Source of the DNA: a phage | Length of the DNA: 54,988 nt | Assembly: GCA_021081985.1 (NCBI GenBank) | Contig: GCA_021081985.1_3639.2 | Strand: one strand, 5' to 3' | Part shown: positions 1-54,988 of the stretch, piece after piece | Layout: each line of letters starts with the position of its first letter | How positions within the stretch are numbered: the first letter of the stretch is position 1 | The notes under the pieces: model-generated | Databases searched by the model: none | What the model saw: the letters and a program-made list of their open reading frames with translations, nothing else | What the model was told of the DNA's origin: nothing | Position numbers and translations under genes: made by a program

Positions 1-1686
1 ATTTAACAACCCTGTATCCGTCTTATCCTCATCCATTGGGTCTAAAACAGATCGCCTGTTACGAAGTGATAGCCACTTAACAATCTGTTTTGCCATATGC
101 ACATCAATTTTCTCCAGATTTGGACACAGATGCCCAAAATTATCTTTTAGTTGAGGAGATGTCGGTAACTGGCGTGCCTTACGCCGAAATTTCTTAAATA
201 TCTCTGAATAACCCCTTTCAGATGCATGGCGATGGTCAAACTTACGCTCTGAAATGTTGAATTTCTCATCTGAATCATTAAGGTAGTCAAGAATAAGAGA
301 TTTATACTCAGACTCTGCCAACTCTTCTATGTACTTCTTAACTAGTACATCAATTTCAGAATCTTCACGAGTCTTTTTAAATTGATCCTTAGTAACATCT
401 TTTACACGCCACAGTGTAGGTTTCCAACCAGCATCTTTGATCAAATATTTTTTAATATCATCTTGATTAGAGATTTTCATTGGAACCATTAAATCTGGCA
501 TTTTTCTGTTTCGAAGGTCTTCTTTAGCCTTCTCTAGAAGATCTGGCGGTAAAGGTTCGAGTGTGTTCTCTTTGGCTCGCTGGGAACGAATGAAATCACC
601 GTATAAAGCCGGATCTTCAATGCCATTCTGGATGCAATATCTCTCCCCTGCTGCACTTACATCCCCATTACTCTTAAAAGCTGTTTTTGGTGGAGCTTTA
701 AAATCCAGAGCTTCTCTGTTAACAGGATAACCAAGTTTATATTCCAACCAATTCCACCCATGATGAGATATATTACCCGCTGTGTCAAAAGGGTTGGCTG
801 GGAATTTTGGTTGTTGGGATTTCGTCATCTCTTTCTTTGGAAGAAGTGGTTCTACCTCTTCTTCAATTTCCCGCATCATCTTATCTATGCGATCTCTTAA
901 TTTTTCTGCCTCCTCCCGATTAAAGTATACGCCTTGTATTTCTTGCTCTATCATCAAATAGTCTGTGAGCATTCTCCTACGTAATGCATTTTTCCAATTA
1001 ATCTGGTGCATCCCGTGAGGTTTATCAGTGTACATAAACTGCTTGTCATCAGGCCATCGCGTACCATTTGACTCATCAATAAGAGCTTTCCACACAAGTT
1101 CGTTAATGATAACGTCTTCCCACACACGGTTTACATATTCCCACAATGGCTGATTACGCCAATCATCAATCTGCACTTTCTTGTTTGCTACACGATAACC
1201 CCATGCCAATAAGCCGTGTGGCCCAACCCTGTCACGTTTTCCTGTTACAGGGTTCAATACAGAATCTGGGCAGCCATTAGGCAATGGGCGATCTGGGTAA
1301 AGAACACGACTCATTGAAAGAGTGTCGTAAAGATTTACCTGTTTATTACCTATCGTCCCCATACATTTTGGGTCTTTGAACATGTCATATTCAATCCCAG
1401 AAAGTTTTTTCCACAGACGTAAATCATAGCCGAACAGGTTATGTATTGCTATCCCTCTTGGCTCGGTCTGCAACCAAGAGTAAAAATCATCATAAGAAAG
1501 GATACGTAAATTAACACCTTCTTTGCTGCGTGCAAAATTAACTGCACTCTGGTATTCCTTGTGAGCAGGATCGAGAAACAATACCCAGTTATTTACAGCA
1601 TATTCTTTAAAAAGTGTGCAGTGATATTTAGTTGCCTCTTCTAATAATCCGTCAGCTTCGTTATCTCCGACAAAAAGCCCTTTCAT
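1..1686 (-). CDS. DNA polymerase, family A (T7 gp5-like), N-terminal exonuclease and part of polymerase domain; 3' end of gene lies beyond window start
   Basis: Continuous minus-strand frame from ATG at 1686 (AGGAGG RBS just upstream) to the window edge. N-terminus MKGLFVGDNEADGLLEEATKYHC and HGLLAWGYRV resemble T7 DNA polymerase exonuclease motifs (recalled, not searched). Confidence 0.75.
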   Translation of the reverse strand, partial: MKGLFVGDNEADGLLEEATKYHCTLFKEYAVNNWVLFLDPAHKEYQSAVNFARSKEGVNLRILSYDDFYSWLQTEPRGIAIHNLFGYDLRLWKKLSGIEYDMFKDPKCMGTIGNKQVNLYDTLSMSRVLYPDRPLPNGCPDSVLNPVTGKRDRVGPHGLLAWGYRVANKKVQIDDWRNQPLWEYVNRVWEDVIINELVWKALIDESNGTRWPDDKQFMYTDKPHGMHQINWKNALRRRMLTDYLMIEQEIQGVYFNREEAEKLRDRIDKMMREIEEEVEPLLPKKEMTKSQQPKFPANPFDTAGNISHHGWNWLEYKLGYPVNREALDFKAPPKTAFKSNGDVSAAGERYCIQNGIEDPALYGDFIRSQRAKENTLEPLPPDLLEKAKEDLRNRKMPDLMVPMKISNQDDIKKYLIKDAGWKPTLWRVKDVTKDQFKKTREDSEIDVLVKKYIEELAESEYKSLILDYLNDSDEKFNISERKFDHRHASERGYSEIFKKFRRKARQLPTSPQLKDNFGHLCPNLEKIDVHMAKQIVKWLSLRNRRSVLDPMDEDKTDTGLLN

Positions 1687-1880
1687 ACTCCTCCTATTCA
1701 AGATGGGCTTGACTGTATCGTCGCCCATCTCTTAGTTGGTTATAGATTATGTGGAAAACTACCTATTTTTGATTTATGTTTCTTTGCCAAAGGGCTTCTC
1801 TTGGCGGGAATGTACCCCTCAAGCCCCTTGGCAACACGAATAGCTAACTCATCATATTTTACACGTATCCTCTTTTTCTC

Positions 1881-3881
1881 TCAAAATGGTGTGTCGTTGT
1901 CCAAATCTTCAGGTTGCTCAATAACAACAGCAGGTTCTTGTTGAGGAACAGAAACAGCAATTTTACCCACAGGTGTTTCAAGCTCTAAACTTTGAACCAT
2001 TGATTTAGGTCTTAGCATTACCTCCCCGTTGAGTTTAAACATATTGTCTTCCCACACCCATCCTGACGCATCAGAAAACTGACCATTATCATCCATAATC
2101 AGGGTATCCGCTATGCCTAATTTTTTGTGTGGACGGTTTTTCAAAACAACACTACGAATACGCCCACGAGATCGGTCAGGGAGTTCTTCAGGCTCGACAC
2201 CTAAGACAACCCACGATAACTGTTCGAGTGCTGCACTTCCCCTTAAAGATTCTTTTCTCACCGGATACCAGAAAGGTAACAAATTACCTTCTTTATCTTT
2301 CGGAATTTGTATATCAACACGCTTCATATGACTGATACTGAGGATAAACACGTCATATTTTTTGCAGAAGGCAGCCAATTCCGTCATGATGTTATCTAAA
2401 TCTCTTCGCTCGTTATCGGATTTTAATCCTGATATCACCATCGATAAGTGATCTAAGATAATCCATCTACACCCATCAAGGAAAACCATCTGTTTCAATT
2501 TTTGTAGTAATTGGTCAGTTGGTATTGAACCAAAGTGATCGAAAATTTTAACCTTATCTTCGGCAATCCATCGTTGGTGTATAGCTAAGTGCTGCTCATC
2601 GGTAAGGAATTGTTCTGGGTCTGCAACAAATGCTTTCGGGTCAATCTTTAGCTCCTCAGCATATAAGCTGTTTACAGACTCCTCCTCATCCTCCTCTAGA
2701 CGAATAATTGCAATTTTCTCGTTCTCTTTCCAACCGTCTAATCGGGGAATATCCATGTTACGGAGGTACTCGATAATTGCATACTCAATCTTTCTTGAGA
2801 AAGTTGATTTCCCAGCTCCAGATGGGCCTGTCAGTGTCCACAATTCTCCTGTTCGTGGGCCTCTTGTTAGTTCATACAAACGAGGAAAGCACGGCAACGG
2901 AACGCCATCTTTTTTCTTTTTACGGAGATTCTCAATAGATATTCTCTCCAACCCAATCAATTTATCAGGAACATATTTGTCCTGCGCTTTAGCAAACATA
3001 TTCCAGATATCCATCCATTTACCTTTTTTGTAAATATCTCGGATATCTTTAACACCATTTGGGTCATTGCGTTCATTTGGGTATCGTGCAACATAGATGT
3101 TGTCAGACAGCAAAAAACTAGCAACATCATCTGTGGCTTCCTTACCTTTCTTAATTCTGTGTTCTTTTTCCCTTGCTGTGGCTTCATCATTGTCTAAACC
3201 AAGGACTATCTTTTCATATTCCCTGATAAACTTTTCGTTGTGGGCAAATGTATCCACAGCATTGGCTGTACCACAGTTCAACCCGATAAAAGGTAATGTC
3301 GGGCAATTAGAAACCTCTTCCCCATCCTGAATTGCTTTGATGCCTTTTAAAGCATTGTTTGCCCACTCACGTACTGAACGTGACGTATTAGGATTACTAT
3401 GAAGAAATTTAATATACTCAAACCCAGCTTGCCAGCCAGCCGTTACATCGCCTTCCCCCTCAACAATAAAGATCTGTTTTTTACCAGATCCCATAGCAGC
3501 TTCATGTTGCCCAAAAAATTGAGAGGAAGCCTTCACTGTGCCAACAACAGAGAAATGCCCCTTTTTCTCTTTCGGGACGGTCCAGTCTCGTTTCTTGTAT
3601 CCTGTCAATTTCCCATATTTATCATAATATGGAAGATATGTTGCCACTACTGTAGTACCGTCTTTCAAATCTGTTGCAGATCTGATCTTGAAGTACTTAG
3701 CTGCATCTAAGCTAATATCCATTTGGGGGACAGCCAAGATCCTTGTACTATCCAAGACAGACTCTACAGTTTCTTCTTCTTTTTTCTGATAATTCACTTT
3801 ACCACCACTTTTTGTAGGCCGGAATGCTTTTGGGTTCTCACCTTCAAAGTATGCACCAGCCCCCCATTTTGTCATCTTCAT
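1881..3881 (-). CDS. Primase-helicase (T7 gp4-like, DnaB-family helicase domain)
   Basis: 666-aa ORF. Walker A LTGPSGAGKST, IILDHLSMV and LRGSAALEQLS motifs parallel T7 gp4 helicase motifs. N-terminal half is consistent with a primase domain. Confidence 0.75.
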   Translation of the reverse strand: MKMTKWGAGAYFEGENPKAFRPTKSGGKVNYQKKEEETVESVLDSTRILAVPQMDISLDAAKYFKIRSATDLKDGTTVVATYLPYYDKYGKLTGYKKRDWTVPKEKKGHFSVVGTVKASSQFFGQHEAAMGSGKKQIFIVEGEGDVTAGWQAGFEYIKFLHSNPNTSRSVREWANNALKGIKAIQDGEEVSNCPTLPFIGLNCGTANAVDTFAHNEKFIREYEKIVLGLDNDEATAREKEHRIKKGKEATDDVASFLLSDNIYVARYPNERNDPNGVKDIRDIYKKGKWMDIWNMFAKAQDKYVPDKLIGLERISIENLRKKKKDGVPLPCFPRLYELTRGPRTGELWTLTGPSGAGKSTFSRKIEYAIIEYLRNMDIPRLDGWKENEKIAIIRLEEDEEESVNSLYAEELKIDPKAFVADPEQFLTDEQHLAIHQRWIAEDKVKIFDHFGSIPTDQLLQKLKQMVFLDGCRWIILDHLSMVISGLKSDNERRDLDNIMTELAAFCKKYDVFILSISHMKRVDIQIPKDKEGNLLPFWYPVRKESLRGSAALEQLSWVVLGVEPEELPDRSRGRIRSVVLKNRPHKKLGIADTLIMDDNGQFSDASGWVWEDNMFKLNGEVMLRPKSMVQSLELETPVGKIAVSVPQQEPAVVIEQPEDLDNDTPF

Positions 3882-3890
3882 CTCTTCTCC

Positions 3891-4082
3891 TTAGAAGGGT
3901 TTGGTAACTACAGCCATATACCAGCCATTACACACAGATATGCCACCTGAAATACAGTAGCCTTTTCTAAACCAAGTGTTTAGTTTTAATTCTAATTCTG
4001 AAATACTAGTTCCTGTGAGAATCTTGACATTTTTATCCACCAACCCTCCTAAAATCATTATATAGGAATACAGCTTTGGCAA
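3891..4082 (-). CDS. Hypothetical small protein
   Basis: 63-aa ORF in the same-strand gene chain; no recognisable motif. Confidence 0.3.
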   Translation of the reverse strand: MPKLYSYIMILGGLVDKNVKILTGTSISELELKLNTWFRKGYCISGGISVCNGWYMAVVTKPF

Positions 4083-4773
4083 ATCCTCTTGGGGTTAACG
4101 ATCTTATAACCTTTGTCTTTTTTGATTTACCACCCAATTTTAGGTGCTGCTCAGAATACCCGCTTACCACGGGAACAGGTAATTTCTCAGGCATCCTAAA
4201 ACCATTTCCTGTCCACAAACAAGTCTTTTTAGGGTAGGCATCTCTGGGTTTTATGTATTCTGGAAAAAATGGATGAACATCATTCTCTGTTAAATATCCA
4301 CCGTACTCATAAGGATGAAATGAATGATCTGGTTTACGCCACAGAGAAGATAGAACACTAACTGGATTTTCTATCATGTAAGGGCAGCCGTATTCATCTG
4401 CCAACCTTGCTGCCACTTTTGCTGTATTTACAGCCTTTATCTGGAATAAAGGGTCTTTTGCAGCTTTTCTTGCGAAATGCGCTGCACCACTAACAGCCAT
4501 ATCTGTGCATGGTGGGAATGCGAATATAATACTTGGCTTACAAATCCCTACCTCTGCTGGGTTAAATTGGTCATCTATCCAAACATTAATGTATTCTATA
4601 TTTTTGTGTTTTATTCTGATACTTTCATAACCGCCGTGATCAGCGCCATCATAATTAAGGCATATTACTTTGTACCCATTTTTTGCCCATTCGTAACCCA
4701 TGATACCTGATCCGTCAAACATGCACAAAACTGTATCACTCAACACACCTCCTATACCAGAAAACAGGCCCAT
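4033..4773 (-). CDS. DNA (cytosine-5)-methyltransferase-like protein
   Basis: N-terminal MGLFSGIGG (motif I FxGxGG), FPPCTDMAVSG (PC motif IV) and MIENPVS (ENV-like motif VI) in canonical order. Confidence 0.55.
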   Translation of the reverse strand: MGLFSGIGGVLSDTVLCMFDGSGIMGYEWAKNGYKVICLNYDGADHGGYESIRIKHKNIEYINVWIDDQFNPAEVGICKPSIIFAFPPCTDMAVSGAAHFARKAAKDPLFQIKAVNTAKVAARLADEYGCPYMIENPVSVLSSLWRKPDHSFHPYEYGGYLTENDVHPFFPEYIKPRDAYPKKTCLWTGNGFRMPEKLPVPVVSGYSEQHLKLGGKSKKTKVIRSLTPRGFAKAVFLYNDFRRVGG

Positions 4774-4801
4774 AGTGTGGGCCTTTTAAGTTACGCTAAA
4801 A

Positions 4802-5023
4802 TCAGTGCAACACTGCATGAACGGGGCTTCCATCAGCACCGTAAGGAATGTCTTGTACCTGGGCCACCCTTTTCACTAAAGTATACACCAGCCAACCTTC
4901 AGCTTCATGTTGTCCTGCAATATCATAACCATCATCAAGAAGTTCAGCCAGTTTGTTCTCTACTTCTTCTCTTTTTGTTTTGCTAATTTTGAACTCAATG
5001 AGTTTAACAGTGTTTTTAACCAT
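4802..5023 (-). CDS. Hypothetical protein
   Basis: 73-aa ORF tiling the minus-strand chain. Confidence 0.3.
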   Translation of the reverse strand: MVKNTVKLIEFKISKTKREEVENKLAELLDDGYDIAGQHEAEGWLVYTLVKRVAQVQDIPYGADGSPVHAVLH

Positions 5024-5027
5024 AATT

Positions 5028-5312
5028 CTAGAAACCTTCTTCTCTATTGTAACACCCGTTTATCTCTAGATCTCTCAGGTATTCTCTTAAATGATGGTAT
5101 AGCACATCATCTGGAATGTCAAGATAGATTTGCTTACCGTTTTTGAATACAGCGCAATATTCCAGTTCCTGAAAGCCGTTGTAATCCCAGTCGCTTTCTT
5201 TACTGAAGAAGTCAGGTTTTTGAACAGAAAATAGAGCTTCGACAACCACCAATCCGCAATCCTCATGGTCGTATTCGAACTCAATGTCTACCATAGGGGA
5301 TTTGCTATTCAT
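5028..5312 (-). CDS. Hypothetical protein
   Basis: 94-aa ORF; stop adjoins the next gene start. Confidence 0.35.
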   Translation of the reverse strand: MNSKSPMVDIEFEYDHEDCGLVVVEALFSVQKPDFFSKESDWDYNGFQELEYCAVFKNGKQIYLDIPDDVLYHHLREYLRDLEINGCYNREEGF

Positions 5313-5778
5313 ACTCCCCCAACTCTTGTTTTAACTCAATATTTTCTTTTAACAGGGCATTCACAAAAGCTAATATGTGAACAAGGGAACTCTGACAACC
5401 ATTAGCATATAGTTCAGCTTCTACACGCTTTTTCAATTCTGCGCCATAGCCGTCTAAGCTGTCGAGATGCTCTTTAATTTTATCATAAGCATCTCGTTTT
5501 CCTCTTAGCTCATTAATAATGTACAGAACATTATCTGGGCTTGCGGTGGCAATGTAACTGGCATCGTAGTCATTTTGCCAGTGAGATAAATTCCCTGTTC
5601 CCTCATGTCTCTTTGCCGGACCCATTTTAGGATCTGTGATGAAAACAGTTTCTATTTTATTATCATTTTGGAATGCTACCATTGCATGTCCATGGCTATC
5701 TATCCACCAGTGCCCTCTGGTGGCTTTCTTTGCCAGTTTCTCAATATCTCCGATTAAGATATCAGCTTTTGTCTGCAT
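5305..5778 (-). CDS. Hypothetical protein
   Basis: 157-aa ORF with protein-like composition; no confident motif. Confidence 0.4.
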   Translation of the reverse strand: MQTKADILIGDIEKLAKKATRGHWWIDSHGHAMVAFQNDNKIETVFITDPKMGPAKRHEGTGNLSHWQNDYDASYIATASPDNVLYIINELRGKRDAYDKIKEHLDSLDGYGAELKKRVEAELYANGCQSSLVHILAFVNALLKENIELKQELGEYE

Positions 5779-6088
5779 TGATATCCTCCTTCTTCAAGAC
5801 TAAACTTGCTCTTGAGATCTCAGAAGAAACATACTCTATGTGACTAATCACATATGTCGTCACTCCGCTTCCATCGCCAAAAATATTATCAAGATCTACG
5901 ATAACAAGATCACCATCTTCCGGTTTTTCTACATCATCGGATAAGATAATCACAGCTTCTGCAACCTCCCCAGATTGGTTGAGACGCAGTGTAATATCAT
6001 GACCATTACCCCTATACTCAGTAAAATCAAAAACTTTTTCTGCTTTTTGGTGTGGTGGGAAAAACCACTTAAAGAGCTTCTTCAACAT
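5762..6088 (-). CDS. Hypothetical protein
   Basis: 108-aa ORF, tightly packed with neighbours. Confidence 0.35.
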   Translation of the reverse strand: MLKKLFKWFFPPHQKAEKVFDFTEYRGNGHDITLRLNQSGEVAEAVIILSDDVEKPEDGDLVIVDLDNIFGDGSGVTTYVISHIEYVSSEISRASLVLKKEDINADKS

Positions 6089-6251
6089 TCATTCGCTCCT
6101 TAATTTCATTTAGGATGTCTTCGTATCGCTGCCACGACTCTTCGGCAGACAACTTTGCTTCAAGAAAGTTGTCTCGTGCAACATCTCGTAATTTCAACAA
6201 TTTTTCAGTTGAAACTTGACTCAAATCTGTAAAGTCTTCGACTTTAAACAT
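6069..6251 (-). CDS. Hypothetical small protein (start trimmed to internal Met MFKVEDF)
   Basis: The upstream part of the 132-aa ORF overlaps the 6244..6615 gene in another frame and looks non-coding; the C-terminal 60 aa look genuine. Confidence 0.3.
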   Translation of the reverse strand: MFKVEDFTDLSQVSTEKLLKLRDVARDNFLEAKLSAEESWQRYEDILNEIKERMNVEEAL

Positions 6252-6615
6252 CTTTATTTTCCTTGAAGTAATTAAACAGATCAGTGATTTTCTCTTCCAC
6301 ACCTTTATAGAAGAGATACTTTGTGTCTGCCATACGAGAATTATATGCGTCCTGACCTTTTTCCTGCAACCAGAAGAACGCTTGTGCAAACTCACCCTCT
6401 TTGAGGGTCGGGTCATATTCAAAACCAATTCTTTTACAGGCTTGCAAAGACTGATGGATAAGAACATCCAAGGAGTTTATTACATGTGCAGCATTCTCAA
6501 CATCGCACGCCATACGATGCTCACCTTTTGCAGAGAGTTCTTTAGAAATCTCCATAAGTCGACGGAAAGTTTCTTCTGCCACTGTTCTTGTACCTTTACT
6601 TGTAGATATTTTCAT
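6244..6615 (-). CDS. Hypothetical protein
   Basis: 123-aa ORF with balanced composition. Confidence 0.4.
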   Translation of the reverse strand: MKISTSKGTRTVAEETFRRLMEISKELSAKGEHRMACDVENAAHVINSLDVLIHQSLQACKRIGFEYDPTLKEGEFAQAFFWLQEKGQDAYNSRMADTKYLFYKGVEEKITDLFNYFKENKDV

Positions 6616-6617
6616 AA

Positions 6618-7043
6618 TCAGTCCTCGAATTTAATCCAACGCTTCTGGGATTTGATCTGACCTTTCTCACCTTTACCTTTCAAACGCTGGACAGCCACCT
6701 GTTGTACAATTTTACTCCGTAAAGCAAAGCTGATAGCGTCAGGAGCTAAAACACGAGCTTTACAAACACAATTATTATGAAGTGATACAGCATCTTCAAA
6801 AGACAGGTTTAAAGGGTGTTTTTCAGAACCCCAAACACGATAATATCCAAAACGCCCATCCTTAACATCTGGGTAGTTAGGCAGTAAACGAGGTGCATAT
6901 CCTAATGCAGCCATCATTTCATCAACCGATGCCATCTGGATATGTGTGGTGTCTTTACCATGATGAGATTCTTTATTATCCCACCAACCCTTTAATTCAG
7001 CTTTAAATTTCTTTAAAAGTTCACTTTTTGAATATGAGGTCAT
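6618..7043 (-). CDS. Hypothetical protein
   Basis: 141-aa ORF abutting the helicase gene. Confidence 0.4.
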   Translation of the reverse strand: MTSYSKSELLKKFKAELKGWWDNKESHHGKDTTHIQMASVDEMMAALGYAPRLLPNYPDVKDGRFGYYRVWGSEKHPLNLSFEDAVSLHNNCVCKARVLAPDAISFALRSKIVQQVAVQRLKGKGEKGQIKSQKRWIKFED

Positions 7044-7053
7044 CAGCTATCTC

Positions 7054-8358
7054 CTACTTACCAGGGAAAGTCTCTTCATAAAACTTAACAAGACGTTGAT
7101 CAACGATAATATCTTTATCCCTGATCCTACGTAATAACCTTAATCCTTTTGCACTTGTTGCTCTGCTAAAAGCCACGTATGCCATGCCTGGTGCAAAAGT
7201 CCCATTGCCAAAGTCAACATTAACTTCCGGTAATGTTAATCCTTGTGCTTTGTGTATTGTAACAGCCCACCCAAGACGAATCGGCAAAGCCCTGTACTCA
7301 CCAATGATAATCTTCTCAATTTCTTCAGTTATTGTACCATCTGGGTTTTTCACCTTTATGGGGTTATACTCAACATTTTCCCACACATAAGGTTCTACGT
7401 CAACAATATCCCCATTTTCAAGACGGACTCTAACACTGTATCTACGTAGTTCAACAATCTCTCCACGGGAACCATTCACATAACTTGGTTCCTCCAGTCC
7501 TTTAGGGTCATTGACAGTAATCATCACCTGCGCCCCCTCTTTCAGGTACAACTCTTCCGGCACAGGTGTCTGGTTAAATTGCCCTGTCTTTTTTGCCTTG
7601 TAAACTGTTGGGATTCCAGGTATTGCATCAAAACGTTTTTTGTTTATTTTGTCTGCTGCTGCGTTTGTTGAGGTTATTGTTATAGCATCCAATGGTTTTC
7701 CCATGTTGTAGCAATAAGTATTCATAAACTCAACAATCTCTGGAATACGCTCTCCCTTGCGAAGGCAATTAAGAAGTGTTGAAAAATGAACACTACTTTG
7801 CCTGTAGATTTTATCAAGAAATACAGGATATGGGTTCAATTCTTTCCATGTTTTAGAAAAGCAACAAAGTTCTGTGTCGTGGAACTGGTAGTATATCTCT
7901 TTTTCTTCACTTTTTAAAACAGGTGGATTCTGTAAGAAATCCCCGAACATACACACCTGCAAACCACCGAAAGGCTCTTTGGGTTTTTTACGTGCCAGAC
8001 GACATTTCATGTCCATTTCCCAGAGTTTGTCTGCCCTGAACATACTTATCTCTTCAATAATAAGAATCTTCAGTGCTTTACTTTTAAGCAACTTCTTAGC
8101 CTTTGCCTTTATTTCCTCTGCATCTTTTTTAGTGGACACGCCTAATGAAAGTCCGAAAGCTCTGTGTGCTGTCATACCATCCACATTAATGGCAGCAGCC
8201 CCTGTAGGGGCCACTGTCAAAACTGAGCCTGCGTATAAGGATTGGATAGTTTTTATAGTATGACTCTTTCCAGCACCTGCATAACCACTGATAAACACAT
8301 TCTCACCTGACATTATAGCGCCGAGAGCATCTTCAACGCCAACCCCGTATTGAGACAT
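7054..8358 (-). CDS. dda: Dda-like SF1B DNA helicase (RecD/Pif1 family)
   Basis: 434 aa; Walker A GYAGAGKSH near the N-terminus, Walker-B-like LIIEEISM, C-terminal GWAVTIHKAQGLT and AYVAFSRAT motifs typical of Dda/RecD helicases. Confidence 0.7.
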   Translation of the reverse strand: MSQYGVGVEDALGAIMSGENVFISGYAGAGKSHTIKTIQSLYAGSVLTVAPTGAAAINVDGMTAHRAFGLSLGVSTKKDAEEIKAKAKKLLKSKALKILIIEEISMFRADKLWEMDMKCRLARKKPKEPFGGLQVCMFGDFLQNPPVLKSEEKEIYYQFHDTELCCFSKTWKELNPYPVFLDKIYRQSSVHFSTLLNCLRKGERIPEIVEFMNTYCYNMGKPLDAITITSTNAAADKINKKRFDAIPGIPTVYKAKKTGQFNQTPVPEELYLKEGAQVMITVNDPKGLEEPSYVNGSRGEIVELRRYSVRVRLENGDIVDVEPYVWENVEYNPIKVKNPDGTITEEIEKIIIGEYRALPIRLGWAVTIHKAQGLTLPEVNVDFGNGTFAPGMAYVAFSRATSAKGLRLLRRIRDKDIIVDQRLVKFYEETFPGK

Positions 8359-9371
8359 CAGTCCTCCTTAGATTCTTGTAGATAAATCTCTTCAAGAATT
8401 TTACCCTGTACCCCAATGACAATAATATCTGGTGCACCTGCTGGTTTTGGTGTTCCTGTCAGAACTTCATAACGACAGCAACGGCATTTTTTCTGGTTAT
8501 AGTCATAAGGGACACTGACAATATCTGCCGGATCCACAGATACTTCTATAAGTACCCTTGAAGTCTTCTCAAAGGTAGCGGCATAGTCAATAGATGCAAC
8601 ATGCAAACCTTGGCTACATGTTCTATTGGGATTATCCTCAACCATATTACGTGGCATGGAAATAACTTGCCCTTTATAATTAGGAACTTTACCTGTATGG
8701 CAATCTCGTGGACCATCTACAGTTATCTTAATTTTCTTGTATGCCTTAATATTTCCGTTTTCAAGGATCTCAAGATCATTATGTTTTACAAAATCATAAA
8801 GCATTTTAACAGAAGCATACGACGGGTTGTGTAGCAACTTCTGCATGAATTTGACATATCGTTCGTCAAAGCAATCATTCTCAATATCTTTAATGATTCG
8901 TTTAGCAATACTGCTTTCCTGTTTTTGACCGTGCCAATACAAAACACTATCTATCAATACTAAATTATCACCAAAATCAATGGTCTTTTTCTTTTCTGCT
9001 TCTTTCTCTTCTAAAATACGTTGTACAGCAGCATCTATTCCTCCTGTCCAAAGGATAACACCAACTTCTTTGAAGATGGGGCTGCTACTATTTAGAGTAT
9101 ATTGTTCACCATTTAACAAAGTGATATGGATATTATCTTGGGTAACAAGGACAATTGGTTGTGCAAGAGTATGCACGGGCTTCATAATATCTACAGGATC
9201 TTCCTTAGCCTTTTTGGTTGTCGGCATTCCTTTTTTGGGTGCAACTGTCCAGCGTTTAAGAACATTTAGACCACGATCAACAACCACCATATTATTTTTC
9301 TTAGCGTATTCACGAGCTTCACGACGTGACATGAATAAAGGATTACTCACCTTTTTCTCCTTTGTTGTCAA
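8358..9371 (-). CDS. rIIB: rIIB-like protein
   Basis: 337-aa ORF immediately downstream of and overlapping the rIIA-like gene, the conserved rIIA-rIIB order. Assignment is by synteny and size, not a verified alignment. Confidence 0.45.
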   Translation of the reverse strand: MTTKEKKVSNPLFMSRREAREYAKKNNMVVVDRGLNVLKRWTVAPKKGMPTTKKAKEDPVDIMKPVHTLAQPIVLVTQDNIHITLLNGEQYTLNSSSPIFKEVGVILWTGGIDAAVQRILEEKEAEKKKTIDFGDNLVLIDSVLYWHGQKQESSIAKRIIKDIENDCFDERYVKFMQKLLHNPSYASVKMLYDFVKHNDLEILENGNIKAYKKIKITVDGPRDCHTGKVPNYKGQVISMPRNMVEDNPNRTCSQGLHVASIDYAATFEKTSRVLIEVSVDPADIVSVPYDYNQKKCRCCRYEVLTGTPKPAGAPDIIVIGVQGKILEEIYLQESKED

Positions 9372-11343
9372 TAAATTTACGATACTCTAGCATCTCTGGA
9401 GTATTGAAATGCCTAATATTAATGTATTTTAACAATGGGTAGCGATCTTTCTTAATTTGTAGCAGCTTTTTACCAATTCTCTTCTTGGCCTCTATCATCC
9501 ATAATGCTTTCTCACGGCTATCTTCGTAGCCAGGAACTGAACAATAACTGGGCATGTTTACCTTCATCTCCCATTTTGGGAAACTGGCTACCATCACGCC
9601 GAAGTAGCTAAGTTCTTTAACAATGTTATGATACTCATGGTCTTTCCCTACTTCTTGGTATAAATGATATTCAAGAAGGTTAGTTTTTGCAAGAGCATGA
9701 ATATCCTCCTCAGTTATAACCCGTGCCTCATCTGGCAGCCAACTTGATCTGTTTAAAGGCACAATATATAACTTACCAACCACACCGAGATTCTTGAGAA
9801 ATGTTGGTGGTTGCTTTCTCCAAGATGTTCTAAGATTGGAAACGTATCCTAACGGGCATAATCCTTTCACCTGCCCACCCCAGTATACCATAGCCGCCTC
9901 AATATCTTCAAATTGAGCACGGGAAATACGGGTTACATCTACGGAGCCATCTTGGTTGATTATCCAAACTTTATGACCTGGTTCGTAATAACCATAGCCA
10001 CCATACTTTTTATCTGCTTTTTGCACTGGTCGTTTTTCAAGTTCAGATAACTTGAAAATCATCCCTTCAAAGAATTTATCACTGTATAAGGACAGAGCGT
10101 AATCAGCATCGGTTATAAATGATCTCTTACCAAACTTCTCTGCGAGCCAGTTACATTTAGAGCGCACATACTTGTGATCATCATTGTAAACCAGTGGATG
10201 ACCATTCATCAACTCTGCGTATGAATATCTCTCATCCTTACCACGGCGTGAGCCTTCGCCACCATATGTTTCACAGTAATCTATGTAAGAACCATCAGTA
10301 TAATTCTTGAACTTATTTGCAATAAAAGCAGCACCATATTTTGTAGCGAAATAACCACCAACATATTTCATATGTTCAAGAACTGCTTTTAAAGTTGGCA
10401 GATCGCTTAATTCTTTTGTAATTTCTTCTCCACGAAGTCGGATAGCTTTCGTCACAAAACTTTCAAGTTTATCACGGAATCCTCCGTCATTCTTTCCTTC
10501 TACTGTCCATTCTCGGCCTGGGTCTACATTACAATCCCCAATAGGGATAGATACCGTCATCATGGGCAGTTCTTTACGAGTCGAGAGATAATCAGAGAGA
10601 TATGGTTGTTGCCCCATGATGACAACACTATCAGCGTTTCTCGACATGCTACTATACATCTCAAGAACCCAGCCAGTCTCCTCATCCTCATAACGATACT
10701 GAACAGGATAAGTACGATCTTCAATCTGCGTTTTAACAAAAGGATCATTAATGATATATGGAAATTTAGCATAGCGAAGGCATTTTACAATAGCCAGACG
10801 ATAAGCTCCTGTTTCCCAAGTGTTTACGTTAAATTTAACCTCTACACCATTCTCCTCTGTTGTTTCACAAGAAAATAAAGGCACAACCTCTGGTATTCCG
10901 CTGTTTTTGTGAACAGAGTATGTTGTTTTCACTCCATCTTTAACAGAAACAACTGTGAACATATCTGTTACTGCAAGAGGTGCTTTTGACCCAATACCTT
11001 TCGCGCCAATCAGATCATTACTGTTTCTTTTTGTGGACTCACCAATCATCATGAATGTACGTGTTACCATCTCATGATCCATACCTAACCCTGTATCCTT
11101 AACAGAATACCAAGGTTCCAAGTCTGTTGGTGAGTGGATGATGATGGGTTTATCAGAACACCCTGCCTCTGTATGAGCATCTACAGCGTTGAAGAGAGGC
11201 TCTCGTACTGCTGCTAAAGTTTTATCTTTATAAATTCCATCGATAAGAATACTGAAAGTCTCAGGATTCATTGCAATTGATGCTTGGTATCTTTCTACGT
11301 TCCCAGTTACCTGGACTTTGTTGTCAGATCTTTGAATAATCAT
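9343..11343 (-). CDS. rIIA: rIIA-like protein with GHKL/HATPase_c ATP-binding domain
   Basis: 666 aa; N-box REPLFNAVDA, G1 box DTGLGMD and G2 box GAKGIGSKA of the GHKL ATPase fold, as in phage rIIA; followed by the rIIB-like gene. Confidence 0.6.
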   Translation of the reverse strand: MIIQRSDNKVQVTGNVERYQASIAMNPETFSILIDGIYKDKTLAAVREPLFNAVDAHTEAGCSDKPIIIHSPTDLEPWYSVKDTGLGMDHEMVTRTFMMIGESTKRNSNDLIGAKGIGSKAPLAVTDMFTVVSVKDGVKTTYSVHKNSGIPEVVPLFSCETTEENGVEVKFNVNTWETGAYRLAIVKCLRYAKFPYIINDPFVKTQIEDRTYPVQYRYEDEETGWVLEMYSSMSRNADSVVIMGQQPYLSDYLSTRKELPMMTVSIPIGDCNVDPGREWTVEGKNDGGFRDKLESFVTKAIRLRGEEITKELSDLPTLKAVLEHMKYVGGYFATKYGAAFIANKFKNYTDGSYIDYCETYGGEGSRRGKDERYSYAELMNGHPLVYNDDHKYVRSKCNWLAEKFGKRSFITDADYALSLYSDKFFEGMIFKLSELEKRPVQKADKKYGGYGYYEPGHKVWIINQDGSVDVTRISRAQFEDIEAAMVYWGGQVKGLCPLGYVSNLRTSWRKQPPTFLKNLGVVGKLYIVPLNRSSWLPDEARVITEEDIHALAKTNLLEYHLYQEVGKDHEYHNIVKELSYFGVMVASFPKWEMKVNMPSYCSVPGYEDSREKALWMIEAKKRIGKKLLQIKKDRYPLLKYINIRHFNTPEMLEYRKFIDNKGEKGE

Positions 11344-11363
11344 TCAATACCTCTATGAACTAA

Positions 11364-11882
11364 TTATGCGTCAGGATGCTTGTAAAAAATATGATTCCCA
11401 ACCTTCACTGTTTTCACCATAACTTTTGCCCAAGATGGCCTAACAGTAGTTGCATGATAGTACGTTGCTGATTTTGTGTAGTCAAGAGCTTTGTATAAAC
11501 TTTTGTGGTCTTTATGCAATCTTATCAATATTTTAGCATAAAATTTAGCTCTTAACCATCTATCCTTTTCATAGACTTTAAAGGATTGCCCACCGAATGT
11601 CCAAGAGAATTGCCCTCGCTGATAAACTATTTTCTTGATAGTATGCGGGAAATTCTTGTCATCTTTTCTATTCAATGTGACAAAAGCGACACCCATCATT
11701 CCATAATCACCTTCTCCTCTTCCCTCTTTATACAAGTTACAGGCAAGAATATTAAGCTCTGTATCATTCTTCTTGCAAATGTGAAGAACTTGGGGCTTCT
11801 TTGCACTTTCTTTGGCTAGAACAGGGGTAATAGACAGAGAAAGTGCACAGCAAACTGCAAATAATAAAGATCTTATTTTCAA
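11364..11882 (-). CDS. Cell wall hydrolase, SleB/CwlJ (Hydrolase_2) family, with N-terminal signal peptide; proposed TTG start
   Basis: LYKEGRGEG, GVAFVTLNR and RGQFSW motifs match the SleB-family signature. With a TTG start the N-terminus is MKIRSLLFAVCCALSLSITPVLA, preceded by GGAG; the ORF-track start at 11987 would run through the upstream intergenic hairpin. Confidence 0.6.
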   Translation of the reverse strand: MKIRSLLFAVCCALSLSITPVLAKESAKKPQVLHICKKNDTELNILACNLYKEGRGEGDYGMMGVAFVTLNRKDDKNFPHTIKKIVYQRGQFSWTFGGQSFKVYEKDRWLRAKFYAKILIRLHKDHKSLYKALDYTKSATYYHATTVRPSWAKVMVKTVKVGNHIFYKHPDA

Positions 11883-11923
11883 AACTAACTCCAGACAAAT
11901 AAGCCCCATAAAGGGGCTTTCTG

Positions 11924-12268
11924 TTAGCGATGGAAACGAATATCTCCAGACACTGTGTTTACACTTCCATGGATTGTATTTGCGCAAACATCACCAGACA
12001 CCGAAGATACATTGCCTAAGATATCTTTCTCAACATTAATATCCCCAGATGTTGAGATCACACCATTAGAGACATTTCCATAAACATTGATACCACCTGA
12101 TGTTGTACGTACCTCTTTAGCATCACCTTTGATAATAACTGTAATGTTTTTATCGTTTGTGGTATGAACTAAATCACCATTGATATAGACATTATCACCC
12201 TTAGTGGTGATAGAGATACTACCATTGGTATAGTTTCCAGAAATTGTATTACCATTAATCGTAATCAT
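11924..12268 (-). CDS. Beta-solenoid repeat protein (bactofilin-like), start trimmed to MITINGNT
   Basis: Repeating G-x-V/I-S-G-D-I/V units (GNVSNGVISTSGDINV, GNVSSVSGDV, GSVNTVSGDI); the N-terminal 36 aa of the ORF-track call look like out-of-frame readthrough. Confidence 0.4.
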   Translation of the reverse strand: MITINGNTISGNYTNGSISITTKGDNVYINGDLVHTTNDKNITVIIKGDAKEVRTTSGGINVYGNVSNGVISTSGDINVEKDILGNVSSVSGDVCANTIHGSVNTVSGDIRFHR

Positions 12269-12443
12269 TGTTTTGTTTCTCTTTAACAATAGGTGCTTTC
12301 TGAACAGAGTATACAAATGTTTTATTGTCTTCAATAAACTTTCTGCCCTGTTCTTCATCTTCAAAAATAATTGTGTCACACTTTGCCTTTAACATACCAC
12401 GTTCTACAGTTGTGTGTGTCGTAGAAACAATTAAAGCCATCAA
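12255..12443 (-). CDS. Hypothetical small protein
   Basis: 62-aa ORF between the RNA ligase and repeat-protein genes. Confidence 0.3.
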   Translation of the reverse strand: MMALIVSTTHTTVERGMLKAKCDTIIFEDEEQGRKFIEDNKTFVYSVQKAPIVKEKQNNDYD

Positions 12444-13474
12444 AACACCTCGTTAAGTTGTTCCATGTACCAACTACGGGCTTTATTTGTTGTAAATTTT
12501 GCCACGTCTTTCATAGAAAGAGAATTGGCTTCTAACACATCTGCTTCTTCTTTGTTGATATCGCGGTTAACCCATGCGATAAATGCCCCCAGAGATGCGA
12601 TGTCCAATCCAATTTCTTGCAACCCTTGTCGTAAACGGTTCTCAGTAACTGCATACTCCACAAAATCTTTGATAGATTGCAGTTTCACAGGATCAACGGC
12701 AGCCAGTGTTTTCACTTTAGAGACAGAATGTTTTTGCCCTTTCACTTTAAACCAAAGTGCAGAAACATGTGCCAAGTGGCGATCTTTAGGTGTCCATACC
12801 ACACCCTCACCAACACCAGATACGCCAAAATATTTACCTACTGGGCACTCTTTTTCTACACCTTCGGTAATCTGTGCAATTTCTGATTGCACTGTCTCTG
12901 GCATGTTAAAAGGAATATCCAGTTCCCACTTACCAAAAGTTAAAATATTATAAATACGTTGTTCTGGTAATCCAATGCCAAGAATATCGTCTAAGGCTAA
13001 CCATTTTCGATGGTCATTCTCTTTTCCTACTGCCACACGGAAAATAGTAAAGAAAGGCATGATTTCAGATACCGCAACACCTTTCTGGATACCTTTTCCT
13101 GAAAATTCCCCAGCAATTTCTACTGGGAACTTAAATTCAATACCCCGATCTTCGCAGATCTGCTTGACTTGCTCCAACAGGGGTTTATGGTCTTTTTCAA
13201 CCATAAAGGCCATAAACCCATAATTATCTTCTTCCAAAGACAAAACGCGTTCTTTGGACTGGTACACAACCTCATCTTCAGAATTAAAGACTACACGGCA
13301 ATTAGTCCCGTGAATTTTAACTGTTCCTACATAAGAAATGAGATATTGATCTGGAGAGGCAACCTTACGCTTTATATTGCCATTCTCATCACGACCATCA
13401 TAAGTCAGACGGTCATTAACCGCTCGGATAACGTTGCGAAATTGACTAGTGCTTGGGTACTTAGTTGCTTGCAT
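12440..13474 (-). CDS. RNA ligase, Rnl2-like (ATP-dependent nucleotidyltransferase)
   Basis: 344 aa; motif I lysine in VKIHGTN (the KxHGxN adenylylation motif of T4 Rnl2); size matches the Rnl2 family. Confidence 0.65.
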   Translation of the reverse strand: MQATKYPSTSQFRNVIRAVNDRLTYDGRDENGNIKRKVASPDQYLISYVGTVKIHGTNCRVVFNSEDEVVYQSKERVLSLEEDNYGFMAFMVEKDHKPLLEQVKQICEDRGIEFKFPVEIAGEFSGKGIQKGVAVSEIMPFFTIFRVAVGKENDHRKWLALDDILGIGLPEQRIYNILTFGKWELDIPFNMPETVQSEIAQITEGVEKECPVGKYFGVSGVGEGVVWTPKDRHLAHVSALWFKVKGQKHSVSKVKTLAAVDPVKLQSIKDFVEYAVTENRLRQGLQEIGLDIASLGAFIAWVNRDINKEEADVLEANSLSMKDVAKFTTNKARSWYMEQLNEVF

Positions 13475-13847
13475 TACTATCTTCCTTATTAATAAAGGTC
13501 ACACCAAGAGTGGCCTGGGCAAGAAGTTTCGTGATCTCCTGGCTCCATACAGGACTGGAGATAAAATGTTGTAATTGGAGGCTACCTAAGCGATAGGCGC
13601 TGTTCATCGTAATAGCATAGATTTCTCCATCGTGCATAATCATGCTTTCGACAACAGAAGTCCTGATATTAGAACCACTAAATCCACGCTTTTTGAGGTC
13701 ATCTGCTAAGTATCCGCAGATACAACGCACATCTTTTGTATAACCAAAACCGAAATAGGGTTCAGCACCAAACAGGATACCAGCGTATCTCTTCCCACAG
13801 ACATAGGTATCTTTAGATACGCCTGTTACAGATTTACTTTCCATCAT
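13461..13847 (-). CDS. Hypothetical protein
   Basis: 128-aa ORF; no motif recognised. Confidence 0.35.
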   Translation of the reverse strand: MMESKSVTGVSKDTYVCGKRYAGILFGAEPYFGFGYTKDVRCICGYLADDLKKRGFSGSNIRTSVVESMIMHDGEIYAITMNSAYRLGSLQLQHFISSPVWSQEITKLLAQATLGVTFINKEDSNASN

Positions 13848-14029
13848 TGTCCCTCCACATCGTCAATATCTTCCATACCATCTTGCCACAGAACTTCATA
13901 GCAAGCGTCATAAATTGCGCTCATAGCATCTTTACGATCTAACACATCTACAATTTTTGGATCAATACTTTTAATTGCTTCCGCAATTTTATCGTAAGCA
14001 ATATCAGGATGCATGTTCTTTTTTGCCAT
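13844..14029 (-). CDS. Hypothetical small protein
   Basis: 61-aa acidic ORF, translationally coupled to neighbours. Confidence 0.3.
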   Translation of the reverse strand: MAKKNMHPDIAYDKIAEAIKSIDPKIVDVLDRKDAMSAIYDACYEVLWQDGMEDIDDVEGQ

Positions 14030-14525
14030 CTGGGATCTCCTCTTCGTTTAAGACATAAATTGTCACATCACAATCATGGAGAACAGATTCTATCATAGTT
14101 TCTATGATTTTCCAATCCCCACCTGCTAGTCCAGCACCTATTTTTGGCAGCCCGATCTTATAATCAGACATAAAGCCATCTGTGTGCCTTTGCAAACAAT
14201 CTCGCATTGCTGCTAAAGAATCGTAAAGGGCGTTATAATTCAGATCCCTCACACCCATTCTACGCCCATTATAGCCGTATTGTGTGTACAGATTAAAACC
14301 CGCCAGCTTACCTTCGTTCATGACAGCCCAAGTATAACTGCCCAGTTTTGTTCGATCACCTTTCTCTGTCTTTAAATCTTCAGCATACATTTTTGGGAAT
14401 GTATTCTTTATTTCTTTAGCAATTCCAGACCCCATGGTGCAAAATGTATTACAACCATGAGCTATCACATTAACATCCCTTTTAAGTGCTGCCTCTATTA
14501 AGCAACCAACTTTATACTTAAGCAT
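14004..14525 (-). CDS. Macro-domain protein (ADP-ribose binding/processing), start trimmed to MLKYKV
   Basis: VIAHGCNTFCTMGSGIAKEIK glycine-rich ADP-ribose-binding signature and C-terminal GLPKIGAGLAGGDW match macro-domain proteins. Confidence 0.55.
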   Translation of the reverse strand: MLKYKVGCLIEAALKRDVNVIAHGCNTFCTMGSGIAKEIKNTFPKMYAEDLKTEKGDRTKLGSYTWAVMNEGKLAGFNLYTQYGYNGRRMGVRDLNYNALYDSLAAMRDCLQRHTDGFMSDYKIGLPKIGAGLAGGDWKIIETMIESVLHDCDVTIYVLNEEEIPDGKKEHAS

Positions 14526-14700
14526 TGTCTGATACCTCTTCGCATTCGTATGGATAGATATCCAGTCTTTTCCCATTCCATTCGCAAGAGTAACACTCAA
14601 GAAAACTACCATTAAATATTTCTTCTCTTACTTCAAGAATATCTCCTGTTTTTGGATATCCATCAACATCCGAAAAATCAGAAATCATTTTAACCTTCAT
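14518..14700 (-). CDS. Hypothetical small protein
   Basis: 60-aa ORF; its ATG overlaps the upstream stop as ATGA. Confidence 0.3.
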   Translation of the reverse strand: MKVKMISDFSDVDGYPKTGDILEVREEIFNGSFLECYSCEWNGKRLDIYPYECEEVSDNA

Positions 14701-14873
14701 TCACAACTCCTTTCAAGGAAGGCATTCATACTTTCCAATGCCTCGCTTTTATTTTTAGCACAAACAACAAACACACGCTTATTTTTATAGGTGTACCCAG
14801 CCATAACCATATCGGATCTTTCAATCCACCATTTCTCATGTAGCTGGTCTTTCTTAAATTTATGTTTTGCCAT
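14697..14873 (-). CDS. Hypothetical small protein (58 aa, not in the ORF track)
   Basis: Translated by hand as MAKHKFKKDQLHEKWWIERSDMVMAGYTYKNKRVFVVCAKNKSEALESMNAFLERSCE; ATGA overlaps at both ends. Confidence 0.3.
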   Translation of the reverse strand: MAKHKFKKDQLHEKWWIERSDMVMAGYTYKNKRVFVVCAKNKSEALESMNAFLERSCE

Positions 14874-15289
14874 CAACGATTATACCATACCACATGTGTG
14901 GCCCAGTCTGGCTTTTTATCCCATACTGAAACGTCAGATTCATAGCTATCGTTAGGACACCAGTATCCATTCCCATCTTCAGGGCTAAAAATCGCCGCTT
15001 GGACACCGAAATTCCAATCATCAAGATCCATCACCTTAGCTCCAGCGGTCTTAAAATTAGCATCTGTTTTAAAATGCTCTTTCAGAAGATTACTGACAGA
15101 TGGCATAGGCATATAAGCAATGACAGGCTCACAATCAAAGTAGAAAGACCCATTGATAACATGAACAATACTGTTAAATCCTTGATAGGATTCACAAATA
15201 CCGATCTCACCATCTGCCAAAACGACAAGCCATCTACCAACATCAAGATCTTTAACACCATTTGGTGTTTTTATCCACATATCATTCAT
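14873..15289 (-). CDS. Hypothetical protein, possibly DUF551-like
   Basis: 138 aa; W-I-K-T-P and VIAYMPMPS resemble the DUF551 pattern. Weak. Confidence 0.35.
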   Translation of the reverse strand: MNDMWIKTPNGVKDLDVGRWLVVLADGEIGICESYQGFNSIVHVINGSFYFDCEPVIAYMPMPSVSNLLKEHFKTDANFKTAGAKVMDLDDWNFGVQAAIFSPEDGNGYWCPNDSYESDVSVWDKKPDWATHVVWYNR

Positions 15290-15329
15290 TCAGGTATTCC
15301 TGGGAAAAGCAGCCATTAGGCTGCTGCTA

Positions 15330-16538
15330 TTAATTTAAAATTGCATCTACATCTTTTGCAAAGTTCTTGTGATATTCAGTAATAATCTGCATGACGACAG
15401 GATACTTCTTAAGTAACTTCGCTGGCAGTCTGTCACGAAGGCCATCTAACAAAATACCCTTCCCTGTGGAACTGTCATTAATAAACGTCATGAAGACAGA
15501 TGATACAAAATCGCGGTTGGAATGAGCATCATCTTTACCAAAGTTATCATACAGATATTGCAAGAAATTGGCTGAGAAGTCAATAACCTGATCATCTGTG
15601 TAGTTGGTATTCTTCATAGCCTTACGTAGCCAGATGCAACCTTGTGATCCTAGCGTCCACAATACATCAGAGCTATCAGAGCCAGTGTGTTCCTTAATTG
15701 AACCATCCATTACTTTCTCAATGGGGACCATATCAGCAACGCGAGTATGGTAATACCATAACTCTTTCATTAACGGCCCACCAATACACCCTTGCAAAGC
15801 AGCCATTGCAAGACGGGAAGTAAGATCACCATCCTCATACGCATACAGAATATCACTTGCAGTAACCCAAGTTCGTGGTGTGGCATATGCAGGACTGTTA
15901 ATCTCATACATGGCCTCGAAGTTTTCCAGTTTATCGGGATTGGCTTGGATAAAACCAATTACTGATGGATGCACATTTTTACGCAACGCATAATCCTGCA
16001 TCCACACAGAGGCATCGTAATCAAGTTCCACAACAATAAAACGGTTAGCCAAAGGAGCTTCCATCATGGTAACTGCTGTACCATCACCAGGACGGTTCCC
16101 TGCCGCTGCAAAAACTGCACCTTTTGGAAAGGTGTACTTACCAATTTTATGATCCAAAACAATCTGGAAAGCTACTTTCTGTAAGTAGTTATCAGCATGT
16201 AAAAGTTCATCAAGGAAAATAATACCTTCCCAATCTGGGTCTTCTGGCCAGAAATCTGGTAGCGCATAGACTGTACGTGTTTTTCCATTGTCGTCTGTTA
16301 CAGGAATCTGTACACCTACTACGTCTGTCGGATCTTTATCCGCAAGACGAAAATCAACGAGATTATCATCTCGTTCACCAAACATCTCATTGGCAACTTG
16401 CTTCATGACTTGACTCTTACCAAGCCCAGCACCACCAAACATCATAAGTGCTTTGTTTGCCTTCTTACAAAATTTCATGAGGCTTGGAATATCACGAAGT
16501 GTAACACGATGATCTTCAAAAATATTTCTACTAGACAT
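15330..16538 (-). CDS. AAA+ ATPase, MoxR/AAA_5-like
   Basis: 402 aa; Walker A GGAGLGKS, Walker B IIFLDELLHA, sensor AAAGNRPGDG; the architecture usually partnered with VWA proteins. Confidence 0.7.
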   Translation of the reverse strand: MSSRNIFEDHRVTLRDIPSLMKFCKKANKALMMFGGAGLGKSQVMKQVANEMFGERDDNLVDFRLADKDPTDVVGVQIPVTDDNGKTRTVYALPDFWPEDPDWEGIIFLDELLHADNYLQKVAFQIVLDHKIGKYTFPKGAVFAAAGNRPGDGTAVTMMEAPLANRFIVVELDYDASVWMQDYALRKNVHPSVIGFIQANPDKLENFEAMYEINSPAYATPRTWVTASDILYAYEDGDLTSRLAMAALQGCIGGPLMKELWYYHTRVADMVPIEKVMDGSIKEHTGSDSSDVLWTLGSQGCIWLRKAMKNTNYTDDQVIDFSANFLQYLYDNFGKDDAHSNRDFVSSVFMTFINDSSTGKGILLDGLRDRLPAKLLKKYPVVMQIITEYHKNFAKDVDAILN

Positions 16539-16773
16539 TCGTCTCGTTCCTTAAATCGTTCTTCTGCTCAAGATAACTTTCAATGATACTGTCTATATCT
16601 GCTGATTCAATATCAGCATACAGATTTGTAATACTTGATGCAAGGTCTTTGGCAGAAAAATTGTCTACTCTTTCTGCACCAAAAACTAAAAACCATTGTC
16701 GTCGTGTCATCCTCGCTCTAACAACGGTTTTTAAATACTCCGCTCTCTCTGAAAAATCAAGAGGTTTTACCAC
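16531..16773 (-). CDS. Hypothetical protein
   Basis: 80-aa ORF. Confidence 0.3.
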   Translation of the reverse strand: MVKPLDFSERAEYLKTVVRARMTRRQWFLVFGAERVDNFSAKDLASSITNLYADIESADIDSIIESYLEQKNDLRNETNV

Positions 16774-17123
16774 TTATCCACCCAAACTCTGTTCTCATCA
16801 CACCAGTCGTAGAACTCGTTCAAAGCTAGATTGAACTGCTGTAGAGGACTCACGATAAGGTTGGGGTTATCTTCTTTGCTACAGATTTCCAAGTATTCTT
16901 CATATGTGAGAATATGCTGCATTTCTTCAAGAATATCATACAACCACCCATCGAAGTCAGCATTCTCTTCATCAGTTTGCTTTGGTAAAAGTCGTTTTAC
17001 TCTTTTTACAAGCATGTCCACAAACAGGTGAATATTATCATCTGCCCAAGGCTCTACCTTACCTTCTACGGGATTACCTTTCCAGATATCACGTAAATCA
17101 AGTCGATGTTTCCACTGTGCCAT
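16767..17123 (-). CDS. Hypothetical protein
   Basis: 118-aa ORF, Trp-rich. Confidence 0.35.
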   Translation of the reverse strand: MAQWKHRLDLRDIWKGNPVEGKVEPWADDNIHLFVDMLVKRVKRLLPKQTDEENADFDGWLYDILEEMQHILTYEEYLEICSKEDNPNLIVSPLQQFNLALNEFYDWCDENRVWVDKW

Positions 17124-17124
17124 T

Positions 17125-17319
17125 TTATAACTCCTTAACAGATTCTAAATCAAGATATTCATCACCACCCACTCGTTTACCGTCTTTCTTACGGTATTTT
17201 GCCTTGCTTTCAAATGCTACCCAATAAGCACCTTCATCTTTTAACTTGTCTTCCCATACCCAACCGAACTGCTTTTTCCTAATGGTTCCTTTGTGGGTAT
17301 ATTGTTGTTTACAATACAT
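17125..17319 (-). CDS. Hypothetical small protein
   Basis: 64-aa basic ORF. Confidence 0.3.
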   Translation of the reverse strand: MYCKQQYTHKGTIRKKQFGWVWEDKLKDEGAYWVAFESKAKYRKKDGKRVGGDEYLDLESVKEL

Positions 17320-17320
17320 C

Positions 17321-17536
17321 CTAATCCTCCCATTTTATCCATAAAGGGTATTCTGCAACATGCACTTTCTTACCCTTTTTGTTAATAAAAGTATACTCAA
17401 CAAACTTTGCTATGTAAAACCTATTGTAATCCTCTGTACCTTTAACAGGACAGTCTGTTTTCCTTATCTCCACCCATTCTCTGTGGATCACCGCTTTGTT
17501 CTTTGGATCAAATGGATGTGGTTGATAAACATTCAT
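17321..17536 (-). CDS. Hypothetical small protein
   Basis: 71-aa ORF. Confidence 0.3.
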   Translation of the reverse strand: MNVYQPHPFDPKNKAVIHREWVEIRKTDCPVKGTEDYNRFYIAKFVEYTFINKKGKKVHVAEYPLWIKWED

Positions 17537-18033
17537 TATTTCCCCTCGAATCTTTTTCTTGCATCAGCAAGTTTAAGATGCATTTCATGGTATTTCTTTA
17601 ACCTTGCCAAATCCTTATCTGATAAGGATTTAAGACGTTTTACGTCCATATTGTCTTTTAAATCAGCGAGTTTTACACGAATCGCATCATAATTAGTACA
17701 GATGCCCTCAATGTACTCTTCTTCAGTCAGGCTCTGTTTCTTTGTTAGCAGAAGAACTGCATCTTTTACTCTGTTAGTGAACCCTAACATTACCAAATCG
17801 TAAGCTGTAACTTTAGTATCCTCAAGGATATCGTGAAGGACACCGATTGCCATTAGCTGTAAGTCATCATTACCAAGTTCATGCATCACCCTTAATGGGT
17901 GAAGAATGTAGGGCATTCCACCACGATCTTTTTGCTTAAGATGGTTTTCAGAGGCCAATTTTATAGCTAAAGCCAACTCCTGATGGGGTCTTAAATCTTG
18001 CATGTTACTGGGGACAGACTTCGATTGTGCCAT
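17536..18033 (-). CDS. HD-domain hydrolase, Mesh1/SpoT-like small alarmone hydrolase
   Basis: 165 aa; PYILHPLRV, VLHDILEDT and VKLADLKDN are arranged like the His/Asp metal ligands of the RelA/SpoT hydrolase domain. Confidence 0.65.
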   Translation of the reverse strand: MAQSKSVPSNMQDLRPHQELALAIKLASENHLKQKDRGGMPYILHPLRVMHELGNDDLQLMAIGVLHDILEDTKVTAYDLVMLGFTNRVKDAVLLLTKKQSLTEEEYIEGICTNYDAIRVKLADLKDNMDVKRLKSLSDKDLARLKKYHEMHLKLADARKRFEGK

Positions 18034-18851
18034 TCATATGCCTCTTGCATGTTAAAGGGTTTTATACCAATATTATCAAAATCTACAAGAGAATCAAGAA
18101 AAAATTCTCCTTTGTACCCAGCCATTTCTATCATTAAGCGTTCCTCTTGGGTAGGGATCTCCCCCAAAATAAGCTCTTTTAGCTCTTTTTCTACAACACG
18201 ATGATACATTACTTCCTGGGTATTACACACCAAGTAGTAGTGCGACTTCTTATTCTCTGCGTTTGGCGTGTTGGTTATCTTAATTCCAGCATGGTCTACA
18301 TAATCATACATCTTTGTTTGGTAACGCATTCCATAACAACCTACCAGGGAAAAGGGTCCACAACTGGAATTAATCTCCCTGATGTGGAGAATATCTGGGT
18401 TTGTTCTGACATAGGAAGCCTTTATGGAAAACATATTACCATCCCAATGCCCCAATTGGGACAAAACAGACAGGAATTTTTGTGTTCGTGCAGACAATGA
18501 TCTTGCTAAACACATTCCATAATTAAAGCCTTGGAAAGAGATTGTTATTTGCCCACAAGTAATATCATAGCTTGAAAACTCATGCGTTAAGTTTACGCTT
18601 GCCATGTAAGCACGCTCGTCAGCTTCAACATAATATTTCCAGTAGCATTTCCTATCCCGAGTATCAAAACACATAAGCACAGCATGTTTTATGAGTTCTA
18701 TTAAAGGGTTTGGTTCATGGTGGCGACTTTCAACTTCCCTTATAATGGCTTCACGGAGTACATTAAAATCTATTTTCATAGATTTTGTGTGATGCAGGTA
18801 GGCATCAAAGTAAGAAGAAATGTTTTCGTCAGGTATCTTTGCCATGGTCAA
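17991..18851 (-). CDS. Hypothetical protein
   Basis: 286-aa ORF upstream of the HD hydrolase; no motif recognised. Confidence 0.4.
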   Translation of the reverse strand: MTMAKIPDENISSYFDAYLHHTKSMKIDFNVLREAIIREVESRHHEPNPLIELIKHAVLMCFDTRDRKCYWKYYVEADERAYMASVNLTHEFSSYDITCGQITISFQGFNYGMCLARSLSARTQKFLSVLSQLGHWDGNMFSIKASYVRTNPDILHIREINSSCGPFSLVGCYGMRYQTKMYDYVDHAGIKITNTPNAENKKSHYYLVCNTQEVMYHRVVEKELKELILGEIPTQEERLMIEMAGYKGEFFLDSLVDFDNIGIKPFNMQEAYEWHNRSLSPVTCKI

Positions 18852-18917
18852 ACTCCAAAAATATTTTCATTGGTTATGAGGAATGTACAGAACTAAAAAA
18901 CAAAAGTCAACACTTGA

Positions 18918-18947
18918 CAAACTGAAAATTTGTGAGATACTACGAAT
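18918..18947 (+). promoter_or_regulatory. Putative promoter TTGACA-17-GATACT in the divergent intergenic region
   Basis: Lies between the minus-strand block ending at 18851 and the plus-strand gene starting at 18975. Confidence 0.35.
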
Positions 18948-18974
18948 ACAAGTTAAGCGACAGAGATATTCTGT

Positions 18975-19772
18975 ATGGACTGGAATAAAGAGTTTACAAC
19001 CAAAGAGATAAGGTATCTCAAAACACGACTCTTTTTCAAAAAGAGGAATACCAAAGCGAGAGGTATAGAGTTCAATCTGACAGAAGATGACTGGTTTATG
19101 ATGGGCAACGGATTACTTGGGAAAGGTGTTTGTGATTACACAGGCCTACCTTTTTCTGCGACACCTAATGACCCCCTCTACCCGTCTGTTGAACGAATAG
19201 ATGACAAAAAAGGGTATGTTCGTGGAAACGTTTGTGTAGTCGGTAAGAGAGCAAACCAGTTAAAAGATTTTCTTGTAGACAAAAAGAAAGCTCTAACGAT
19301 TGTAGATCCACTCGACATGGATATCGTCCAAGGAATGATGTTAAATATGTCAAAGGATCACTTGGAAAAGTTAAAACTTAAATACATACCTACGGAAACA
19401 GATATGAAAGAGACAGAGAACGTAATTATTGATGAGCAGGTTGAAGAGATGAAAGAAAAATCTCTTCCTGACGATGTTGAAATTGCACTTGCATACGCAA
19501 ACTACTGTAAAACATTTGCGGAAGCAGGTATGAATGTTAGCGTTACGTATGCACAATTTAAGGCTAAATATTCAAGAAACACCTGTTCTCTAACAGGGGA
19601 GAAGTTAACAAAAACACCAAAACCTATTCTCATTATGGATTTAGATCTTGGGTTCGCAAAAGACAACTTTATTATTGTTTCTGAAAAGATGGAAACAGCA
19701 TTAACACAACTCATGATCAATACGAAAATGAGTTTACCAAAAATCACAGCTATGCTGAATAAGGTGGTTTAA
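18975..19772 (+). CDS. HNH/AP2-like putative homing endonuclease with a duplicated module
   Basis: 265 aa; two copies of a C-x2-TG ... ID ... G-Y/F ... N module (CDYTGLPF...ERIDDKKGYVRGNV and CSLTGEKL...MDLDLGFAKDNF). Residues are degenerate relative to canonical HNH. Confidence 0.4.
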   Translation: MDWNKEFTTKEIRYLKTRLFFKKRNTKARGIEFNLTEDDWFMMGNGLLGKGVCDYTGLPFSATPNDPLYPSVERIDDKKGYVRGNVCVVGKRANQLKDFLVDKKKALTIVDPLDMDIVQGMMLNMSKDHLEKLKLKYIPTETDMKETENVIIDEQVEEMKEKSLPDDVEIALAYANYCKTFAEAGMNVSVTYAQFKAKYSRNTCSLTGEKLTKTPKPILIMDLDLGFAKDNFIIVSEKMETALTQLMINTKMSLPKITAMLNKVV

Positions 19773-19960
19773 TGAAAGATTTTCTACCAAAACCGTGTCC
19801 ATTTTGTAAAAATGATGCACTTTTGCTTAAACAGAAACGCTCTGGGCAAACAATATTTCACTACATTTACTGCCAGAAATGTGGAACATCTGGGCCACAG
19901 GCTCTGAGTGAGCCTACTGCTGTAAGTTGGTGGAATGTCGGTAATAAAGAGGTAAAATAA
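19772..19960 (+). CDS. Lar-family restriction alleviation protein (zinc ribbon)
   Basis: 62 aa; PCPFCKND ... CQKCG zinc ribbon and C-terminal AVSWWN fit the Lar family pattern. Confidence 0.55.
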   Translation: MKDFLPKPCPFCKNDALLLKQKRSGQTIFHYIYCQKCGTSGPQALSEPTAVSWWNVGNKEVK

Positions 19961-19961
19961 T

Positions 19962-20141
19962 ATGTTTGAAGAGATTCTTGGAAGGCCAGCTACCGATCAA
20001 GAAGCCCAGATGATTGAATCTGGAAAGAAACCAAATTTTAAAGTTGGTGATAGGGTTCGTTATAAAAATGCCAGAAACGTTATAACTTCTGTAGAGGCTA
20101 TAGTATTATTTATGTTCCCACACCAACCAACTGGAGGATAA
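19962..20141 (+). CDS. Hypothetical small protein (59 aa, not in the ORF track)
   Basis: ATG at 19962 preceded by AAAGAGGTAAAATAAT; translated as MFEEILGRPATDQEAQMIESGKKPNFKVGDRVRYKNARN... Confidence 0.3.
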   Translation: MFEEILGRPATDQEAQMIESGKKPNFKVGDRVRYKNARNVITSVEAIVLFMFPHQPTGG

Positions 20142-20276
20142 GTTCCGGTATGGGGAGCCAGATTAACTGGCGGTAATAATTTTATGCCGCTTGATACCAT
20201 AGAATTATTTACAAGTAAAAAATAACAAGTATAATAGGTTGTCGAAAGATAGCCTATTTTTGTATGGAGCATAATT

Positions 20277-21713
20277 ATGCAAAAAGACGAATATGAAATG
20301 ATTGCCAAGTTAGAGAAGGATGCTGTAAAAGTTATCCAATCGGCACGAATAGCTCTTTTAAAGTACAGACCATTTTACGGGACTTTGTTAAGTTCTCTAC
20401 CCTTAGTTGCTAACTGGAAATGGTTGCCAACAGCAGCGACTGATCACAAAAACCTCTACTTCAACCCTGAGTTTATTATGGGTATGCCTGAAGAAAGGAA
20501 GAAGAAGGTTTTTGAGCGTGTGGATAATCACCCCACAATGACACAACAAGAAAAAGATGACTATAAAGACTATGTGAACGTATTTTATCGTAAGAAAACA
20601 CCCAAAGAGGTTGTTGTTATTCTTATGCACGAGCTACGTCATATTACTAACGATCATTTATCCCGTGGAAAAGCATTTGATTCTAAAACCTACAACACAG
20701 CAGCAGATCATTATATTAACACGGATTTAGTGGTGTCTGATCTTGGGCCACGCTCCAGCCAGATGTGTTTCTTCCCAATGGGGAAACAGACAACCTTTGA
20801 CAAAGGTAAAGAGTTTGGGTTTATGGCTTATTGCTACTGTGATTTTAATTTCCACGGTAAGACAGCGGAGGAGATTTACAGTCTCATAAACAAAGGCCAA
20901 CCGTCTGTTGGTAAACCTATGGGCACACACATAGGTGATTATGATCAAGACAGCAATATCCTAGGATATGAAGATCCTCACCCAGTGCCAAGCCAAGCAG
21001 AAAAAGATGATAATATGTCGTGGTCATCTGGTCTTATCGAGGCAGCGATGGAAGCAGCGGGAGGAGAGGGGCCGAAAGAGGTGCGTGACGTTATTGCAAG
21101 AATGCGTAAACCACACATAAATTATCTTCAGATAATCAAACAGCGTATGCTTTCTCGGATCAAGTCTAACCTGACATACAGGAAACCATCTCGTAGGTCT
21201 GGATCTATGACACAGGCACTTCGGCAGTATGGAGCTATTGAAAAAAAACAGCATATTGTTTTACCAGGAAGGGAGTACGATAATACTATAGATATAGTTA
21301 TTGGCTTCGATGTGTCTGGATCAATTTCGAAGGCGAATTTAGACAAAATCTTCGGAGAAATTGTAGGATTATGCCAGCTTTACCGCGTTTTTCGCGTGAC
21401 ATTGTTCTGTTGGTCAACAAAAGTCGGAGAGGTTAAAGTTTATACACATGATAATATCAAGGAAATGCTTGATTATAAAGTAAATTCTACGGGTGGGACA
21501 CTTGCAGCATCGGCTTTTGAGTATATTGAAAATAACATTTTTGATGCAAAAGACGTTATTATTTTTACAGACGGGTATATAGAGGATTTAAGCCACAAGA
21601 AAAAAGATTGGGGACGCAAGTGGGATATTCTTTGGGTTATTTGTGGTCGCGGAAATAATAAATTTGTACCACCTTTCGGAAGGGCTGTAAATTTAGATGA
21701 ACACGCAAAATAA
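20277..21713 (+). CDS. VWA-domain protein with N-terminal putative HExxH metallopeptidase domain (DUF2201-like)
   Basis: 478 aa; HELRH zinc-binding-like motif in the N-terminal half; MIDAS motif D-x-S-G-S in VIGFDVSGSIS in the C-terminal half. Confidence 0.65.
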   Translation: MQKDEYEMIAKLEKDAVKVIQSARIALLKYRPFYGTLLSSLPLVANWKWLPTAATDHKNLYFNPEFIMGMPEERKKKVFERVDNHPTMTQQEKDDYKDYVNVFYRKKTPKEVVVILMHELRHITNDHLSRGKAFDSKTYNTAADHYINTDLVVSDLGPRSSQMCFFPMGKQTTFDKGKEFGFMAYCYCDFNFHGKTAEEIYSLINKGQPSVGKPMGTHIGDYDQDSNILGYEDPHPVPSQAEKDDNMSWSSGLIEAAMEAAGGEGPKEVRDVIARMRKPHINYLQIIKQRMLSRIKSNLTYRKPSRRSGSMTQALRQYGAIEKKQHIVLPGREYDNTIDIVIGFDVSGSISKANLDKIFGEIVGLCQLYRVFRVTLFCWSTKVGEVKVYTHDNIKEMLDYKVNSTGGTLAASAFEYIENNIFDAKDVIIFTDGYIEDLSHKKKDWGRKWDILWVICGRGNNKFVPPFGRAVNLDEHAK

Positions 21714-22131
21714 ATTAAAAGTTTTCGACATGTTAGTGGATATTCACTTTCTATCTTTAGGGTGTGCAATAGATATATCATGGAAGAGTTGGAACGGTGG
21801 CAAATTTATTTTTGGATCGCTTAGACAAGATACCACAAAATATTTTGTAAGTTGCACAAGGAAATCTCTTGAAATACAGAAATTTTCTGGGTCTGGTTGG
21901 AAAACATTAATTGACCCCAGCATGACACTTGACCCACAAAATATATCAGAGAGTGAAAAACTCTTGGTAAATATTCTCCCAGGACTCACAGATTTTGAGA
22001 GGGAACTCTACGAAGTGGCTGGGAATGTGGCTAAAATGTGGGCAGATGACCACACACAAGAAACGGATGCAAGGGAGTACGTGAGGAAGTTTCTCCATAG
22101 TCATCTCGATTGGGATACACCAGAAGAGTAA
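21697..22131 (+). CDS. Hypothetical protein
   Basis: 144-aa ORF overlapping the VWA gene end by 17 nt. Confidence 0.4.
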   Translation: MNTQNKLKVFDMLVDIHFLSLGCAIDISWKSWNGGKFIFGSLRQDTTKYFVSCTRKSLEIQKFSGSGWKTLIDPSMTLDPQNISESEKLLVNILPGLTDFERELYEVAGNVAKMWADDHTQETDAREYVRKFLHSHLDWDTPEE

Positions 22132-22239
22132 AATTTAACCACACAGGGAGGCTAACGCACGTAGTCTCCCATATGTCCCCATTTCAGGGACATGGGTATG
22201 TCCCCGTTTTGGGGACACAATACTAACTGATCAAATTAA

Positions 22240-22440
22240 ACTAACTTATAAGATCTATTAAATATAATACTACGTATTATAATACTATGATCTATTTAAT
22301 ATGATCTAATATAATATAAATTATATAATATAATATAATTTAATATAATACTACGTATTATATATAATATATATATATATATATATTATATAAAATTTAT
22401 TTAAAATACATTAAGTCTTGAAGAATGTCAAGACTTGATT
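22240..22440. repeat. A/T-rich low-complexity tract with TATAATA-type repeats and a (TA)n run
   Basis: Repeated TATAATACTACGTATTATA, AATATAATATAAT and ATATATATATATATAT in a non-coding interval. Confidence 0.6.
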
Positions 22441-22625
22441 TTAAATATTTTTGTTGATATGATTCGATTGAGTCGAATCGTATGGTTCGATGATTTCGAA
22501 TCATAGAGTTCATAGTGTTTTGCCTGAAAGCATGAGTCGATGAGACTCTTCAGGCAATACGTGAGTGTGTAAGATGCTCACTGCGCTGATAGCTTGTGAT
22601 CATCTAACCCTCATGAGCCATTCTG

Positions 22626-22678
22626 AGATAAACACACAGAGACAAACCCTACAGGTTTGTCTCTGTGTGTTTATCTCA
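22626..22678. repeat. Perfect 24-bp inverted repeat with 5-nt loop
   Basis: GAGATAAACACACAGAGACAAACC - CTACA - GGTTTGTCTCTGTGTGTTTATCTC; no flanking T-run. Confidence 0.7.
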
Positions 22679-22843
22679 ATCATGGATTCGGGTTGTCACA
22701 AGTCACTATGTGACTCTGTGTGGGGATCTTGAATGTGTACCGGAGCATGGCGCACAGGACTGGTTCATCTGTCCGTCTCAACTGGGGCGCGGTGGGTGTC
22801 AAGGTTTAGTTTTACGTTTTGTGTGGGTGTGGAGGAGAGTCTT

Positions 22844-23155
22844 ATGGCCTACGATGAAAATTCTATCCGTGTGCTGTCACCTGATGATATCAAACAGCGA
22901 TTTGACTGGGTACGCATCGGGGATTTGGTTCACGAATATAACTTACCTGTGGATTGGGTCAGACGTGGCTTTGAAGCGTGCTGGAGGTTAGGCATCGAGC
23001 CTGATTATTTTATCAACAAGTACATCCTCAAGCATGGTGTTGATCCTGTACCTGATTTCGAGGCTGTTTTTAAAGAGATTATTATGGAATCTCGATTCAG
23101 GGATCAGGTATGCACTCGGCAGTCTCAAAAACGCATCTGCGAATCAGATTTGTAA
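22844..23155 (+). CDS. Hypothetical protein (start trimmed to ATG after GGAGGAGAG)
   Basis: The ORF-track start at 22733 lies inside the structured intergenic region; the ATG at 22844 has a strong RBS. Confidence 0.4.
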   Translation: MAYDENSIRVLSPDDIKQRFDWVRIGDLVHEYNLPVDWVRRGFEACWRLGIEPDYFINKYILKHGVDPVPDFEAVFKEIIMESRFRDQVCTRQSQKRICESDL

Positions 23156-23241
23156 ATGTGGTCCACAGATAGGTAAAAACATCAACGCGCAAACGATCGC
23201 GCGTGGCATCTGTAGAGCAAATTTTCAATTTTAGGAGAAAA

Positions 23242-23604
23242 ATGATGAATCGTACCATTACAGAAAAAGATCGTGAAATTGCTAAACAAAAACGAGAGCA
23301 ACAAAAGCGAGAATGGACTGCCTTGGCAGAAGCGGGAAAAATACGCCAACATTTCGCTGACGCTAATCACTGGGCAAGGCTCCGTAGTCAATACGGGATT
23401 ACATCCCCGAATAAGCTAGCACCAGCCGAAAGTAAGTATGGTTTGAAAATCCTTCGAAAGACGGTTAAGCTAACCGGAGGGTTCGAGTGGTTCAATGAGT
23501 CTTTCGGTATGGACATCAAGCAGTTTGTCAGAATGAACCCTTCATGGCCTGCATACGCTATTCAAGGGATCATCCTTGAAGAGTGGGATGATTATCAGAA
23601 TTGA
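23242..23604 (+). CDS. Hypothetical protein
   Basis: RBS TAGGAGAAAA then ATG at 23242; charged N-terminal helix. Confidence 0.4.
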   Translation: MMNRTITEKDREIAKQKREQQKREWTALAEAGKIRQHFADANHWARLRSQYGITSPNKLAPAESKYGLKILRKTVKLTGGFEWFNESFGMDIKQFVRMNPSWPAYAIQGIILEEWDDYQN

Positions 23605-23697
23605 TTTTTGTTGTGTTTCTGATAGCCAACTGGTATGTTTATTACAGGGAGTGATAACCACCCCTGTGTTACTTGTTTTATACAGGAGAGTTGATAT

Positions 23698-24321
23698 ATG
23701 TCTTGGCCTTTTTTGATTTATCTTATTGATGTTCTTAGTACTGATGGGAAGTATGATGGCTGGGGATTCTTGTTGTTTCTGTGTGTTATTGTATACATGC
23801 TGATGCGTCTTCTTCCAAAGATCCTCGAAGAACCTAAGCTGGATATCTATCCAGGACAAAATCTTGTTTTAGCACAAGATTGGTCACGATTTAAAGCCGG
23901 AGATGTTCTTGTTGTGAAGGATACTGCTGGTGGTGATGTTCTTCTTCGCCACGGGGAGGAATCCCTTGGTTCTTGGGTGAGCAAGAGCATTTTACGAAAA
24001 GTGTGCAAACTTGATGAAAAACAAGGATATATCCCACAGCAAGATGCGATGGAAACACCGCGAAAGTTAACTGTGATTGCTATGGTTGTCTGTGTGATGG
24101 GTATTCTATATGCCAACTTCATGCCGCAGAAAGAGACTTCTTACAAGATGCTTGCTGCGTATGTGGGTCAAAACATTGTTGAATCTCCAAGGACTCAACA
24201 ACTTGCGGATAGCACAATCAAGTATCTAGATGCCCAAATCAAGAAGTACACTCAAGAATTAGGTGACTCTTCAGAAGTGGCGAGTAAGGATTCTAAGCCT
24301 GGTGAGAAGGTGAAAGAGTGA
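23698..24321 (+). CDS. Putative membrane protein
   Basis: 207 aa with two hydrophobic stretches (GFLLFLCVIVYMLMRLL and LTVIAMVVCVMGILYANF). Confidence 0.4.
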   Translation: MSWPFLIYLIDVLSTDGKYDGWGFLLFLCVIVYMLMRLLPKILEEPKLDIYPGQNLVLAQDWSRFKAGDVLVVKDTAGGDVLLRHGEESLGSWVSKSILRKVCKLDEKQGYIPQQDAMETPRKLTVIAMVVCVMGILYANFMPQKETSYKMLAAYVGQNIVESPRTQQLADSTIKYLDAQIKKYTQELGDSSEVASKDSKPGEKVKE

Positions 24322-24683
24322 TGGGAAAGCCATTTGAAACAAAACGCATAGCGTTGGACTTTGATGATACTTTCACGCTAGAGCCTGAGAGATGGTCACA
24401 ATTTGTTTCTCTATTTGCAGCAAAGGGTTCAGGTTGGTGTGTTAAATTTGTTACTTATCGCTTCGATTCAGATGATAACTCTGATATCCAGTTTTGGGCT
24501 GAAAAACTAGGTATCGAAATAATTTATTGCAATGGTATCCAGAAAGCACAAGTTTGTGCAGAACTTGGTTGGATCCCAGATGTGTGGATAGACGATTTTC
24601 CTGTTCTCATTCCTGTGAAACAACAACTACAGGGTATGCTTTTAGGAATAGAAAATAACGAAGAAAAACATAATGCTAAGTAG
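24318..24683 (+). CDS. Hypothetical protein, possibly HAD-like phosphatase
   Basis: 121 aa; IALDFDDTF resembles HAD motif I DxDxT. Weak. Confidence 0.3.
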   Translation: MMGKPFETKRIALDFDDTFTLEPERWSQFVSLFAAKGSGWCVKFVTYRFDSDDNSDIQFWAEKLGIEIIYCNGIQKAQVCAELGWIPDVWIDDFPVLIPVKQQLQGMLLGIENNEEKHNAK

Positions 24684-24920
24684 TTTAAGGGGGAGTGTTG
24701 AGAAGCATTGCGTATTACAAATTCAAATGTTGGGAGAAACTCTATGATTTGAGCTACCTTATTTTTGGGAATCTCCCTGTCACTGAAGACATTAAACACA
24801 AAATGTATCTTGCATACATGAAATACCGTCTCCACGAAAGAAAGAGTGGTTGATGAGAATGTTATGATGCCCTGTAGATACTCTCTACAGGGCTTGAATG
24901 CTTAATCACAGGACTTACCA

Positions 24921-25745
24921 ATGACAAGTATTTTACACACGACAGGTATTTTACCACACTATCAGAAGGACTATTCTTTCCCTGATTTATCTGGGGATAT
25001 GTTGCAAATATACGACAAAGTGCAAGGCGAAGTGTCGGAGCTACAGTTTAGTTCAGACCCTGATGATGAGCAAGAGTTTGATAAACAGATTTGTCGTGTA
25101 GAAAACGAGCTTATAGAGCTACAATCATTAGCCAAATCAACAGATATCGAAGACTTAAGGCGATACGTTGAGAATCTTGAAAATTTAGTGTTCGGGCTTT
25201 CGCAAGCTATTATAAACATTGGTGAAATTGCTAAAATTGCCTCTGACAAGTTGCCAGACAACGCAGAAGATATTGAAGAAGCGTTGCAGAATATCTGCTA
25301 TGAAGGAAGTTCTGCTCTCGGTTGTGAATGTAATCTAGGAAATGCTCTTGAAGAACGTGGGTGGAGCCTGTTCCAAAAAACTTTTGTTTATCGTGTTATT
25401 GGTGGTGAGTTCCCACGACTCTTACAACTTAATACCCTTTTTGGAAACAGTCAGAGTGATAATATTGCATTAGGTATTGATGGCTGGTTCTGCTTAAGAG
25501 GTAAAGAATTAACATTTTGTCGTGGCGATGATGTGTTAATTCTCAATGCTTCTAAACCTGGTGTTGGAATAACAGTGAGACTTAATGGTAAGTCCGCTAA
25601 TTTCCACACCACAGAATTGGCAGATATTTTTATGGACATATTAGATCCTACAGAAGACGAAATTCTTATGTATGAAATGACCAGTGGAAAAAGATATGAT
25701 ATTTTGTCGTGGAGAAATATTTTCGGTAAGAAGAAAAGTTTATAG
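24921..25745 (+). CDS. Hypothetical protein
   Basis: 274-aa acidic ORF followed by a hairpin at 25776-25798. Confidence 0.45.
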   Translation: MTSILHTTGILPHYQKDYSFPDLSGDMLQIYDKVQGEVSELQFSSDPDDEQEFDKQICRVENELIELQSLAKSTDIEDLRRYVENLENLVFGLSQAIINIGEIAKIASDKLPDNAEDIEEALQNICYEGSSALGCECNLGNALEERGWSLFQKTFVYRVIGGEFPRLLQLNTLFGNSQSDNIALGIDGWFCLRGKELTFCRGDDVLILNASKPGVGITVRLNGKSANFHTTELADIFMDILDPTEDEILMYEMTSGKRYDILSWRNIFGKKKSL

Positions 25746-26010
25746 TATGATATTTTATCGCTGATATTTGTTTTCCCTGTGATATTTTGTCACAGGGAGA
25801 AGTTTCAACAACAGATATTTTCTTGATACTTTAAAATTCTACCAGAATTTTAAATTCTGTAAATTTAGAAAACTATTACTTATAAGCGTTTCGACACAAT
25901 TTTGTTATGAAAGCCTTGTTTTTATATAAAAACCTGTTTTAGCATGAGTGGTAGGATCACACTCCATACTACCTTTATTCCTACAGATGAGCACCTCCAT
26001 GTCCGAAAAC

Positions 26011-26200
26011 TCGGTTCTCGATCGAAAATTCATTTTCTAAATCGTATTTGCTCCTTACGGAGAAAATTTTTTAGGGCTACAAATTTCAGTTCTCGATCGG
26101 TTTTTCGATTTCAAAATCGTATTTGTTTTTTCTTGCGAAATTTTTCGCACGCTCAGTTCTCGATCGAGTTTTCAAAATCGAAATCGTATTTGCTCTATAG
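26011..26200. repeat. Three imperfect direct repeats (GTTCTCGATCG ... AAATCGTATTTG), 67-75 bp period, with flanking A/T palindromes
   Basis: GTTCTCGATCG at 26014, 26089 and 26156; AAATCGTATTTG at 26039, 26114 and 26181. Confidence 0.6.
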
Positions 26201-26601
26201 CGCGAAAAAATTTTTATGGGTATCATAATTCTATCACACACTTAAACGCAAAGCAACATAAAAATTTTTGTTGAATGATAATCATTCTCATTTGCAGAAT
26301 GACAGGTAGGATTGGTGTCTTATCCTCCCCCGTTGACCATCGTCGCCGTAGTTTGAAGTTTATAGCCGTTCTCGGCTTATCTCTTTGTTAGATAGAGATT
26401 AACATAGTTGCCAAAGGAATCAAGCGTTAATTGTAATCTTTACGTTTCTTTACAAATTTATTTTGGACGAGTTACCGGCGATCGACCTTACAACCAGCGC
26501 CATGGTATGTTAGCCCCGCCTTTACGCCGTGGGGATGGCGTTTCCTCTTTTGTATGTTAGTCATAATAAGCCCAATCCCTGGGCTTGTCAAACATTTTTA
26601 T

Positions 26602-26865
26602 CTATTTATTTTCTTGCCAGGTTAGGACACCTAACCAGAAATGGCAATCACCTTTCGCCCATTGTGGTATATTGCTTTCTTTCCCACCTTCTCGCGCCCA
26701 GGAATAACCGCCCGTGTAACTTTGCAATTGATAACTATCCTCGACCTTATAATCTGACAGGTTGAGAACTGTTTCTACCTTTAAGCCCGTTGCGCTCGCT
26801 ACCTGGTGGATAGTTCCCCCTTGCCAGCCTAACGCGTACATAAGGTGCATTGTGGTAGTGGTCAT
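26602..26865 (-). CDS. Hypothetical protein, divergent from the early cluster
   Basis: 87-aa ORF; GAGGAA upstream of ATG on the minus strand. Confidence 0.35.
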   Translation of the reverse strand: MTTTTMHLMYALGWQGGTIHQVASATGLKVETVLNLSDYKVEDSYQLQSYTGGYSWAREGGKESNIPQWAKGDCHFWLGVLTWQENK

Positions 26866-26950
26866 TTTTCCTATTCCTCTGTTAGTTGGTTAGTTGTTAA
26901 AATTGTATCTATAATCAGCCAGGTTTGCAAGGCAAATAAAAGAGAAAAAT

Positions 26951-26996
26951 TTTTTAAAAATAGTATTGACAGCGGGGGGTAGTATAGATCTACTAT
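26951..26996 (+). promoter_or_regulatory. Putative sigma70-type early promoter with A/T-rich upstream element
   Basis: AAAAATAGTATTGACA with TTGACA at 26966-26971; the -10 is ambiguous (TATAGAT or TACTAT). The same AAAAATAGTATTGACA element recurs at 32021-32037. Confidence 0.4.
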
Positions 26997-27050
26997 GTGC
27001 ACATCAAGGCGATACACCGCCACCAACCAACCTAAAAGGGGTAAATTAAT

Positions 27051-27674
27051 ATGAAAACCATCGTTAACGCTGAGAATGTATCTTTCGATAAGTTGAACGA
27101 CGAACAAAAAGAAAAAGCCATTGATCTTATTCGTGAGCGTGAAAGAGAAAGCGCCGATAATTTCTTTGCGGATAGTGTCATTGAAGACTATAAGAATGAC
27201 ATTTTACCAGAGTACGGGATCGATGACGCGGTTATCTATTGGTCAGGATTCTGGTCGCAAGGCGACGGCGCATCAATCAGCACTGACAGCGTGGATATTG
27301 AAAAATTTTTAAGAAAAGTTAAATCTTTAACAAAATTTAGAGGTATCCGCAAACTATTTGATCTCGGTGAATATAGCCAGTTATATGCAAGCATTGAGCG
27401 GGATAACTACAGCCGTTACCATCATGAAAATACTGTATCAGGTTACGTTGAGACTATGTATTGCGGTGATTTAACGGCAAAACAGGAAGATCTGATCAAT
27501 CAGCTTGAAAACTTGTTAACTGAAACGATCCGCGATCTGTCTTGTAAACTTTACAGAGATTTAGAATCAGCCTACGATGACCAGTTTACAGATGAAGCCA
27601 TCACCGAGTCAATTGAAGCCAATGATTATCGTTTTGATATTGATGAAGATGGAAAAGTTTACGCTATCGCTTAA
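27051..27674 (+). CDS. Acidic hypothetical protein (first gene of the early cluster)
   Basis: 207 aa, Asp/Glu-rich; RBS AAAAGGGGTAAATTAAT before ATG. Confidence 0.5.
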   Translation: MKTIVNAENVSFDKLNDEQKEKAIDLIRERERESADNFFADSVIEDYKNDILPEYGIDDAVIYWSGFWSQGDGASISTDSVDIEKFLRKVKSLTKFRGIRKLFDLGEYSQLYASIERDNYSRYHHENTVSGYVETMYCGDLTAKQEDLINQLENLLTETIRDLSCKLYRDLESAYDDQFTDEAITESIEANDYRFDIDEDGKVYAIA

Positions 27675-27680
27675 AAGTAC

Positions 27681-27710
27681 TTGCATTCAGTTTTAAAATA
27701 GTATTATACT
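27681..27710 (+). promoter_or_regulatory. Putative promoter TTGCAT-17-TTATAC
   Basis: Precedes the 5' stem-loop at 27721-27740 and the gene at 27762. Confidence 0.35.
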
Positions 27711-27761
27711 ACTATCACAAAGCGGGGAATCTCTCCCCGCGACATTCAGGAGATCATCAAA

Positions 27762-27974
27762 ATGGCTAATATCCGCACCTTGTTAAAAAATGCAAAGCAA
27801 GTTTTATTTTCCGATCACGATTATTTAAATAAAGACATTACAGGCGTAAAGAATATCAAAGACGTAAAAAATGTCATGGGTATCTATTGCAATATGAAGC
27901 GAGTAGGCACATTTGGTAATAAAGTATTATATCAGGCAGGTGACTACAATTTTACTTTGACAATTATTTCATAA
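27762..27974 (+). CDS. Hypothetical small protein
   Basis: 70 aa; RBS CAGGAGATCATCAAA before ATG. Confidence 0.45.
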   Translation: MANIRTLLKNAKQVLFSDHDYLNKDITGVKNIKDVKNVMGIYCNMKRVGTFGNKVLYQAGDYNFTLTIIS

Positions 27975-27980
27975 AACCAC

Positions 27981-28008
27981 TTGCAAAGTTATATAGTCCT
28001 GTTATACT
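27981..28008 (+). promoter_or_regulatory. Putative promoter TTGCAA-16-TATACT
   Basis: Hexamers at 27981-27986 and 28003-28008. Confidence 0.45.
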
Positions 28009-28041
28009 ACCAACATTGACAAACGAGAGGTAAATAAAAAA

Positions 28042-28398
28042 ATGGCAATCCAGGCAATCCTGTTAGAACTTACAGACTTCCGTAATACTGTAAAAAATTT
28101 AACCAAAAAACAGGTTGATAATATTATCAACGGATACCGTAGCAAGATTAAAGATCTTCCGCTTAAACGCGATCAACATGCGGCTAATATGATGCTTGAC
28201 GCTATGATCAAAAAGATGATTCAGTGCGATCTTACTCTGGCTTATGAATACGCTGGCGATCTCTTTGTAACGTATAATAAGCCAGTGCCAGGCATGTGCA
28301 CCACGGAAGAATTGCACGCCCTGAATCTAAAACAAGATGCATGGGATAATATGCGCCGCGTTATGGTGTGGGCAGAAAGCGGTAAAATTTATCAATAA
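28042..28398 (+). CDS. Hypothetical protein
   Basis: 118 aa; RBS GAGAGGTAAATAAAAAA before ATG. Confidence 0.45.
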   Translation: MAIQAILLELTDFRNTVKNLTKKQVDNIINGYRSKIKDLPLKRDQHAANMMLDAMIKKMIQCDLTLAYEYAGDLFVTYNKPVPGMCTTEELHALNLKQDAWDNMRRVMVWAESGKIYQ

Positions 28399-28404
28399 AG
28401 ATAG

Positions 28405-28442
28405 TTGTCTTTTAGTTATGCCGTGGTAGAATACACGGCATA
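28405..28442 (+). promoter_or_regulatory. Promoter TTGTCT-16-TAGAAT with a 9-bp inverted repeat (TATGCCGTG / CACGGCATA) bracketing the -10
   Basis: Arms at 28417-28425 and 28434-28442; near-identical copy at 32649-32686. Confidence 0.5.
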
Positions 28443-28474
28443 GATAAGAGAAACTACTTATCAGAGTTTAAAAG

Positions 28475-28693
28475 ATGAAAAATATTACTGGTAAAACCGA
28501 GCTATTAAAGGCGCTTTCTGTCGGTGAGTCAGCTTTATGGGTATGTGAAAAAGATCGCCTACCGTCGCGTGAGATGGCCTTGTTTAAGGCTTTATCTCTG
28601 AAGCTGAAAATTAAATTATCCCAAAAATTAGCGGTTGTTGCCGCACCTGGGGAAACTGCTTTCAGTGTTGTAATGGTTAAAAGGTTGGAGTAG
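28475..28693 (+). CDS. Hypothetical small protein
   Basis: 72-aa ORF. Confidence 0.4.
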   Translation: MKNITGKTELLKALSVGESALWVCEKDRLPSREMALFKALSLKLKIKLSQKLAVVAAPGETAFSVVMVKRLE

Positions 28694-28713
28694 AAAAAAA
28701 ATTAAAAATTATA

Positions 28714-28742
28714 TTGACAAGCAAAACAGCAAAAATTAAACT
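28714..28742 (+). promoter_or_regulatory. Putative promoter TTGACA-17-TAAACT
   Basis: A-rich upstream tract; precedes the gene at 28781. Confidence 0.35.
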
Positions 28743-28780
28743 TACACACAGTTAAACAAATAATATTAACGAGGTAAATC

Positions 28781-29152
28781 ATGAAACAGTTAACCGCTTC
28801 CCAAAAAGCAATGATCCGCAAGTATGTTTTAAACTCTCTTTCTTTCGATATTGAATCGGGTAGCGAGCAAGATCAGATCAAAGAATTAAAAAACCGATTT
28901 GAATCTGAATACTGGTACGATAGCAACAAGAAACGCTATCAAAATGATAAAGTACAAGGCCTCAAAAATTGGTTGCAAGGTTTGCCGAGTGGTGTTAATA
29001 TCGATTTCACTTATTACGATATTGAGCAACGCCTTAAAGATCTTGGAATCATTACCGAGACGACCAGAGAAAGCACTATTGAAAAATATGTATCTGAGTG
29101 GTGGGATCTGATAGCGCCGTTTTATGCTGGGCTAATCGTCAACTTAAAATAA
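28781..29152 (+). CDS. Hypothetical protein
   Basis: 123 aa; RBS ACGAGGTAAATC before ATG. Confidence 0.45.
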   Translation: MKQLTASQKAMIRKYVLNSLSFDIESGSEQDQIKELKNRFESEYWYDSNKKRYQNDKVQGLKNWLQGLPSGVNIDFTYYDIEQRLKDLGIITETTRESTIEKYVSEWWDLIAPFYAGLIVNLK

Positions 29153-29230
29153 TTATTGTAAACTGTCTGAAACTGGTTTAAATTAAAGGGAGTGAGTTTA
29201 ATCACTCCCAACATGAAAGAGGTTAATCAA

Positions 29231-29542
29231 ATGAATACTTATTTTTCTACTCGTTCACTTGCACGCATTGCAGCGAAAGAAACAGGCGGTAAAGTTTTAG
29301 ATAATGGAAAAGATGCGCCGATCGGTAAACGTTGGCAAGTTATCCCTGGCTATGTTATTGAAGCCGTCCAGGATACAGCGAAACAACGCGCTGAGATGGA
29401 AAATAAACCAGTAGTCACCTTGTCCATTGGTAAGCGTAGCAATGTAGCGAATCAAGCCCGTAAGGCGCTTTATTACGCCATCAATTACGCAAAAAATAAT
29501 AAAACTGTTCCGGTTTATCATAAGCGTTCATTTAAAAAATAA
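29231..29542 (+). CDS. Hypothetical protein (start trimmed to MNTYFST)
   Basis: RBS AAAGAGGTTAATCAA before ATG at 29231; basic C-terminus. Confidence 0.4.
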   Translation: MNTYFSTRSLARIAAKETGGKVLDNGKDAPIGKRWQVIPGYVIEAVQDTAKQRAEMENKPVVTLSIGKRSNVANQARKALYYAINYAKNNKTVPVYHKRSFKK

Positions 29543-29559
29543 TTTTTAATTAGATAAAA

Positions 29560-29583
29560 AAGCGCCCATCTCTTAGGGCGCTT
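29560..29583 (-). terminator. Stem-loop AAGCGCCC/GGGCGCTT with the T-run on the minus strand
   Basis: On the plus strand an A-run precedes the hairpin, so it is oriented to terminate minus-strand transcription inside a plus-strand gene block. Confidence 0.35.
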
Positions 29584-29620
29584 AACCAAAACACCAAAAC
29601 ACTTAAAGAGGTAAATTATT

Positions 29621-29971
29621 ATGAATAATATTGTAGAAGTTTTCAAAAAAGCCGTAGAAAATAAAAACGCTGAATTGTCTTTAGTATCTCTAGATTTCAC
29701 TGATGTTTACGGTAACACTTATTTTGTTTATGAGCTTAGTTTTACTTGTCCTGAGTTAAAAACATGGGAGACGTTGCATAAATCTCGCGATCTGCAATAT
29801 GGATATGGTGATCACGTTTTAACTGTTGCAATGAAAGACCTTTCAACTATCACCGGGGTAAAATCTGAGGCCGCATATATTACCCGTTGGGCGCATGACA
29901 ACGGTTTAAAAATTAGTGTCAACAAGCGCACCAATTGCCGGAAAAAAGATTTAAAACAGTTTATCGCTTGA
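29621..29971 (+). CDS. Hypothetical protein
   Basis: 116 aa; RBS AAAGAGGTAAATTATT before ATG. Confidence 0.45.
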
Positions 29972-29996
29972 TCCTGTTAATCATCTTGGTGGTTGT

Positions 29997-30347
29997 ATGA
30001 TTCAGTTTTATATAATCATCGCGGCGCTTGCAATTTACTTAGGATTGCACAAAAAAGTATTCAGGGTGATTATCTGGTTTTATTACGAGTACAGGATCAA
30101 AATGGTTTTCCATTATATTGAATACTCTTTCCACGGTGAGAGATACCACACAAGAAGATCCGGCCCATTAAATGATCTTGAGGGCAACGGTTTAATCTGT
30201 GAGATTAAAAAGCGTGGCGGTAAAATTCTTTACCACAAAGAGGGTACTTTTGATTATATTGATGAGGTGATTAATTTTAGGCAACAAGCCGTAAAAGATC
30301 ACGCCAGCAAAATAATCAACGGCAGCTATAAACGCAAAGCGGGGTAA
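29997..30347 (+). CDS. Hypothetical protein with N-terminal transmembrane segment
   Basis: 116 aa; N-terminus MIQFYIIIAALAIYLGL is hydrophobic. Confidence 0.4.
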   Translation: MIQFYIIIAALAIYLGLHKKVFRVIIWFYYEYRIKMVFHYIEYSFHGERYHTRRSGPLNDLEGNGLICEIKKRGGKILYHKEGTFDYIDEVINFRQQAVKDHASKIINGSYKRKAG

Positions 30348-30348
30348 T

Positions 30349-30531
30349 ATGCGGAATTTTGAAAAAATTGTTAAAGCTAATCGCCTGGAATACGGGGAAA
30401 CAGACGAAAAACGGGAACGGGTAGGCAAACGCCACAAACCTAAAAAGGTTCCTAAGTTGTGGTGTCCTGATAAATACGATCACAAATTAAAACAGCGTAT
30501 CGCTGAAAAACAGCGACTTAATGCAAGATAA
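30349..30531 (+). CDS. Hypothetical small basic protein
   Basis: 60 aa, Lys/Arg-rich; followed by a terminator. Confidence 0.4.
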   Translation: MRNFEKIVKANRLEYGETDEKRERVGKRHKPKKVPKLWCPDKYDHKLKQRIAEKQRLNAR

Positions 30532-30536
30532 CAGAC

Positions 30537-30561
30537 AAGGCCGGATAGTTCCGGCCTTTTT
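30537..30561 (+). terminator. Rho-independent terminator
   Basis: AAGGCCGGA-TAGT-TCCGGCCTT followed by TTTTT. Confidence 0.6.
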
Positions 30562-30749
30562 AATGCCTGGTGGCGTTCAGAACGATTAAAACTCTTAAAG
30601 ATGGTCCAATGTACCACAAAATAAAATAGCTCGTTAGAGAGTGTTTTAGAGGCCTTAAAATCGATCCGAAAATATCTATAAAAATGCTTGCAATGCTTTC
30701 CCGCTATCGTTATAGTGTTCCCAACAAGCAAGCAAACGAGGTAACGGCA

Positions 30750-30887
30750 ATGATTGAGATTCTTAAAAATCCTATTTTGTGTGGTATGGTTGTTTCTGTG
30801 TCACTTCCGATCGTGCTGTTAGTCGTTGGCGAGATAGATGATCTTATTTTCAATAAAAGACTTGCCAACAAGTCAAAAACAAATTAA
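30750..30887 (+). CDS. Small membrane protein (start trimmed to MIEILKNPIL)
   Basis: RBS ACGAGGTAACGGCA before ATG at 30750; hydrophobic core CGMVVSVSLPIVLLVVG. Confidence 0.35.
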   Translation: MIEILKNPILCGMVVSVSLPIVLLVVGEIDDLIFNKRLANKSKTN

Positions 30888-30924
30888 CATAGTATCAACA
30901 TACTAACTGACGAGGTGATTTAAT

Positions 30925-31143
30925 ATGTTTGGTTTTATTGTTCTATCTTGTTCTCTTTCTGTCACTGCTGCAAAGGTAGAATGTAACTACACTGTAAAAG
31001 AGACTTTTAATGATGAAAATTCTTGCAATGTATACGAAAATAATTATAAACTAGGAGACGGGGAGCAGTTCGGGATCTGTGATGAATTAAAGGACGGTAT
31101 CAAGAAAGGCGATAAGCGCCCGATCCTGGTCCTGAAAAAATAA
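30925..31143 (+). CDS. Small secreted protein (signal peptide-like N-terminus)
   Basis: 72 aa; N-terminus MFGFIVLSCSLSVTAAKV; RBS GACGAGGTGATTTAAT. Confidence 0.4.
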   Translation: MFGFIVLSCSLSVTAAKVECNYTVKETFNDENSCNVYENNYKLGDGEQFGICDELKDGIKKGDKRPILVLKK

Positions 31144-31175
31144 TTTTTCTAATCATGTTGATCAATTTTTAAGAG

Positions 31176-31472
31176 GTGAATAAAATGTTTGAAGTTTTCG
31201 CGGGTATGTGCTTTTATACAGCTTTGGCAGTTCGCCAGTGTGATGATTATATCGTTGAATCATACGATGATCAGTTGACTTGCGAAATAGTCGCTAATGA
31301 CTACGGCAAAAAAGATCGCTGGATTAATCCGGCTTGCATACCATCCCCAGAGGTTGAAGCCATGCCGGAAGGGGAAGAGGTATCAGATCCAGTTGTAGCA
31401 GTATCCTCCTTTTTCGTTGACAACCTGGACGCCCAAGAATTGATCAACATGTATGTAAAAAATCAAAAATAA
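31176..31472 (+). CDS. Hypothetical protein
   Basis: 98 aa; RBS TAAGAGGTGAATAAA before ATG. Confidence 0.45.
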   Translation: MNKMFEVFAGMCFYTALAVRQCDDYIVESYDDQLTCEIVANDYGKKDRWINPACIPSPEVEAMPEGEEVSDPVVAVSSFFVDNLDAQELINMYVKNQK

Positions 31473-31475
31473 CGC

Positions 31476-31510
31476 TTGACGTTGATTTGTGCCACCTTAT
31501 AATAGGTGGC
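31476..31510 (+). promoter_or_regulatory. Promoter TTGACG-16-TATAAT with the -10 inside the inverted repeat GCCACCT/AGGTGGC
   Basis: TTGACG at 31476-31481, TATAAT at 31498-31503; palindrome arms at 31491-31497 and 31504-31510. Confidence 0.5.
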
Positions 31511-31562
31511 ATAGGTAAGCGAAAGCGGATCTAAGTCTTAAACAAGTTAAGAGAGGTAAATC

Positions 31563-31697
31563 ATGGAACAAGCTAATAAATTTTTCTTTCTGGCTGGGAT
31601 CGTGGATAATGTGAAATATGATTTCAAGCGTGAAAATGATAAGACGTTACTCACTTTCTGCGATATGCTTGATCATGAGAATGCCGACAAGTTATGA
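31563..31697 (+). CDS. Hypothetical small protein (44 aa, not in the ORF track)
   Basis: RBS AAGAGAGGTAAATC before ATG; translated MEQANKFFFLAGIVDNVKYDFKRENDKTLLTFCDMLDHENADKL. Confidence 0.3.
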   Translation: MEQANKFFFLAGIVDNVKYDFKRENDKTLLTFCDMLDHENADKL

Positions 31698-32031
31698 ATC
31701 GAGATCCGCACGATAACCAATATCGACAATTCAAGCCGTTTAATTTATAAATCTCATTCGATAGCTTACAGCTTGGAAACATCAACAAGCTGCATACAAC
31801 AAGGTGAGAGCTTGCCCATTCTAAATAGTGCCGATGTATTTGGCGCGGTTGTTGCAATTGTAAATGATGTTTTTTCTCGTTGATTGGTGTTAATATTATG
31901 TTAGAGAATATCGTGTTTTGGTGTGGTGTCGTTATCGCTGTTATGGTTGGCATCCTGGCGACGATGGCGAACATTGTGATCTCAAACAACCTGGCAGGGT
32001 AAAAATTTTTTAAAAATAGTATTGACATACT

Positions 32032-32059
32032 GGCGGCATATGGTATCATTTACCACATG
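32032..32059 (+). promoter_or_regulatory. Promoter TTGACA-16-TATCAT with extended -10 TG and upstream AAAAATAGTA element
   Basis: TTGACA at 32032-32037; TGGTATCAT at 32051-32059. Confidence 0.45.
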
Positions 32060-32100
32060 AAGGGGCGAGATTGACTTGCCTCACTAACGAAAGGTAAATA

Positions 32101-32370
32101 ATGATGAACATTTCTAAAACTACTTTTAACTTTGCTAAAAAGCGTGGAATTGAGCTTGAGCTAGTCGAAGCAGATGATCGCTTGCTCCTGGCTTTTTATG
32201 AAGCTAAAAACGAATGTGAGTGGATGTTCTCTTATAATGTTAATCATGATTGCCTAACCTGGCGCGGAAATATCTATCTTTCAAACGAAGTGAAAGAGGA
32301 ATTACCCGCCACGATCACGACTGAGAAAAAACTACGTGAGGTTATTGACTTCATCTCTAAAAGTATCTAA
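32101..32370 (+). CDS. Hypothetical protein
   Basis: 89 aa; RBS ACGAAAGGTAAATA before ATG. Confidence 0.45.
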   Translation: MMNISKTTFNFAKKRGIELELVEADDRLLLAFYEAKNECEWMFSYNVNHDCLTWRGNIYLSNEVKEELPATITTEKKLREVIDFISKSI

Positions 32371-32417
32371 GATTACAGGGAAAGGGGCAAAAGCCCCCTA
32401 CCGCAGAAGGTATAAAA

Positions 32418-32642
32418 ATGGATAAATTAACAAAGATTGAACATGAAGTTATGGATCTTGCACGGGCTAATAAGCCATTTGACAAGATTTACTCTAAGGA
32501 GAATAAAGAGATCTTGAAAGATCTAACGCAAGGCCAAAAAGACGGCTTGCGCCGCTTATATCGTGAGGCGTATGACTATTTTCGCTGGTGGGAAATAGAA
32601 GAGGCTAACGCGAAAATAGAAGGCTTAGAAAATTTAGTATAA
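32418..32642 (+). CDS. Hypothetical small protein
   Basis: 74 aa; RBS CAGAAGGTATAAAA before ATG. Confidence 0.4.
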   Translation: MDKLTKIEHEVMDLARANKPFDKIYSKENKEILKDLTQGQKDGLRRLYREAYDYFRWWEIEEANAKIEGLENLV

Positions 32643-32648
32643 AAGTAG

Positions 32649-32686
32649 TTGACTTTTAGTTATGCCGTGATAGAATGCACGGCATA
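32649..32686 (+). promoter_or_regulatory. Promoter TTGACT-16-TAGAAT with the same 9-bp inverted repeat (TATGCCGTG / CACGGCATA) as at 28405-28442
   Basis: The two copies share about 40 nt including both palindrome arms. Confidence 0.5.
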
Positions 32687-32737
32687 GATAAGAGAGACGG
32701 CATAAGCCATTAATTAAACTTAAAGAGGTGAATTATC

Positions 32738-33139
32738 ATGAATACTTATGGTACTGTTTTTAATTTCGACAACTTCAAAGCTATCTGTGACGATCAGATC
32801 GGTAAGTGCCGTAAAGAAAAAGGATTCTATAAATCTTATAAATTGATTGCGGTTGTTGATGAAGAGATCACCGAAGTGGCGACGCTCAACCTGTACCACA
32901 CCAACGCTACTAATTACGCTTGCTTATGGATGCACTGGACCAATATTAAAGGTTGGGATCATGGCTATGTTGGCGGGAAAGCAAGCGGATACGGTTACAA
33001 CAGGGAAGAGGCCGCGATCCATGTTGCAGCTAATAAACTCGGTATTACCGGCAACTGGTTTAACGGTGAACAATTGTTAGATGCAATGGCACGTCATTTT
33101 GATATGAAAGGCGCGAAGGTTATCTGCTGCAACGCGTGA
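32738..33139 (+). CDS. Hypothetical protein
   Basis: 133 aa; RBS AAAGAGGTGAATTATC before ATG. Confidence 0.45.
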   Translation: MNTYGTVFNFDNFKAICDDQIGKCRKEKGFYKSYKLIAVVDEEITEVATLNLYHTNATNYACLWMHWTNIKGWDHGYVGGKASGYGYNREEAAIHVAANKLGITGNWFNGEQLLDAMARHFDMKGAKVICCNA

Positions 33140-33186
33140 TCACTCAATAGCGGGGAATATTCCCCGCTTATAGATAGGGCATAATC

Positions 33187-33570
33187 ATGATTTACGATCT
33201 TAAATATTACGACGAATTGAGCATTGCAGCACAATTAACCGCCCGTGTCAATATTATAGCAGACCTGGAGAATCACCACAGAAAGCGCATAGCTCAGACT
33301 ATCGCCAGTTTTAAAAATGATCCCCATAAAGTGATTAATGACACGAAGCACATTCAACGCCTGATAAACGGCGCAAAGGCGCTTTATAGTGTACGCCATT
33401 ACGTGGATGATTACCTTATAAAGTTTATTCGTGATAATCGTTTGATCTTTACCCCTGGGGGCAGCTATATAACCTATAGCGACGGCTTTATGATGATTAT
33501 TGGAGGTAAGGAATACACCCCCCACGGCCTCACAACAAAAAGCATTGAGGGAGCTTTACATAGCCATTAA
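33187..33570 (+). CDS. Hypothetical protein
   Basis: 127-aa ORF preceded by the stem-loop at 33149-33168. Confidence 0.4.
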   Translation: MIYDLKYYDELSIAAQLTARVNIIADLENHHRKRIAQTIASFKNDPHKVINDTKHIQRLINGAKALYSVRHYVDDYLIKFIRDNRLIFTPGGSYITYSDGFMMIIGGKEYTPHGLTTKSIEGALHSH

Positions 33571-33642
33571 TGAACGCGGTCCGTCATATCATGATTGGTT
33601 ATATAGAATACACCACAAGATAAAAATTTTTATGATTCCCGC

Positions 33643-33671
33643 TTGACACCCTCATAAAAACGCCTTATTAT
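33643..33671 (+). promoter_or_regulatory. Promoter TTGACA-17-TATTAT
   Basis: Followed by the 5' stem-loop GGCGGGGAGCGGTTCCCCGCC (33683-33703) and the gene at 33725. Confidence 0.45.
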
Positions 33672-33724
33672 CTATCTCATAAGGCGGGGAGCGGTTCCCC
33701 GCCACACTTAAGAGGTAAATAATC

Positions 33725-34090
33725 ATGCGTAACCTGGTTCATGTTTCCAACGTTGAAAAATTCCAATCTTTACAGGCTATCGTAAACGATACAGCGCTTT
33801 TTATCGTTAAAGGCTTGATCGCAAGAATGCAACAGAAAAAACCTGAAATCTGGGCTAATTATTGCCTTGATAATGATGATCAGGCCGCCGCTTTCATGGT
33901 TGGCGAACTGCTGGGAAGTGTAGGGAACATGTTACCGGAAAACATCGCAGAAGAGATCGCCTACCGTTACAATATGGCGATAACTTATCAGGAAGTCGCA
34001 CAATTTAACCTGATGGATGACGACGAACAACAGGACAGGAAATTTTCTGGGAGTATGCCGACCGCCAAGCCGTTTTTGATGAGCGGTTAG
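33725..34090 (+). CDS. Hypothetical protein
   Basis: 121 aa; RBS TAAGAGGTAAATAATC before ATG. Confidence 0.45.
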   Translation: MRNLVHVSNVEKFQSLQAIVNDTALFIVKGLIARMQQKKPEIWANYCLDNDDQAAAFMVGELLGSVGNMLPENIAEEIAYRYNMAITYQEVAQFNLMDDDEQQDRKFSGSMPTAKPFLMSG

Positions 34091-34118
34091 AGATGTACTA
34101 TAATGAATGGTAATGAAC

Positions 34119-34147
34119 AGGCCGCATATTAGCGGCCTTTAATTTTT
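34119..34147 (+). terminator. Putative rho-independent terminator
   Basis: AGGCCGC-ATATTA-GCGGCCT followed by TTTAATTTTT. Confidence 0.5.
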
Positions 34148-34150
34148 CTA

Positions 34151-34178
34151 TTGACAATATTACACTAACCTTTAAAAT
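34151..34178 (+). promoter_or_regulatory. Putative promoter TTGACA-16-TAAAAT
   Basis: Precedes the small gene at 34210. Confidence 0.4.
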
Positions 34179-34209
34179 GTTCTCTGTTAAGTATCTTTAA
34201 AGGTGTAAC

Positions 34210-34389
34210 ATGTTTCAATCAATCATTGATGTTCTATCAGTCGCTAACAACGTGATGAATGTAATTACAATGATTAAACTTGTTGCGTGGTTTGTTTCTG
34301 GGGATTATCGCTATATCAAATGGCGCAAGCCAACCATAAAAGACGTAGCGAAGATCTCATTTGAAGCAATGACAGAATATTATCTATAA
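34210..34389 (+). CDS. Hypothetical small protein (59 aa, not in the ORF track)
   Basis: RBS AAAGGTGTAAC before ATG; translated MFQSIIDVLSVANNVMNVITMIKLVAWFVSGDYRYIKWRK... Confidence 0.3.
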   Translation: MFQSIIDVLSVANNVMNVITMIKLVAWFVSGDYRYIKWRKPTIKDVAKISFEAMTEYYL

Positions 34390-34401
34390 CGATTATTTTT
34401 G

Positions 34402-34430
34402 TTGACATCCTGGGATTACTCTTTTACTAT
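34402..34430 (+). promoter_or_regulatory. Putative promoter TTGACA-17-TACTAT
   Basis: Precedes the gene at 34485. Confidence 0.4.
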
Positions 34431-34484
34431 TAACGTGACTGGAAGGCCGTAACTGGTACGACCTGATTTGAAAGGTGAATTAAT

Positions 34485-34685
34485 ATGAAACGTTTTACTT
34501 ATGGTGTTGTCGGTGGTTCTGTTTCTAATCGGTTTTACAATACCGAGCGTGGTGCTAAAAATGCGGCTACCCGTGAACATGGCAATAGTGTGAATTTACA
34601 AGTTGGCTATATTAGCAAAATTAGCGGCATGTTTATTCCGGTTGCTCAACGCGGCATGTATTGCATAAACTGGATGCCAATGTAA
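34485..34685 (+). CDS. Hypothetical small protein
   Basis: 66 aa; RBS AAAGGTGAATTAAT before ATG. Confidence 0.45.
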   Translation: MKRFTYGVVGGSVSNRFYNTERGAKNAATREHGNSVNLQVGYISKISGMFIPVAQRGMYCINWMPM

Positions 34686-34700
34686 AAAGGAGTAATAAAA

Positions 34701-34892
34701 ATGGATGTACCACAAGTTAGAAAGGTATTAGCAGCGTTACGCTATCACAATTATAGCAAGGTGAAGAATGATCCTGATTATGTTGATTCAAGCCTGGAGG
34801 AAGACACATTGCAAGCTATAAGCCATATGCAGAAATTGCTTAAACGTATGACAGAGAAGAACAGATCTGATTATATAGGTGAAGAGATTTAA
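34701..34892 (+). CDS. Hypothetical small protein
   Basis: 63 aa; RBS AAAAGGAGTAATAAAA before ATG; last gene before the gene-poor region. Confidence 0.45.
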   Translation: MDVPQVRKVLAALRYHNYSKVKNDPDYVDSSLEEDTLQAISHMQKLLKRMTEKNRSDYIGEEI

Positions 34893-34923
34893 TCTCTTAC
34901 AACCGCACAAAGTAAAATTGTAC

Positions 34924-34952
34924 AAAGGGCGCTTAATGCGCCCTTTCTTTTT
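34924..34952 (+). terminator. Rho-independent terminator ending the plus-strand early cluster
   Basis: GGGCGC-TTAAT-GCGCCC followed by TTTCTTTTT. Confidence 0.6.
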
Positions 34953-35429
34953 GCTCTAATAAACATGATAAGTTTTATCTATCAAAACACCACACAGAAC
35001 AAAAATGAATAAAACGCGGTATCGAGCTAAACGAGGATAGGCAATACAACGGCAAGGCTAAACACTTAAGGCCGTTACAACGCGATTTAGGCCGCTTAAA
35101 ATCGATCCCCACCACAAACAACCCCCACAAAATGACCAAAACGACACAACATTACTTAAATGATAACCATTATCAATAACATAAGCATTTTTATGCGTTT
35201 TTAGTGAATATCTATTTAAATGATAATGACTCTCAACAACAAAATAACACGACCGAAGCGATTTAATCGCCTATCACAAAATAAATCAATTGTAAAGAAC
35301 AATTTAAAAGCTGCATAGGTGGCGCGACCGTAGGGAGCGACACAATAACGCAGTAGTAACCCCTCCCCCTCACTCCTTACAGTCGCCCGGTATCGGGCTA
35401 GCGTTATTATGTCGCTACGCGCCAACGCG

Positions 35430-35720
35430 TTAACAATTTTGCAAAGAAGCCTGCTTTGCAGGTTAAGCGCAATGCGCTTAATCGCGTAGCGACTATGTGA
35501 AATTATAACAGTTAAATTATTAATAAAATCTTGCAAAATTGTTAACCTCCTGCGTTATTGTGTCCATGAATGGATGAGGAATAATATTCCTCCCAGCTAC
35601 CGCTGCAAAATTGTGTCCTGTACGGATTAGTTACGTATGTAACTAACAACTAACGTTGCAAAATTGTGTCACGTAGTGATTAGCTGAGAATCAGCTAACC
35701 CGTAAAACGGGCTAAATTAT
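35430..35720. repeat. Cluster of TTGCAAAATTGT-type repeats, each followed by a short palindrome
   Basis: TTGCAAAG/TTGCAAAATTGT occurs near 35444, 35531, 35609 and 35661; palindromes include GTTACGTATGTAAC, TAGCTGAGAATCAGCTA and AAGCGCAATGCGCTT. Confidence 0.5.
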
Positions 35721-37482
35721 TCCCATTAATCCCCCGATTATTACGCAGTAAATCACTTGCTTATTACGTTTAATTAGCCTGTTAAACAGGCTAGTAATGT
35801 GATGACCATTAACCACGATTATTGTTTGGATTATCCAGCCTAAACCGCTTATCATGCTGTTAAATTCTGTTAAGTGCCTGAAATGCCAGATCAATTTGGT
35901 CACTGCGTGATTATGATTGCGACAATAATTTGCTTATGATTGTTTATGTGCTGTTTATAATTGCTTATGTTTTGTTATAGTTTGCTATTTATTTGTTATG
36001 TTTTGTTTGTGATTTGTTAAACACCCTTTTATCTTTCCTCTTACATTTTCGTTATATTTGATTTGTTATCGTTTTCCCTCATTTCGCTTCGTTATTGAAA
36101 ACAAGAATTATTATCATTGATACGCCTTAACAGGCTGGCAGGTCTGTTAGTGGTCTGGTTCTCTGTGTGGTCATGTGATGGTTGGTTGTAGTAGCCTGGT
36201 TTTATGGTCTGGCCTGTTATTGTTAGCTTGCTTATTGTTGTGTGGTGTATGTATCAGTTAGCTAGTGCATTAGCTGGTGCGCATAACGTGTATTATGTTA
36301 AATCACTAAGCCCACAAATAAGGTGGCTTGTCAATAACAATAAGTGCTGTGTGCGGTAGTCTGGCCCATCAGTGTGCCCTTTTGTTGTGTGGTGTCCGAT
36401 GACAAGGCGGGACTATCCACCCGACATCGTGAAAACTCGATGGATTCTCGATCACAATAGCTGTAAGATATTTTGTAAAGATTCGTAGTTTTTCTTGACA
36501 CCCACAATCATCCGTCTAACCCTTCAGAGATAAATACATGACAAATTCGCACAAATTCACCACCTGCCGTGCCACGTCACTAATCTCGCAAGGATATTTC
36601 TGGAAGTGAACCTGCACGCAATGCAGCACGCGTCTTGTTGTGTGGGGAGGGTGGGGTAACAATCAGGAAGTGGTGTGGCTGTGATAACGTATTGGATAAA
36701 AACTCTGGCTGGCTTGTCGATGATATTTGTGTGGGGAAATGCTGATGGGTAAGAGATAAGACACTTGTCTCCGGCAGGGGTGGGGTGTGGAAAAGAAATG
36801 GGTCGGACAGACCCATTGTGATATAGAAATGAAATGGCCATCTCACCATTGACCAGGTAAGCCAATATCAAGGCCAAATTCGTGGCACTCATCCCAGTCA
36901 AGACTTTGATTCCAGTTTGTAACTGTCCTCTCTGTGTGGTGGGTGTATGATGCTCTCTGTGACTGCTTTGGCATCTTTTTTGTCTGAGATTTCCCGAAAA
37001 GAGGTGTGTTGTCATTGAGTCTTCCGGCAGCCTTTTCACCCTTTTTGACTTGTCTCCCACGGGCATTCCACTGCTCCAGTGTCCTGTAACACATAAAATC
37101 ATTCTCCTGTAATATCTGGTGTGGGGAATGGTAGTGGAGAATATCAACCGTGTCAAGTAGGTTTGCTTAGAGGCGTTATTATAAAAATTTTTTGGTGGGC
37201 TTTCTGGGGCTGGCTGTCGGGCTGTAAACAAGCTGTGAAGCCAGATGTGACGGGGCTTTCAGCTATGTTGTGTGTTGATCGCAAATAAGGATAAAATAAT
37301 CAATATAAATGCAGATAAATGTTGTTTTATTGAGTTTGTGTAATAGGTGTGTCATGTCTTGATAGGTTATGACCTGTACATATTTTGTACAATTGTGTGG
37401 TGTGCAGAGTTTGGGTGGCAATTCCCCAGACGGGGCAGGGTAGGTTATGGTGGAGAGCAGGGGCATGGTTAGCCCCATATGA

Positions 37483-37806
37483 TCAGGGTTGTGCGTCTGT
37501 TTGTTTGAACTGGTCTTTTGAACGTATTACATAACCACAACCATATTTTCTCAGCCAGACCAGTTCCCATGGACTATCACTCAGGTTTTTCCTGTTTATC
37601 TCTTTTAGCTGGGCAACCGCATCGTCCCATGATGTGACTTCGAGATAACCGATGAGACTGTCCTCTCCAAAATCTCCGTAATCAAATGTGCATCTGACCT
37701 TGGCGATAAACTCTGTCTGTGGATTTTCGGGTTTTACAAAAGCCCAGTGAAAGATTTGTTCTGTGCAATGCTCATTAACCCACCTTATTTGTGTGGTCAT
37801 AATCAC
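37483..37806 (-). CDS. Hypothetical protein
   Basis: 107 aa; first gene of the minus-strand block after the gene-poor region. Confidence 0.4.
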   Translation of the reverse strand: MIMTTQIRWVNEHCTEQIFHWAFVKPENPQTEFIAKVRCTFDYGDFGEDSLIGYLEVTSWDDAVAQLKEINRKNLSDSPWELVWLRKYGCGYVIRSKDQFKQTDAQP

Positions 37807-37809
37807 CTC

Positions 37810-38433
37810 TTATCGTATAATCTCGCCTCGGAAAACTGTCTCTTGCTCCTGAAGATGCCTTGTTATGTAGTCTTTAATCCGATCATCAACCCATTTAATA
37901 CGTTCTGGGTTGGTGTGACATTTATCATTGAGGCTTTCCAACCAGTAAGCCGCTTGGTCAGCGGTGAATGGAAAATTCAATGGGCGACCCGCAGCTACGA
38001 ATTGTGCTTGCATCTCCCGAAGTAAGTTATCCCTTTCTCGCCATGACCAGCGCCATTCTGCATAAGCCTTCAGATTGTTTTTCAGACCTGTTTGTTTTGA
38101 AAATTTATACCCTAAATATTTGTCAGGGTCATTAAGCCATTTCTGGTAAGCCGTGTAAAACTCATATAGTTTTTCACTTGAAACTTTTACCTTTGTTGTC
38201 TGCATTGGTGGCAGAGGCAGATATGCCCAGTGTGTTGGTTCACACACAATACGTGTATCATCGTGGTAAGCATACTGGAATACACCTTGCCCAATATGAG
38301 CACCAACAAACATTTCTTTAGTGTCTGAGCAGAACACCAGAACATCTACAAAATCTGGTGGTAACTTATCGGAGCACATTACCCATGTATCTGTGTGATT
38401 GGTTTTTAATTCCGCAAAAAATTTATTGTTCAT
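37810..38433 (-). CDS. DUF551-domain protein (start trimmed to MNNKFFAELK)
   Basis: WVMCSDKLPPDFVDVLVF ... THWAYLPLPP matches the DUF551 signature; RBS AAGGGTG before the internal ATG. Confidence 0.5.
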   Translation of the reverse strand: MNNKFFAELKTNHTDTWVMCSDKLPPDFVDVLVFCSDTKEMFVGAHIGQGVFQYAYHDDTRIVCEPTHWAYLPLPPMQTTKVKVSSEKLYEFYTAYQKWLNDPDKYLGYKFSKQTGLKNNLKAYAEWRWSWRERDNLLREMQAQFVAAGRPLNFPFTADQAAYWLESLNDKCHTNPERIKWVDDRIKDYITRHLQEQETVFRGEIIR

Positions 38434-38626
38434 ACTTACACCCTTAAAAATAAGGAAAACAGACAGGCGACCCCACCAAATACATTGACACAACTTAGAA
38501 GAATACTCCACAATCTTTTCCAGCCTTTAACAGCAGCACTTTCCGAGAATCCGCAGAGTGCCAATATGAAATTGGAAATTCCAAGAAAGGCCAGTAGTAA
38601 ATTTAATAGTATATCTATCATCGGCA

Positions 38627-38983
38627 TCACCCAAACCACATTACTATCCCTAATACTACGAAAAGAAACCCAAGTAGGCAAAAGGAGGTTATTCTCTCTT
38701 TCTTTTTAAACTCTTTTGTTGGGTTGTAATTTTCCTGTTTTAATACAAGGTTCTCATCATACCAAGTAATCCGTTGCCCGTTCAGGTTATGATACCGCTT
38801 ATGAAGCTGCACAGCTTTTTTGGCAATATCTCCTGTTGGGTATGGGTTTGAGTACATGGCCTCGCCATCATCTGAAACTACTGTTTGGTTTATCGCATTA
38901 CCATCGTAGTACACTTCCCAGCAGGATTTAGTTATAACCCCATCAACCATGTCTTCTATGTGGTATATATTGTACTTGCTCAT
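38627..38983 (-). CDS. Hypothetical protein with C-terminal hydrophobic segment
   Basis: 118-aa ORF. Confidence 0.35.
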   Translation of the reverse strand: MSKYNIYHIEDMVDGVITKSCWEVYYDGNAINQTVVSDDGEAMYSNPYPTGDIAKKAVQLHKRYHNLNGQRITWYDENLVLKQENYNPTKEFKKKERITSFCLLGFLFVVLGIVMWFG

Positions 38984-39351
38984 GCGTACTCTTTTATCTC
39001 CTGGATTGCATCTTTCGATAGCCAGCTATCAACAGGAATACTACTGAAATCTTTGTGCCAACGATGCGGTTTGTGTCCCTCCCTATGATCAAGGGTACAT
39101 ATATCCTCTGGCACTTTAAAGTGAATGCCTTCGATATCGTAATAGTTTCCGTCTATAAGGGTATAGACGTGCCCTTGTATCCTGCTATAGCATATCTGCG
39201 CCTGTGGGAAAATGTGTTTAAGTACTAATGCCACTTGGTAGCACTTTCCATTCTGACCAATCCACACACTATCTACTTGTGGTGGGAAAATATCTCTGAT
39301 TTTTCTTATCAGAGATGTTATATGGTTCTCTACACAACCTGCCATACTCAT
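38980..39351 (-). CDS. Hypothetical protein
   Basis: 123 aa; ATGA overlap with the downstream gene. Confidence 0.4.
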   Translation of the reverse strand: MSMAGCVENHITSLIRKIRDIFPPQVDSVWIGQNGKCYQVALVLKHIFPQAQICYSRIQGHVYTLIDGNYYDIEGIHFKVPEDICTLDHREGHKPHRWHKDFSSIPVDSWLSKDAIQEIKEYA

Positions 39352-39626
39352 CGCCTTGTTTTTAGCAGTGCCTTGAAAAATTTTCTCGCTGCTTTTTCTG
39401 CTTGCCCCTTACGAGAAAACTCGTTCTCTCTGAATCTCCATTTCCCAGTGTCTTCGTCCTTCCAGACTTCTGTACTAAGGAAATCAAGAATATTATCTGT
39501 AATCAATTCAATATCCTCATCTGTAAACCAATATTTTATGGCCCCGCTATAGACCTCTCGGAGGTACTCTCTACGGTCATCACCAGAAATCATATTTTTC
39601 CCTGATGGCTGCTCCCAACCCAACAC
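39348..39626 (-). CDS. Hypothetical protein
   Basis: 92-aa ORF. Confidence 0.35.
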   Translation of the reverse strand: MLGWEQPSGKNMISGDDRREYLREVYSGAIKYWFTDEDIELITDNILDFLSTEVWKDEDTGKWRFRENEFSRKGQAEKAARKFFKALLKTRR

Positions 39627-39767
39627 CTATAACTAGTAGTACTGCCACGAATACCAACCAAAAGAGATAAGCATTGCCAAAAATGGTTGTTGGAAACACA
39701 ACAATAAACAAAACAATCAGTACGACAGGAACCCCGATACACAAATTCTTCAGCACTTCCTTCATAA

Positions 39768-40088
39768 TTACAAACTGACCTCTTTCTTTGGTAAAGGTTT
39801 AAAGCATGGCGGTAATTCACCACCTAGCGACCAACGTAGAAGATAATTATACCCTGGGAGTCTCTTGATACCGCCTTCTCCTTTATACATCCACGGAACA
39901 AGCGTAGATTCAAATTTTCTCTTGCCTGTCTTTGACTCGTACAATAGCCACATACCTTGGGTATTGGTTCCTGTATCCTTCCAGTTTATCTGCCAATCTG
40001 ATGTTCCCACTAATTCGAAATTGTCTGTTTCTTTCTTTTTCTTAAACCATCCAAACATTACTCTATCCTCACTGATACGTAGCGCCAT
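39768..40088 (-). CDS. Hypothetical protein
   Basis: 106-aa ORF. Confidence 0.35.
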   Translation of the reverse strand: MALRISEDRVMFGWFKKKKETDNFELVGTSDWQINWKDTGTNTQGMWLLYESKTGKRKFESTLVPWMYKGEGGIKRLPGYNYLLRWSLGGELPPCFKPLPKKEVSL

Positions 40089-40215
40089 GTTCTTTTGTAA
40101 TATTCCACAGTTTCCTCCAGTTTGTCAAGAGGAACTCTAGTTTTCAATACCCACCAGTTCCCTAGATATTCGGCAGAACATGCACTCATCCTGCCACATA
40201 TGGTATACGTTGCCA

Positions 40216-40416
40216 CTACATCCTCCACGTTAGTTTCTGAGCGATCTCCAACAAGGCATCTATCTTATGCATATACTCTTTCCTTTTCTCACTGCCAGGA
40301 GGGAATTGGTCTCTCGTTTGCATCAAGGTTTTTATCTCTTCGGACAGATGATTAAGGATTTCAACGCGCTCTCGTTTCCGACCTAGTTGTTCAATTTCTT
40401 TGTCACGACAATTCAT
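40216..40416 (-). CDS. Hypothetical small protein
   Basis: 66-aa helical, charged ORF. Confidence 0.3.
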   Translation of the reverse strand: MNCRDKEIEQLGRKRERVEILNHLSEEIKTLMQTRDQFPPGSEKRKEYMHKIDALLEIAQKLTWRM

Positions 40417-40496
40417 AATGTACCTTACAGTGTTGTCAAACTATGAGAGTATGATAATATACGGTACAACTATTTACAATAGTAGGAGACGATCTA

Positions 40497-40777
40497 TGAC
40501 TGTAAAAATCCCAAGAGGCGGTAAACCAGACAGAAATGAATGTGATAAGCGTGTAAGGGTAGGGAGAATGTGTCTGATTTATGGAATAACCTATCCACCA
40601 ATGGTGCGACTTAATGGTAAAATATGTAAGGTCATCGACATACCAAAAGATAACACAACACGCTTCTTGTGCAAGGTCAAAGGTGAAGAGAAGGTTTTTA
40701 ACATCCCACACAAAAACCTAACAGTTTTGGATCTTAATGACAACATTGTTATCTCCAAATACCGTTGTATAAACTAA
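40497..40777 (+). CDS. Hypothetical protein (plus-strand gene inside the minus block; start trimmed to MTVKIPRGG)
   Basis: Promoter-like TTGTCA ... TGATAATAT upstream, RBS TAGGAGACG, and a bidirectional terminator just downstream. Confidence 0.4.
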
Positions 40778-40782
40778 AATAA

Positions 40783-40810
40783 AAGCCCCACATGGGGCTT
40801 TTATTTTTAT
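40783..40810. terminator. Bidirectional rho-independent terminator between convergent genes
   Basis: AAGCCCC-ACAT-GGGGCTT flanked by an A-run upstream and a T-run downstream. Confidence 0.6.
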
Positions 40811-41547
40811 TCAAAATCATCAACACCGCTATCGGTAAGGTTTTCTCTGCTCGAAGGTTTTGTCGAAAGAACTTGCTCAAGCAGAGAGGAAAATTTCTGC
40901 AAATTACTTACAGAAGAAGCCCCTGCTGCCATGGCAAGCATATCCACTTCTTTTTCGGTAGGTTGCGTCCAGTCTAGAAACATCTCTTTCATGTACAACG
41001 TTGATGTCCCTATTGGTGTGGCGTGGTCAACCCTATCAGCATAGACCCAGAAAAGAACTTCTTTCTCTATACATACACACAAAGCAGCACCCAACGAGTA
41101 TCCTGCAACGAGGGATGGATATCTTGCAACGAGGATCTCGACATTCAGGTCATCCCAGTGAAATACAACACCCAAACACTTCATATCCACAATGTCTTCC
41201 ACTGCGGGTCTTAGCTCCTCATGGGAAGAAAAGGAGTCATAGTTGATATTCTTTATGAATTTAAGAACGTCTTGGCGGTTGTAGGCACAATCGTTATCAC
41301 CTTGCTTCCAGTAACCCCAAAATGAAGTCGATAAATTCAACCAAAAACTTGCAGTTGTCCCTAATGTCTCAGCCAGTTTTTCAGCCACATCCTCTGATAC
41401 CTCTTCCATGTTATAAAGGATGGTTCTCAACTTATTTACCGGTATACCAGATCTGTCAGCAAGATCATCCACACACCAACCTAATGGATCCAGATATTCG
41501 TGGATAATAACCTCCCCTGGTGACACTGGTGCTCTTTCTTTCTGCAT
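40807..41547 (-). CDS. HTH (XRE/HigA-like) DNA-binding protein with a C-terminal domain of unknown function
   Basis: N-terminus after the internal Met: PVSPGEVIIHEYLDPLGWCVDDLADRSGIPVNKLRTIL ... ASFWLNL resembles HigA-type HTH antitoxins; RBS AAAGGAGAA precedes that ATG. Confidence 0.5.
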   Translation of the reverse strand: MQKERAPVSPGEVIIHEYLDPLGWCVDDLADRSGIPVNKLRTILYNMEEVSEDVAEKLAETLGTTASFWLNLSTSFWGYWKQGDNDCAYNRQDVLKFIKNINYDSFSSHEELRPAVEDIVDMKCLGVVFHWDDLNVEILVARYPSLVAGYSLGAALCVCIEKEVLFWVYADRVDHATPIGTSTLYMKEMFLDWTQPTEKEVDMLAMAAGASSVSNLQKFSSLLEQVLSTKPSSRENLTDSGVDDFE

Positions 41548-41600
41548 TCTTTCTCCTTTCTCTCTACCAGAAAACCCTGCTTTGCAGGGTTTTGTTACTA

Positions 41601-41804
41601 TCAGCATTTAGGCGAGCATTTATCGCACGGGCATGAAATTCCGTGGAAACACAAACCTGTTCCGTCTTTCTTGACCCCTGTTCCACCACATTGGGGACAA
41701 CTATCGTGTAAGCATTTTGTTTTTGTTGTCTCCTCTTTATCTTTATTAAAGAAGTTTTTCATAATCATTTTCTGTTGTTCAATCGTAAACATTTGCGTCC
41801 CCAA
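41601..41804 (-). CDS. Small Cys-rich zinc-binding protein
   Basis: 67 aa with C-x2-C and C-x-C clusters (CPQCGGTG, CPCDKCSPKC). Confidence 0.35.
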   Translation of the reverse strand: MGTQMFTIEQQKMIMKNFFNKDKEETTKTKCLHDSCPQCGGTGVKKDGTGLCFHGISCPCDKCSPKC

Positions 41805-42085
41805 AATCTTTCAAGTGCTTCTACCTCTTCCATGTTTGGGAAGATACCATAGAAACAGAACTTACCTTTAGAGAAGTACGGAATAAATACCCGTCCATCA
41901 GATGTTTGAAACATCTTGTCAAAATTTGGTAGCTTCAGGTGGGATTTTATAGCCTCTTTAATACTTTTATCCCATTGATGCTGCCATTTACAGGCTTTTA
42001 GGTACTCACTAATATTGTAAGAACCTACTCTCCCCAAGATACTGGTGAGAAACTTTTTGTTTTTACTAATAATCTTCTTTTTCAC
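41765..42085 (-). CDS. Hypothetical protein
   Basis: 106-aa ORF. Confidence 0.35.
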   Translation of the reverse strand: MKKKIISKNKKFLTSILGRVGSYNISEYLKACKWQHQWDKSIKEAIKSHLKLPNFDKMFQTSDGRVFIPYFSKGKFCFYGIFPNMEEVEALERFWGRKCLRLNNRK

Positions 42086-42314
42086 TCAAAAACCTCGTTT
42101 CTTCAAACTGCTCTGGTGTCAATAAACTTGTTCCTACACGACTGCCATTGCCACACATAATGGGCACGGCAATCATGTGGCTATCCTTTTCTGCATTACC
42201 TAAATCAAGGTACTGCCCATAACGTTTGATAAGTCGGATACTCATTTTTGAATTAGCTAAAGCCCTTGTATTATAGAGATAATCCTCAAGGTACAAATGT
42301 AGAGCGTTTGCCAC
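42066..42314 (-). CDS. Hypothetical protein
   Basis: 82-aa ORF. Confidence 0.3.
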   Translation of the reverse strand: MANALHLYLEDYLYNTRALANSKMSIRLIKRYGQYLDLGNAEKDSHMIAVPIMCGNGSRVGTSLLTPEQFEETRFLSEKEDY

Positions 42315-42316
42315 CT

Positions 42317-42565
42317 TTAAAGATTTTGATAAGAATAATTTATTACGCCGGACCAGTTTTTTTTTTCTTCATGCAACCCTCGCTTGTGCCTGTACATTGC
42401 TAAAGGCCATACAGAACTCACTATAAAGCATTTCCATGCCCAACCCCATGGAGTCTTTGGTGCATAAGCTCGTTCAAGCCATTTACTCTTTTCCATCTCT
42501 GCCGTATGTACAAACCATACGGCAATATACAGTGCAACTATAATGTAGATAAAGCCATTAATCAT
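42317..42565 (-). CDS. Small membrane protein
   Basis: 82 aa; hydrophobic N-terminus MINGFIYIIVALYIAVWFV. Confidence 0.3.
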   Translation of the reverse strand: MINGFIYIIVALYIAVWFVHTAEMEKSKWLERAYAPKTPWGWAWKCFIVSSVWPLAMYRHKRGLHEEKKNWSGVINYSYQNL

Positions 42566-43619
42566 TCATCTTATCCCAACACATTTGTTGTGCTGTCATC
42601 AAAACATCGGCAGCAAAGTTAAGATCTGTTGTCTTCGGTAAATGCGTGTTCTTGTACAGAGTGTTACGAATATAATCATCCTTCTCTTCTGCCCAAGCCA
42701 AGAGCTTCTCCAAAGACCATGCACCATTTCTGATTGCAAGAAGCTCCTGAGCATCAGGTCTTTTTACAAGAACTTTCCCTTCCGTCAGGATTTCTTCTGC
42801 TTGTCGCATCAACCTAACCAAGTGCATACCATGCTTTGAATCGAAGCCATACTTTTCTTCTAACTCATGACGTGCTGGGTTTCTGTTTTCAACCCATGTC
42901 CAGTAGTTCTTATGCTTTTCCTTTGCTTGTTTATGGTCATCTGCTAGATACTTAACGATTAAAATTGGTTTACGTTTCTTATCCTCGCCAGAGAACTGTT
43001 CGTATGGGACTTTACGAATAGAGCCGTCAGAGTTAAACAAGCCAGCATTGTCGTGTGTTCCGATCACGCCATAGATATTATCACCCATTGGTAAAAAGAC
43101 ACACAACTTGTTAAGGTCATCCAGCATTTTCTGGAAGTCTTTGTGTTTTGTAAGATTATCATCCATCCACGAGTGTGTCAAGCGCATGAACTCTTTTTGT
43201 GTTGGTTGCTCTTTAGGCTGCGGGTTATTAATCCATTTATTATGGCCTTTGATACGCTTCAGTTGCGCCATCGCGTACCCAGAAAATGTAAAAGCAACTT
43301 TGCTGGATAGGAGTTTTGGCGCTTGCTCGCGTAGGTACTCGTAAACATCTGAAGTTTGCAGAATGTCACCTCTATCAACAAACATAAGCTCGATGATGTT
43401 TGGGTTCATATCAACGAACAACTTCATGTAGTTTGTTAGCTCATACAGCTTACCATCCTCTTCATCAATAAGAGTCATTTCTCTGTCAACGAAAAATGGG
43501 GTAAGAATGCTTTTAGGCTCTGCACAATAAATTCCGCGAATATCCACATCGGATGTTGGTAAGTTAGTTCCATAGGCAATACTACCGGAGTAACAACGCA
43601 TTAGTTCTAGTTTCTTCAT
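42558..43619 (-). CDS. Pol-beta superfamily nucleotidyltransferase
   Basis: 353 aa; N-terminal G-S-x4-G-T-x4-S-D-V-D-I (GSIAYGTNLPTSDVDI), the minimal NTase signature shared by OAS/CD-NTase-like and RNA-modifying NTases. Confidence 0.55.
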   Translation of the reverse strand: MKKLELMRCYSGSIAYGTNLPTSDVDIRGIYCAEPKSILTPFFVDREMTLIDEEDGKLYELTNYMKLFVDMNPNIIELMFVDRGDILQTSDVYEYLREQAPKLLSSKVAFTFSGYAMAQLKRIKGHNKWINNPQPKEQPTQKEFMRLTHSWMDDNLTKHKDFQKMLDDLNKLCVFLPMGDNIYGVIGTHDNAGLFNSDGSIRKVPYEQFSGEDKKRKPILIVKYLADDHKQAKEKHKNYWTWVENRNPARHELEEKYGFDSKHGMHLVRLMRQAEEILTEGKVLVKRPDAQELLAIRNGAWSLEKLLAWAEEKDDYIRNTLYKNTHLPKTTDLNFAADVLMTAQQMCWDKMND

Positions 43620-43996
43620 TGTTGTACCTTTTTGTCTTTTCTTGCATTATCCCAAAAATTAAGGATATTTTGGTATCGGATCTTGTCTTCCATATATTCA
43701 GCTTCATCCCGAAGATCGCATACATGATCTATTAAGGCACATACCTCATTATGGTATTCTGTATTACTGGTGATGTGCTTAATCATACAAGATCCTGCTT
43801 TCCATTTCGAGAGGGAGTATCTCAGATTATCATCTTTTTCTGTGGGGGAAGCATCAACTAGCACCTTTGCCCTGTTCCCTTGTATCGTTTGTATTGTTCC
43901 TTGGCGCAGTTCGTTATTACCCCAATAGATAAATACTGTATCGCCAACAAATAATCTTGTTCCGCTTGCATCCCTCATTTTATGCCCCCAACACAA
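43616..43996 (-). CDS. Hypothetical protein
   Basis: 126-aa ORF. Confidence 0.35.
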   Translation of the reverse strand: MCWGHKMRDASGTRLFVGDTVFIYWGNNELRQGTIQTIQGNRAKVLVDASPTEKDDNLRYSLSKWKAGSCMIKHITSNTEYHNEVCALIDHVCDLRDEAEYMEDKIRYQNILNFWDNARKDKKVQQ

Positions 43997-44363
43997 AGAA
44001 ATAGTGAACTGTTACCGCTGCGAAGTAAAGCGTTTTGTAAATCAATTGTAACCAGCAATCTCTGTTTGTATACACTTTTCCTGCTAAGATATAGCTACCT
44101 GTTACGAAATGCTCACACACCCAGATCCCCATCAGGAAACCACTAAGCAAGCCTCCTGTTGGTGGTGTTAGTGTGGTAATCATTGCAATTCCTTCGAGGA
44201 AAGTGAATATGAAGAAATATGAGAATCCTTCTCTTGCACATTTTATTCCTCTGCCAGTAACACAGGTATGAACTAAACCTATGAGACAAAAGATCGTCCA
44301 AAGTACATACAATGTATAAACCATAAACCACTTAACCCAAAAAAAAAATGTTAACCTCTCCAA
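43980..44363 (-). CDS. Putative membrane protein
   Basis: 127 aa with several hydrophobic stretches. Confidence 0.35.
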   Translation of the reverse strand: MERLTFFFWVKWFMVYTLYVLWTIFCLIGLVHTCVTGRGIKCAREGFSYFFIFTFLEGIAMITTLTPPTGGLLSGFLMGIWVCEHFVTGSYILAGKVYTNRDCWLQLIYKTLYFAAVTVHYFFVLGA

Positions 44364-44393
44364 CCCTATCAGAGAGGTTTCAGAAATGATTTG

Positions 44394-44891
44394 TTACTCA
44401 CCTTTCAGCTTAAAACTTTTCAATGTTTTGATAAAGTTTTTCTCTGCTGGTGTGTAAGTGTGAACGAAACCTGTTTCTTCACAGGTGTAGGTATCATTAA
44501 TCTCCATCGCATGTTGAGGGATAAATGCACCTTCAGGAGCAGGTTTATATTCTGGGTTGTAGATAAACTCCGGCAGCACAACAGCTACAGCAGTCATTGC
44601 TCCGTTCAAGGCTTTCTTTTCTTCACGCCACCACGCTACTGGGTAAGTCTCTAAAGACATTGCCTGGTCAAGAAAATCTTCAAGCACGGACTGATAACCG
44701 CCATTCAAAACAATAATGGTCTTATCTTCTTCTTTCCAGCATTTCAGCCAATAGTGTGCAGTGATCTGCTCTGGTGTATATGCTTCACCACTATGCAAAA
44801 CCATAAGCTCTGCAATGGCGTGTGCTGATTGGATACCAGCATGGATACCGGAGATATACTGATTAACAATACAATACATTCTTGTTTTCAT
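44394..44891 (-). CDS. Hypothetical protein, possibly PTH2-like peptidyl-tRNA hydrolase fold
   Basis: 165 aa; spacing of AGIQSAHAIAEL, a conserved W, IVLNGG and MTAVAVVLP resembles the PTH2 core. Tentative. Confidence 0.3.
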   Translation of the reverse strand: MKTRMYCIVNQYISGIHAGIQSAHAIAELMVLHSGEAYTPEQITAHYWLKCWKEEDKTIIVLNGGYQSVLEDFLDQAMSLETYPVAWWREEKKALNGAMTAVAVVLPEFIYNPEYKPAPEGAFIPQHAMEINDTYTCEETGFVHTYTPAEKNFIKTLKSFKLKGE

Positions 44892-45106
44892 TTTTGTTTT
44901 TTCCTCAGAATTATTCTATCTTCACTAAAAATTTCCTGTAACCCAGCAGCTATCAGTGCAAATATTGCTACCCACCATACAACTAACAGGAGTACCCCAA
45001 CAAGCAAATCTCTACCTGTGATCTGTTGCTCAATCCTGTAGGTAAAAATAAAGAAAGCTACGGATACTAAAGCACCAACAAAGAAGTAGATAAACACTTC
45101 AGTCAT
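44888..45106 (-). CDS. Small membrane protein
   Basis: 72 aa, two hydrophobic helices. Confidence 0.3.
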   Translation of the reverse strand: MTEVFIYFFVGALVSVAFFIFTYRIEQQITGRDLLVGVLLLVVWWVAIFALIAAGLQEIFSEDRIILRKKQK

Positions 45107-45434
45107 TATCTCTTTTCTCCAAATCCCGTTTCTCCAAGTATCCTTTTACCATAAGTGCTACAGCGTAAATTCCCACAAGACAAATACAAAATGTAAAAAT
45201 AATAGGTAAAACCATTACCGCAAACATCATAAATAGCGGTCCCGCAACAGTAATGAATGCTGTTCCAAGCAACAATAGAAATACTACATATTTATCTGCC
45301 GTCTCATCCACCTTCTTAAGATACACACCTAAACACACAGAAGACAATAGGAATGATAGAATGGACAGCAACAGATACCAATTATCAATAAAGATGATAA
45401 TTGGACCAGCAACATTTTCTAACCACCACATCAT
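45099..45434 (-). CDS. Membrane protein
   Basis: 111 aa, three hydrophobic segments. Confidence 0.35.
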   Translation of the reverse strand: MMWWLENVAGPIIIFIDNWYLLLSILSFLLSSVCLGVYLKKVDETADKYVVFLLLLGTAFITVAGPLFMMFAVMVLPIIFTFCICLVGIYAVALMVKGYLEKRDLEKRDND

Positions 45435-45448
45435 ATATACTTACCTCT

Positions 45449-46693
45449 TTAGAATAACATATCCCTGCTGATTGCTTTACGAATAGCATCAATACGGGCT
45501 ACTCGCACAGCTTCACCAATCTCTTTACCATTCTTACCCTTTTCCAGAAGGGGTTTTGTTATAGCTTTAGAATCAACTTTTGTCATAGCGTCGTAGGCTT
45601 CCAGCAAAATATGACCTTGAAGATAAGGCTTATGCCTAAAATCACCACCTCTTCCTTTAGCATCACAATAACACGCATCTGCAAGTGTGTAAACCTTCAT
45701 TTTCTGATCCGCTTGTCCAGCAGCTTCAAATATTTTCATGATGCTTTTTGGTTTCAAACCGTTGTTACCATCTCTGGGAGAGATGGCGTGCACTTTTGTG
45801 TGATTTTCTGCAACATATTTTGCCGTGTCACGATAGATATTATAAATCTTCAACCTTTCACACAAGGATTGGATAACATCTACACCAGCTTTCTCATGAC
45901 CATGAAGATTACCATTGTCCTTGTAAGTTATAGCTTTGCCAAAATCATGGCACAGCACAGCAAACTTGGTCAGTGGATCAGCTTCTAATTCATCAGCAAC
46001 CCTTAACGCTAGAATTGTATGGGTGTAAGCATCCCCTTCTGGGTGATGTTCTTTAGGTTGTTGCACACCACGTAGGGCTTCCAGTTCAGGAAGTTCGCCA
46101 ATACGTCCCATATTGACAGCAAAAGATCTGAAATAACTACTCTTTAAGGCTTTCAACATTTCCTTCCATTTACGCTCGGCGCTTATTTCTGCCAAAGAGT
46201 GTCGGTTGTCATAAGCCAGTTTAAAAGTTTCTGGATGGATATGCCATTCTTCCCCAAGCTGGGCTTTAAATCTAAACAGGCGTAGAATACGTAATGGATC
46301 TTCAATAAACGCCTCTGATGTATGACGTAATGTTTTAAGTCCTAAGTCAACCTGACCGCCAAAAGGATCAATAATCTCACCACTATCAACATCCATCGCC
46401 ATGGAGTTGATGGTAAGATCTCTACGTGCCAAATCCTCTTCCAGTGTTACATCTGGACTAAAGCATACCTCAAATCCTTTATGGCCTTCGCCTGTTTTTC
46501 TTTCTGTGCGTGCAAGAGCGTACTCTTCTCTTGTTTCTGGGTGAAGATAAACTGGAAAAGATGCGCCAACTTGTGTGAACCCTCTTTTCAGCATCTCTTC
46601 ATGCGTAGCACCAACAACCACATAATCACGGTCTGATATTTCACGACCTAACAATTTATCTCTTACTGCGCCACCTACCAAGTATACCTTCAT
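45449..46693 (-). CDS. cca: CCA-adding enzyme (tRNA nucleotidyltransferase) with C-terminal HD domain
   Basis: MKVYLVGGAVRDKLLG, RDYVVVG, EEYALARTERK, RRDLTINS, GEIIDPFGG and EDPLRILRLFRF closely parallel the E. coli Cca head domain (recalled); C-terminal HDFGKA ... HGHEKAG gives the HD motif. Confidence 0.8.
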   Translation of the reverse strand: MKVYLVGGAVRDKLLGREISDRDYVVVGATHEEMLKRGFTQVGASFPVYLHPETREEYALARTERKTGEGHKGFEVCFSPDVTLEEDLARRDLTINSMAMDVDSGEIIDPFGGQVDLGLKTLRHTSEAFIEDPLRILRLFRFKAQLGEEWHIHPETFKLAYDNRHSLAEISAERKWKEMLKALKSSYFRSFAVNMGRIGELPELEALRGVQQPKEHHPEGDAYTHTILALRVADELEADPLTKFAVLCHDFGKAITYKDNGNLHGHEKAGVDVIQSLCERLKIYNIYRDTAKYVAENHTKVHAISPRDGNNGLKPKSIMKIFEAAGQADQKMKVYTLADACYCDAKGRGGDFRHKPYLQGHILLEAYDAMTKVDSKAITKPLLEKGKNGKEIGEAVRVARIDAIRKAISRDMLF

Positions 46694-47016
46694 TTCTTCG
46701 CCCACGTATTCATATAATTAACAATATCTTTTACGGTTCTCTTTCCGTCCAGTGGATAAACCATGTCATCGCTCATCCCACCGTGTTTTAGCATTGCTAC
46801 CAGTCTAGTATATACCTCTTTTGGTCTTTTGCAAGTTCTTTTCTTCCATTTATGACCGTCTGGGGAGTACTCCTTATCTTCAAGAGAGATATGAAGGATG
46901 TCTCCTATAAACTCTTTTGCCTGTGTGCTGTAAAGCGGACGGTGGAATATATAGAATTTCATTGCTTGCTCCTTTATTGTAATAACAATATCAGTGCAAG
47001 CTACATGTGTCAACAC
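46690..47016 (-). CDS. Hypothetical protein
   Basis: 108-aa ORF. Confidence 0.35.
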   Translation of the reverse strand: MLTHVACTDIVITIKEQAMKFYIFHRPLYSTQAKEFIGDILHISLEDKEYSPDGHKWKKRTCKRPKEVYTRLVAMLKHGGMSDDMVYPLDGKRTVKDIVNYMNTWAKK

Positions 47017-47044
47017 ATAAAGAAAAACCCGCTAAAAAGCGGGT
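47017..47044 (-). terminator. Putative rho-independent terminator (minus strand)
   Basis: On the minus strand AACCCGC-TTTTTA-GCGGGTT is followed by TTTCTTT. Confidence 0.45.
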
Positions 47045-47052
47045 TATCTCTC

Positions 47053-47334
47053 TTACCATGTTACAAATATGTTTATAGATGTGCCTTGTTTTGTTGGCTG
47101 ATAGCTAATAATATCTACCGTGAAACCACCACCACGAAGATCGCCAACAATATGAGGCAGGTAATCACCCATTTCCTCCGGGAACTGTAGTGACATACCC
47201 ATTCCAAATAGACCTTTCTTTGCACATTGGCTGATCCCGTTTACTATCTGGTCGTACAGTTCCACCAGAGATTTTGGGGTGTCCTTTTTCGACTTGTTCG
47301 CTATCTCTCTCATTTTGCTGGCGACATTTGCCAT
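47053..47334 (-). CDS. Hypothetical protein; overlaps the 3' end of the Dam-like gene in another frame
   Basis: 93-aa ORF with protein-like composition; about 170 nt overlap with 47165..47845. Confidence 0.35.
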   Translation of the reverse strand: MANVASKMREIANKSKKDTPKSLVELYDQIVNGISQCAKKGLFGMGMSLQFPEEMGDYLPHIVGDLRGGGFTVDIISYQPTKQGTSINIFVTW

Positions 47335-47845
47335 CTTTACCTCTTAAAAAATAGAAAGGCTTCAAATTAAGGGTGTTCTTTTTGTCCCACACATACCATG
47401 CATACCCGCTTCCATCTGTCTTACCATCCTCTGTAAAAGATGGTCTTTGAGAAAGTACAAGCAGAGATGTTGGGGGATTATCTTGCCACCACTCCCACCT
47501 TTTCATACTTTCAAGAAAACCAAGACGTAGAAGCATGATAACGACATCAGCGTCACGCAGAGCTTTCTCAACAAATTCTTGAGCCAGTGAGTATGGAGGA
47601 TTAGAGATTATGATGTCTGTGTGATTATACTCTGTTGCCAGATAATCAACACCTTGACGTATTTCTCCCCAAGCACTTCCGATTGGTAGAAAATTATAAA
47701 TCCTACCGGAAGCTCTGCACGGCTCCATATATTTCTTTTTCATATCTATGGGGATGACTTCCAACAGGGCTTCAACAGCCCATACTGGGGTTTCATACGT
47801 GTCGTATTCTCTCCGATCACCCTTCCTTTTCAGGGGTGCTACCAT
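47165..47845 (-). CDS. DNA N6-adenine methyltransferase, phage Dam-like (true 3' end uncertain)
   Basis: YETPVWAVEALL near the N-terminus, DIIISNPPYS (NPPY catalytic motif), VVIMLLRLGFLES and YAWYVWDKK; the last 55 aa of the ORF look like readthrough. Confidence 0.6.
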   Translation of the reverse strand: MVAPLKRKGDRREYDTYETPVWAVEALLEVIPIDMKKKYMEPCRASGRIYNFLPIGSAWGEIRQGVDYLATEYNHTDIIISNPPYSLAQEFVEKALRDADVVIMLLRLGFLESMKRWEWWQDNPPTSLLVLSQRPSFTEDGKTDGSGYAWYVWDKKNTLNLKPFYFLRGKDGKCRQQNERDSEQVEKGHPKISGGTVRPDSKRDQPMCKERSIWNGYVTTVPGGNG

Positions 47846-48792
47846 CAGTTACCAACCTTTTCGATAGTTTCTTTCAGAATATCTTCGGAAACACTAAGAA
47901 TTTGATTCAGTAGAATGTCTCTTTTGTGTGGTATTACTCTGGCTTCATTCTCACCATATTGCATGTTGTTTAATTGTACAAGAATTTCTTTTAGCTCGTC
48001 AACATTAAAACCATCAAAATCACGTTCGTTCAAAGTTGACATATTGAAACTAAAATTCTCGCCACCAACCGCAATGTTCATAAGCATTTCTTGTACCTCA
48101 CCTTTAGGAACAGCATCTATGTTTTGGGGTGTGACATTCTTAACCACTGTTGTTTTTGTGGTTTTTGAGCCTGTTACATACTTCAGCCCTTGTTGCTCTC
48201 TTCGGATATTCTCTTTATCCAGTAAAGCGGCTTCTGTGCGTGCCAAAATATCTTCTTCTGTCAACCAAACTTCCCCACCACCTTTAATGGTTTCCATTTC
48301 TTCAGGTGTTAGCACATCTTTATAGAAATAATCGAAGACACGATCAAAGTAGTCTTTTTGGAACACAGCTTGGCGGTAAATGTTGGATCCGTCTCCACCT
48401 ATCCAACCCTGATAGTTATGGAACATAAAAATTGTCAATGGTGAAACAGTTCTACGCTCACATGCCAACCATAATACTGTTCCTGCTGAACACACTTGGC
48501 CTTCTGCATGAACAATAACCATGGCCTGACTTTCTCGGATGGCGCTAACGTATGCCATAGCAATAGCAACATCTCCACCCAATGTATTTATAATAATGCG
48601 TACCGTATCCTCTGGATTGGCTGCACGAATTGTTTGTAACCGCTCTTGGTGATCTTCCAACCAATGCATCTCATTAACGTAAATGACATGATTATTAGCA
48701 TGAGCACGATATGTAAAAACATTAGCAGTCTCTACACGGTTAACGTTAAAATCATTACTCAGTTTTTGCATTACAACCTTCTCCGTTTTCAA
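47845..48792 (-). CDS. ClpP-like serine peptidase (S14 family)
   Basis: INTLGGDVAIAMAYVSAI ... VHAEGQVCSAGTVLWLAC parallels the ClpP active-site region INSPGG ... GQAASMG. Confidence 0.55.
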   Translation of the reverse strand: MKTEKVVMQKLSNDFNVNRVETANVFTYRAHANNHVIYVNEMHWLEDHQERLQTIRAANPEDTVRIIINTLGGDVAIAMAYVSAIRESQAMVIVHAEGQVCSAGTVLWLACERRTVSPLTIFMFHNYQGWIGGDGSNIYRQAVFQKDYFDRVFDYFYKDVLTPEEMETIKGGGEVWLTEEDILARTEAALLDKENIRREQQGLKYVTGSKTTKTTVVKNVTPQNIDAVPKGEVQEMLMNIAVGGENFSFNMSTLNERDFDGFNVDELKEILVQLNNMQYGENEARVIPHKRDILLNQILSVSEDILKETIEKVGN

Positions 48793-49252
48793 TGAGGATA
48801 CCCATCAAAATATGGCTATTACTCAAAAGCCAATCTATGTTTATGCCGCACTCCTCATCAACAATAACTTTGTCGCTATATCTGGAGCACCGGATAACTC
48901 TACGAGCATATTCAGCCGCTATAGCTGCTTGGTGTATAATTGTAAACCTATCAAGTTCATCTTTAGTAAGATGAATGAACTTAGATTTACCATTCATACA
49001 GATGAGATGCTCCAGCAACTCAATTCTGTTAGAGAACATCAATTCAGCATCCTTCTTAGCAGCACTTTCAGAATAAAACATACTAGCTAAGAGGCTTTTA
49101 TTAACAATTCTTAAAGAATTAGCCACCGTGGTCATATATCTGTTATAAAGCTCAGTAGCCATCTCTTCAAACACGTCAGGCTCTACAACACCACAATTCT
49201 GTAACTTTACCAAGGTATCGTTTGTTAAGACACTACAGACAGTATTTTTCAT
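48755..49252 (-). CDS. Hypothetical protein
   Basis: 165-aa ORF. Confidence 0.4.
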   Translation of the reverse strand: MKNTVCSVLTNDTLVKLQNCGVVEPDVFEEMATELYNRYMTTVANSLRIVNKSLLASMFYSESAAKKDAELMFSNRIELLEHLICMNGKSKFIHLTKDELDRFTIIHQAAIAAEYARRVIRCSRYSDKVIVDEECGINIDWLLSNSHILMGILIENGEGCNAKTE

Positions 49253-49258
49253 TGTCCC

Positions 49259-49567
49259 CTACCTAGCAATTAGATATTGTATCTTTCCGTCATCTTCCTG
49301 ATACCCAACATCTACAACATAGTATTCTCCAACATCAGGAATCAACAACTTATCCCCAACCTCGTACTCTTTTGGGGTATGGTATACCATTGATTCTGTA
49401 AAATATTTGTACTTATCCGTATCGTTAATGTTGCATGAAATTTCCATTTCTCCGTTGTTGTTGGGTATGAGAATATCCTCACCATTCTTTTTCCCAACCA
49501 CATAACCACCTACCAATGTTTTAACTAAGCACAGTGTTTTATTGAGTTTGTCTTGGAACTTTGGCAA
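49259..49567 (-). CDS. Hypothetical protein
   Basis: 102-aa ORF. Confidence 0.35.
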   Translation of the reverse strand: MPKFQDKLNKTLCLVKTLVGGYVVGKKNGEDILIPNNNGEMEISCNINDTDKYKYFTESMVYHTPKEYEVGDKLLIPDVGEYYVVDVGYQEDDGKIQYLIAR

Positions 49568-50183
49568 AAGAATCCTCCATTTTGTCCAGGAATGTTTCCA
49601 GGAGTTTTATTCTTTCTGGTGTGTTAAGATTAAGTGTTTTAATCCCTTTCATCTTAGCAAGATTGACAGCAGTAGCCGTGCCGCCTCTTGGATTACCATT
49701 CTTATCTTCTTTTGCGAAGTAGAGCACAAAGGAAGATGGCTTTGGGTTGTTAATATTCACTCCCAACACTTGATGCACATTCCTAGAATGTAACGCAAAT
49801 GCTGCTCTGTTTCTCAACAATGCTTGTGGGTTTGGATGCACCTTTTGCACCAACTCATCTCGGTATTCTATTTGATCGATATATAGATGGTTAATATATT
49901 GTAAGCCATAATCCCAGTTATCGTACAAATCCACTTCTTTATCGCCAAAACCTTTCCATGGTATGTAAATTTCTGCGAGTCTGTTACCATACAATATTTT
50001 GGTTTTATCGTCAAGGCTATCGAAATATCGCTGCATCCCTCTCTGGAACGCCGCATCAGCCCCTTCTGCCTTACCGCTCCGCAATGTAAACCCTAACCCA
50101 GCCAGTCTAAAAGCAGCGTCTTCCATGACGCTGATAACTTCTGGGGGTGTTTCACGAGAACCTACCCCAGTATAATAACGCAT
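49539..50183 (-). CDS. Hypothetical protein, possibly SLOG/DprA-like Rossmann fold
   Basis: 214 aa; N-terminal YTGVGSRETP and C-terminal GGTATAV are reminiscent of SLOG-family nucleotide-binding proteins. Weak. Confidence 0.3.
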   Translation of the reverse strand: MRYYTGVGSRETPPEVISVMEDAAFRLAGLGFTLRSGKAEGADAAFQRGMQRYFDSLDDKTKILYGNRLAEIYIPWKGFGDKEVDLYDNWDYGLQYINHLYIDQIEYRDELVQKVHPNPQALLRNRAAFALHSRNVHQVLGVNINNPKPSSFVLYFAKEDKNGNPRGGTATAVNLAKMKGIKTLNLNTPERIKLLETFLDKMEDSFAKVPRQTQ

Positions 50184-50191
50184 AAACCCCC

Positions 50192-50980
50192 TTATGATGC
50201 CATTGGTGTGTAAATACCTTTATCTCTGTCTTTCAACAATCCCTTGGCGATTTCCTTGACAACACCACCACGGACTACATCCTGTAGTTGATTAAATTGA
50301 ACAATACCCACACCAGAAATATTATGTCTGTGGAGAAAATCTTCAACCCATTCCAAACCAGAGACACCACGTATATCTTTTTGACTTTCATCCCCCATGA
50401 TGACAAGAGTGCAATTATCTGAAATACGAGTTACAATACTCAGCATTTCTTCTGGAGTGCTTTGTTGTGCCTCGTCAATCAGTAGAAAGCTGTTTTCATC
50501 AAACGATCTTCCTCTAATACTCTCCAACTCTTGCACCTCGATACGTCCATGCAGTCCATCTTTCAATGAATTATAATACGCCCCATCACCCATTCTTTTA
50601 CGAATTGTATCGAGCATATTCCTTACGTAAGGATATAGTTTCTCCAGAGTAGAACCAGGTTTGAATCCAGAGGTCTTTCCCGTTTGCACATATGGCCTTG
50701 CTACAATGATTTTATCTATCTCATTTTTCCTGAGAAGATCAGCAGCATATGCAGAGGCGAGATATGTCTTTCCTGTTCCAAAGATCCCTTTTGCTATAAT
50801 GATGTTACAGGTCTTAAGTTTTTGGAGGTAATCTTGTTGCTTTCTATTCATGGCAACAAGTGTTGGGGCACTATTTCTCTCTTCCTCAAACTTAGGCTTG
50901 TATTTCATCTTTCTTTCATCGCGTGCTTTCTTCCTTGCAGCAAGTTTCAAAGCACGCGTCTCTTTACTTCTTCCCATCAA
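50192..50980 (-). CDS. phoH: PhoH-like ATPase
   Basis: 262 aa; Walker A GIFGTGKTYLA, then RGRSFDENSFLLIDEAQ and the VIMGD region, typical of PhoH. Confidence 0.75.
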   Translation of the reverse strand: MMGRSKETRALKLAARKKARDERKMKYKPKFEEERNSAPTLVAMNRKQQDYLQKLKTCNIIIAKGIFGTGKTYLASAYAADLLRKNEIDKIIVARPYVQTGKTSGFKPGSTLEKLYPYVRNMLDTIRKRMGDGAYYNSLKDGLHGRIEVQELESIRGRSFDENSFLLIDEAQQSTPEEMLSIVTRISDNCTLVIMGDESQKDIRGVSGLEWVEDFLHRHNISGVGIVQFNQLQDVVRGGVVKEIAKGLLKDRDKGIYTPMAS

Positions 50981-50989
50981 AGGATCTCC

Positions 50990-51694
50990 TTAAGAGTTCA
51001 GAACAGATTTGGCTTTATTATAGTATGCAGTTCTTTCAGACAGATGATTTGTCCCACCATTCACAAGTTTTGTTATTTTTACAATATCGTCAGCATCACA
51101 GGCTGCATTAATATCCCGAGATTGCCAGTACCAACCAGCACTTAACACAGCATACTCCGGCTGCTCAAGAAGCTCTGGGTGATTAATCAAATCTATACCT
51201 AGAGCTTTGCCACAATCTCTATAATTGGCATAACCTGTAATCTGGATAAGGCCTCTTCCTTTATACTTTGCCCCATCACCATCTTTTTCCGGTGTATTGC
51301 CGAGTTTTTTTGCTAGGCTACCTGTGTCATACTTATCAAAGTATGCATCATTACCAAGCTCTCTGACATATTTAAACTCAGCAGACTCAACACCTATCTG
51401 GGATAGAAAACCAGCTATCCTGTTTGTGGTGTTAATATCTGTTTTCAAGAAAAGATTGTTTAGGGGTTCAAGGAATTTAGAATTTCTGTTTGCTTTTGCT
51501 CCGATAGGAAATATCTTGTCCAATTGCGCTTGTGTAAGTAGTGTATTCCCCCCGTTTGTCGAGTTAGCTTTTTGTATGCATTTTTCCAATGCGGATTTAG
51601 TGGCGGGGCCATAGATACCATCAGCCCCAGATTTTCCTACACTAAAACCACCATTTATCAGCATACGTTGAATTTCGGCTATCGCAGAGTTCAT
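50990..51694 (-). CDS. Endolysin: N-terminal peptidoglycan-binding domain plus glycoside hydrolase family 19 catalytic domain
   Basis: N-terminal GADGIYGPATKSALE (PG_binding_1-like); catalytic AGFLSQIGVESAEF, KYKGRGLIQITGYANY and SAGWYWQ are GH19 hallmarks. Confidence 0.7.
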   Translation of the reverse strand: MNSAIAEIQRMLINGGFSVGKSGADGIYGPATKSALEKCIQKANSTNGGNTLLTQAQLDKIFPIGAKANRNSKFLEPLNNLFLKTDINTTNRIAGFLSQIGVESAEFKYVRELGNDAYFDKYDTGSLAKKLGNTPEKDGDGAKYKGRGLIQITGYANYRDCGKALGIDLINHPELLEQPEYAVLSAGWYWQSRDINAACDADDIVKITKLVNGGTNHLSERTAYYNKAKSVLNS

Positions 51695-51709
51695 TTTCCC
51701 TCTTCTGTG

Positions 51710-52168
51710 TTAGCCCTCTCCAATTGCCTCACTAAAAGCTGTTTGAAAACTGGAAGCGACCCCAGCAAGTTTAATCGTAATTCTTTCTTGGTAAATTGCA
51801 TACGCTAGCTCATCTGGTGAAAGAGCTTCTTTCAGATGACCAGCCATTACACCCATCACTTTCTCAAGTGTGTCTTCAGATAACATCTTCTTGAGCCGTT
51901 TCTGGGCTGTGTTTAACTCTTTCTCAAGGGTTGGGTTAGAGTCTTTCTTGGCTTGCGCTTTCATCCTCTTCATGGAATCAATCATTAACTGAGTATCCTC
52001 AGTCACCTGATTAATCAATCTTGGAAAGATCAATTCTGCAAAAATATAGGCCAACTCTTCATGAGTTTTAAGAAGTAAGCTATCAATCGTTAATTTTGGT
52101 GCGTACAAGTTTTCTTCATTAATGATATCTGCCATGATATTATCCTCTACGGGTTGCCCGTGCTGCAT
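51710..52168 (-). CDS. Hypothetical protein
   Basis: 152-aa helical, charged ORF. Confidence 0.4.
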   Translation of the reverse strand: MQHGQPVEDNIMADIINEENLYAPKLTIDSLLLKTHEELAYIFAELIFPRLINQVTEDTQLMIDSMKRMKAQAKKDSNPTLEKELNTAQKRLKKMLSEDTLEKVMGVMAGHLKEALSPDELAYAIYQERITIKLAGVASSFQTAFSEAIGEG

Positions 52169-52286
52169 TATCTGCCATTACCTGAAACAATTCCTCTTCG
52201 GTAATCTTTCTTTTCTTGCGTTTTCCACTACGCAGTGCCAGCGCAAGCTCTTTTTCATATGCCTTTCGTAGAGTTTTCTTACTCAT

Positions 52287-52760
52287 TTAAATCCCCTCTT
52301 TCCACAAACCATCTTTTTTAACCCACATTTTTTGGTTATCAGAACCCCTGAACCTTTTGGTTGTAGGCTTAGTCATATCATACTTACCATCTATAACAAT
52401 GTCAACAAGATTCTTAATTCTTTCAGGTATTTCTTCAAATAAATACCCTGTCCACAGCCAAATGTTTTTATCATCTCCGTAAACTGACCGTACCTTTAAA
52501 ATAATCTTTATAACACCATCAATATTTTGCGGATCAAGTGGTTCCCCACCTAAAATTGAGAGTCCTTTTATTTGCTTACGTGCCAAATCCTTTATGATTC
52601 TATCTAAATGTTCATCTGTAAACACTTCGCCATAACTGTATGACCAAGCTCTTTGGTTAAAACAGCCGCGACAACCATGACCACAACCGCTAACCCAGAG
52701 GGAGCATCGCACTCCCTCCCCGTTGATCATATCTGTTGGTTCATAACCGCAGAAATTCAT
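52287..52760 (-). CDS. nrdG: Anaerobic ribonucleotide reductase activating protein NrdG (radical SAM)
   Basis: 157 aa; GVRCSLWVSGCGHGCRGCFN carries the CxxxCxxC radical-SAM cluster motif; sits directly downstream of the NrdD C-terminal exon. Confidence 0.8.
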   Translation of the reverse strand: MNFCGYEPTDMINGEGVRCSLWVSGCGHGCRGCFNQRAWSYSYGEVFTDEHLDRIIKDLARKQIKGLSILGGEPLDPQNIDGVIKIILKVRSVYGDDKNIWLWTGYLFEEIPERIKNLVDIVIDGKYDMTKPTTKRFRGSDNQKMWVKKDGLWKEGI

Positions 52761-53241
52761 GTATGTTTCACTCTCTCAATAACCTCTTGCATCTTACCTT
52801 TGTTGTAAGGACGGCTGTTTGGAGCAGACAAATATCCAGACACACGTCTAATCACACTTATTGTTTCTTCATCATGATTGCCACAAGAAGGACACTCGAA
52901 CCCCTTGGCTGTGGCCTTAAACTCACCAGAGAAGCCACACTCGTGACATCTATCTACAGGTTGATTTATACCAAAATAAGGGATGTATTCATATCCATAA
53001 TCCACTAAGGCTTCCAATGCTTGCATGTTGTTTTTTAGATTAGGAACTTCCACATAACCTATGTTGCCACCATTACTTATCTCAGCAAACCCACATTCAT
53101 AATCCCATTTGAAGAATGGATCAGACGTTTTCCACACTGGTTGATGGAACGAGTTTGTCAAATAATCTCTTTCAATTAACCCAGGATATGCTTCTTTAAG
53201 TTTTGTGGCAAATTTATAACACAGAGATTCTGCCGATGTAC
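52757..53241 (-). CDS. nrdD: NrdD (anaerobic ribonucleoside-triphosphate reductase) 3'-terminal exon; upstream boundary approximate
   Basis: C-terminal zinc ribbon CHECGF ... CPSCGN followed by glycyl-radical motif RRVSGYL and ERVKH tail. The frame stays open upstream of the annotated TTG start (...SAESLCYKFATKLKEAYPGLIERDYLTNSFH) up to an in-frame TAA inside the intron. Confidence 0.75.
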
Positions 53242-53514
53242 CGCTGCTTTCGCAGTATTTTTACGGACTAGACTATATCACGATCTTGTGACCACTCACA
53301 AGACCCTCCACATTTCGCCATTCAAGGCTACTCTACTCGCTTCTTCACATCAGGTGAGGCTGATGCTATGCTTTCGATAGTCGTTAGAGACAATTTCTTG
53401 CCTACGGGGTTAGCTCTGCCCCCAGCGGGGTTTAGCCTTTCTTACCAGCTTATTGTTTATTCAGCTATGCCCGTTTAGTGGAGTTATTCGACAACCATCA
53501 CTGGTTGAAGGCCC
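53242..53514 (-). other. Group I intron (ORF-less, about 270 nt) within nrdD; boundaries approximate (about +/-20 nt)
   Basis: Minus strand carries CUAAACGGG, R-like AACGACUAUC, S-like GAUAUAGUC (P7 pairing GACUA/UAGUC), a GNRA-capped hairpin CUGCGAAAGCAG before the 3' junction, and a possible P1 between exon ACAACU and internal guide GGUUGU. Confidence 0.65.
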
Positions 53515-54019
53515 AGTTGTGTCTAGGCGTGCCATATAAGCTAAATGCTAAACCACTTCGCTCTTTAAAATCAGCACAAATATCCTTCATATATTTCAGG
53601 ATATTCATTGCCATCTCTTTACGAACTGGCTCACCATGCAAAATTTCAACTGCTTCATAAAGACCTACATAACCAATACTGATTGATGCGTAGCCATTAA
53701 AGAAGAGTTTACTAATCTTCTCATCAGGTCCGAGCCGTGCAATAGCCCCCTCCATAAACATTGTAGGGTTCTGGGATGCTTTTACATCCATCAATCTACC
53801 GACTCTAACCATATGCGCTTTATATGCCATTTCCATGTGCTTTTCAAGCAATTCGGTAAACAGAGTTTTCTTAGATTTTGCTTCTGCTGCAATCATAGGT
53901 AAGTTTAGAGAGACAACACCAAGATTGAATCTACCATCATATTTCTCACCATGCTCTGTTGCATAATAAGATAAGAAACTTCTACACATTATGTTCGAAG
54001 TGGTTCGCAAGGTCACTCC
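53515..54019 (-). CDS. nrdD: NrdD internal exon; boundaries approximate
   Basis: Open frame (ORF 53498..54016 plus upstream codons) with NLGVVSLNLP, IMCRSFL and GYASISIGYVGLYEAV; ends near ...SLYGTP before the intron. Confidence 0.6.
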
Positions 54020-54238
54020 CGCACCATTACGTGCTGCTGCATGTCACCATGCAGATCAGACCATATCTTCATGCTTAAAGCATGTCTGCCGTTTGGGGTG
54101 TCATCAGCTTACACTCTACATCCTTACATTCATCAGGATTGGTCGTTAGGCATTTACGGTTGATACCGATTTAGCACGGGATTCCCTCCATAGAGGATTC
54201 CCCCGTTTAGGCAGATTTTACATGAGCAGTTATAGTTT
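54020..54238 (-). other. Group I intron (ORF-less, about 220 nt) within nrdD; boundaries approximate
   Basis: Minus strand CUAAACGGGGGAAUCCUCUAUGGAGGGAAUCCCGUGCUAAAUCGG closely resembles the T4 td intron core as recalled; R-like AACGACCA and S-like GAUAUGGUC show a compensatory P7 change (GACCA/UGGUC); GNRA hairpin CUGCAUG-GUGA-CAUGCAG near the 3' end; P1 candidate exon CAUGGGU with guide GCUCAUG. Confidence 0.7.
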
Positions 54239-54544
54239 ACCCATGCTTGTAACACGCCCGTCTGAAGAACCTGTTACCTTTTTATTCAACGGTACAGATA
54301 TGAAATCTGGATAAATCCTTTCAACACAACACTCCATGGCTAATTGCTTTAAGTCGTAGTTTGGATCGCCAGGCTTCATGTTTACACCATCTTCCAAGAA
54401 GAAGATAACTTTTGGAAAAACAGGTGTGACTTTATCTTTGCCAAGTCCGTTTTTGTGAACAAGAAAATAATTCTTTGTAATCATTCTCCCAAAATAGGAA
54501 GTATCAAGCCCAAGGCTCAAGGTGATAAATGGGCATTGCATTGC
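54239..54544 (-). CDS. nrdD: NrdD internal exon; boundaries approximate
   Basis: ORF 54230..54541 (MQCPFITLSLGLDTS ... RVTSMG); the in-frame stop lies just inside the following intron. Confidence 0.55.
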
Positions 54545-54817
54545 CCACTTTATGTTTCCATAAAGACAGACTATCTCTTAGCATCTCCTAGATGCTCTCT
54601 CCGTTTCGGAGTTGGTATTTCAACCAACCACTACACTACTGGGTTGTGCTTCACAAAATCCATTTCGCACCTTTTCGTTAGTCGTTACAACCGCCAAGCC
54701 AGATGCCTGACTGGTCACGGGATTAGCATAGCTCTATGCCTTAGCGTTCCCCGTTAGCCAGAATATATCTGACCCCACTTGTGTGGTTAGGAGAGTTTTA
54801 TAACGGCCATTGTGTTA
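54545..54817 (-). other. Group I intron (ORF-less, about 270 nt) within nrdD; boundaries approximate
   Basis: Begins UAACACAAUGGCC (compare the td intron start UAAUUGAGGCC, recalled) right after exon codon GGU; contains CUAACGGGGAACG, AAUCCCGUG, R-like AACGACUAACG, S-like GAUAGUC and a GNRA hairpin CUUUAUG-GAAA-CAUAAAG before the 3' junction. Confidence 0.6.
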
Positions 54818-54988
54818 ACCGTTAGCACTCATCAAGGTATTTACCTGATAAAGCAATGTCTGCATGGCATCGTAAACATCTTTTTCCGTCATCTGCATAG
54901 CTACACCTTCTGGATCTGGCAGCCATTGCTCCTGACAAAATTTTAGATTTTTATCGTAACTTGCCTTGGCATATTGTTTTAATCCTTC
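54818..54988 (-). CDS. nrdD: NrdD upstream exon, partial (gene continues beyond window end)
   Basis: Minus-strand frame from the window edge reads EGLKQYAKASYDKNLKFCQEQWLPDPEGVAMQMTEKDVYDAMQTLLYQVNTLMSANG, then a stop at the proposed intron start. Confidence 0.45.

Follow-up and report, generated by a model that had tools for sequence, protein, structure and literature searches.

A conserved array of three long composite repeats in the early region of a virulent phage genome is best called a repeated cis-acting element that is predicted to bind protein, unusual for the length of its units, its fixed geometry and its apparent capacity to be inverted. We estimate a probability of roughly 0.7 that the three units constitute a non-coding platform for protein binding at the level of the DNA; this prediction draws on the conservation of the boxes within the units, their fixed and unequal spacing, the existence of lineage-specific variants, the restriction to a single locus and the tolerance of inversion. 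The 54,988-nucleotide stretch of DNA analysed here (the window) comes from a virulent myovirus of the subfamily Vequintavirinae, and its closest relatives are Escherichia phage Av-05 (Avunavirus), vB_EcoM_TH18 and phages 18-1-2, 19-1-2 and 24-2-1, with ~94-95% identity. The array is carried by a 1.3-kb stretch (25746-27050) without a plausible plus-strand gene, bordered on the left by the gene for a 274-aa protein (24921-25745) and on the right by the next early gene (27051-27674). An earlier note on this DNA had located the repeats upstream of the early cluster, a description that is loosely right; the array in fact lies inside the plus-strand early region, with the next plus-strand gene ~830 bp away. 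Within these ~830 bp lie promoters and a Fur box, as well as two candidate small RNAs and an ORF on the minus strand.

Structure of the repeat units

The composite GTTCTCGATCG-N14-AAATCGTATTTG occurs exactly three times in the window (26014-26050, 26089-26125 and 26156-26192), was matched in none of 100 dinucleotide shuffles (chance expectation 0), and has no further match elsewhere in the 55 kb, even with three mismatches allowed. A repeat finder recovered a single family of three 63-nt copies at 26010-26072, 26085-26147 and 26152-26214, which are 70-76% identical to one another across the whole unit and start 75 and then 67 bp apart, bearing out the three imperfect direct copies, 67-75 bp apart, that the earlier note had described. 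Tandem Repeats Finder reported nothing for the array, because the units are only ~70% alike.

Each unit can be divided into four elements: box A (core CTCGATC), a TTTTC tract, box B (core CGTATT) and, beginning 12 nt past box B in every case, an A(n)T(n) tract, which is likely to introduce a bend. Unit 1 (26012-26072; like the other two, assigned to no strand) carries box A, GTTCTCGATCG, at 26014-26024 with GATC at 26020, box B, AAATCGTATTTG, at 26039-26050, and an A4T6 tract at 26063-26072, with a small hairpin (CTCC-TTAC-GGAG) just before the tract. Unit 2 (26087-26148) consists of box A at 26089-26099 (GATC at 26095), TTTTC at 26102-26106, box B at 26114-26125 and an A3T5 tract within the palindrome GCGAAATTTTTCGC (26135-26148). 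Unit 3 (26154-26215) has box A at 26156-26166 (GATC at 26162), where CTCGATCGAG forms a 10-bp palindrome, followed by TTTTC at 26169-26173, box B at 26181-26192 and an A6T5 tract at 26205-26215. The A/T elements that had been reported among the copies are therefore present, one in each unit. The distance from unit 1 to unit 3 is ~142 bp, or ~13.5 helical turns, which does not place the units on one helical face, and simple side-by-side cooperative binding is thus not obvious.

Coding and folding potential

The array is overlapped by a plus-strand ORF of 94 aa (25944-26228), the composition of which had already been considered implausible; its translation is basic and rich in F, S and R, and its frames are not conserved between relatives. 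Since the spacings of 75 and 67 bp equal 0 and 1 modulo 3, the ORF reads copies 1 and 2 in one frame and copy 3 in another, and the frame relations and start codons of the array differ in KB57 (74/66), GAP31 (76/67) and CR9 (78/63), indicating that a DNA motif is conserved and no peptide is. A Pfam search with the ORF gave no match. PHROG 25933 matched it (E = 8.5e-12), which only reflects similar ORF calls in other records; such a call in another record, GAP31_043A, is annotated 'poor ribosome-binding site'. Judged from its sequence and that of its counterparts, the ORF is spurious and is not a gene.

When each unit was folded on either strand, the energies were near those of shuffled controls (z -1.9 to +0.9), the predicted fold differed from unit to unit and no hairpin was conserved. 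Apparent inverted repeats, for example CGATTT/AAATCG, were lost in orthologous units. No Rfam match was found in the region, searched as part of the whole window at the gathering threshold and as 25700-27100 at E <= 10, and no tRNAs were found. Given the lack of an Rfam match, folding no different from shuffles and inverted repeats that are not kept, a structured RNA family was rejected.

Conservation of the array among phages

The array alone, used as a blastn query, retrieved 71 phage records from at least five genera, with hosts in Klebsiella, Salmonella, Escherichia, Cronobacter, Enterobacter, Raoultella, Proteus and Pantoea, and the homologous gaps of ~25 phages were read directly for the comparison of arrays. 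Throughout Avunavirus, Seunavirus, Mydovirus and Certrevirus the units follow the consensus gGttCTCGATCga.tTTTCaattTc.AaAtCGTATT and are spaced 74-78 and 63-68 bp apart, the distance from the first to the third unit always being 140-143 bp; in Certrevirus the boxes are retained and the A(n)T(n) tracts lost. Henunavirus Hena1 and phage A73 carry a variant box, GA(A)CTTGAG(A/G)GGTTTTTC, together with another box B, and the spacing in Hena1 is 76/69 despite these variant boxes. The variant is without GATC, which implies that Dam methylation is not essential to the element in general. All three box variants are found among E. coli phages, an argument for a binder encoded by the phage rather than by the host. 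Orthologous copies were 0.68 alike and paralogous copies 0.64-0.69; as the former are not clearly closer than the latter, copy-specific orthology is not claimed.

At the same genome position, phi92 (Stephanstirmvirinae) holds three 63-nt units of quite different sequence, spaced 67/75, the mirror image of the 75/67 found here. In comparisons between the units of phi92 and those of the window, the reverse orientation outscored the forward one in 16 of 18 cases, with scores only 2-4 SD above shuffles, and the mirror-image spacing is a stronger argument for inversion than this similarity between unit sequences. We consider with moderate confidence that the phi92 array is an inverted version, and its mirror-image spacing suggests a self-contained module that tolerates inversion.

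The exact composite was found at one locus only per complete phage genome (IMG/VR). A scan of 185,579 bacterial and archaeal species genomes gave 10 scattered matches in unrelated taxa, about the level expected by chance on a rough estimate, and none in Enterobacterales. Among the roles that the earlier note had raised, a multi-site binding region would best fit these comparative data, namely fixed spacing, lineage-specific boxes and a single locus.

Putative promoters, Fur boxes and small RNAs around the array

The conserved 1.3-kb non-coding stretch forms a hub, carried by ~240 complete genomes, in which at least four sigma-70 promoters and an antisense promoter accompany two candidate small RNAs; one to five palindromes resemble the box bound by Fur, the iron repressor of the host, and at least five conserved promoter-like sites lie within ~700 bp. 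The left flank of the array (25698-25885, assigned to no strand), directly after the 274-aa gene, contains five short GATATTT(T/G) repeats (25698-25820) and a segment of 80% A+T (25806-25885) that ranks as the second least stable 80-100 bp of the window. The least stable stretch sits at varying places in relatives, and no strongly A+T-rich unwinding element is conserved beside the array; the most extreme A+T tract of the window, at 22206-22450, is 3.6 kb away from it.

A leftward promoter on the minus strand, P_L (26228-26256), is positioned to fire into unit 3. It is of the extended -10 type, with TTGCTT (26256-26251), a 17-nt spacer and TGa plus TAGAAT (26236-26228), and its predicted start is near 26221. 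Counterparts of P_L were found in SSE121 and GAP31 (TTGACA-N18-TGa-GAAAAT) and in KB57 (TTGACT-N17-TGa-GATACT), and none was detected in CR9 and phi92. Back to back with P_L, and having in common with it an A5T5 tract at 26260-26269, is a rightward promoter on the plus strand (26271-26300), composed of TTGAAT (26271-26276), N18 and CAGAAT (26295-26300); the array ends 15-55 bp from the two. The spacer of this rightward promoter holds a Fur-box-like palindrome, AATGATAATCATTCTCATT (26274-26292). Compared with the 19-bp E. coli Fur consensus, GATAATGATAATCATTATC (PMC6071977), the segment 26271-26295 has 15 of 19 matches in two overlapping registers, and in terms of sequence the box and its promoter fit the definition of a Fur-regulated promoter. 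This phage, SSE121, Hena1 and Shewanella phage 1/4 have one Fur box each; KB57 and GAP31 have two, Certrevirus three to four and phi92 five. The extra boxes, zero to four in number, are inserted between the array and the Fur-box promoter, whose separation therefore differs among phages.

A strong leftward promoter of near-consensus sequence (TTGACA-N17-TATTAT, 26563-26591, minus strand) is antisense to the second candidate small RNA and is oriented towards the Fur box and, beyond it, the array; its hexamers are conserved and its spacer is variable in every genus examined. The next early genes are preceded by an UP element and a TTGACA promoter, the A/T tract AAAAATTTTTTAAAAATAGTATTGACA at 26945 and 32001 being the UP element of early promoters, and a similar early-promoter consensus has been reported for Certrevirus (PMC7344957). 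No sigma-70-like hexamer pair was found inside the units on either strand. Consensuses for other sigma factors and for T4 middle and late promoters were also considered, and did not fit the units by eye.

The first candidate small RNA (26307-26387, plus strand) would end at a terminator-like hairpin, AGCCG-TTCT-CGGCT, plus TATCTCTTTG (26364-26387), and has its 3' module in common with Shewanella phage 1/4. The second (26463-26552, plus strand) has a terminator hairpin formed by ATGTTAGCCCC (26507-26517) and GGGGATGGCGT (26531-26541), followed by a U-rich tail, and is conserved at 82-88% identity in Stephanstirmvirinae. The G.U pairs of this hairpin and its one-sided changes from U.G to C-G fit the plus strand only, and CCCC/GGGG is replaced by CCAA/TTGG in two diverged copies. 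The small-RNA region had no match in 5,426 E. coli genomes.

A conserved 87-aa ORF on the minus strand (26602-26865), with its own promoter (TTGCAA-N17-TACAAT, 26930-26902), travels with the non-coding hub; the structure model of its product is confident and has no structural neighbour, DNA-binding proteins included. Searches with the neighbouring 274-aa, 87-aa and 207-aa proteins gave no meaningful Pfam or NCBIfam match, no PHROG of known function and no significant PDB sequence match. The AlphaFold model of the 274-aa protein (pLDDT 39, from a 32-sequence alignment) was unusable. This protein was considered as an initiator and rejected, having only a sub-threshold EzrA coiled-coil match and no PDB match; its divergence also does not track the box variant, as it is 16% identical in CR9, which has the same boxes. 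No recognisable initiator gene was found beside the array, and neither ParA/ParB nor terminase was found among the neighbouring ORFs scanned.

Potential roles in replication and transcription

Our preferred scenario is that a sequence-specific protein encoded by the phage would bind the three units cooperatively, giving one nucleoprotein complex of fixed geometry per genome, and that this complex would mark the region where replication starts. Non-coding transcription from P_L (26256-26228) and from the antisense promoter (26591-26563) would run into the array and could melt the duplex or supply primers there, in the manner of the T7 primary origin, T4 oriF/oriG and lambda ori when activated by transcription; the T7-type primase-helicase of the phage could then load. 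Taken as a whole, with its transcription-activated replication origin, this explanation is tentative, and a role in the control of transcription is nearly as likely.

We lean towards an origin because no single promoter is coupled to the array, given that its distance to the Fur-box promoter varies, that P_L is absent in some genera and that the phi92 array appears inverted, and because conserved promoters would send non-coding transcripts converging on it. The leaning also reflects the coding content of the window, which includes a T7-type primase-helicase and a Dda-like helicase and no known initiator, and the fact that rV5-like phages have no known origin; the authors of the rV5 genome could not place one from skew (PMC3606486). 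Relatives package T7-style terminal repeats (PMC9862379), which would make promoter-driven initiation of the T7/T4 kind a reasonable precedent. The context of the array is compatible with an origin, as the left flank combines the second least stable 80-100 bp in 55 kb with a second repeat family. DnaA boxes (TTWTNCACA) are absent from 25746-27050; the window has nine matches, all outside this stretch and at chance level. Inspection by eye for IHF, Fis, CRP, LacI-family, Lrp/pap-GATC-box and H-NS motifs gave partial resemblances only, and these were not counted as evidence.

As a transcription-control or architectural element, the array would be bound by a phage regulator that switches or insulates the adjacent promoter hub during the early programme; the A(n)T(n) tracts might in addition serve as UP-like elements for contact with RNA polymerase alpha subunits. 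Its position 15-55 bp from a divergent pair of promoters with an A5T5 tract in common would be consistent with such a role, as would the use of the same kind of A/T tract (AAAAATTTTTTAAAAATAGTATTGACA) as the UP element of early promoters, the similar UP-type consensus in Certrevirus (PMC7344957) and the density of conserved promoter-like sites, with at least five in ~700 bp. Against this role, the array lies at a variable distance from the Fur-box promoter, owing to zero to four additional Fur boxes, and is apparently inverted in phi92; moreover, no P_L was detected in CR9 or phi92, and neither strand of the units shows a sigma-70-like hexamer pair. A regulator with one target locus per genome would also be unusual.

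Somewhat far-fetched, in our estimation, is an iron-gated hub, in which Fur would gate transcription to or from the platform, or in which Fur boxes and array would both serve as decoys, with the platform recognised by a novel binder. Host Fur, on one to five boxes, would then couple replication or the early programme, along with the two small RNAs, to host iron; in the decoy alternative, Fur and a second DNA-binding protein would be stripped from the host chromosome. The platform binder would in this case represent an unrecognised family of phage DNA-binding proteins.

It is improbable that the array is simply decoy or sponge DNA that, as copies of the phage genome accumulate, would titrate a nucleoid protein of the host or a defence factor away from its usual targets. 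Fur-box-like palindromes directly adjoin it, and the range of their copy number among phages (1 to 5) is more suggestive of dosage than of promoter logic; the repetitive nature of the array and its independence of orientation are further points in favour. Nevertheless, the composite is absent from enterobacterial genomes, and therefore no natural host target of that form is known, while three box variants in E. coli phages are hard to square with one host protein and a strict spacing would be needless for a simple sponge.

We see little prospect of an element acting at the level of RNA, either in the P_L transcript or in plus-strand read-through, as a protein or Hfq sponge, a processing signal or an antitermination signal. 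P_L would transcribe all three units here and in SSE121, GAP31 and KB57, and the plus strand of the array, rich in U, has one or two frames without stops. These features are set against units that fold no better than shuffles and into structures that differ per unit, candidate inverted repeats that are not kept between orthologous units, the absence of P_L in CR9 and phi92, the apparent inversion in phi92 and the lack of an Rfam match.

A packaging site (pac/cos-like) or a partition site (centromere-like) is very unlikely. Every unit here contains GATC, reminiscent of the three R sites of lambda cosB and the GATC hexamers of P1 pac, and several deposited genomes were opened 0.1-3 kb from the locus; the start points of records are, however, arbitrary or derived from assembly breaks, and GATC is lost in the Hena1/A73 variant. 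In the relative KPP-1 the ends have been mapped with PhageTerm to a 514-bp terminal repeat at 116316-116829 (PMC9862379), which, the region being collinear, is ~9-10 kb from the array and speaks indirectly against ends at the array in the present phage. A genome terminus at the array was rejected on the basis of KPP-1; the record of Enterobacter phage EC152, which starts inside the array, has just been opened in this intergenic region. Partition, which the earlier note had listed among the possible roles, does not suit a virulent phage whose relatives are virulent myoviruses, and neither ParA/ParB nor terminase was found among the neighbouring ORFs scanned. Finally, it is scarcely credible that ORF 25944-26228 is a real gene for an internally repeated protein: the frame is open for 94 codons and similar ORFs were called by other annotators (PHROG 25933; GAP31_043A), but copies 1 and 2 are read in a different frame from copy 3, frames and starts differ in KB57, GAP31 and CR9, and the basic, F/S/R-rich product has no Pfam match.

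Resemblance to described elements

Iteron origins, such as lambda ori with its four O-protein sites, the RepA and pi iterons of plasmids and SPP1 oriL, contain sites of ~17-22 bp placed ~22 bp apart. The array resembles them in consisting of direct repeats in non-coding DNA with putatively bending A/T tracts, in its occurrence at one locus per genome, and in a repeat sequence that differs from one related phage to another, which would be in keeping with a binder that co-evolves. Unlike iterons, its units are 61-bp composites 63-78 bp apart rather than sites two helical turns apart, and it lacks a recognisable initiator gene beside it, DnaA boxes and a strong conserved unwinding element. The term iteron-like, used in the earlier note, consequently does not apply in its strict sense, which would call for sites of ~20 bp.

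The T7 primary origin comprises promoters 1.1A and 1.1B and an A+T-rich stretch, and T4 oriF and oriG each comprise a middle promoter and an unwinding element. As in these transcription-primed origins, promoters with non-coding transcripts would run into the array, which lies in the early region a few kb from a genome end; the T7-type primase-helicase of this phage and the T7-type terminal repeats of its relatives add to the likeness with T7. In contrast to the array, the T7 and T4 origins have no triple composite repeat, and, unlike at those origins, a promoter reading into the array is not found in every genus and the A+T-rich flank is modest.

The overlap of a candidate small RNA that would end in a terminator (26463-26552, plus strand) by a strong antisense promoter recalls ColE1 RNA I and RNA II, and the antisense transcript would reach the array 340-545 nt downstream. 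This likeness is one of geometry only, with no sequence similarity, and Fur boxes and another small RNA intervene. The rrnB P1 promoter has three Fis sites and an UP element; the array likewise presents three sites upstream of a promoter together with UP-type A/T tracts, which also occur at the early promoters of the phage. Unlike at rrnB P1, the Fis consensus is not matched by the boxes, neither distance nor orientation relative to the promoter is conserved, and the motif is specific to phages. Lambda cosB is arranged as R3-I1-R2-R1, and P1 pac is built from GATC-containing hexamers; in common with both, the array has three or more repeated sites, with GATC in each unit of the variant found here. 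It differs from them in being near neither the terminal repeat mapped in KPP-1 nor terminase genes, and in that GATC is dispensable elsewhere. The array would operate in the manner of multi-site protein-binding elements such as iterons, cosB R sites or upstream activating sites. We assign it to none of these systems, because defining features of each are either lacking here or beyond what computation can establish.

Implications for rV5-like and phi92-like phages

The array, the Fur boxes and the small RNAs were not described in the rV5, CB7 or KPP-1 papers or in what full-text literature searches returned, and literature on phage Fur boxes, on Vequintavirinae promoters and transcriptomes and on phi92-like small RNAs likewise held no description of the element. 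That putative Fur sites are conserved in virulent phages, both in two subfamilies and in a Shewanella phage, is apparently undescribed in the literature searched. The hub of Fur boxes, small RNAs and antisense promoter may be more surprising than the array itself, and may merit at least equal attention.

We know of no replication origin or early regulatory circuit established for rV5-like (Vequintavirinae) or phi92-like (Stephanstirmvirinae) phages, which are widely isolated and used as candidates for therapy. The array provides a precise, conserved and unique cis element in these phages that is open to direct testing. If it serves as an origin, it would represent a new origin architecture, with long composite units, a fixed unequal spacing and tolerance of inversion; if it is instead a platform for a regulator, it would offer a route to a novel phage DNA-binding protein.

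Repeats and A+T-rich sequence outside the array

The extreme A+T tract at 22206-22450 could alternatively serve as the unwinding element or the origin; it is a TA-rich stretch that reaches 97% A+T over 100 bp and is preceded by the inverted-repeat pair ATGTCCCCATTTCAGGGACAT / ATGTCCCCGTTTTGGGGACAC (about 22173-22218). Three relatives, phages 18-1-2, 19-1-2 and 24-2-1, have assemblies that break at this tract.

A second repeat family, GATATTT(T/G), is present in five copies at 25698-25820, beginning inside the 3' end of the gene for a 274-aa protein. Three to four copies, about 13-17 bp apart, are kept in all Vequintavirinae examined, and some genera have additional repeats, GAAATGGTTTT in two copies and TTATCTCAAA in three. 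The 27-nt exact repeat AAAAATTTTTTAAAAATAGTATTGACA, located at 26945-26971 and 32001-32027, is an UP-element-like A/T tract joined to the -35 hexamer of early promoters.

Candidate small RNAs

The plus strand has two candidate small RNAs (26307-26387 and 26463-26552), both of which end in a terminator-like 3' structure; neither belongs to an Rfam family or has a match in E. coli. The second retains 82-88% identity across two phage subfamilies, and an antisense promoter close to consensus (26591-26563, minus strand) overlaps it. Its terminal hairpin is backed by covariation and G.U pairs, the CCAA/TTGG covariation coming from a diverged copy in Raoultella phage Ro1. In Ro1 (locus L006, 2450-3250), the region of this small RNA has gained an insert, a minus-strand ORF of 594 bp flanked by the diverged duplicate, an arrangement that suggests a mobile element targeting the locus.

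Genome ends and other elements

Klebsiella phage KPP-1 has a 514-bp terminal repeat, mapped by PhageTerm. Because the two genomes are collinear, the physical ends of the present phage may lie within 35.3-36.6 kb, a gene-poor stretch between converging plus- and minus-strand gene clusters. The minus strand also carries a group I intron (54037-54277; Rfam RF00028, 80.9 bits, E = 4.8e-19). Two HNH endonuclease-like ORFs (18975-19772 and 20277-21713, plus strand) are located at the start of the plus-strand cluster; the first ORF also matches PHROGs whose annotation is Srd anti-sigma factor / sigma-70 decoy.

Fur-box-like palindromes

A conserved promoter of this virulent phage contains a Fur-box-like palindrome (26271-26300) with a 15/19 match to GATAATGATAATCATTATC, and further Fur-like boxes are found elsewhere in the window (32233-32251, 35156-35180 and 35222-35240). 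The 7-1-7 core of the box has four matches in the window, versus 0.7 expected. Similar palindromes occur in the corresponding loci of phi92 (L004, 1802-1913) and CR9 (L008, 1791-1905), and the number of copies varies from one to five among Vequintavirinae, Stephanstirmvirinae and Shewanella phage 1/4. These boxes could confer iron-responsive phage transcription or titrate Fur.

Follow-up and report, generated by a model that had tools for sequence, protein, structure and literature searches.

Gene content of the cluster

The window, a 54,988-nt stretch of DNA, derives from an rV5-like E. coli phage of the Vequintavirinae (Avunavirus) and is 94% identical in nucleotide sequence to the phages Av-05, TH18 and 24-2-1. 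Between positions 27051 and 34892, 22 ORFs were counted on the plus strand (Table 1), in line with the approximately 21 small genes of an earlier, sequence-only reading, and 19 or 20 of the 22 are indeed shorter than 130 codons, as it had stated for nearly all; the larger ones are genes 1 and 17, with 207 and 133 aa, respectively, and gene 18, which has 152 aa in relatives. The cluster is a unit of its own, with a divergent promoter region (~26900-27000) at one end and a strong terminator (34924) at the other, and three terminators with a T-tract would split it into genes 1-9, 10-19 and 20-22. The starts of genes 6, 10 and 12 were revised by the ribosome motif to 29231, 30750 and 31185, respectively; the mechanical ORF of gene 6 had begun at a GTG (29192), and the start of gene 10 was fixed from its PHROG match and a GAGGTAA ribosome site.

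Table 1 Positions of genes, promoters and hairpins in and around the small-gene cluster
Feature	Position	Strand	Description
Gene 1 promoter region	26945..26996	+	27-nt AT-rich element and -35 (AAAAATTTTTTAAAAATAGTATTGACA); -10 uncertain (TACTAT, spacer 19)
Gene 1	27051..27674	+	207 aa, acidic, pI 4.4
Gene 2 promoter	27681..27710	+	Weak, TTGCAT-N18-TATACT, 8/12
Gene 2 5' stem-loop	27722..27740	+	GCGGGGAATCTCTCCCCGC, begins 11 nt past -10
Gene 2	27762..27974	+	70 aa, basic
Gene 3 promoter	27981..28008	+	TTGCAA-N16-TATACT, extended TG
Gene 3	28042..28398	+	118 aa; conserved in JEP1 (67%) and PaulScherrer (79%)
Gene 4 promoter and hairpin	28405..28442	+	TTGTCT-N16-TAGAAT
Gene 4 hairpin	28417-28442	+	TATGCCGTG/CACGGCATA, -10 hexamer in loop, z -5.8
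Gene 4	28475..28693	+	72 aa, basic
Gene 5 promoter	28714..28742	+	TTGACA-N17-TAAACT, A-rich upstream, no hairpin
Gene 5	28781..29152	+	123 aa, all-alpha
Gene 6	29231..29542	+	103 aa, very basic; ATG behind AAGAGGTTAAT
Hairpin 3' of gene 6	29560..29583	+	AAGCGCCC...GGGCGCTT, A-run before it
Gene 7	29621..29971	+	116 aa
Gene 8	29997..30347	+	116 aa, hydrophobic N-terminal helix
Gene 9	30349..30531	+	60 aa, very basic; start 1 nt past gene 8 stop
Intrinsic terminator	30537..30558	+	AAGGCCGG-ATAG-TTCCGGCCTT then TTTTAAT
Gene 10 promoter-like site	30688..30716	+	Upstream, TTGCAA-N17-TATAGT
Gene 10	30750..30887	+	45 aa, single-pass membrane protein
Gene 11	30925..31143	+	72 aa, signal-peptide or lipobox-like N-terminus, 4 Cys
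Gene 12	31185..31472	+	95 aa, acidic, hydrophobic N-terminus, 4 Cys
Gene 13 promoter and hairpin	31476..31527	+	TTGACG-N16-TATAAT, 11/12, within long hairpin; -10 (31498-31503) is loop of TGCCACCT/AGGTGGCA, z -6.8
Gene 13	31563..31883	+	106 aa in Av-05 and TH18, 44 aa here
Gene 14	31898..32002	+	Hydrophobic peptide, 34-40 aa; overlap with the intact gene 13 stop
Gene 15 cassette	32001..32083	+	27-nt AT-rich element and -35, TTGACA-N16-TATCAT (TG), 5' hairpin
Gene 15 5' hairpin	32063-32083	+	GGGGCGAG..CTTGCCTC
Gene 15	32101..32370	+	89 aa
Hairpin between genes 15 and 16	32384..32397	+	GGGGC-AAAA-GCCCC
Gene 16	32418..32642	+	74 aa
Gene 17 promoter and hairpin	32649..32686	+	TTGACT-N16-TAGAAT, TG
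Gene 17 hairpin	32661-32686	+	TATGCCGTG/CACGGCATA, -10 in loop, z -5.1
Gene 17	32738..33139	+	133 aa, 5 Cys
Hairpin between genes 17 and 18	33149..33168	+	AGCGGGGAATATTCCCCGCT, z -3.5, no promoter or T-tract
Gene 18	33187..33646	+	152 aa in relatives, 127 aa here
Gene 19 cassette	33643..33703	+	TTGACA-N17-TATTAT, 11/12, hairpin 11 nt on
Gene 19 5' hairpin	within 33643..33703	+	GGCGGGGAGCGGTTCCCCGCC, 11 nt past promoter
Gene 19	33725..34114	+	129 aa, acidic, 121 aa here
Intrinsic terminator	34119..34138	+	AGGCCGC-ATATTA-GCGGCCT then TTAATTTTTC
Gene 20 promoter	34151..34178	+	TTGACA-N16-TAAAAT
Gene 20	34210..34389	+	59 aa
Gene 21 promoter	34402..34430	+	TTGACA-N17-TACTAT
Gene 21	34485..34685	+	66 aa, basic
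Gene 22	34701..34892	+	63 aa
Cluster-closing strong terminator	34924..34946	+	AAAGGGCGC-TTAAT-GCGCCCTTT then CTTTTTGC, z -4.4

The counterparts of all cluster genes in Av-05 and TH18 are labelled "hypothetical". PHROG families were matched by 20 of the 22 genes (the exceptions are gene 14, which was left out of the scan, and gene 20) and pN/pS of the cluster genes amounted to only 0.13 against Av-05 and 0.11 against TH18; therefore, the ORFs are real genes. Per-gene values did not exceed 0.32 except in two very short segments compared with TH18, g10 (0.58) and g13N (0.44), with three differences each. Genes 13, 18 and 19 are damaged in the window, by a nonsense change at codon 45 (CGA to TGA), a +1 frameshift (extra C at 33518, ORF end 33570) and a -1 frameshift (1-nt deletion at 34036, altered C-terminus, ORF end 34090), respectively. 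Since three genes are disrupted here, the cluster genes are probably dispensable; their products appear taxon-restricted.

Further upstream, the plus-strand block that precedes the cluster opens with a protein (18975-19772) that resembles, in its N-terminal part, PHROGs with the name Srd / sigma70-decoy; the match covers only ~90 N-terminal residues, and the best PHROG of that protein is labelled HNH endonuclease.

Promoters and ribosome binding sites

Sigma70-like sites on the plus strand amounted to 9.3 per kb in intergenic and 1.4 per kb in coding DNA. Sites matching at least 10/12 were found eight times in intergenic and once in coding DNA, and once on the minus strand. Nine of the 16 strong plus-strand sites of the window fall in the 8-kb cluster; eight of these nine have an upstream AT content of 0.68-0.95, and the ninth (34076; 0.41) lies inside the intact gene 19. 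Altogether ~12 of the 22 genes have a sigma70-type promoter of their own, which bears out the earlier statement that many do. The gene 2 promoter, which is under the threshold of the promoter scan, was read directly.

Nine plus-strand sites in the cluster matched AAGAGGTAAAT with at most one mismatch, each immediately 5' of a start codon, and one further site had two mismatches. In the whole window, 62 matches with at most two mismatches were found versus 27 +/- 5 in shuffles. A shared ribosome motif does exist, as had been proposed, but it serves only ~10 of the 22 genes and not "nearly every" one.

Stem-loops and terminators

In 12 of 18 intergenic regions, folding is much stronger than in their shuffles (z <= -2.3; three at z -5.1 to -6.8), as expected from the proposal of 5' stem-loops, and the arrangement GCGGGGA-N5-TCCCCGC occurs twice versus 0 expected. 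As to the proposed terminators, three hairpins have a plus-strand T-tract and the remaining ones lack it; the roles of the hairpins as terminators, attenuators or stabilisers are putative. The hairpin 3' of gene 6 is terminator-like for the minus strand, and its loop nearly, though not exactly, equals the reverse complement of the corresponding Av-05 and TH18 loops. Exactly inverted loops were found for the terminator behind gene 9 (in Av-05 and TH18) and for that behind gene 19 (in TH18), and the cluster-closing terminator is conserved in PaulScherrer and J-01.

Compensatory pair changes were found in five different stems among three genomes ~6% apart, with similar folding energy in all variants. 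The stem of gene 2 changed from G-C to A-T in Av-05 and TH18, that of gene 13 from A-T to G-C in relatives, and in Av-05 those of gene 15 (C-G to A-T), gene 17 and gene 19 (both G-C to A-T). As judged from these sequences, the stems have been maintained through compensatory substitutions. When 26 cassettes were aligned with MAFFT, the differing lengths of their loops left no usable covariation.

Cassettes and their exchange between related phages

Two cassette repeats are present inside the cluster, one of 81 nt in the cassettes of genes 4 and 17 and one of 27 nt, the AAAAATTTTTTAAAAATAGTATTGACA element, which is identical (100%) upstream of genes 1 and 15. Apart from the window, a single contig of the viral collection, Av-05 itself, contained the gene 4 / gene 17 cassette in its exact form, which is, therefore, not widely mobile.

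The arrays of JEP1, PaulScherrer and J-01 contain 17-19 strong promoters (TTGACA) per 10 kb, and in JEP1 and PaulScherrer about half of these are followed by a GC hairpin starting 10-12 nt past the -10. When the four arrays are taken together, 32 of their 63 promoters have a hairpin with a folding energy of -8 kcal/mol or lower within the first 40 nt, compared to 16% of random 40-mers, and the stems mostly start 10-12 nt past the -10. Of the 9 strongest promoters in the window, only 4 have a strong hairpin downstream; the cassettes here are less uniform than those of PaulScherrer.

Gene order differs between the arrays (JEP1: g17, g9, g1, g3 ... g20-22; PaulScherrer: g3, g7, g2, g5, g15, g14, g4, g19); gene 19 is the most widely conserved. 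Blocks of nucleotide similarity with relatives terminate at cassettes, and a 92%-identical JEP1 block begins exactly at the gene 20 promoter. Both indels relative to TH18 are complete promoter-hairpin-RBS-ORF units, one of them joined directly past a common TTGACATCC, and the cassette insertion of TH18 / 24-2-1 joins right after the -35 of the gene 21 promoter. From these comparisons, whole cassettes have evidently been gained or lost at promoter sequences, and both cassettes and genes reshuffled between related phages.

Among known designs, the PeSL (promoter-early stem-loop) cassette, from T4-like hyperplastic regions, comes closest. A PeSL combines a sigma70 promoter, preceded by AT-rich DNA, with a poly-G/poly-C stem-loop that lies 5' of the hexamers, between them, across them or shortly 3' of them; PeSLs stand before ORFans and mediate indels (PMC2839356, PMC4122927). 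The promoters, stem-loops and ribosome sites of the cluster are repeated, exchangeable PeSL-type cassettes, and the region itself a shuffling accessory zone; neither point had been made in the earlier reading.

A probable cassette-based accessory early region

The small-gene array with its promoters, stem-loops and ribosome sites is confirmed, and among the accessory early regions of large lytic phages its design is an ordinary one. The cluster probably serves this rV5-like coliphage as its accessory early ("hyperplastic") region, assembled from PeSL-type regulatory cassettes. In each cassette, a consensus sigma70 promoter with an AT-rich element upstream, together with a GC-rich stem-loop and a strong AAGAGGTAAAT ribosome site, would drive one to three small ORFs. 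All promoters would be fired by unmodified host RNA polymerase directly after DNA entry. Hairpins that begin at roughly +3 to +6 on the transcript would form a protective 5' stem-loop on each mRNA, whereas those that enclose the -10 (genes 4, 13 and 17) and the intercistronic ones would form only in read-through RNA or DNA and may attenuate or process upstream transcripts, so that each cassette is insulated. Homology between cassettes would provide crossover points for gene exchange. Emory, Bouvet and Belasco are said to have found in 1992 that 5' stem-loops protect against RNase E. The idea of RNA stability is also supported by the Srd-like N-terminal domain, since T4 Srd, according to PMC4980113, which cites Qi 2015, stimulates RNase E on host mRNA. 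As to the proposed early-region architecture, the layout fits an accessory region driven by host RNA polymerase, with coding-strand promoters confined to gaps in a bounded unit; the timing "early" is read from the promoter type and is to that extent presumptive.

Alternatively, the stem-loops could be mainly operators and not RNA elements: a dimeric phage repressor would bind inverted repeats whose centre is at or beside the -10 and so switch off the early promoters together. For genes 4, 13 and 17, the -10 hexamer is exactly central in a perfect inverted repeat of 8-9 bp, so that a transcript from there cannot hold the whole hairpin; 15 promoter-like sites in the window have a -10 inside a perfect repeat of at least 6 bp versus 2.6 +/- 1.5 in shuffles, and compensatory changes at symmetric positions would equally preserve a palindromic protein-binding site. 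However, the arms differ completely between cassettes (TATGCCGTG, TGCCACCT, GCGGGGA, GGGGCGAG, GGGCGGG...), beyond what one repressor could recognise; pairing is conserved and sequence is not, the hairpins of the relatives are mostly downstream of the -10 within the transcript, and no candidate repressor was identified. We therefore regard operators as an unlikely main role.

It is similarly improbable that the region is not specifically early, its promoter-like sites being weak or decorative and its transcription mostly read-through, or middle or late. The authors of the rV5 study described sigma70-like promoters over the whole rV5 genome and doubted a T4-like promoter switch, ~10 cluster genes lack a promoter of their own, and a literature search for a transcriptome of a related phage found none, but the strand and position bias is strong, the hexamers are near consensus with AT-rich DNA upstream, the identical design with a perfect TTGACA recurs in three other phages, and the unit is bounded by the divergent promoter region and terminators. 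Still less credible is a decaying remnant in which many small ORFs are no longer functional genes. A nonsense or frameshift change affects three of the 22 genes, and none of the 22 has an assigned function; against decay speak the low overall pN/pS, the intact genes 13, 18 and 19 in both Av-05 and TH18, the PHROG families and the large, diverse families of genes 1 and 5, and the frameshift at 33518, in a homopolymer, may stem from an error in sequencing.

Gene families and candidate functions

No function for any cluster product was obtained from Pfam, NCBIfam, PHROG or PDB sequence searches or from fold searches. This agrees with the earlier statement that enzymatic motifs are lacking, except that gene 1, a member of a large uncharacterised family, has invariant GFWSQGDGAS and Y-x-H-E-N-T motifs, which look like a ligand-binding or catalytic site. 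Structure prediction, which had been suggested as a check, gave confident AF2 models for gene 1 (pLDDT 93) and gene 5 (pLDDT 95.5; also a large uncharacterised family, 269 clusters at 50% identity), neither of which matched a fold in the PDB. The sole Pfam match was that of gene 9 to Phage_1_1 (27.9 bits, cut-off 21), making its product T7 gp1.1-like. Acidic, basic and membrane-targeted products were all present as described, in addition to secretion-targeted ones, and genes 10-12 and 14 form a putative group of envelope-targeted peptides. The most likely targets of the products are the host or competitors, with roles in takeover, counter-defence or superinfection exclusion. Relatives of gene 1 in unrelated phages are also located in small-ORF arrays, adjoining ligase, phage sigma factor or rIIB-like genes.

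Identity and coding capacity of the cluster

Over its full length, the 7.8-kb plus-strand cluster is 94–95% identical at the nucleotide level to Escherichia phages 24-2-1, TH18 and Av-05, the last of which is classified in the Vequintavirinae, genus Avunavirus; other rV5-like and phi92-like phages match pieces of the cluster only. The GC content is ~38%, and a positive GC skew between ~19 and 35 kb is consistent with rightward transcription. The sequence-only reading had counted about 21 small plus-strand genes and, indeed, 22 plus-strand ORFs (genes 1–22) were found, 20 of which match PHROG families, every one of them of unknown function. In the records of the three relatives the homologues are annotated as 'hypothetical protein' with a single mislabel, a 70-aa gene 2 homologue called 'phosphoribosylpyrophosphate synthetase'. 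Codon-level comparison gave pN/pS values of 0.13 against Av-05 and 0.11 against TH18, and divergence amounted to 10.6% at third, 3.8% at first and 2.2% at second codon positions. Since pN/pS is low and divergence is concentrated at third positions, these are real protein-coding genes. Genes 13, 18 and 19 are disrupted compared with Av-05 and TH18 (see table), which could reflect true loss of accessory genes or sequencing errors. Neither paralogues of the 22 proteins elsewhere in the 55-kb window nor tRNAs were found, and Rfam searches of the whole window at gathering score and of 34800-37600 at an E-value threshold gave nothing in or adjoining the cluster.

Promoters and ribosome-binding sites

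The density of plus-strand sigma70-like sites is 6.6-fold higher in the gaps than within genes. With at least 10 of 12 matches, eight sites are intergenic, one lies in coding DNA and one on the minus strand, a bias in both position and strand. The 55-kb window has 16 strong plus-strand sites, 9 of them inside the 8-kb cluster. The DNA upstream of the −35 is AT-rich at eight of the nine strong sites (AT content 0.68–0.95). About 12 genes have their own sigma70-type promoter, in agreement with the earlier statement that many do. A regulatory-element scan returned 49 promoter sites, compared with 31 ± 5 in shuffled sequence, and 20 terminator-like sites, compared with 8 ± 3. The near-identical ribosome-binding site that had been ascribed to nearly every gene is real and of the AAGAGGTAAAT type, but is common to only about 10 genes. 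In the cluster, nine sites match AAGAGGTAAAT with no more than one mismatch, each directly 5' of a start codon; when two mismatches are allowed, the window has 62 sites (27 ± 5 expected). Based on this motif and the limits of the PHROG matches, the starts of genes 6, 10 and 12 were corrected.

Stem-loops and selection on pairing

Stem-loops had also been proposed, and 12 of the 18 intergenic regions fold at z ≤ −2.3, the structured gaps ranging from −2.3 to −6.8. The proposed terminators were found in part: plus-strand hairpins with a T-tract follow genes 9, 19 and 22, but most stem-loops lack a T-tract. Upstream of genes 2, 15 and 19 the promoter is followed by a GC-rich hairpin and then the ribosome site; this hairpin starts 11–13 nt past the −10, corresponding to about +4 to +6 of the transcript, and gene 1 probably shares the layout, with a promoter and then a downstream GC-rich hairpin. 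At genes 4, 13 and 17 a long imperfect palindrome is centred on the −10, with the hexamer as the loop (z −5.1 to −6.8). Promoterless hairpins are present in gaps 6/7, 15/16 and 17/18. The units of promoter, hairpin, ribosome site and small ORF(s), here called cassettes, are repeated: those of genes 4 and 17 share an 81-nt stretch at 80% identity, and those of genes 1 and 15 have 27 identical bases comprising the AT-rich element and the −35. In a scan of 2.9 million viral contigs the gene 4/gene 17 cassette was found in Av-05 only, which argues that it is lineage-specific.

Comparison of the window with Av-05 and TH18 revealed pair-preserving double substitutions in five stems, from G-C to A-T in the hairpins of genes 2, 17 and 19, from A-T to G-C in that of gene 13 and from C-G to A-T in that of gene 15. 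The energy is similar across all stem variants of the three genomes; the conserved feature is the pairing, not the sequence. The stem analysis is based on per-sequence folds and these three-genome comparisons; a MAFFT alignment of 26 cassettes with RNAalifold gave nothing usable, because unequal loop lengths put the stems out of register. At two hairpins the loops are exactly reverse-complemented between close relatives and the stems are identical; at a third, the loop is a near reverse complement (ATCTCTTA versus TAAGAAAT/TAGGAAAT; the exact one would be TAAGAGAT). These loop flips are small hairpin inversions of the template-switching kind.

Coordinates of the features; positions are those of the window, except for the JEP1 cassettes
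Feature	Coordinates	Strand	Description
Opening gene of upstream block	18975-19772	+	Promoter TTGACA-N16-GATACT at 18914
Gene of upstream block	20277-21713	+	478-aa protein with DUF2201_N metallopeptidase-like and VWA-like domains
AT-rich repeats	22294-22366		Very AT-rich, overlapping ATATAA-type repeats between plus-strand genes; promoter-like sites nearby on both strands (22340 +, 22431 -)
ORF-poor segment	25750-26600		Three tandem copies of a 63-75-nt unit at 26010-26214
Leftward promoter	26591-26563	-	Near-consensus TTGACA-N17-TATTAT, directed into the ORF-poor segment
Fur-box-like palindromes	26271-26295, 35156-35180, 35213-35244	both	15/19 to GATAATGATAATCATTATC, overlapping registers
Small-gene cluster	27051-34892	+	Genes 1-22
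Similarity block	27750-27987		Gene 2, begins just past its hairpin
Similarity block	28159-28407		Ends at gene 3 stop
Similarity block	33665-34114		From inside gene 19 promoter to just short of terminator
Similarity block	34151-34892		Starts exactly at gene 20 -35
Gene 6, corrected start	29231	+	
Gene 10, corrected start	30750	+	
Gene 12, corrected start	31185	+	
Hairpin with near-inverted loop	29560-29583		
Hairpin with inverted loop	30537-30558		ATAGTT/AACTAT
Hairpin with inverted loop	34119-34138		ATATTA/TAATAT
Gene 13 disruption	31695-31697	+	Nonsense codon, CGA to TGA
Gene 18 disruption	33518	+	Additional C within C-run, +1 frameshift
Gene 19 disruption	34036	+	1-nt deletion, -1 frameshift
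Segment without credible ORF	34950-37480		~2.5 kb, 85% conserved in Av-05
Structured region	35320-35800		z down to -5.7 on both strands; nested inverted repeats 35339/35547 and 35429/35531; 37-nt direct repeat 35594/35647
nrdD part	54230-54541	-	Pfam NRDD positions 155-263
Group I intron	54037-54277	-	Rfam RF00028, 80.9 bits
nrdD part	53498-54016	-	Pfam NRDD positions 263-415
Gap in NRDD profile	53161-53498		Profile jumps from position 415 to 440
JEP1 cassettes	2481-2530, 3111-3160, 6847-6896		TTGACA -35 is the loop of GATGGCC...GGCCATC

Equivalent arrays and shuffling of cassettes

Equivalent arrays were compared in three more distant phages, JEP1 (Vequintavirus), PaulScherrer (Bas60, Justusliebigvirus) and J-01. 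Their arrays contain 17–19 promoters (≥10/12) per 10 kb, and in almost all of these the −35 is an exact TTGACA. Across the four arrays, 32 of 63 promoters have a hairpin of ≤ −8 kcal/mol in the first 40 nt, compared with 16% of random 40-mers, and the stem mostly starts 10–12 nt past the −10. The stem sequences vary between related arrays, e.g. GGGCGGGAAATGGTTTCCCGCC, GGGCGGCAATAGTGCCGC, GGGGCAAGCGCCCC and GCGGGGCAACGCCCC. JEP1 has three near-identical cassettes whose stem-loop overlaps the −35, a subclass of promoter-early stem-loop (PeSL) that is absent from the window.

The homologues are reordered, running as genes 17, 9, 1, 3 ... 20–22 in JEP1 and as genes 3, 7, 2, 5, 15, 14, 4 and 19 in PaulScherrer. 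Blocks of nucleotide similarity with these two phages end at regulatory elements, and outside Avunavirus nucleotide-level conservation is limited to parts of genes 2, 3 and 19. Compared with TH18 and 24-2-1, both of the two indels are whole cassettes, although the sample is small. The first has its junction in the gene 21 promoter, directly after the TTGACATCC that is shared, and supplies a −10 of its own, a CACATAAGGGCGGCAATGATGCTGCCC hairpin, a ribosome site, an ORF of 41 aa and a new promoter; the TH18-specific insertion after the shared −35 has a hairpin of the PaulScherrer/JEP1 type. The second, located between gene 22 and the final terminator with a short direct repeat at its flanks, is made up of TTGACA-N17-TATTAT, a hairpin, a ribosome site and an ORF of 122 aa.

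Comparison with known systems

PeSLs combine a strong sigma70-like promoter, AT-rich upstream DNA and a poly-G/poly-C stem-loop, which can be located 5' of the −35, in the spacer between the hexamers, over one of the two or just past the −10; they cluster in hyperplastic regions before ORFans, and recombination among them leads to indels and replacements (PMC2839356, PMC4122927). Promoter activity, terminator activity and mini-circle formation were demonstrated for PeSLs of RB49 and phi1 (Arbiol et al. 2010, PMC2839356; Comeau et al. 2014, PMC4122927). The cassettes described here likewise have a consensus sigma70 promoter, placed in gaps (eight sites versus one in coding DNA) behind AT-rich DNA, and a G-run/C-run stem-loop with compensatory changes that lies over the −10 (genes 4, 13 and 17), over the −35 (JEP1) or just past the −10 (genes 2, 15 and 19). 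As in T4-type phages, many copies, including 9 of the 16 strong promoters within 8 kb, are found in a variable region ahead of small ORFs of unknown function; gene order is shuffled, similarity blocks end at promoters or terminators, and the two indels between close relatives are cassette-plus-ORF units joined within regulatory sequence. Unlike T4-type PeSLs, these predicted cassettes belong to the Vequintavirinae/Stephanstirmvirinae lineage and not to the Tevenvirinae, have no sequence similarity to them, include a conserved extended ribosome site and mostly lack a T-tract. Among the papers found that mention phage PeSLs, there was none on an rV5-like phage.

In the early region of T7, intergenic hairpins (RNase III sites) process and stabilise mRNAs. 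This class I region resembles the cluster in its several host-polymerase promoters and small genes, which in T7 serve host takeover, and gene 9 matches the T7 gene 1.1 family, with no other gene in common. However, the three T7 promoters are clustered at the left end and give one polycistronic transcript, without a promoter per cassette.

In rV5, 'genes 11-26' form a rightward unit that follows bidirectional promoters, has an Srd-like gene first and is closed by a bidirectional terminator that adjoins a non-coding box (Kropinski et al. 2013, PMC3606486). This unit and the window come from the same subfamily and have the same landmarks, but the gene content of the cluster is very different, and the rV5 paper lists promoters and terminators without describing repeated promoter-hairpin cassettes or a role in shuffling. 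The opening gene of the upstream plus-strand block matches, with residues 9–98 of its product, positions 3–87 of 251 of PHROG 1400 'Srd anti-sigma factor' (E 1e-14); its N-terminal 90–120 residues are matched by PHROGs with the names 'Srd anti-sigma factor' and 'decoy of host sigma70', and its best full-length match is PHROG 3118, labelled HNH endonuclease.

Protein products

Annotation covered all genes except gene 14, gene 22 being searched by PHROG and NCBIfam only and gene 13 without NCBIfam. No product matched a characterised protein in Pfam, NCBIfam, PHROG or PDB sequence searches; NCBIfam gave no matches at all, and the one credible Pfam match above cut-off was that of gene 9, whose residues 1–33 align with positions 1–31 of 40 of PF08200 Phage_1_1 (T7 gene 1.1 protein; 27.9 bits, gathering cut-off 21), a family itself without known function. 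A marginal match of gene 15 to TPK_B1_binding, at 23 versus 22 bits, spans 35 residues and was discarded because of its shortness. As the sequence-only reading had stated, there are acidic, basic and membrane-targeted products: several are strongly basic or acidic, and genes 10, 11, 12 and 14 have membrane or secretion signals. In the literature on Bas60, the characterised Ksap2 (Bas60_220) maps outside the homologous array, and in the Acb5 paper Bas60 serves as test phage only.

Structure prediction, suggested earlier for each ORF, was confident for gene 1 (pLDDT 93.3) and gene 5 (95.5), but no PDB relative was found for either. PDB sequence searches with genes 1, 5, 6, 17 and 19 found no significant match, nor did profile searches with the families of genes 1 and 5. 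Gene 1 encodes a 207-aa protein (pI 4.4) of a diverse family, in which 300 proteins reached E ≤ 0.001, with identities down to ~30%, no Pfam domains and invariant G-F-W-S-Q-G-D-G-A-S and Y-x-H-E-N-T motifs; the invariant motif is active-site-like. Its relatives in unrelated phage contigs are located in small-ORF arrays beside ligase, sigma factor or rIIB-like genes. A GNAT acetyltransferase was considered and rejected, since the structural match was only partial and neither a whole-domain match nor the acetyl-CoA motif Q/R-x-x-G-x-G/A was found. Gene 5 encodes a 123-aa protein with an all-alpha model; its family comprises 269 clusters at 50% identity and occurs in 138 phage records. Single-sequence phmmer matched it to gp67 of Staphylococcus phage G1, a sigma-binding transcription inhibitor (PDB 4g6d), at E 0.022 only; a 50-sequence family profile missed 4g6d at E up to 1 and Foldseek with the confident model did not list it, which rules this candidate out.

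Proposed function and evolution of the cassettes

The best-supported description of the cluster is that of an accessory early region built from PeSL-like cassettes. Early timing would follow from promoter type and context, and the architecture plausibly fits a role in host interference; transcriptomes of rV5-like or related phages were not found in the literature. Upon infection, host polymerase would fire the cluster promoters at once, and hairpins near the 5' end would stabilise the mRNAs. The latter idea fits the Srd-like N-terminal domain encoded upstream, a partial similarity, because T4 Srd is reported to stimulate RNase E on host mRNA (PMC4980113). For hairpins that enclose the −10, formation is restricted to DNA and read-through RNA; by this logic, they would act on transcripts from upstream by attenuating or processing them.

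The GC-rich hairpins may, in addition, be active sites of cassette exchange via DNA hairpin or cruciform formation and template switching, which would in effect be a gene-capture system that transfers promoter-hairpin-ORF units between phages of the Vequintavirinae and Stephanstirmvirinae. We consider this because two exactly inverted loops at 94% identity are a signature of intrastrand template switching, a third loop is near-inverted and the TH18 insertion joins after a shared −35. As a separate possibility, genes 1 and 5 could each be the founder of a new host-interference family, as suggested by their confidently predicted novel folds, their large families and the active-site-like motif of gene 1. 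We consider these further readings unlikely. The accessory early region itself would look expected rather than surprising to a specialist. If confirmed, PeSL-like cassettes would be a general way of organising the accessory early regions of large lytic phages and not peculiar to the T4 family, and would give a simple rule for locating exchangeable sets of host-interaction genes in rV5-like and phi92-like phages, groups employed in phage therapy and in the BASEL collection. Concrete targets are the gene 1 and gene 5 families, with their confident, unmatched folds, and a compact group of envelope-targeted peptides.

Neighbouring features

In the upstream block, the family of the 478-aa protein has the PHROG label 'HNH endonuclease', at odds with Pfam. 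The ORF-poor segment left of the cluster may encode a non-coding transcript. Fur-box-like palindromes are located in ORF-free DNA on either side of the cluster; at ≥14/19 matches, 16 such sites were counted in the window, compared with 4.3 in mononucleotide shuffles. The ~2.5-kb segment right of the cluster is the counterpart of the box marked 'non-coding' in the rV5 paper (PMC3606486) and gave no Rfam matches. Near the right end of the window, the group I intron splits the anaerobic ribonucleotide reductase gene nrdD, an arrangement as in the T4 nrdD (sunY) intron, and the gap in the NRDD profile beyond the second flanking ORF may conceal a second insertion.

Follow-up and report, generated by a model that had tools for sequence, protein, structure and literature searches.

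An acidic 207-residue protein of an Av-05-like coliphage belongs to a widespread family of phage and plasmid proteins and is a candidate establishment or counter-defence factor

The present analysis places the acidic 207-aa protein encoded in the window (the whole stretch of 54,988 nucleotides that was analysed) in a large family, of which PHROG 5162 covers only the viral part, and rates it as the member of a new family with a probable role in establishment or counter-defence. Tentatively, we read the protein as an entry-phase establishment or counter-defence factor that would act through a conserved site, with its acidic surface as an accessory. If counter-defence proves to be its role, the family would rank with ArdA, ArdB and ArdC among the most widespread establishment proteins of mobile elements. 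No Pfam model, solved structure or experimental record was found for such a widespread family. The 207-aa standalone copy in a culturable coliphage group offers an easy experimental entry point, and close relatives are present in rV5-like phages of the BASEL collection, e.g. EmilHeitz.

The DNA of the window comes from an Av-05-like coliphage (Avunavirus, Vequintavirinae, rV5-type); over 26000-29000, nucleotide identity is 93.5-94.6%. The preliminary description, which was made from the letters alone, had pointed out the acidic 207-aa ORF, and this is a genuine gene that begins with ATG and ends with TAA. An identical protein is on record as MCD4173142.1, encoded on a 54,988-bp contig of an E. 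coli assembly, and the counterpart in phage Av-05 is Av05_0026, annotated as 'hypothetical protein'. The features of the gene and of its product are given in Table 1.

Table 1. Features of the gene and of the encoded protein, in window coordinates.
Feature	Coordinates	Strand	Details
Putative promoter region	26945..26999	+	A/T-rich tract 26945-65, TTGACA 26966-71, TACTAT 26991-96
Shine-Dalgarno-like AAGGGGT	27036..27042	+	8 nt 5' of ATG
CDS, 207 aa, pI 4.36, net -22	27051..27674	+	PHROG 5162 member
Motif 1, S65-G-F-W-S-Q-G-D-G-A-S-I76	27243..27278	+	Gly-rich loop between predicted strands E61-64 and E74-81
Basic segment, residues 81-101	27291..27353	+	Net +5 here; net positive in 66% of members
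Motif 2, Y123-H-H125-E-N-T128	27417..27434	+	Loop between predicted strands E111-117 and E129-135
Polar face of long helix (143-178): E158, R161, Y168, L171, E172, Y175	27522..27575	+	
GC hairpin CGGGGA-N5-TCCCCG	27723..27739	+	Just 3' of stop, 5' region of next gene

Family, conserved motifs and predicted fold

The protein matches PHROG 5162, an entry without functional information, over its whole length (E 8.7e-85), with residues 2-203 aligned to positions 2-199 of the 201 in the profile. A profile search against 1.84 billion representatives returned 10,330 clusters at 50% identity (E<=1e-3), 2,444 of them at E<=1e-30, and the family members are nearly all standalone proteins of ~190-210 aa. 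By tblastn, homologs were detected in 227 phage records, where they are always called 'hypothetical' wherever they are annotated; the phages include rV5-like phages, jumbo phages of the WPEC3/slurp01 and RaK2/K64-1 types, and phages of Erwinia, Xanthomonas, Acinetobacter, Caulobacter and Bacillus. In a collection of 5.8 billion proteins, every homolog was unnamed and lacked a Pfam domain, and a relative is encoded in 516 of the species genomes searched.

Scans of the query and 68 homologs with the Pfam, NCBIfam and PADLOC models gave nothing above noise, and the one Pfam match of the query in hmmscan at E<=1 was to DUF2283, below threshold. The PDB sequence searches, run with the single sequence and with the profile, yielded only noise at E>0.4. 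In the literature, we found no characterisation of any family member and no mention of PHROG 5162, its motif, its accessions or the neighbouring DUF6878 and DUF6915. The 2025 EVADES preprint catalogues 268 anti-defence proteins, 11 of which are DNA mimics; text searches of this preprint and of a phage accessory-gene screen found mention of neither PHROG 5162 nor rV5-type phages.

The preliminary description had seen no catalytic motif in the protein, a view that does not hold in the 68-sequence alignment, where two near-invariant motifs and a conserved polar helix face were found. In this alignment, G56, Q70, G71, G73, H125 and L171 are invariant, and G66, F67, S69, D72, A74, S75, Y123, T128 and Y168 are conserved in at least 90% of the sequences. 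The first motif has the family form SGFWSQGDGAS[FI], in which the residues flanking the invariant Q70, G71 and G73 (G66, F67, S69, D72, A74 and S75) reach at least 96%, and the second has the form Y-x-H-[E]-[N]-T, in which Y123 (99%) and T128 (94%) accompany the invariant H125. The residues of the helix face are spaced i/i+3/i+4/i+7, and a further conserved element of the family, [AS]-N-[ED]-Y-x-F, lies toward the C terminus. Conservation is strongest in the Gly-rich hairpin and at His, Tyr, Thr, Gln and Asp, and also at Phe and Trp, and not at the acidic positions.

The AlphaFold2 model built from the same alignment is of high confidence (pLDDT 94.2, pTM 0.86) and shows a compact alpha/beta domain that runs through beta1, alpha1, alpha2, a beta2/beta3 hairpin, two short helices and a beta4/beta5 hairpin into a 36-residue helix, after which one more short helix leads to a beta6/beta7 hairpin. 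The beta2/beta3 loop of the model corresponds to motif 1 and the beta4/beta5 loop to motif 2. Judging from the secondary-structure topology and the helical periodicity, the conserved residues would gather in one site, with the helix face pointing at the sheet and at both motif loops. When the model was compared with the PDB by Foldseek, the best match had an E of 0.4, with no Ocr, ArdA or other DNA mimic among the matches listed, and since this search gave no significant match, the predicted fold appears to have no solved relative. The structure search of BFVD returned only unannotated homologs.

The Asp/Glu-rich composition noted earlier was borne out when the pI was computed (Table 1): Asp and Glu together account for 46 residues (22.2%) and Lys and Arg for 24. 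Among the ORFs of at least 100 aa in the window, this is the most acidic by both net charge and D+E fraction. It is no extreme outlier beside ORF 24921-25745(+), which lies just upstream and encodes a second strongly acidic protein (274 aa, pI 4.46, net -21; phrog_12959, function unknown). The 257 family members with lengths of 150-260 aa have a median pI of 4.51 and a median net charge of -20 (5-95%: -34 to -11), and the acidity is a selected trait of the family, not a product of chance. At the level of single positions, 10 of the 46 acidic residues are acidic in at least 80% of members and 25 in at least 50%. This family-wide acidity is compatible with the binding of a basic target that itself binds nucleic acids. 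Basic residues are also retained, with Arg28, Arg117 and Arg161 conserved in at least 82% of the family, and the mostly positive segment at residues 81-101 would be atypical for a pure DNA mimic.

Genomic contexts in phages, plasmids and ICEs

Seven further unrelated phage or phage-plasmid contigs carry the gene within long co-directional arrays of small unannotated genes. Two of these arrays adjoin the point of divergence from a structural or terminase block, one places the gene directly upstream of rIIA/rIIB-like genes, and another places it near RepL and an N6-methyltransferase together with a giant helicase. The copy in Caulobacter phage CcrSC lies under a feature annotated as terminal repeats.

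Among the 150 best matches, the family domain was found fused to other domains only once, in the 1,479-aa protein P0164 (locus L092, 1155-5594), which has an N-terminal Fic/DOC domain (E 1.3e-12) and the PHROG 5162 domain at residues 779-960. P0164 contains ~9 linker motifs of the form L-K-x-S-F-[EVQ]-[DER]-[EP]-P, and the family domain falls precisely between two of them, at 766 and 970. Most of these linkers have an S-x-E form that recalls the sites at which prohead proteases of phages cleave. A portal gene follows immediately after the P0164 gene, head-protease-like genes are nearby, and P0164 is probably a packaged, protease-processed polyvalent effector. As a separate observation, the downstream portal gene also matches LAGLIDADG/endonuclease families.

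Polyvalent proteins have been proposed to be delivered together with the DNA and to act at invasion (PMC5512222). The PHROG 5162 domain resembles the domains of the polyvalent proteins described by Iyer et al. 2017 (PMC5512222) in that it occurs, in this single example, as a discrete linker-delimited module beside an effector domain, and in that most family copies are standalone, as is the case with many polyvalent-protein domains. It differs from them in matching no Pfam model, the LPD models included, and a text search of that article for the family motif found nothing. In one phage lineage, the family gene is followed by an ORF of the Kyano_Gp96 family (PF23790; locus L093, 8606-8917), with overlapping stop and start codons, and a weak match to the same family (E 0.009) lies inside P0164 at residues 1234-1305. 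Given this adjacency and the weak match within P0164, the two domains may be functionally linked.

Outside phages, 71 PLSDB records carry a homolog, mostly from Rhodobacterales and Rhizobiales, and 23 of these plasmids are typed as conjugative. By hhalign (probability 100%, E 1e-42) and by their motifs, the plasmid homologs are genuine members of the family, and their neighbours are genes of the establishment type, namely SSB, DUF932, RadC, ParB, a PF03230 gene, a giant methyltransferase/helicase or strawberry-notch protein, and Toprim. [quoted passage not shown]

Neighbouring genes were clustered over the best 80 loci of the genome matches, mostly alphaproteobacterial ICEs and plasmids. Upstream, the recurrent order is a ParB-like gene (34/80), DUF6878, DUF6915 and an unannotated 139-aa ORF (53/80), followed by the family gene, and downstream it is a gene for a ~1,450-aa methyltransferase/strawberry-notch helicase (65/80), DUF7146-Toprim (45/80) and a YAcAr/SLOG protein, although counts such as 65/80 are not independent because the alphaproteobacterial synteny is essentially that of one element lineage. 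A PF03230 antirestriction gene follows directly on the same strand, at a distance of 0.5-0.8 kb, in 8 of the 80 loci. The five non-alphaproteobacterial loci have phage-type replication and nucleotide genes around the family gene, and one of them has the pair of strawberry-notch and DUF7146-Toprim genes.

Dozens of the alphaproteobacterial plasmid homologs (in loci L002-L004 and among L012-L091) were named 'antitoxin of toxin-antitoxin stability system' by PGAP, and no NCBIfam or Pfam match of these homologs was found behind the name. The 139-aa ORF overlaps the start of the family gene in the loci where it was counted, by 8 nt in many of them. Its product has a median pI of 4.3, hence is itself acidic, and contains no toxin domain; an HMM of it found matches only in two alphaproteobacterial plasmids and none in the window, the sampled phage loci or the Shinella plasmid.

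Readings of function

The location of the gene in small-gene arrays of phages, in establishment modules of plasmids and ICEs, and in a polyprotein of a head module suggests that its product works during DNA entry or shortly afterwards. A mechanism based on a site is favoured because the Gly-rich hairpin, the His, Tyr, Thr, Gln and Asp residues, and the polar helix face are deeply conserved across phyla; such conservation over thousands of clusters would be expected of a defined binding or catalytic site with a conserved target. In the mechanism that we propose, the protein would be the standalone copy of a widespread mobile-element domain, made at or just after DNA entry, and in some phages the domain would be injected together with the DNA. 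It would help the incoming element to become established, the likeliest way being to neutralise a conserved host factor or a component of a defence system. The site would comprise the SGFWSQGDGAS hairpin, the Y-x-H-x-x-T loop and the helix face formed by E158, R161, Y168, E172 and Y175, and its ligand or substrate may be a small molecule or else a conserved segment of a protein. The acidic surface would be an accessory, with no elongated charge replica of B-DNA in the style of Ocr or ArdA. The preliminary description had proposed a possible DNA-mimic or anti-restriction candidate from composition and position; the broad idea of an entry-phase protein that may counter host defence gains support from the genomic context, but not from the composition.

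A bolder form of this reading, which we consider possible but doubtful, is that the family is a new pan-phylum class of entry-phase counter-defence effectors, being either a nucleic-acid mimic of new architecture or an enzyme or sponge that works through the SQGDG and Y-x-H-x-x-T site. It is equally doubtful in its further part, namely that such a class, with a fold unseen in the PDB, is common to virulent phages, conjugative plasmids and ICEs, and virion-delivered polyproteins. As an enzyme or sponge, the protein would remove a conserved immune or host molecule; the sequence and structure searches detected no homology to a characterised enzyme, sponge or inhibitor.

Since the neighbours are often genes of replication, partition and recombination, a role in DNA metabolism fits the contexts equally well. 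In this alternative, which we regard as unlikely, the protein would not serve counter-defence but would be a housekeeping factor that helps the element to replicate, partition or recombine its own DNA, for example as regulator or loader of a primase or a helicase, or as an acidic protein that partners SSB or ParB. The phage neighbours give it substance, with DNA ligase, RepL, a DnaA_C-like protein, RuvC, RecA, Pol A, a 5'-3' exonuclease and ParB, and further with SNF2 helicase, primase-polymerase, D5/DnaB helicases, RNR and ThyX, and on plasmids the ParB-like, strawberry-notch helicase and DUF7146-Toprim genes are of the same kind. However, no one replication gene co-occurs across lineages, and the arrays of small phage genes are typically accessory rather than core replication modules. 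The protein is strongly acidic and has no DNA- or nucleotide-binding signature, and its occurrence as a module of a Fic polyprotein in a head module is hard to square with a role in the replisome.

Somewhat less likely again is a DNA mimic of new architecture, which would fill the DNA-binding groove of a type I R-M or BREX system, of RecBCD or of a similar target, and would thereby protect unmodified incoming DNA. The low pI and the net charge of the protein, the retention of 25 of its 46 acidic positions in at least half of the family, the entry-phase contexts and the adjacent ArdB/KlcA-type gene in 8/80 loci would all suit such a mimic. Known DNA mimics have many unrelated folds, so the missing Ocr or ArdA fold is itself compatible with mimicry. 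Ocr and ArdA, with which the preliminary description had compared the protein, have pI values of ~4 (10.1101/2023.04.06.535777). The charge density of the protein is, however, less than half that of T7 Ocr (-0.106 vs ~-0.24 per residue, a rough comparison of composition), its 24 basic residues include the three conserved arginines (R28, R117 and R161) and the mostly positive segment, and the residues of highest conservation are Gly, Gln, His, Thr, Tyr, Phe and Trp. The compact, non-elongated model and the lack of a Pfam match to Ocr or ArdA and of a structural match to any mimic also weigh against this alternative.

As for the specific proposal of an Ocr/ArdA-type mimic, it is not supported by the evidence of sequence, fold, charge density and conserved basic residues, and the predicted structure, compared with the PDB by Foldseek, resembles neither protein. 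Ocr (T7 gp0.3, PF08684), which inhibits type I R-M and BREX systems, is acidic like the present protein, and each gene stands, in a virulent coliphage, at the front of a series of small genes of the early type. Ocr, however, is an elongated helical dimer, and the compact alpha/beta domain predicted here does not correspond to its elongated, mostly helical fold that resembles bent B-DNA; unlike Ocr, moreover, the PHROG 5162 family has deeply conserved non-acidic motifs and spans many phyla as well as plasmids. The PF08684 model matched neither the query nor any of the 68 family members. ArdA (PF07275) is likewise acidic, belongs to a very broad family and occurs in the establishment regions of conjugative plasmids and ICEs as well as in phages, but the motifs and topology of the PHROG 5162 family differ from it; PF07275 had no match in the query or the 68 members, and no ArdA was among the PDB fold matches listed. 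With ArdB/KlcA (PF03230, 'Antirestrict'), the family has the plasmid neighbourhood in common, but the sequences are unrelated, and the two are neighbours and not homologs. The PF03230 model gave no match for the query; the adjacent gene in Asticcacaulis matches it at E 1.7e-37, and therefore the model works as a control.

An antitoxin of a type II toxin-antitoxin stability system, as the PGAP name and the 139-aa ORF overlapping the gene start in 53/80 loci would have it, is highly improbable and was rejected because the only candidate partner is acidic, devoid of a toxin domain, confined to one plasmid lineage and absent from the window and the phage loci, and because the name has no NCBIfam or Pfam model under it; there is, in addition, no conserved adjacent toxin gene and no DNA-binding domain, the length of ~200 aa and the deep motif conservation are unlike those of typical type II antitoxins, and it is hard to see what a lytic phage would gain from a stability antitoxin. 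The product name propagated among the plasmid homologs is thus without detectable basis.

Early-gene signals and other features of the window

The preliminary description had called this the first early gene, at the head of the early cluster. This holds only in part. A 1.3-kb stretch poor in ORFs and a divergent ORF of 87 aa come before the gene, which is the first one after them and has a TTGACA sequence ahead of it, but similar co-directional small genes are already present upstream, at 22733-25745. Its early timing is deduced from this gene organisation, and no transcriptome for the rV5-type or Av-05-like phage group was found in the literature. The gene and the co-directional small genes after it have in common an initiation region of the form AAAGAGGTAAAT-N3-4-ATG. 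In the putative promoter, the -35-like TTGACA is separated from TACTAT, the best -10 candidate, by a suboptimal spacer of 19 nt, and this pair was absent from the output of a consensus promoter scan. A candidate phage-specific promoter motif, AAATAGTATT, was rejected as it was not enriched (13 matches vs 9.5 expected).

Within the ORF-poor stretch (25746-27050), three direct repeats of ~63 nt lie at 26010-26214, with the core GTTCTCGATCG...AAATCGTATTTG, spacings of 75 and 67 nt, and 70-76% identity; they were found by a repeat search and missed by TRF. These repeats look iteron-like or regulatory. The segment 26415-26865, which includes the minus-strand 87-aa ORF at 26602-26865 (phrog_19316, function unknown), is conserved, with 80-92% nucleotide identity, among phages of the Phapecoctavirus, Justusliebigvirus and Dompiswa groups; these otherwise match little (22%) or none of the 3-kb query. 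This segment may be a mobile or strongly constrained element.

Elsewhere in the window, no tRNA genes were found, and a group I catalytic intron lies at 54037-54277(-), with a full-length match to the Rfam model RF00028 (80.9 bits). Two ORFs for HNH homing endonucleases, at 18975-19772(+) (phrog_3118) and 20277-21713(+) (phrog_1314), occupy the position that nicotinamide phosphoribosyltransferase and ribose-phosphate pyrophosphokinase have in Av-05, as judged by the offset from the matched region, and the local gene content may therefore differ from that of Av-05.

The GC hairpin that follows the stop codon of the 27051-27674 gene has no T-run after it on the + strand. Hairpins of this type (CGGGGA-N4-5-TCCCCG) occur three times in the window, the other two at 33151-33166 and 33685-33701, with none expected in shuffled sequences. 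All three lie upstream of the Shine-Dalgarno sequence of a small + strand gene, two of them after a promoter-like sequence, and they may be 5'-UTR regulatory or processing sites.

What the first reader, a model, noticed from the sequence alone, without database searches (positions are those of the whole stretch)
28405..32686. Duplicated promoter with a 9-bp inverted repeat bracketing the -10 hexamer
Two early promoters (28405-28442 and 32649-32686) share about 40 nt including TATGCCGTG and CACGGCATA arms placed symmetrically around a TAGAAT -10 element. A third promoter (31476-31510) has a different palindrome (GCCACCT/AGGTGGC) around TATAAT. Palindromes centred on the -10 are typical repressor operators, implying a dedicated regulator that shuts off a subset of early genes; the HigA-like HTH protein at 40807..41547 is one candidate.
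Basis: seen in the sequence. Interest (0 to 1): 0.55.

Follow-up and report, generated by a model that had tools for sequence, protein, structure and literature searches.

The report
Early promoters buried inside conserved hairpins
The three promoter palindromes are real, but each is only the core of a roughly 60-base hairpin that encloses a whole host-type early promoter and keeps its base pairing across many related phages, so it looks like a folded nucleic-acid signal, most likely in the RNA, and not a repressor binding site.

Summary
Windows 28405-28442 and 32649-32686 carry TATGCCGTG/CACGGCATA around TAGAAT. Window 31476-31511 carries TGCCACCT/AGGTGGCA around TATAAT.

The repressor-operator reading is not supported. 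The window belongs to an Av-05-like E. coli myophage (Vequintavirinae). Homologous promoters occur in Klebsiella, Serratia, Cronobacter and Pectobacterium phages and in metagenomic relatives. They keep the -35, the -10 and the start region, but they carry about 40 different stem sequences that stay complementary. In a 49-sequence alignment, 14 of 16 pairs show compensatory changes and 96% of cells are paired, against 30-45% when the partners are slid.

The 8-9-bp repeat is the top of a 20-25-bp imperfect hairpin (about -38 to +20). Its outer helices pair the -35 region with the transcribed leader. G:U wobbles outnumber A:C mismatches 41 to 10. All three window copies fold 7-11 kcal/mol better on the sense strand.

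Best reading (about 0.45): an RNA hairpin that forms only in transcripts reading through from upstream, acting as an RNase III-like processing or 3'-end-stabilising signal laid over an internal sigma-70 promoter.

Main rival: a DNA hairpin or cruciform that gates the promoter.

I found no published description. I class it as a new variant of composite promoter/stem-loop cassettes.

The parts
28395..28463 (+). Element P1, a promoter inside a hairpin (subfamily Ib). The RNA fold pairs 28398-28459 (3+5+7+10 bp). -35 TTGTCT 28405-28410; core arms 28417-28425 and 28434-28442; -10 TAGAAT 28427-28432; predicted start at C/A 28439-28440 of CATAG.
   Evidence: Sequence. CM hits of 71.3 and 57.0 bits. 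RNA MFE -27.7 kcal/mol, z -7.5, against -21.0 for the antisense strand.
31466..31534 (+). Element P3 (subfamily Ia). The RNA fold pairs 31473-31527 (5+4+13 bp). -35 TTGACG 31476-31481; core arms 31490-31497 and 31504-31511; -10 TATAAT 31498-31503; predicted start at 31510-31511.
   Evidence: Sequence. CM hits of 76.8 and 48.6 bits. MFE -31.0, z -8.5, against -19.9 for the antisense strand. The Av-05 ortholog carries a compensatory A:T to G:C change.
32639..32708 (+). Element P2 (subfamily Ib). The RNA fold pairs 32645-32701. -35 TTGACT 32649-32654; core arms 32661-32669 and 32678-32686; -10 TAGAAT 32671-32676, preceded by TGn; predicted start at 32683-32684.
   Evidence: Sequence. CM hits of 76.6 and 49.2 bits. 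MFE -23.7, z -6.6, against -15.6 for the antisense strand. The Av-05 ortholog carries a compensatory G:C to A:T change.
28042..28398 (+). ORF upstream of P1, on the same strand. Its stop codon abuts the base of the hairpin. It is the inferred source of read-through RNA that would contain the whole hairpin.
   Evidence: ORF list. No + strand terminator-like site between it and P1. Junction fold.
28475..28693 (+). 72-aa ORF served by P1 (phrog_5988, function unknown).
31176..31472 (+). ORF upstream of P3. Its stop codon (31470-31472) lies immediately 5' of the hairpin base.
31563..31697 (+). 44-aa ORF served by P3. It matches only the first 44 positions of the 106-residue phrog_7366 profile, so it is probably truncated or frameshifted here.
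   Evidence: Av-05 annotation.
32418..32642 (+). ORF upstream of P2. Its stop codon (32640-32642) lies 2 nt before the first paired base.
32738..33139 (+). 133-aa ORF served by P2 (phrog_7028, function unknown).

Best explanation
Each of the three sites is a roughly 60-nt dual-purpose element.

Read as DNA, it is a host sigma-70 early promoter: an A-rich upstream stretch, TTGAC(G/T), a 16-18-nt spacer, TAnAAT, and a start at the conserved CATAG.

Read as the sense strand, the same 60 nt form a 20-25-bp imperfect hairpin.
- The loop is the -10 hexamer.
- The top stem is made of the spacer and the discriminator/start region.
- The lower helices pair the -35 region with the first 15-20 transcribed bases.

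Proposed mechanism.
1. Transcription starts inside the 3' arm, so an RNA made from the element's own promoter cannot form the hairpin.
2. An RNA that reads through from the upstream gene carries both arms and folds.
3. I infer that the folded RNA acts as an intercistronic punctuation mark. It would be a double-stranded substrate of RNase III type and/or a 3'-terminal hairpin left on the upstream message.
4. This would stabilise the upstream cistron and uncouple it from the downstream one, whose expression is then set by the embedded promoter.

Shown here: the anatomy, the conservation, the covariation, the strand bias and the position.

Inferred: that the structure acts as RNA, that read-through occurs, and that the outcome is processing or stabilisation.
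For: (1) Structure, not sequence, is conserved.
- RNAalifold on 26 Ia and 20 Ib promoters predicts the long hairpin. Compensatory changes occur in 10 of 16 and 11 of 17 pairs.
- On A1, 96.9% of cells are paired against 23-41% when partners are slid, and 0 of 500 shuffles reach the observed value.
- On the CM alignment A3 (49 distinct sequences), 96.0% are paired against 30-45%, with compensatory changes in 14 of 16 pairs.
- The outer helix covaries: GCTT/AAGC, TGTT/AACA, GATT/AATC.
- The window and Av-05 orthologs differ by compensatory A:T to G:C and G:C to A:T changes.

(2) The evidence leans towards the sense strand.
- G:U cells outnumber A:C cells 41 to 10.
- One T:G wobble is kept at the same stem position in three divergent members while its neighbours covary.
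- The window elements fold 6.7-11.1 kcal/mol better as sense than as antisense RNA.
- In subfamily Ia the sense strand is the more stable in 23 of 27 members.

(3) The size fits RNase III substrates.
- The median hairpin has 20-21 bp and small internal loops.
- E. coli RNase III substrates typically span two helical turns. Internal loops limit cleavage to one strand and leave a protective 3' hairpin (PMC1540722).

(4) The context fits.
- The upstream ORF stops 0-3 nt before the hairpin base.
- Other junctions in the same early region carry one simple GC-rich hairpin after the stop codon.
- No + strand terminator-like site separates the elements from upstream promoters and ORFs.

(5) In P1 the -35 is degraded to TTGTCT, and this change adds pairing. 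Av-05 has the same change.
Against: - There are no transcript data. Read-through, RNA folding in vivo and cleavage are all unproven.
- The strand bias is absent in subfamily Ib as a whole (sense more stable in 11 of 19, not significant).
- The sequences are phylogenetically related, so the cell counts are not independent.
- A C-to-T mutation bias on the non-template strand could add to the G:T excess. Sense-strand C/T differences number 279 against 224 A/G differences, and third codon positions have T above A.
- Nothing explains why an RNA hairpin should always be centred on the -10 instead of lying anywhere in the spacer between genes. That exact registration is what a DNA-level effect on the promoter would predict.
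- The RNase III proximal-box and distal-box determinants were not evaluated.
Confidence: 0.45

Rival explanations
1. DNA-level structural switch. Under negative supercoiling the imperfect palindrome extrudes a cruciform, or only the non-template strand folds, with the -10 hexamer in the single-stranded loop. This either blocks the promoter (a supercoil-sensing shut-off) or offers a pre-melted -10 to sigma-70.
For: The repeat is registered on the -10 with near-single-base precision across about 40 different stems. A purely RNA-level role does not require this. The loop is AT-rich and the arms are up to 25 nt long. With DNA parameters the hairpins still fold at -12 to -17 kcal/mol. A sense-strand bias is also compatible with a hairpin on the non-template strand only.
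Against: A symmetric cruciform needs both strands to pair. G:T outnumbers A:C 41 to 10, and the antisense folds of the window copies are 7-11 kcal/mol weaker, so the second hairpin would be poor. The arms contain 2-4 mismatches or bulges, which strongly disfavour extrusion (established knowledge of cruciform energetics). With DNA parameters the sense/antisense difference shrinks to 0.1-1.5 kcal/mol, so G:T pairs contribute little in DNA. In some members the stem invades the -10 itself (L005 and L044).
Confidence: 0.2
2. Recombination or mobility cassette. The 60-bp palindromic promoter units are portable boundaries, like PeSLs or MITEs, at which early ORFs are swapped, duplicated or deleted. 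The hairpin is the recombination substrate or a by-product.
For: P1 and P2 share only the roughly 59-nt element and sit between unrelated genes. Pairs or triplets with identical stems occur within single genomes: 05F01 at 9563/12165 and 6724/11480; L023 at 550/3049/3717. The elements cluster in regions of small ORFs of unknown function. PeSLs of T4-like phages are documented to mediate such shuffling (PMC2839356, PMC4122927).
Against: Homology-driven shuffling needs sequence identity, not intramolecular pairing. It does not explain compensatory changes or the G:U bias. The window and Av-05 are collinear over 12.5 kb, with all three elements at orthologous places. This idea can coexist with the RNA or DNA explanations.
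Confidence: 0.15
3. Transcription attenuator or terminator for read-through RNA polymerase. The stem-loop would play the role shown for PeSL stem-loops, stopping upstream transcription exactly where a new promoter takes over.
For: The hairpins are stable and GC-rich, sit at gene ends and are compactly fused to a promoter. PeSL stem-loops tested as terminators were effective (PMC2839356).
Against: No T/U run follows the hairpin on either strand. The downstream sequence is purine-rich: GATAAGAGA, TAGGTAAGCG. The terminator scan does not call them, while it does call genuine terminators nearby at 34119 and 34924.
Confidence: 0.1
4. Operator of a dimeric phage or host repressor that overlaps the -10, with the HTH protein at 40807-41547 as a candidate.
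For: Palindromes over the -10 are the classical operator layout. The commonest stems share outer TATGCC/GGCATA bases. A weak HTH protein is encoded 8 kb away.
Against: About 40 different arm sequences exist, with several unrelated ones in one genome. Inner bases covary to keep pairing, which a protein site does not need. Half-site spacing varies from 14 to 16 nt. Pairing continues through the -35 and the leader. G:U tolerance is strand-specific. The conserved CATA is explained by the transcription start. The sequence is absent from E. coli genomes.
Confidence: 0.05

Closest known systems
PeSL (promoter-early stem-loop) cassettes of T4-like phages (Arbiol 2010, PMC2839356; Comeau 2014, PMC4122927)
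   Same: Both are short composite units made of a strong sigma-70-like early promoter with an AT-rich upstream region plus a stable stem-loop. Both are repeated many times between small ORFs of unknown function in the early or hyperplastic regions of large lytic myophages. In both, copies within a genome are similar while the flanking genes are unrelated.
   Different: In PeSLs the stem-loop lies just upstream of the promoter and behaves as a terminator. Here the hairpin encloses the whole promoter: the -10 is in the loop, the -35 is in the lower helix and the start is in the 3' arm. It spans 20-25 bp and has no U-tract. The phage lineage is also unrelated (Vequintavirinae and Stephanstirmvirinae).
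RNase III processing sites of T7-type early mRNAs (R0.3-R1.3; substrate rules in PMC1540722)
   Same: Both are intercistronic hairpins in polycistronic early transcripts made by host RNA polymerase. Both span about two helical turns interrupted by small internal loops. Single-strand cleavage of such sites leaves a protective 3' hairpin on the upstream message.
   Different: Cleavage of the present hairpins is untested, and the proximal-box and distal-box determinants were not examined.
Correia (CREE) and REP-type palindromic intergenic repeats of bacteria (from my own knowledge, not checked with the tools)
   Same: Both are multi-copy imperfect palindromes between genes. Correia and REP repeats can carry promoter elements and, when transcribed, fold into hairpins that are cut by RNase III or stabilise upstream mRNA.
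   Different: Those are chromosomal and larger (100-155 bp for Correia), with terminal inverted repeats and target-site duplications. In them the promoter is incidental, not the conserved centre of the structure.
Cruciform-controlled promoter (engineered bla promoter of Horwitz and Loeb 1988) and hairpin promoters of phage N4 virion RNA polymerase (N4 review PMC4496689, listed; details from my own knowledge)
   Same: All have an inverted repeat centred at about -10 of a promoter, so that DNA secondary structure and promoter recognition are coupled.
   Different: The Horwitz-Loeb promoter is artificial and a perfect palindrome. N4 promoters have 5-7-bp stems with 3-nt loops on the template strand and are read by a phage-encoded polymerase. 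Here the promoters match the sigma-70 consensus, the loops are 6-11 nt and the pairing bias favours the non-template (sense) strand.
Repressor operators overlapping the -10 (for example LexA, LacI or phage cI/Cro-type sites)
   Same: Both have dyad symmetry over the -10 hexamer.
   Different: Operators conserve half-site sequence and spacing and do not need intramolecular complementarity. These elements do the opposite.

Membership tests
Repressor operator overlapping the -10 | Half-site sequence conserved among the sites of the regulon | tested here: not met
   About 40 distinct arm sequences among homologous promoters, with several unrelated ones within one genome.
Repressor operator overlapping the -10 | Fixed half-site spacing, with no requirement for complementarity in the spacer | tested here: not met
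   TATGCC to GGCATA spacing is 14-16 nt. The inner bases covary to stay paired: 14 of 16 pairs are compensatory.
Repressor operator overlapping the -10 | A cognate DNA-binding protein binds the site | not testable with these tools
   The HTH ORF at 40807-41547 gives only a sub-threshold HTH_3 match (17.3 bits against a cut-off of 23) and phrog_1381. No binding data exist.
Sigma-70-type early promoter | -35 TTGACA-like and -10 TATAAT-like hexamers 16-18 nt apart, ahead of a gene | tested here: met
   TTGTCT/TTGACG/TTGACT, N16, TAGAAT/TATAAT; ORFs start 33-56 nt after the -10. The same consensus is published for Certrevirus.
Sigma-70-type early promoter | Mapped transcription start and early timing | not testable with these tools
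   No transcript data were found for this phage group.
PeSL cassettes | Sigma-70-like early promoter with AT-rich upstream region plus a stable stem-loop in one short repeated intergenic unit | tested here: met
PeSL cassettes | Stem-loop located just upstream of the promoter and acting as a terminator | tested here: not met
   The stem brackets the -10 and the lower helix includes the -35. No T-run follows.
PeSL cassettes | Mediates ORF shuffling by recombination between copies | tested here: inconclusive
   Copies share only the element and have unrelated flanks, but the window and Av-05 are collinear.
RNase III processing site | About two helical turns of (quasi-)continuous double-stranded RNA, often with an internal loop | tested here: met
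   Median of 20-21 bp with 1-2 small internal loops. The criterion is taken from PMC1540722.
RNase III processing site | Present in a transcript (read-through from upstream) and cleaved by RNase III | not testable with these tools
   Only the absence of terminators upstream is shown.
Cruciform-forming promoter palindrome | Inverted repeat centred on the promoter core | tested here: met
Cruciform-forming promoter palindrome | Both strands able to fold equally (near-perfect palindrome) | tested here: not met
   G:U 41 against A:C 10. The antisense folds of the window copies are 7-11 kcal/mol weaker. In subfamily Ib as a whole there is no bias.
Phage N4-type hairpin promoter | 5-7-bp stem and 3-nt loop on the template strand, read by a virion RNA polymerase | tested here: not met
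   Loops are 4-11 nt in the predicted folds (median 7), sigma-70 hexamers are present, and the pairing bias is on the non-template strand. Presence of a virion RNA polymerase gene was not searched. CB7 and rV5 are reported to lack any RNA polymerase gene.
Known Rfam RNA family | Match to a curated covariance model | tested here: not met
   No Rfam 15 hit at E of 1 or better on any of the three elements.

The most novel reading that the evidence does not exclude
The hairpin acts on DNA. The non-template strand of a host sigma-70 promoter is selected to fold so that the -10 hexamer sits in a single-stranded loop. This would make a structure-gated promoter for the host polymerase, either pre-melted or switched off by supercoiling or by passage of an upstream polymerase. 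It would be a natural sigma-70 counterpart of the N4 hairpin promoters.
Probability: 0.12. Interest if true: 0.85.

Novelty: new variant of a known kind. Interest (0 to 1): 0.6.

Why it matters
If the reading is right, two codes are written in the same 60 bases: a complete host promoter, and a base-paired structure that only transcripts coming from upstream can form.

This gives a simple way for a phage to tell read-through RNA apart from locally initiated RNA and to insulate dozens of small early genes from each other.

The element is conserved across at least two subfamilies of large enterobacterial myophages that are used in phage therapy and biocontrol. It seems to have escaped the papers that described their promoters.

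It also warns against reading dyad symmetry over a -10 as an operator without comparative data.

Its strong covariation makes it directly testable with compensatory mutants.

Tried and rejected
- Pattern scan of viral contigs for the Ia motif gave only 7 stretches.
- The search for related loci with the neighbouring 121-aa protein returned only Av-05 itself.
About 14 are genuine and the rest are chance matches.
- Literature searches for rV5/Vequintavirinae promoters, stem-loops or transcriptomes found promoter descriptions but no mention of the palindrome and no start-site data.
- Counting G:T against A:C in the 9-bp cores alone gave 7 against 0, too few to rely on. I therefore extended the count to the full structure.
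- I tried to judge mutation bias from window/Av-05 substitutions and codon third positions. Without an outgroup the direction of change cannot be set, so the bias can be neither excluded nor shown to be large.
- Intrinsic terminator: rejected, because no T-run follows on either strand.
- Host operator mimic: rejected, because there is no match in 5,426 E. coli genomes.
- Known RNA family: rejected.
- Frpo-type single-stranded-DNA promoter: rejected, because there the hexamers are rebuilt inside the stem, whereas here the -10 is in the loop.

Full report
**1. The observation**

- P1 is TTGTCT-N16-TAGAAT, with TATGCCGTG (28417-28425) and CACGGCATA (28434-28442) on either side of the -10.
- P2 is TTGACT-N16-TAGAAT with the same arms (32661-32669 and 32678-32686).
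- P3 is TTGACG-N16-TATAAT with TGCCACCT (31490-31497) and AGGTGGCA (31504-31511).

The 26-nt pattern occurs twice in the window, allowing up to 3 mismatches, and never in 100 dinucleotide shuffles. P1 and P2 are alike over about 59 nt, not about 40 nt, and the similarity stops abruptly in unrelated flanks.

**2. What genome this is**

The window is 94-95% identical to Escherichia phages 18-1-2, 19-1-2, 24-2-1 and vB_EcoM_TH18, and 93.5% identical to Av-05. Av-05 belongs to Avunavirus in the Vequintavirinae.

The three sites lie in a block of small + strand ORFs of unknown function at about 22.7-35 kb. This is the usual look of an early region. Each site sits between two ORFs on the same strand. 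The upstream stop codon is 0-3 nt from the first paired base.

**3. Relatives show structure, not sequence, is conserved**

Sensitive blastn with the 66-71-nt promoter segments found homologous intergenic segments. They occur in Klebsiella phage 05F01 (Stephanstirmvirinae), Serratia phage ChuuTotoro, Cronobacter phage CR3, Pectobacterium phages and Salmonella phage SSBI34.

I read these regions and others from IMG/VR and metagenomes. They define two related subfamilies.
- Ia: gcTTGACGttggtt-[stem]-TAyAAT-[stem]CATAGRCAARCGAAAGC.
- Ib: agtwgTTGACTnnn-[stem]-TAGAAT or CATAAT-[stem]...AAGAGAAAC.

The hexamers and the CATAG start region are constant, but the stems differ. Examples are CCGTG/CACGG, ACCTG/CAGGT, GCTGT/ACAGC, CCGCC/GGCGG, CCGGGT/ACCCGG and CCCGCT/AGCGGG. 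In all there are 40 distinct stems among 302 TTGAC-N16-19-TAnnnT sites.

The nearly identical Av-05 genome already shows compensatory double changes at the orthologous sites.
- P3: CCACCT/AGGTGG becomes CCGCTT/AGGCGG.
- P2: TATGCCGTG/CACGGCATA becomes TATACCGTG/CTCGGTATA.

The repeat is strictly positioned. Of 216 promoter-like sites, 21 have a perfect repeat of at least 7 bp whose loop holds the -10. At every other offset from -40 to +40 the count is 0-4.

**4. The repeat is only the top of a much longer hairpin**

Folding the intergenic junctions as RNA showed that pairing continues outward.
- P1 forms 3+5+7+10 bp (-27.7 kcal/mol, z -7.5).
- P3 forms 5+4+13 bp (-31.0 kcal/mol, z -8.5).
- P2 forms about 21 bp in all, counting two extra outer pairs (-23.7 kcal/mol, z -6.6).

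The lower helices pair the two bases before the -35, the TT and the CG/CT of the -35, and the spacer with the first 15-20 transcribed bases. So the 'conserved downstream motif' is simply the imperfect complement of the -35 region.

RNAalifold on MAFFT alignments recovers this structure for Ia (26 sequences) and Ib (20 sequences). Compensatory changes occur in 10 of 16 and 11 of 17 pairs. The outer helix covaries as GCTT/AAGC, TGTT/AACA and GATT/AATC.

Pair counts support the structure.
- On A1, 96.9% of cells are paired against 23-41% with slid partners, and 0 of 500 shuffles reach the observed value.
- On a CM-derived alignment of 49 distinct sequences, 96.0% are paired against 30-45%, and 14 of 16 pairs are compensatory.

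The median hairpin has 20-21 bp and a 7-nt loop. Two covariance models each detect all three window sites at 49-77 bits, and nothing else in the window on the sense strand. The two subfamilies are therefore homologous, and the window holds exactly three copies.

**5. Which strand folds**

Several results point to the sense strand.
- In the 49-sequence alignment, G:U cells outnumber A:C cells 41 to 10. Two antisense rows in that alignment may add to the A:C count.
- One T:G wobble is kept at the same stem position in three divergent members while neighbouring pairs covary.
- The window copies fold 6.7, 11.1 and 8.1 kcal/mol better as sense than as antisense RNA.
- In Ia the sense strand is the more stable in 23 of 27 members, by 3.9 kcal/mol on average.

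Two results weaken this.
- In Ib the sense strand is the more stable in only 11 of 19 members, which is not significant.
- With DNA parameters the difference almost vanishes.

A strand-asymmetric mutation bias cannot be excluded, but it looks mild. Sense-strand C/T differences number 279 against 224 A/G differences, and third-position AT skew is -0.14. On balance the data favour a structure formed by the sense strand, and RNA is the simplest candidate.

**6. Mechanism proposed**

The predicted start (C/A of CATAG, 7-8 nt after the -10) lies inside the 3' arm. RNA made from the element's own promoter therefore lacks the 5' arm and stays unfolded. RNA reading through from the upstream ORF contains the full hairpin. 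No + strand terminator-like site separates the elements from upstream promoter-like sites and ORFs.

Other junctions of the same region carry one simple GC-rich hairpin after the stop codon (27722, 29560, 30537, 33149, 34119, 34924). A hairpin at each gene boundary seems to be the rule. In these three cases it is fused with the promoter.

[quoted passage not shown] Single-strand cleavage of such substrates leaves a 3' hairpin that protects the upstream RNA (PMC1540722).

I therefore propose an intercistronic processing or stabilising hairpin laid over an internal promoter. The steps 'acts as RNA', 'read-through occurs' and 'is cleaved or protects' are inferences.

One supporting detail: in P1 and its Av-05 ortholog the -35 has become TTGTCT. 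This weakens the promoter match but adds base pairs.

**7. Rivals**

- DNA-level hairpin or cruciform that gates the promoter. It best explains the exact centring on the -10. The strand bias, the mismatches in the arms and the small contribution of G:T pairs in DNA count against it.
- Portable recombination cassette of the PeSL type. It fits the element-only similarity of P1 and P2 and the identical copies within genomes. It does not explain the covariation, and it can coexist with either structural model.
- Terminator. There is no U-tract.
It is contradicted by the diversity of arms, the variable spacing, the covariation, the extension of pairing through the -35 and the leader, and the wobble bias. 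The HTH candidate is a weak HTH_3 match annotated as a plasmid antitoxin. The sequence is absent from E. coli genomes.

**8. Comparison with what is known**

- Published accounts of rV5 and of Certrevirus promoters describe sigma-70-like promoters, but the words palindrome, inverted repeat and hairpin do not occur in them.
- Rfam has no matching family.
- The nearest described concept is the PeSL of T4-like phages. There the stem-loop lies upstream of the promoter and terminates transcription.
- T7 early RNase III sites share the RNA anatomy but not the promoter overlap.
- Correia/REP repeats, the engineered cruciform promoter of Horwitz and Loeb, and N4 hairpin promoters are looser analogies that I recalled from memory.

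**9. Verdict**

The operator interpretation is not supported. The element is a conserved, covarying hairpin that encloses a promoter, and I found no published description of it. It is a new variant of composite promoter/stem-loop cassettes, and its mode of action (RNA or DNA) remains to be settled by experiment.

Noticed in passing
window 22200-22700: A noncoding stretch of about 0.5-1 kb between the divergent gene blocks. It holds a (TA)n run, two copies of the palindrome TATAATACTACGTATTATA (22263-22281 and 22343-22363) and a perfect 25-bp hairpin with a 5-nt loop (22624-22678). The hairpin gave only chance-level miRNA-precursor Rfam hits. It could be a replication origin or a bidirectional control region. 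The rV5 paper also mentions a non-coding box.
   Followed up: partly
window 33643-33703, 32022-32085, about 26960-27030; also L001-L003 and L012: A second promoter class. The -10 is followed by ..CACATAG/CATAAG and then immediately by a GC-rich 7-8-bp hairpin (for example GGCGGGGA-gcggt-TCCCCGCC at 33683-33703). The primary transcript would therefore begin with a 5'-terminal stem-loop, a known type of mRNA stabiliser. At 33661-33686 a further 8-bp repeat (CGCCTTAT/ATAAGGCG) overlaps the -10 and the start.
   Followed up: partly
window 31563-32100: The ORF after P3 is only 44 aa long and matches just the first 44 positions of the 106-residue phrog_7366 profile. In Av-05 the ORF at the corresponding position (Av05_0037) is 106 aa. 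The next roughly 400 nt hold only + strand ORFs of 36-40 aa. This suggests a frameshift, a pseudogene or a sequencing error.
   Followed up: partly
window 27722-27740, 29560-29583, 30537-30558, 33149-33168, 34119-34138, 34924-34946: Nearly every other gene junction in the early block carries one GC-rich hairpin 6-48 nt after the stop codon. Some have T-runs and are true terminators (34119, 34924, probably 30537). 29560 looks like a terminator for the opposite strand.
   Followed up: partly
window 32698-32704: A third copy of CGGCATA lies 12 nt after the P2 hairpin (gaCGGCATAagcc; GACGGCACAAGCC in Av-05). In read-through RNA it could pair with the 5' arm TATGCCG as an alternative. RNAfold instead draws a small GGC....GCC hairpin.
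   Followed up: no
window 25774-25798; L011 about 17188-17217: The 9-bp repeat TCCCTGTGA/TCACAGGGA surrounds TATTTTG. It is conserved and longer (10 bp) in Av-05. It is not preceded by a good -35, so it is probably an ordinary stem-loop and not a fourth element.
   Followed up: no
window 31519-31526 and all Ia members: The Ia leader contains GCGAAAGC, which in promoter-initiated RNA (lacking the 5' arm) could form a 2-3-bp GNRA-tetraloop mini-hairpin. Whether this matters is unknown.
   Followed up: no
L023 (ERZ1036624 NODE-1, 148 kb) 540-3776: Five elements lie within 3.3 kb of one metagenomic phage contig, three of them with the identical stem TATGCCGTC. This suggests recent duplication or gene conversion among copies.
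   Followed up: no
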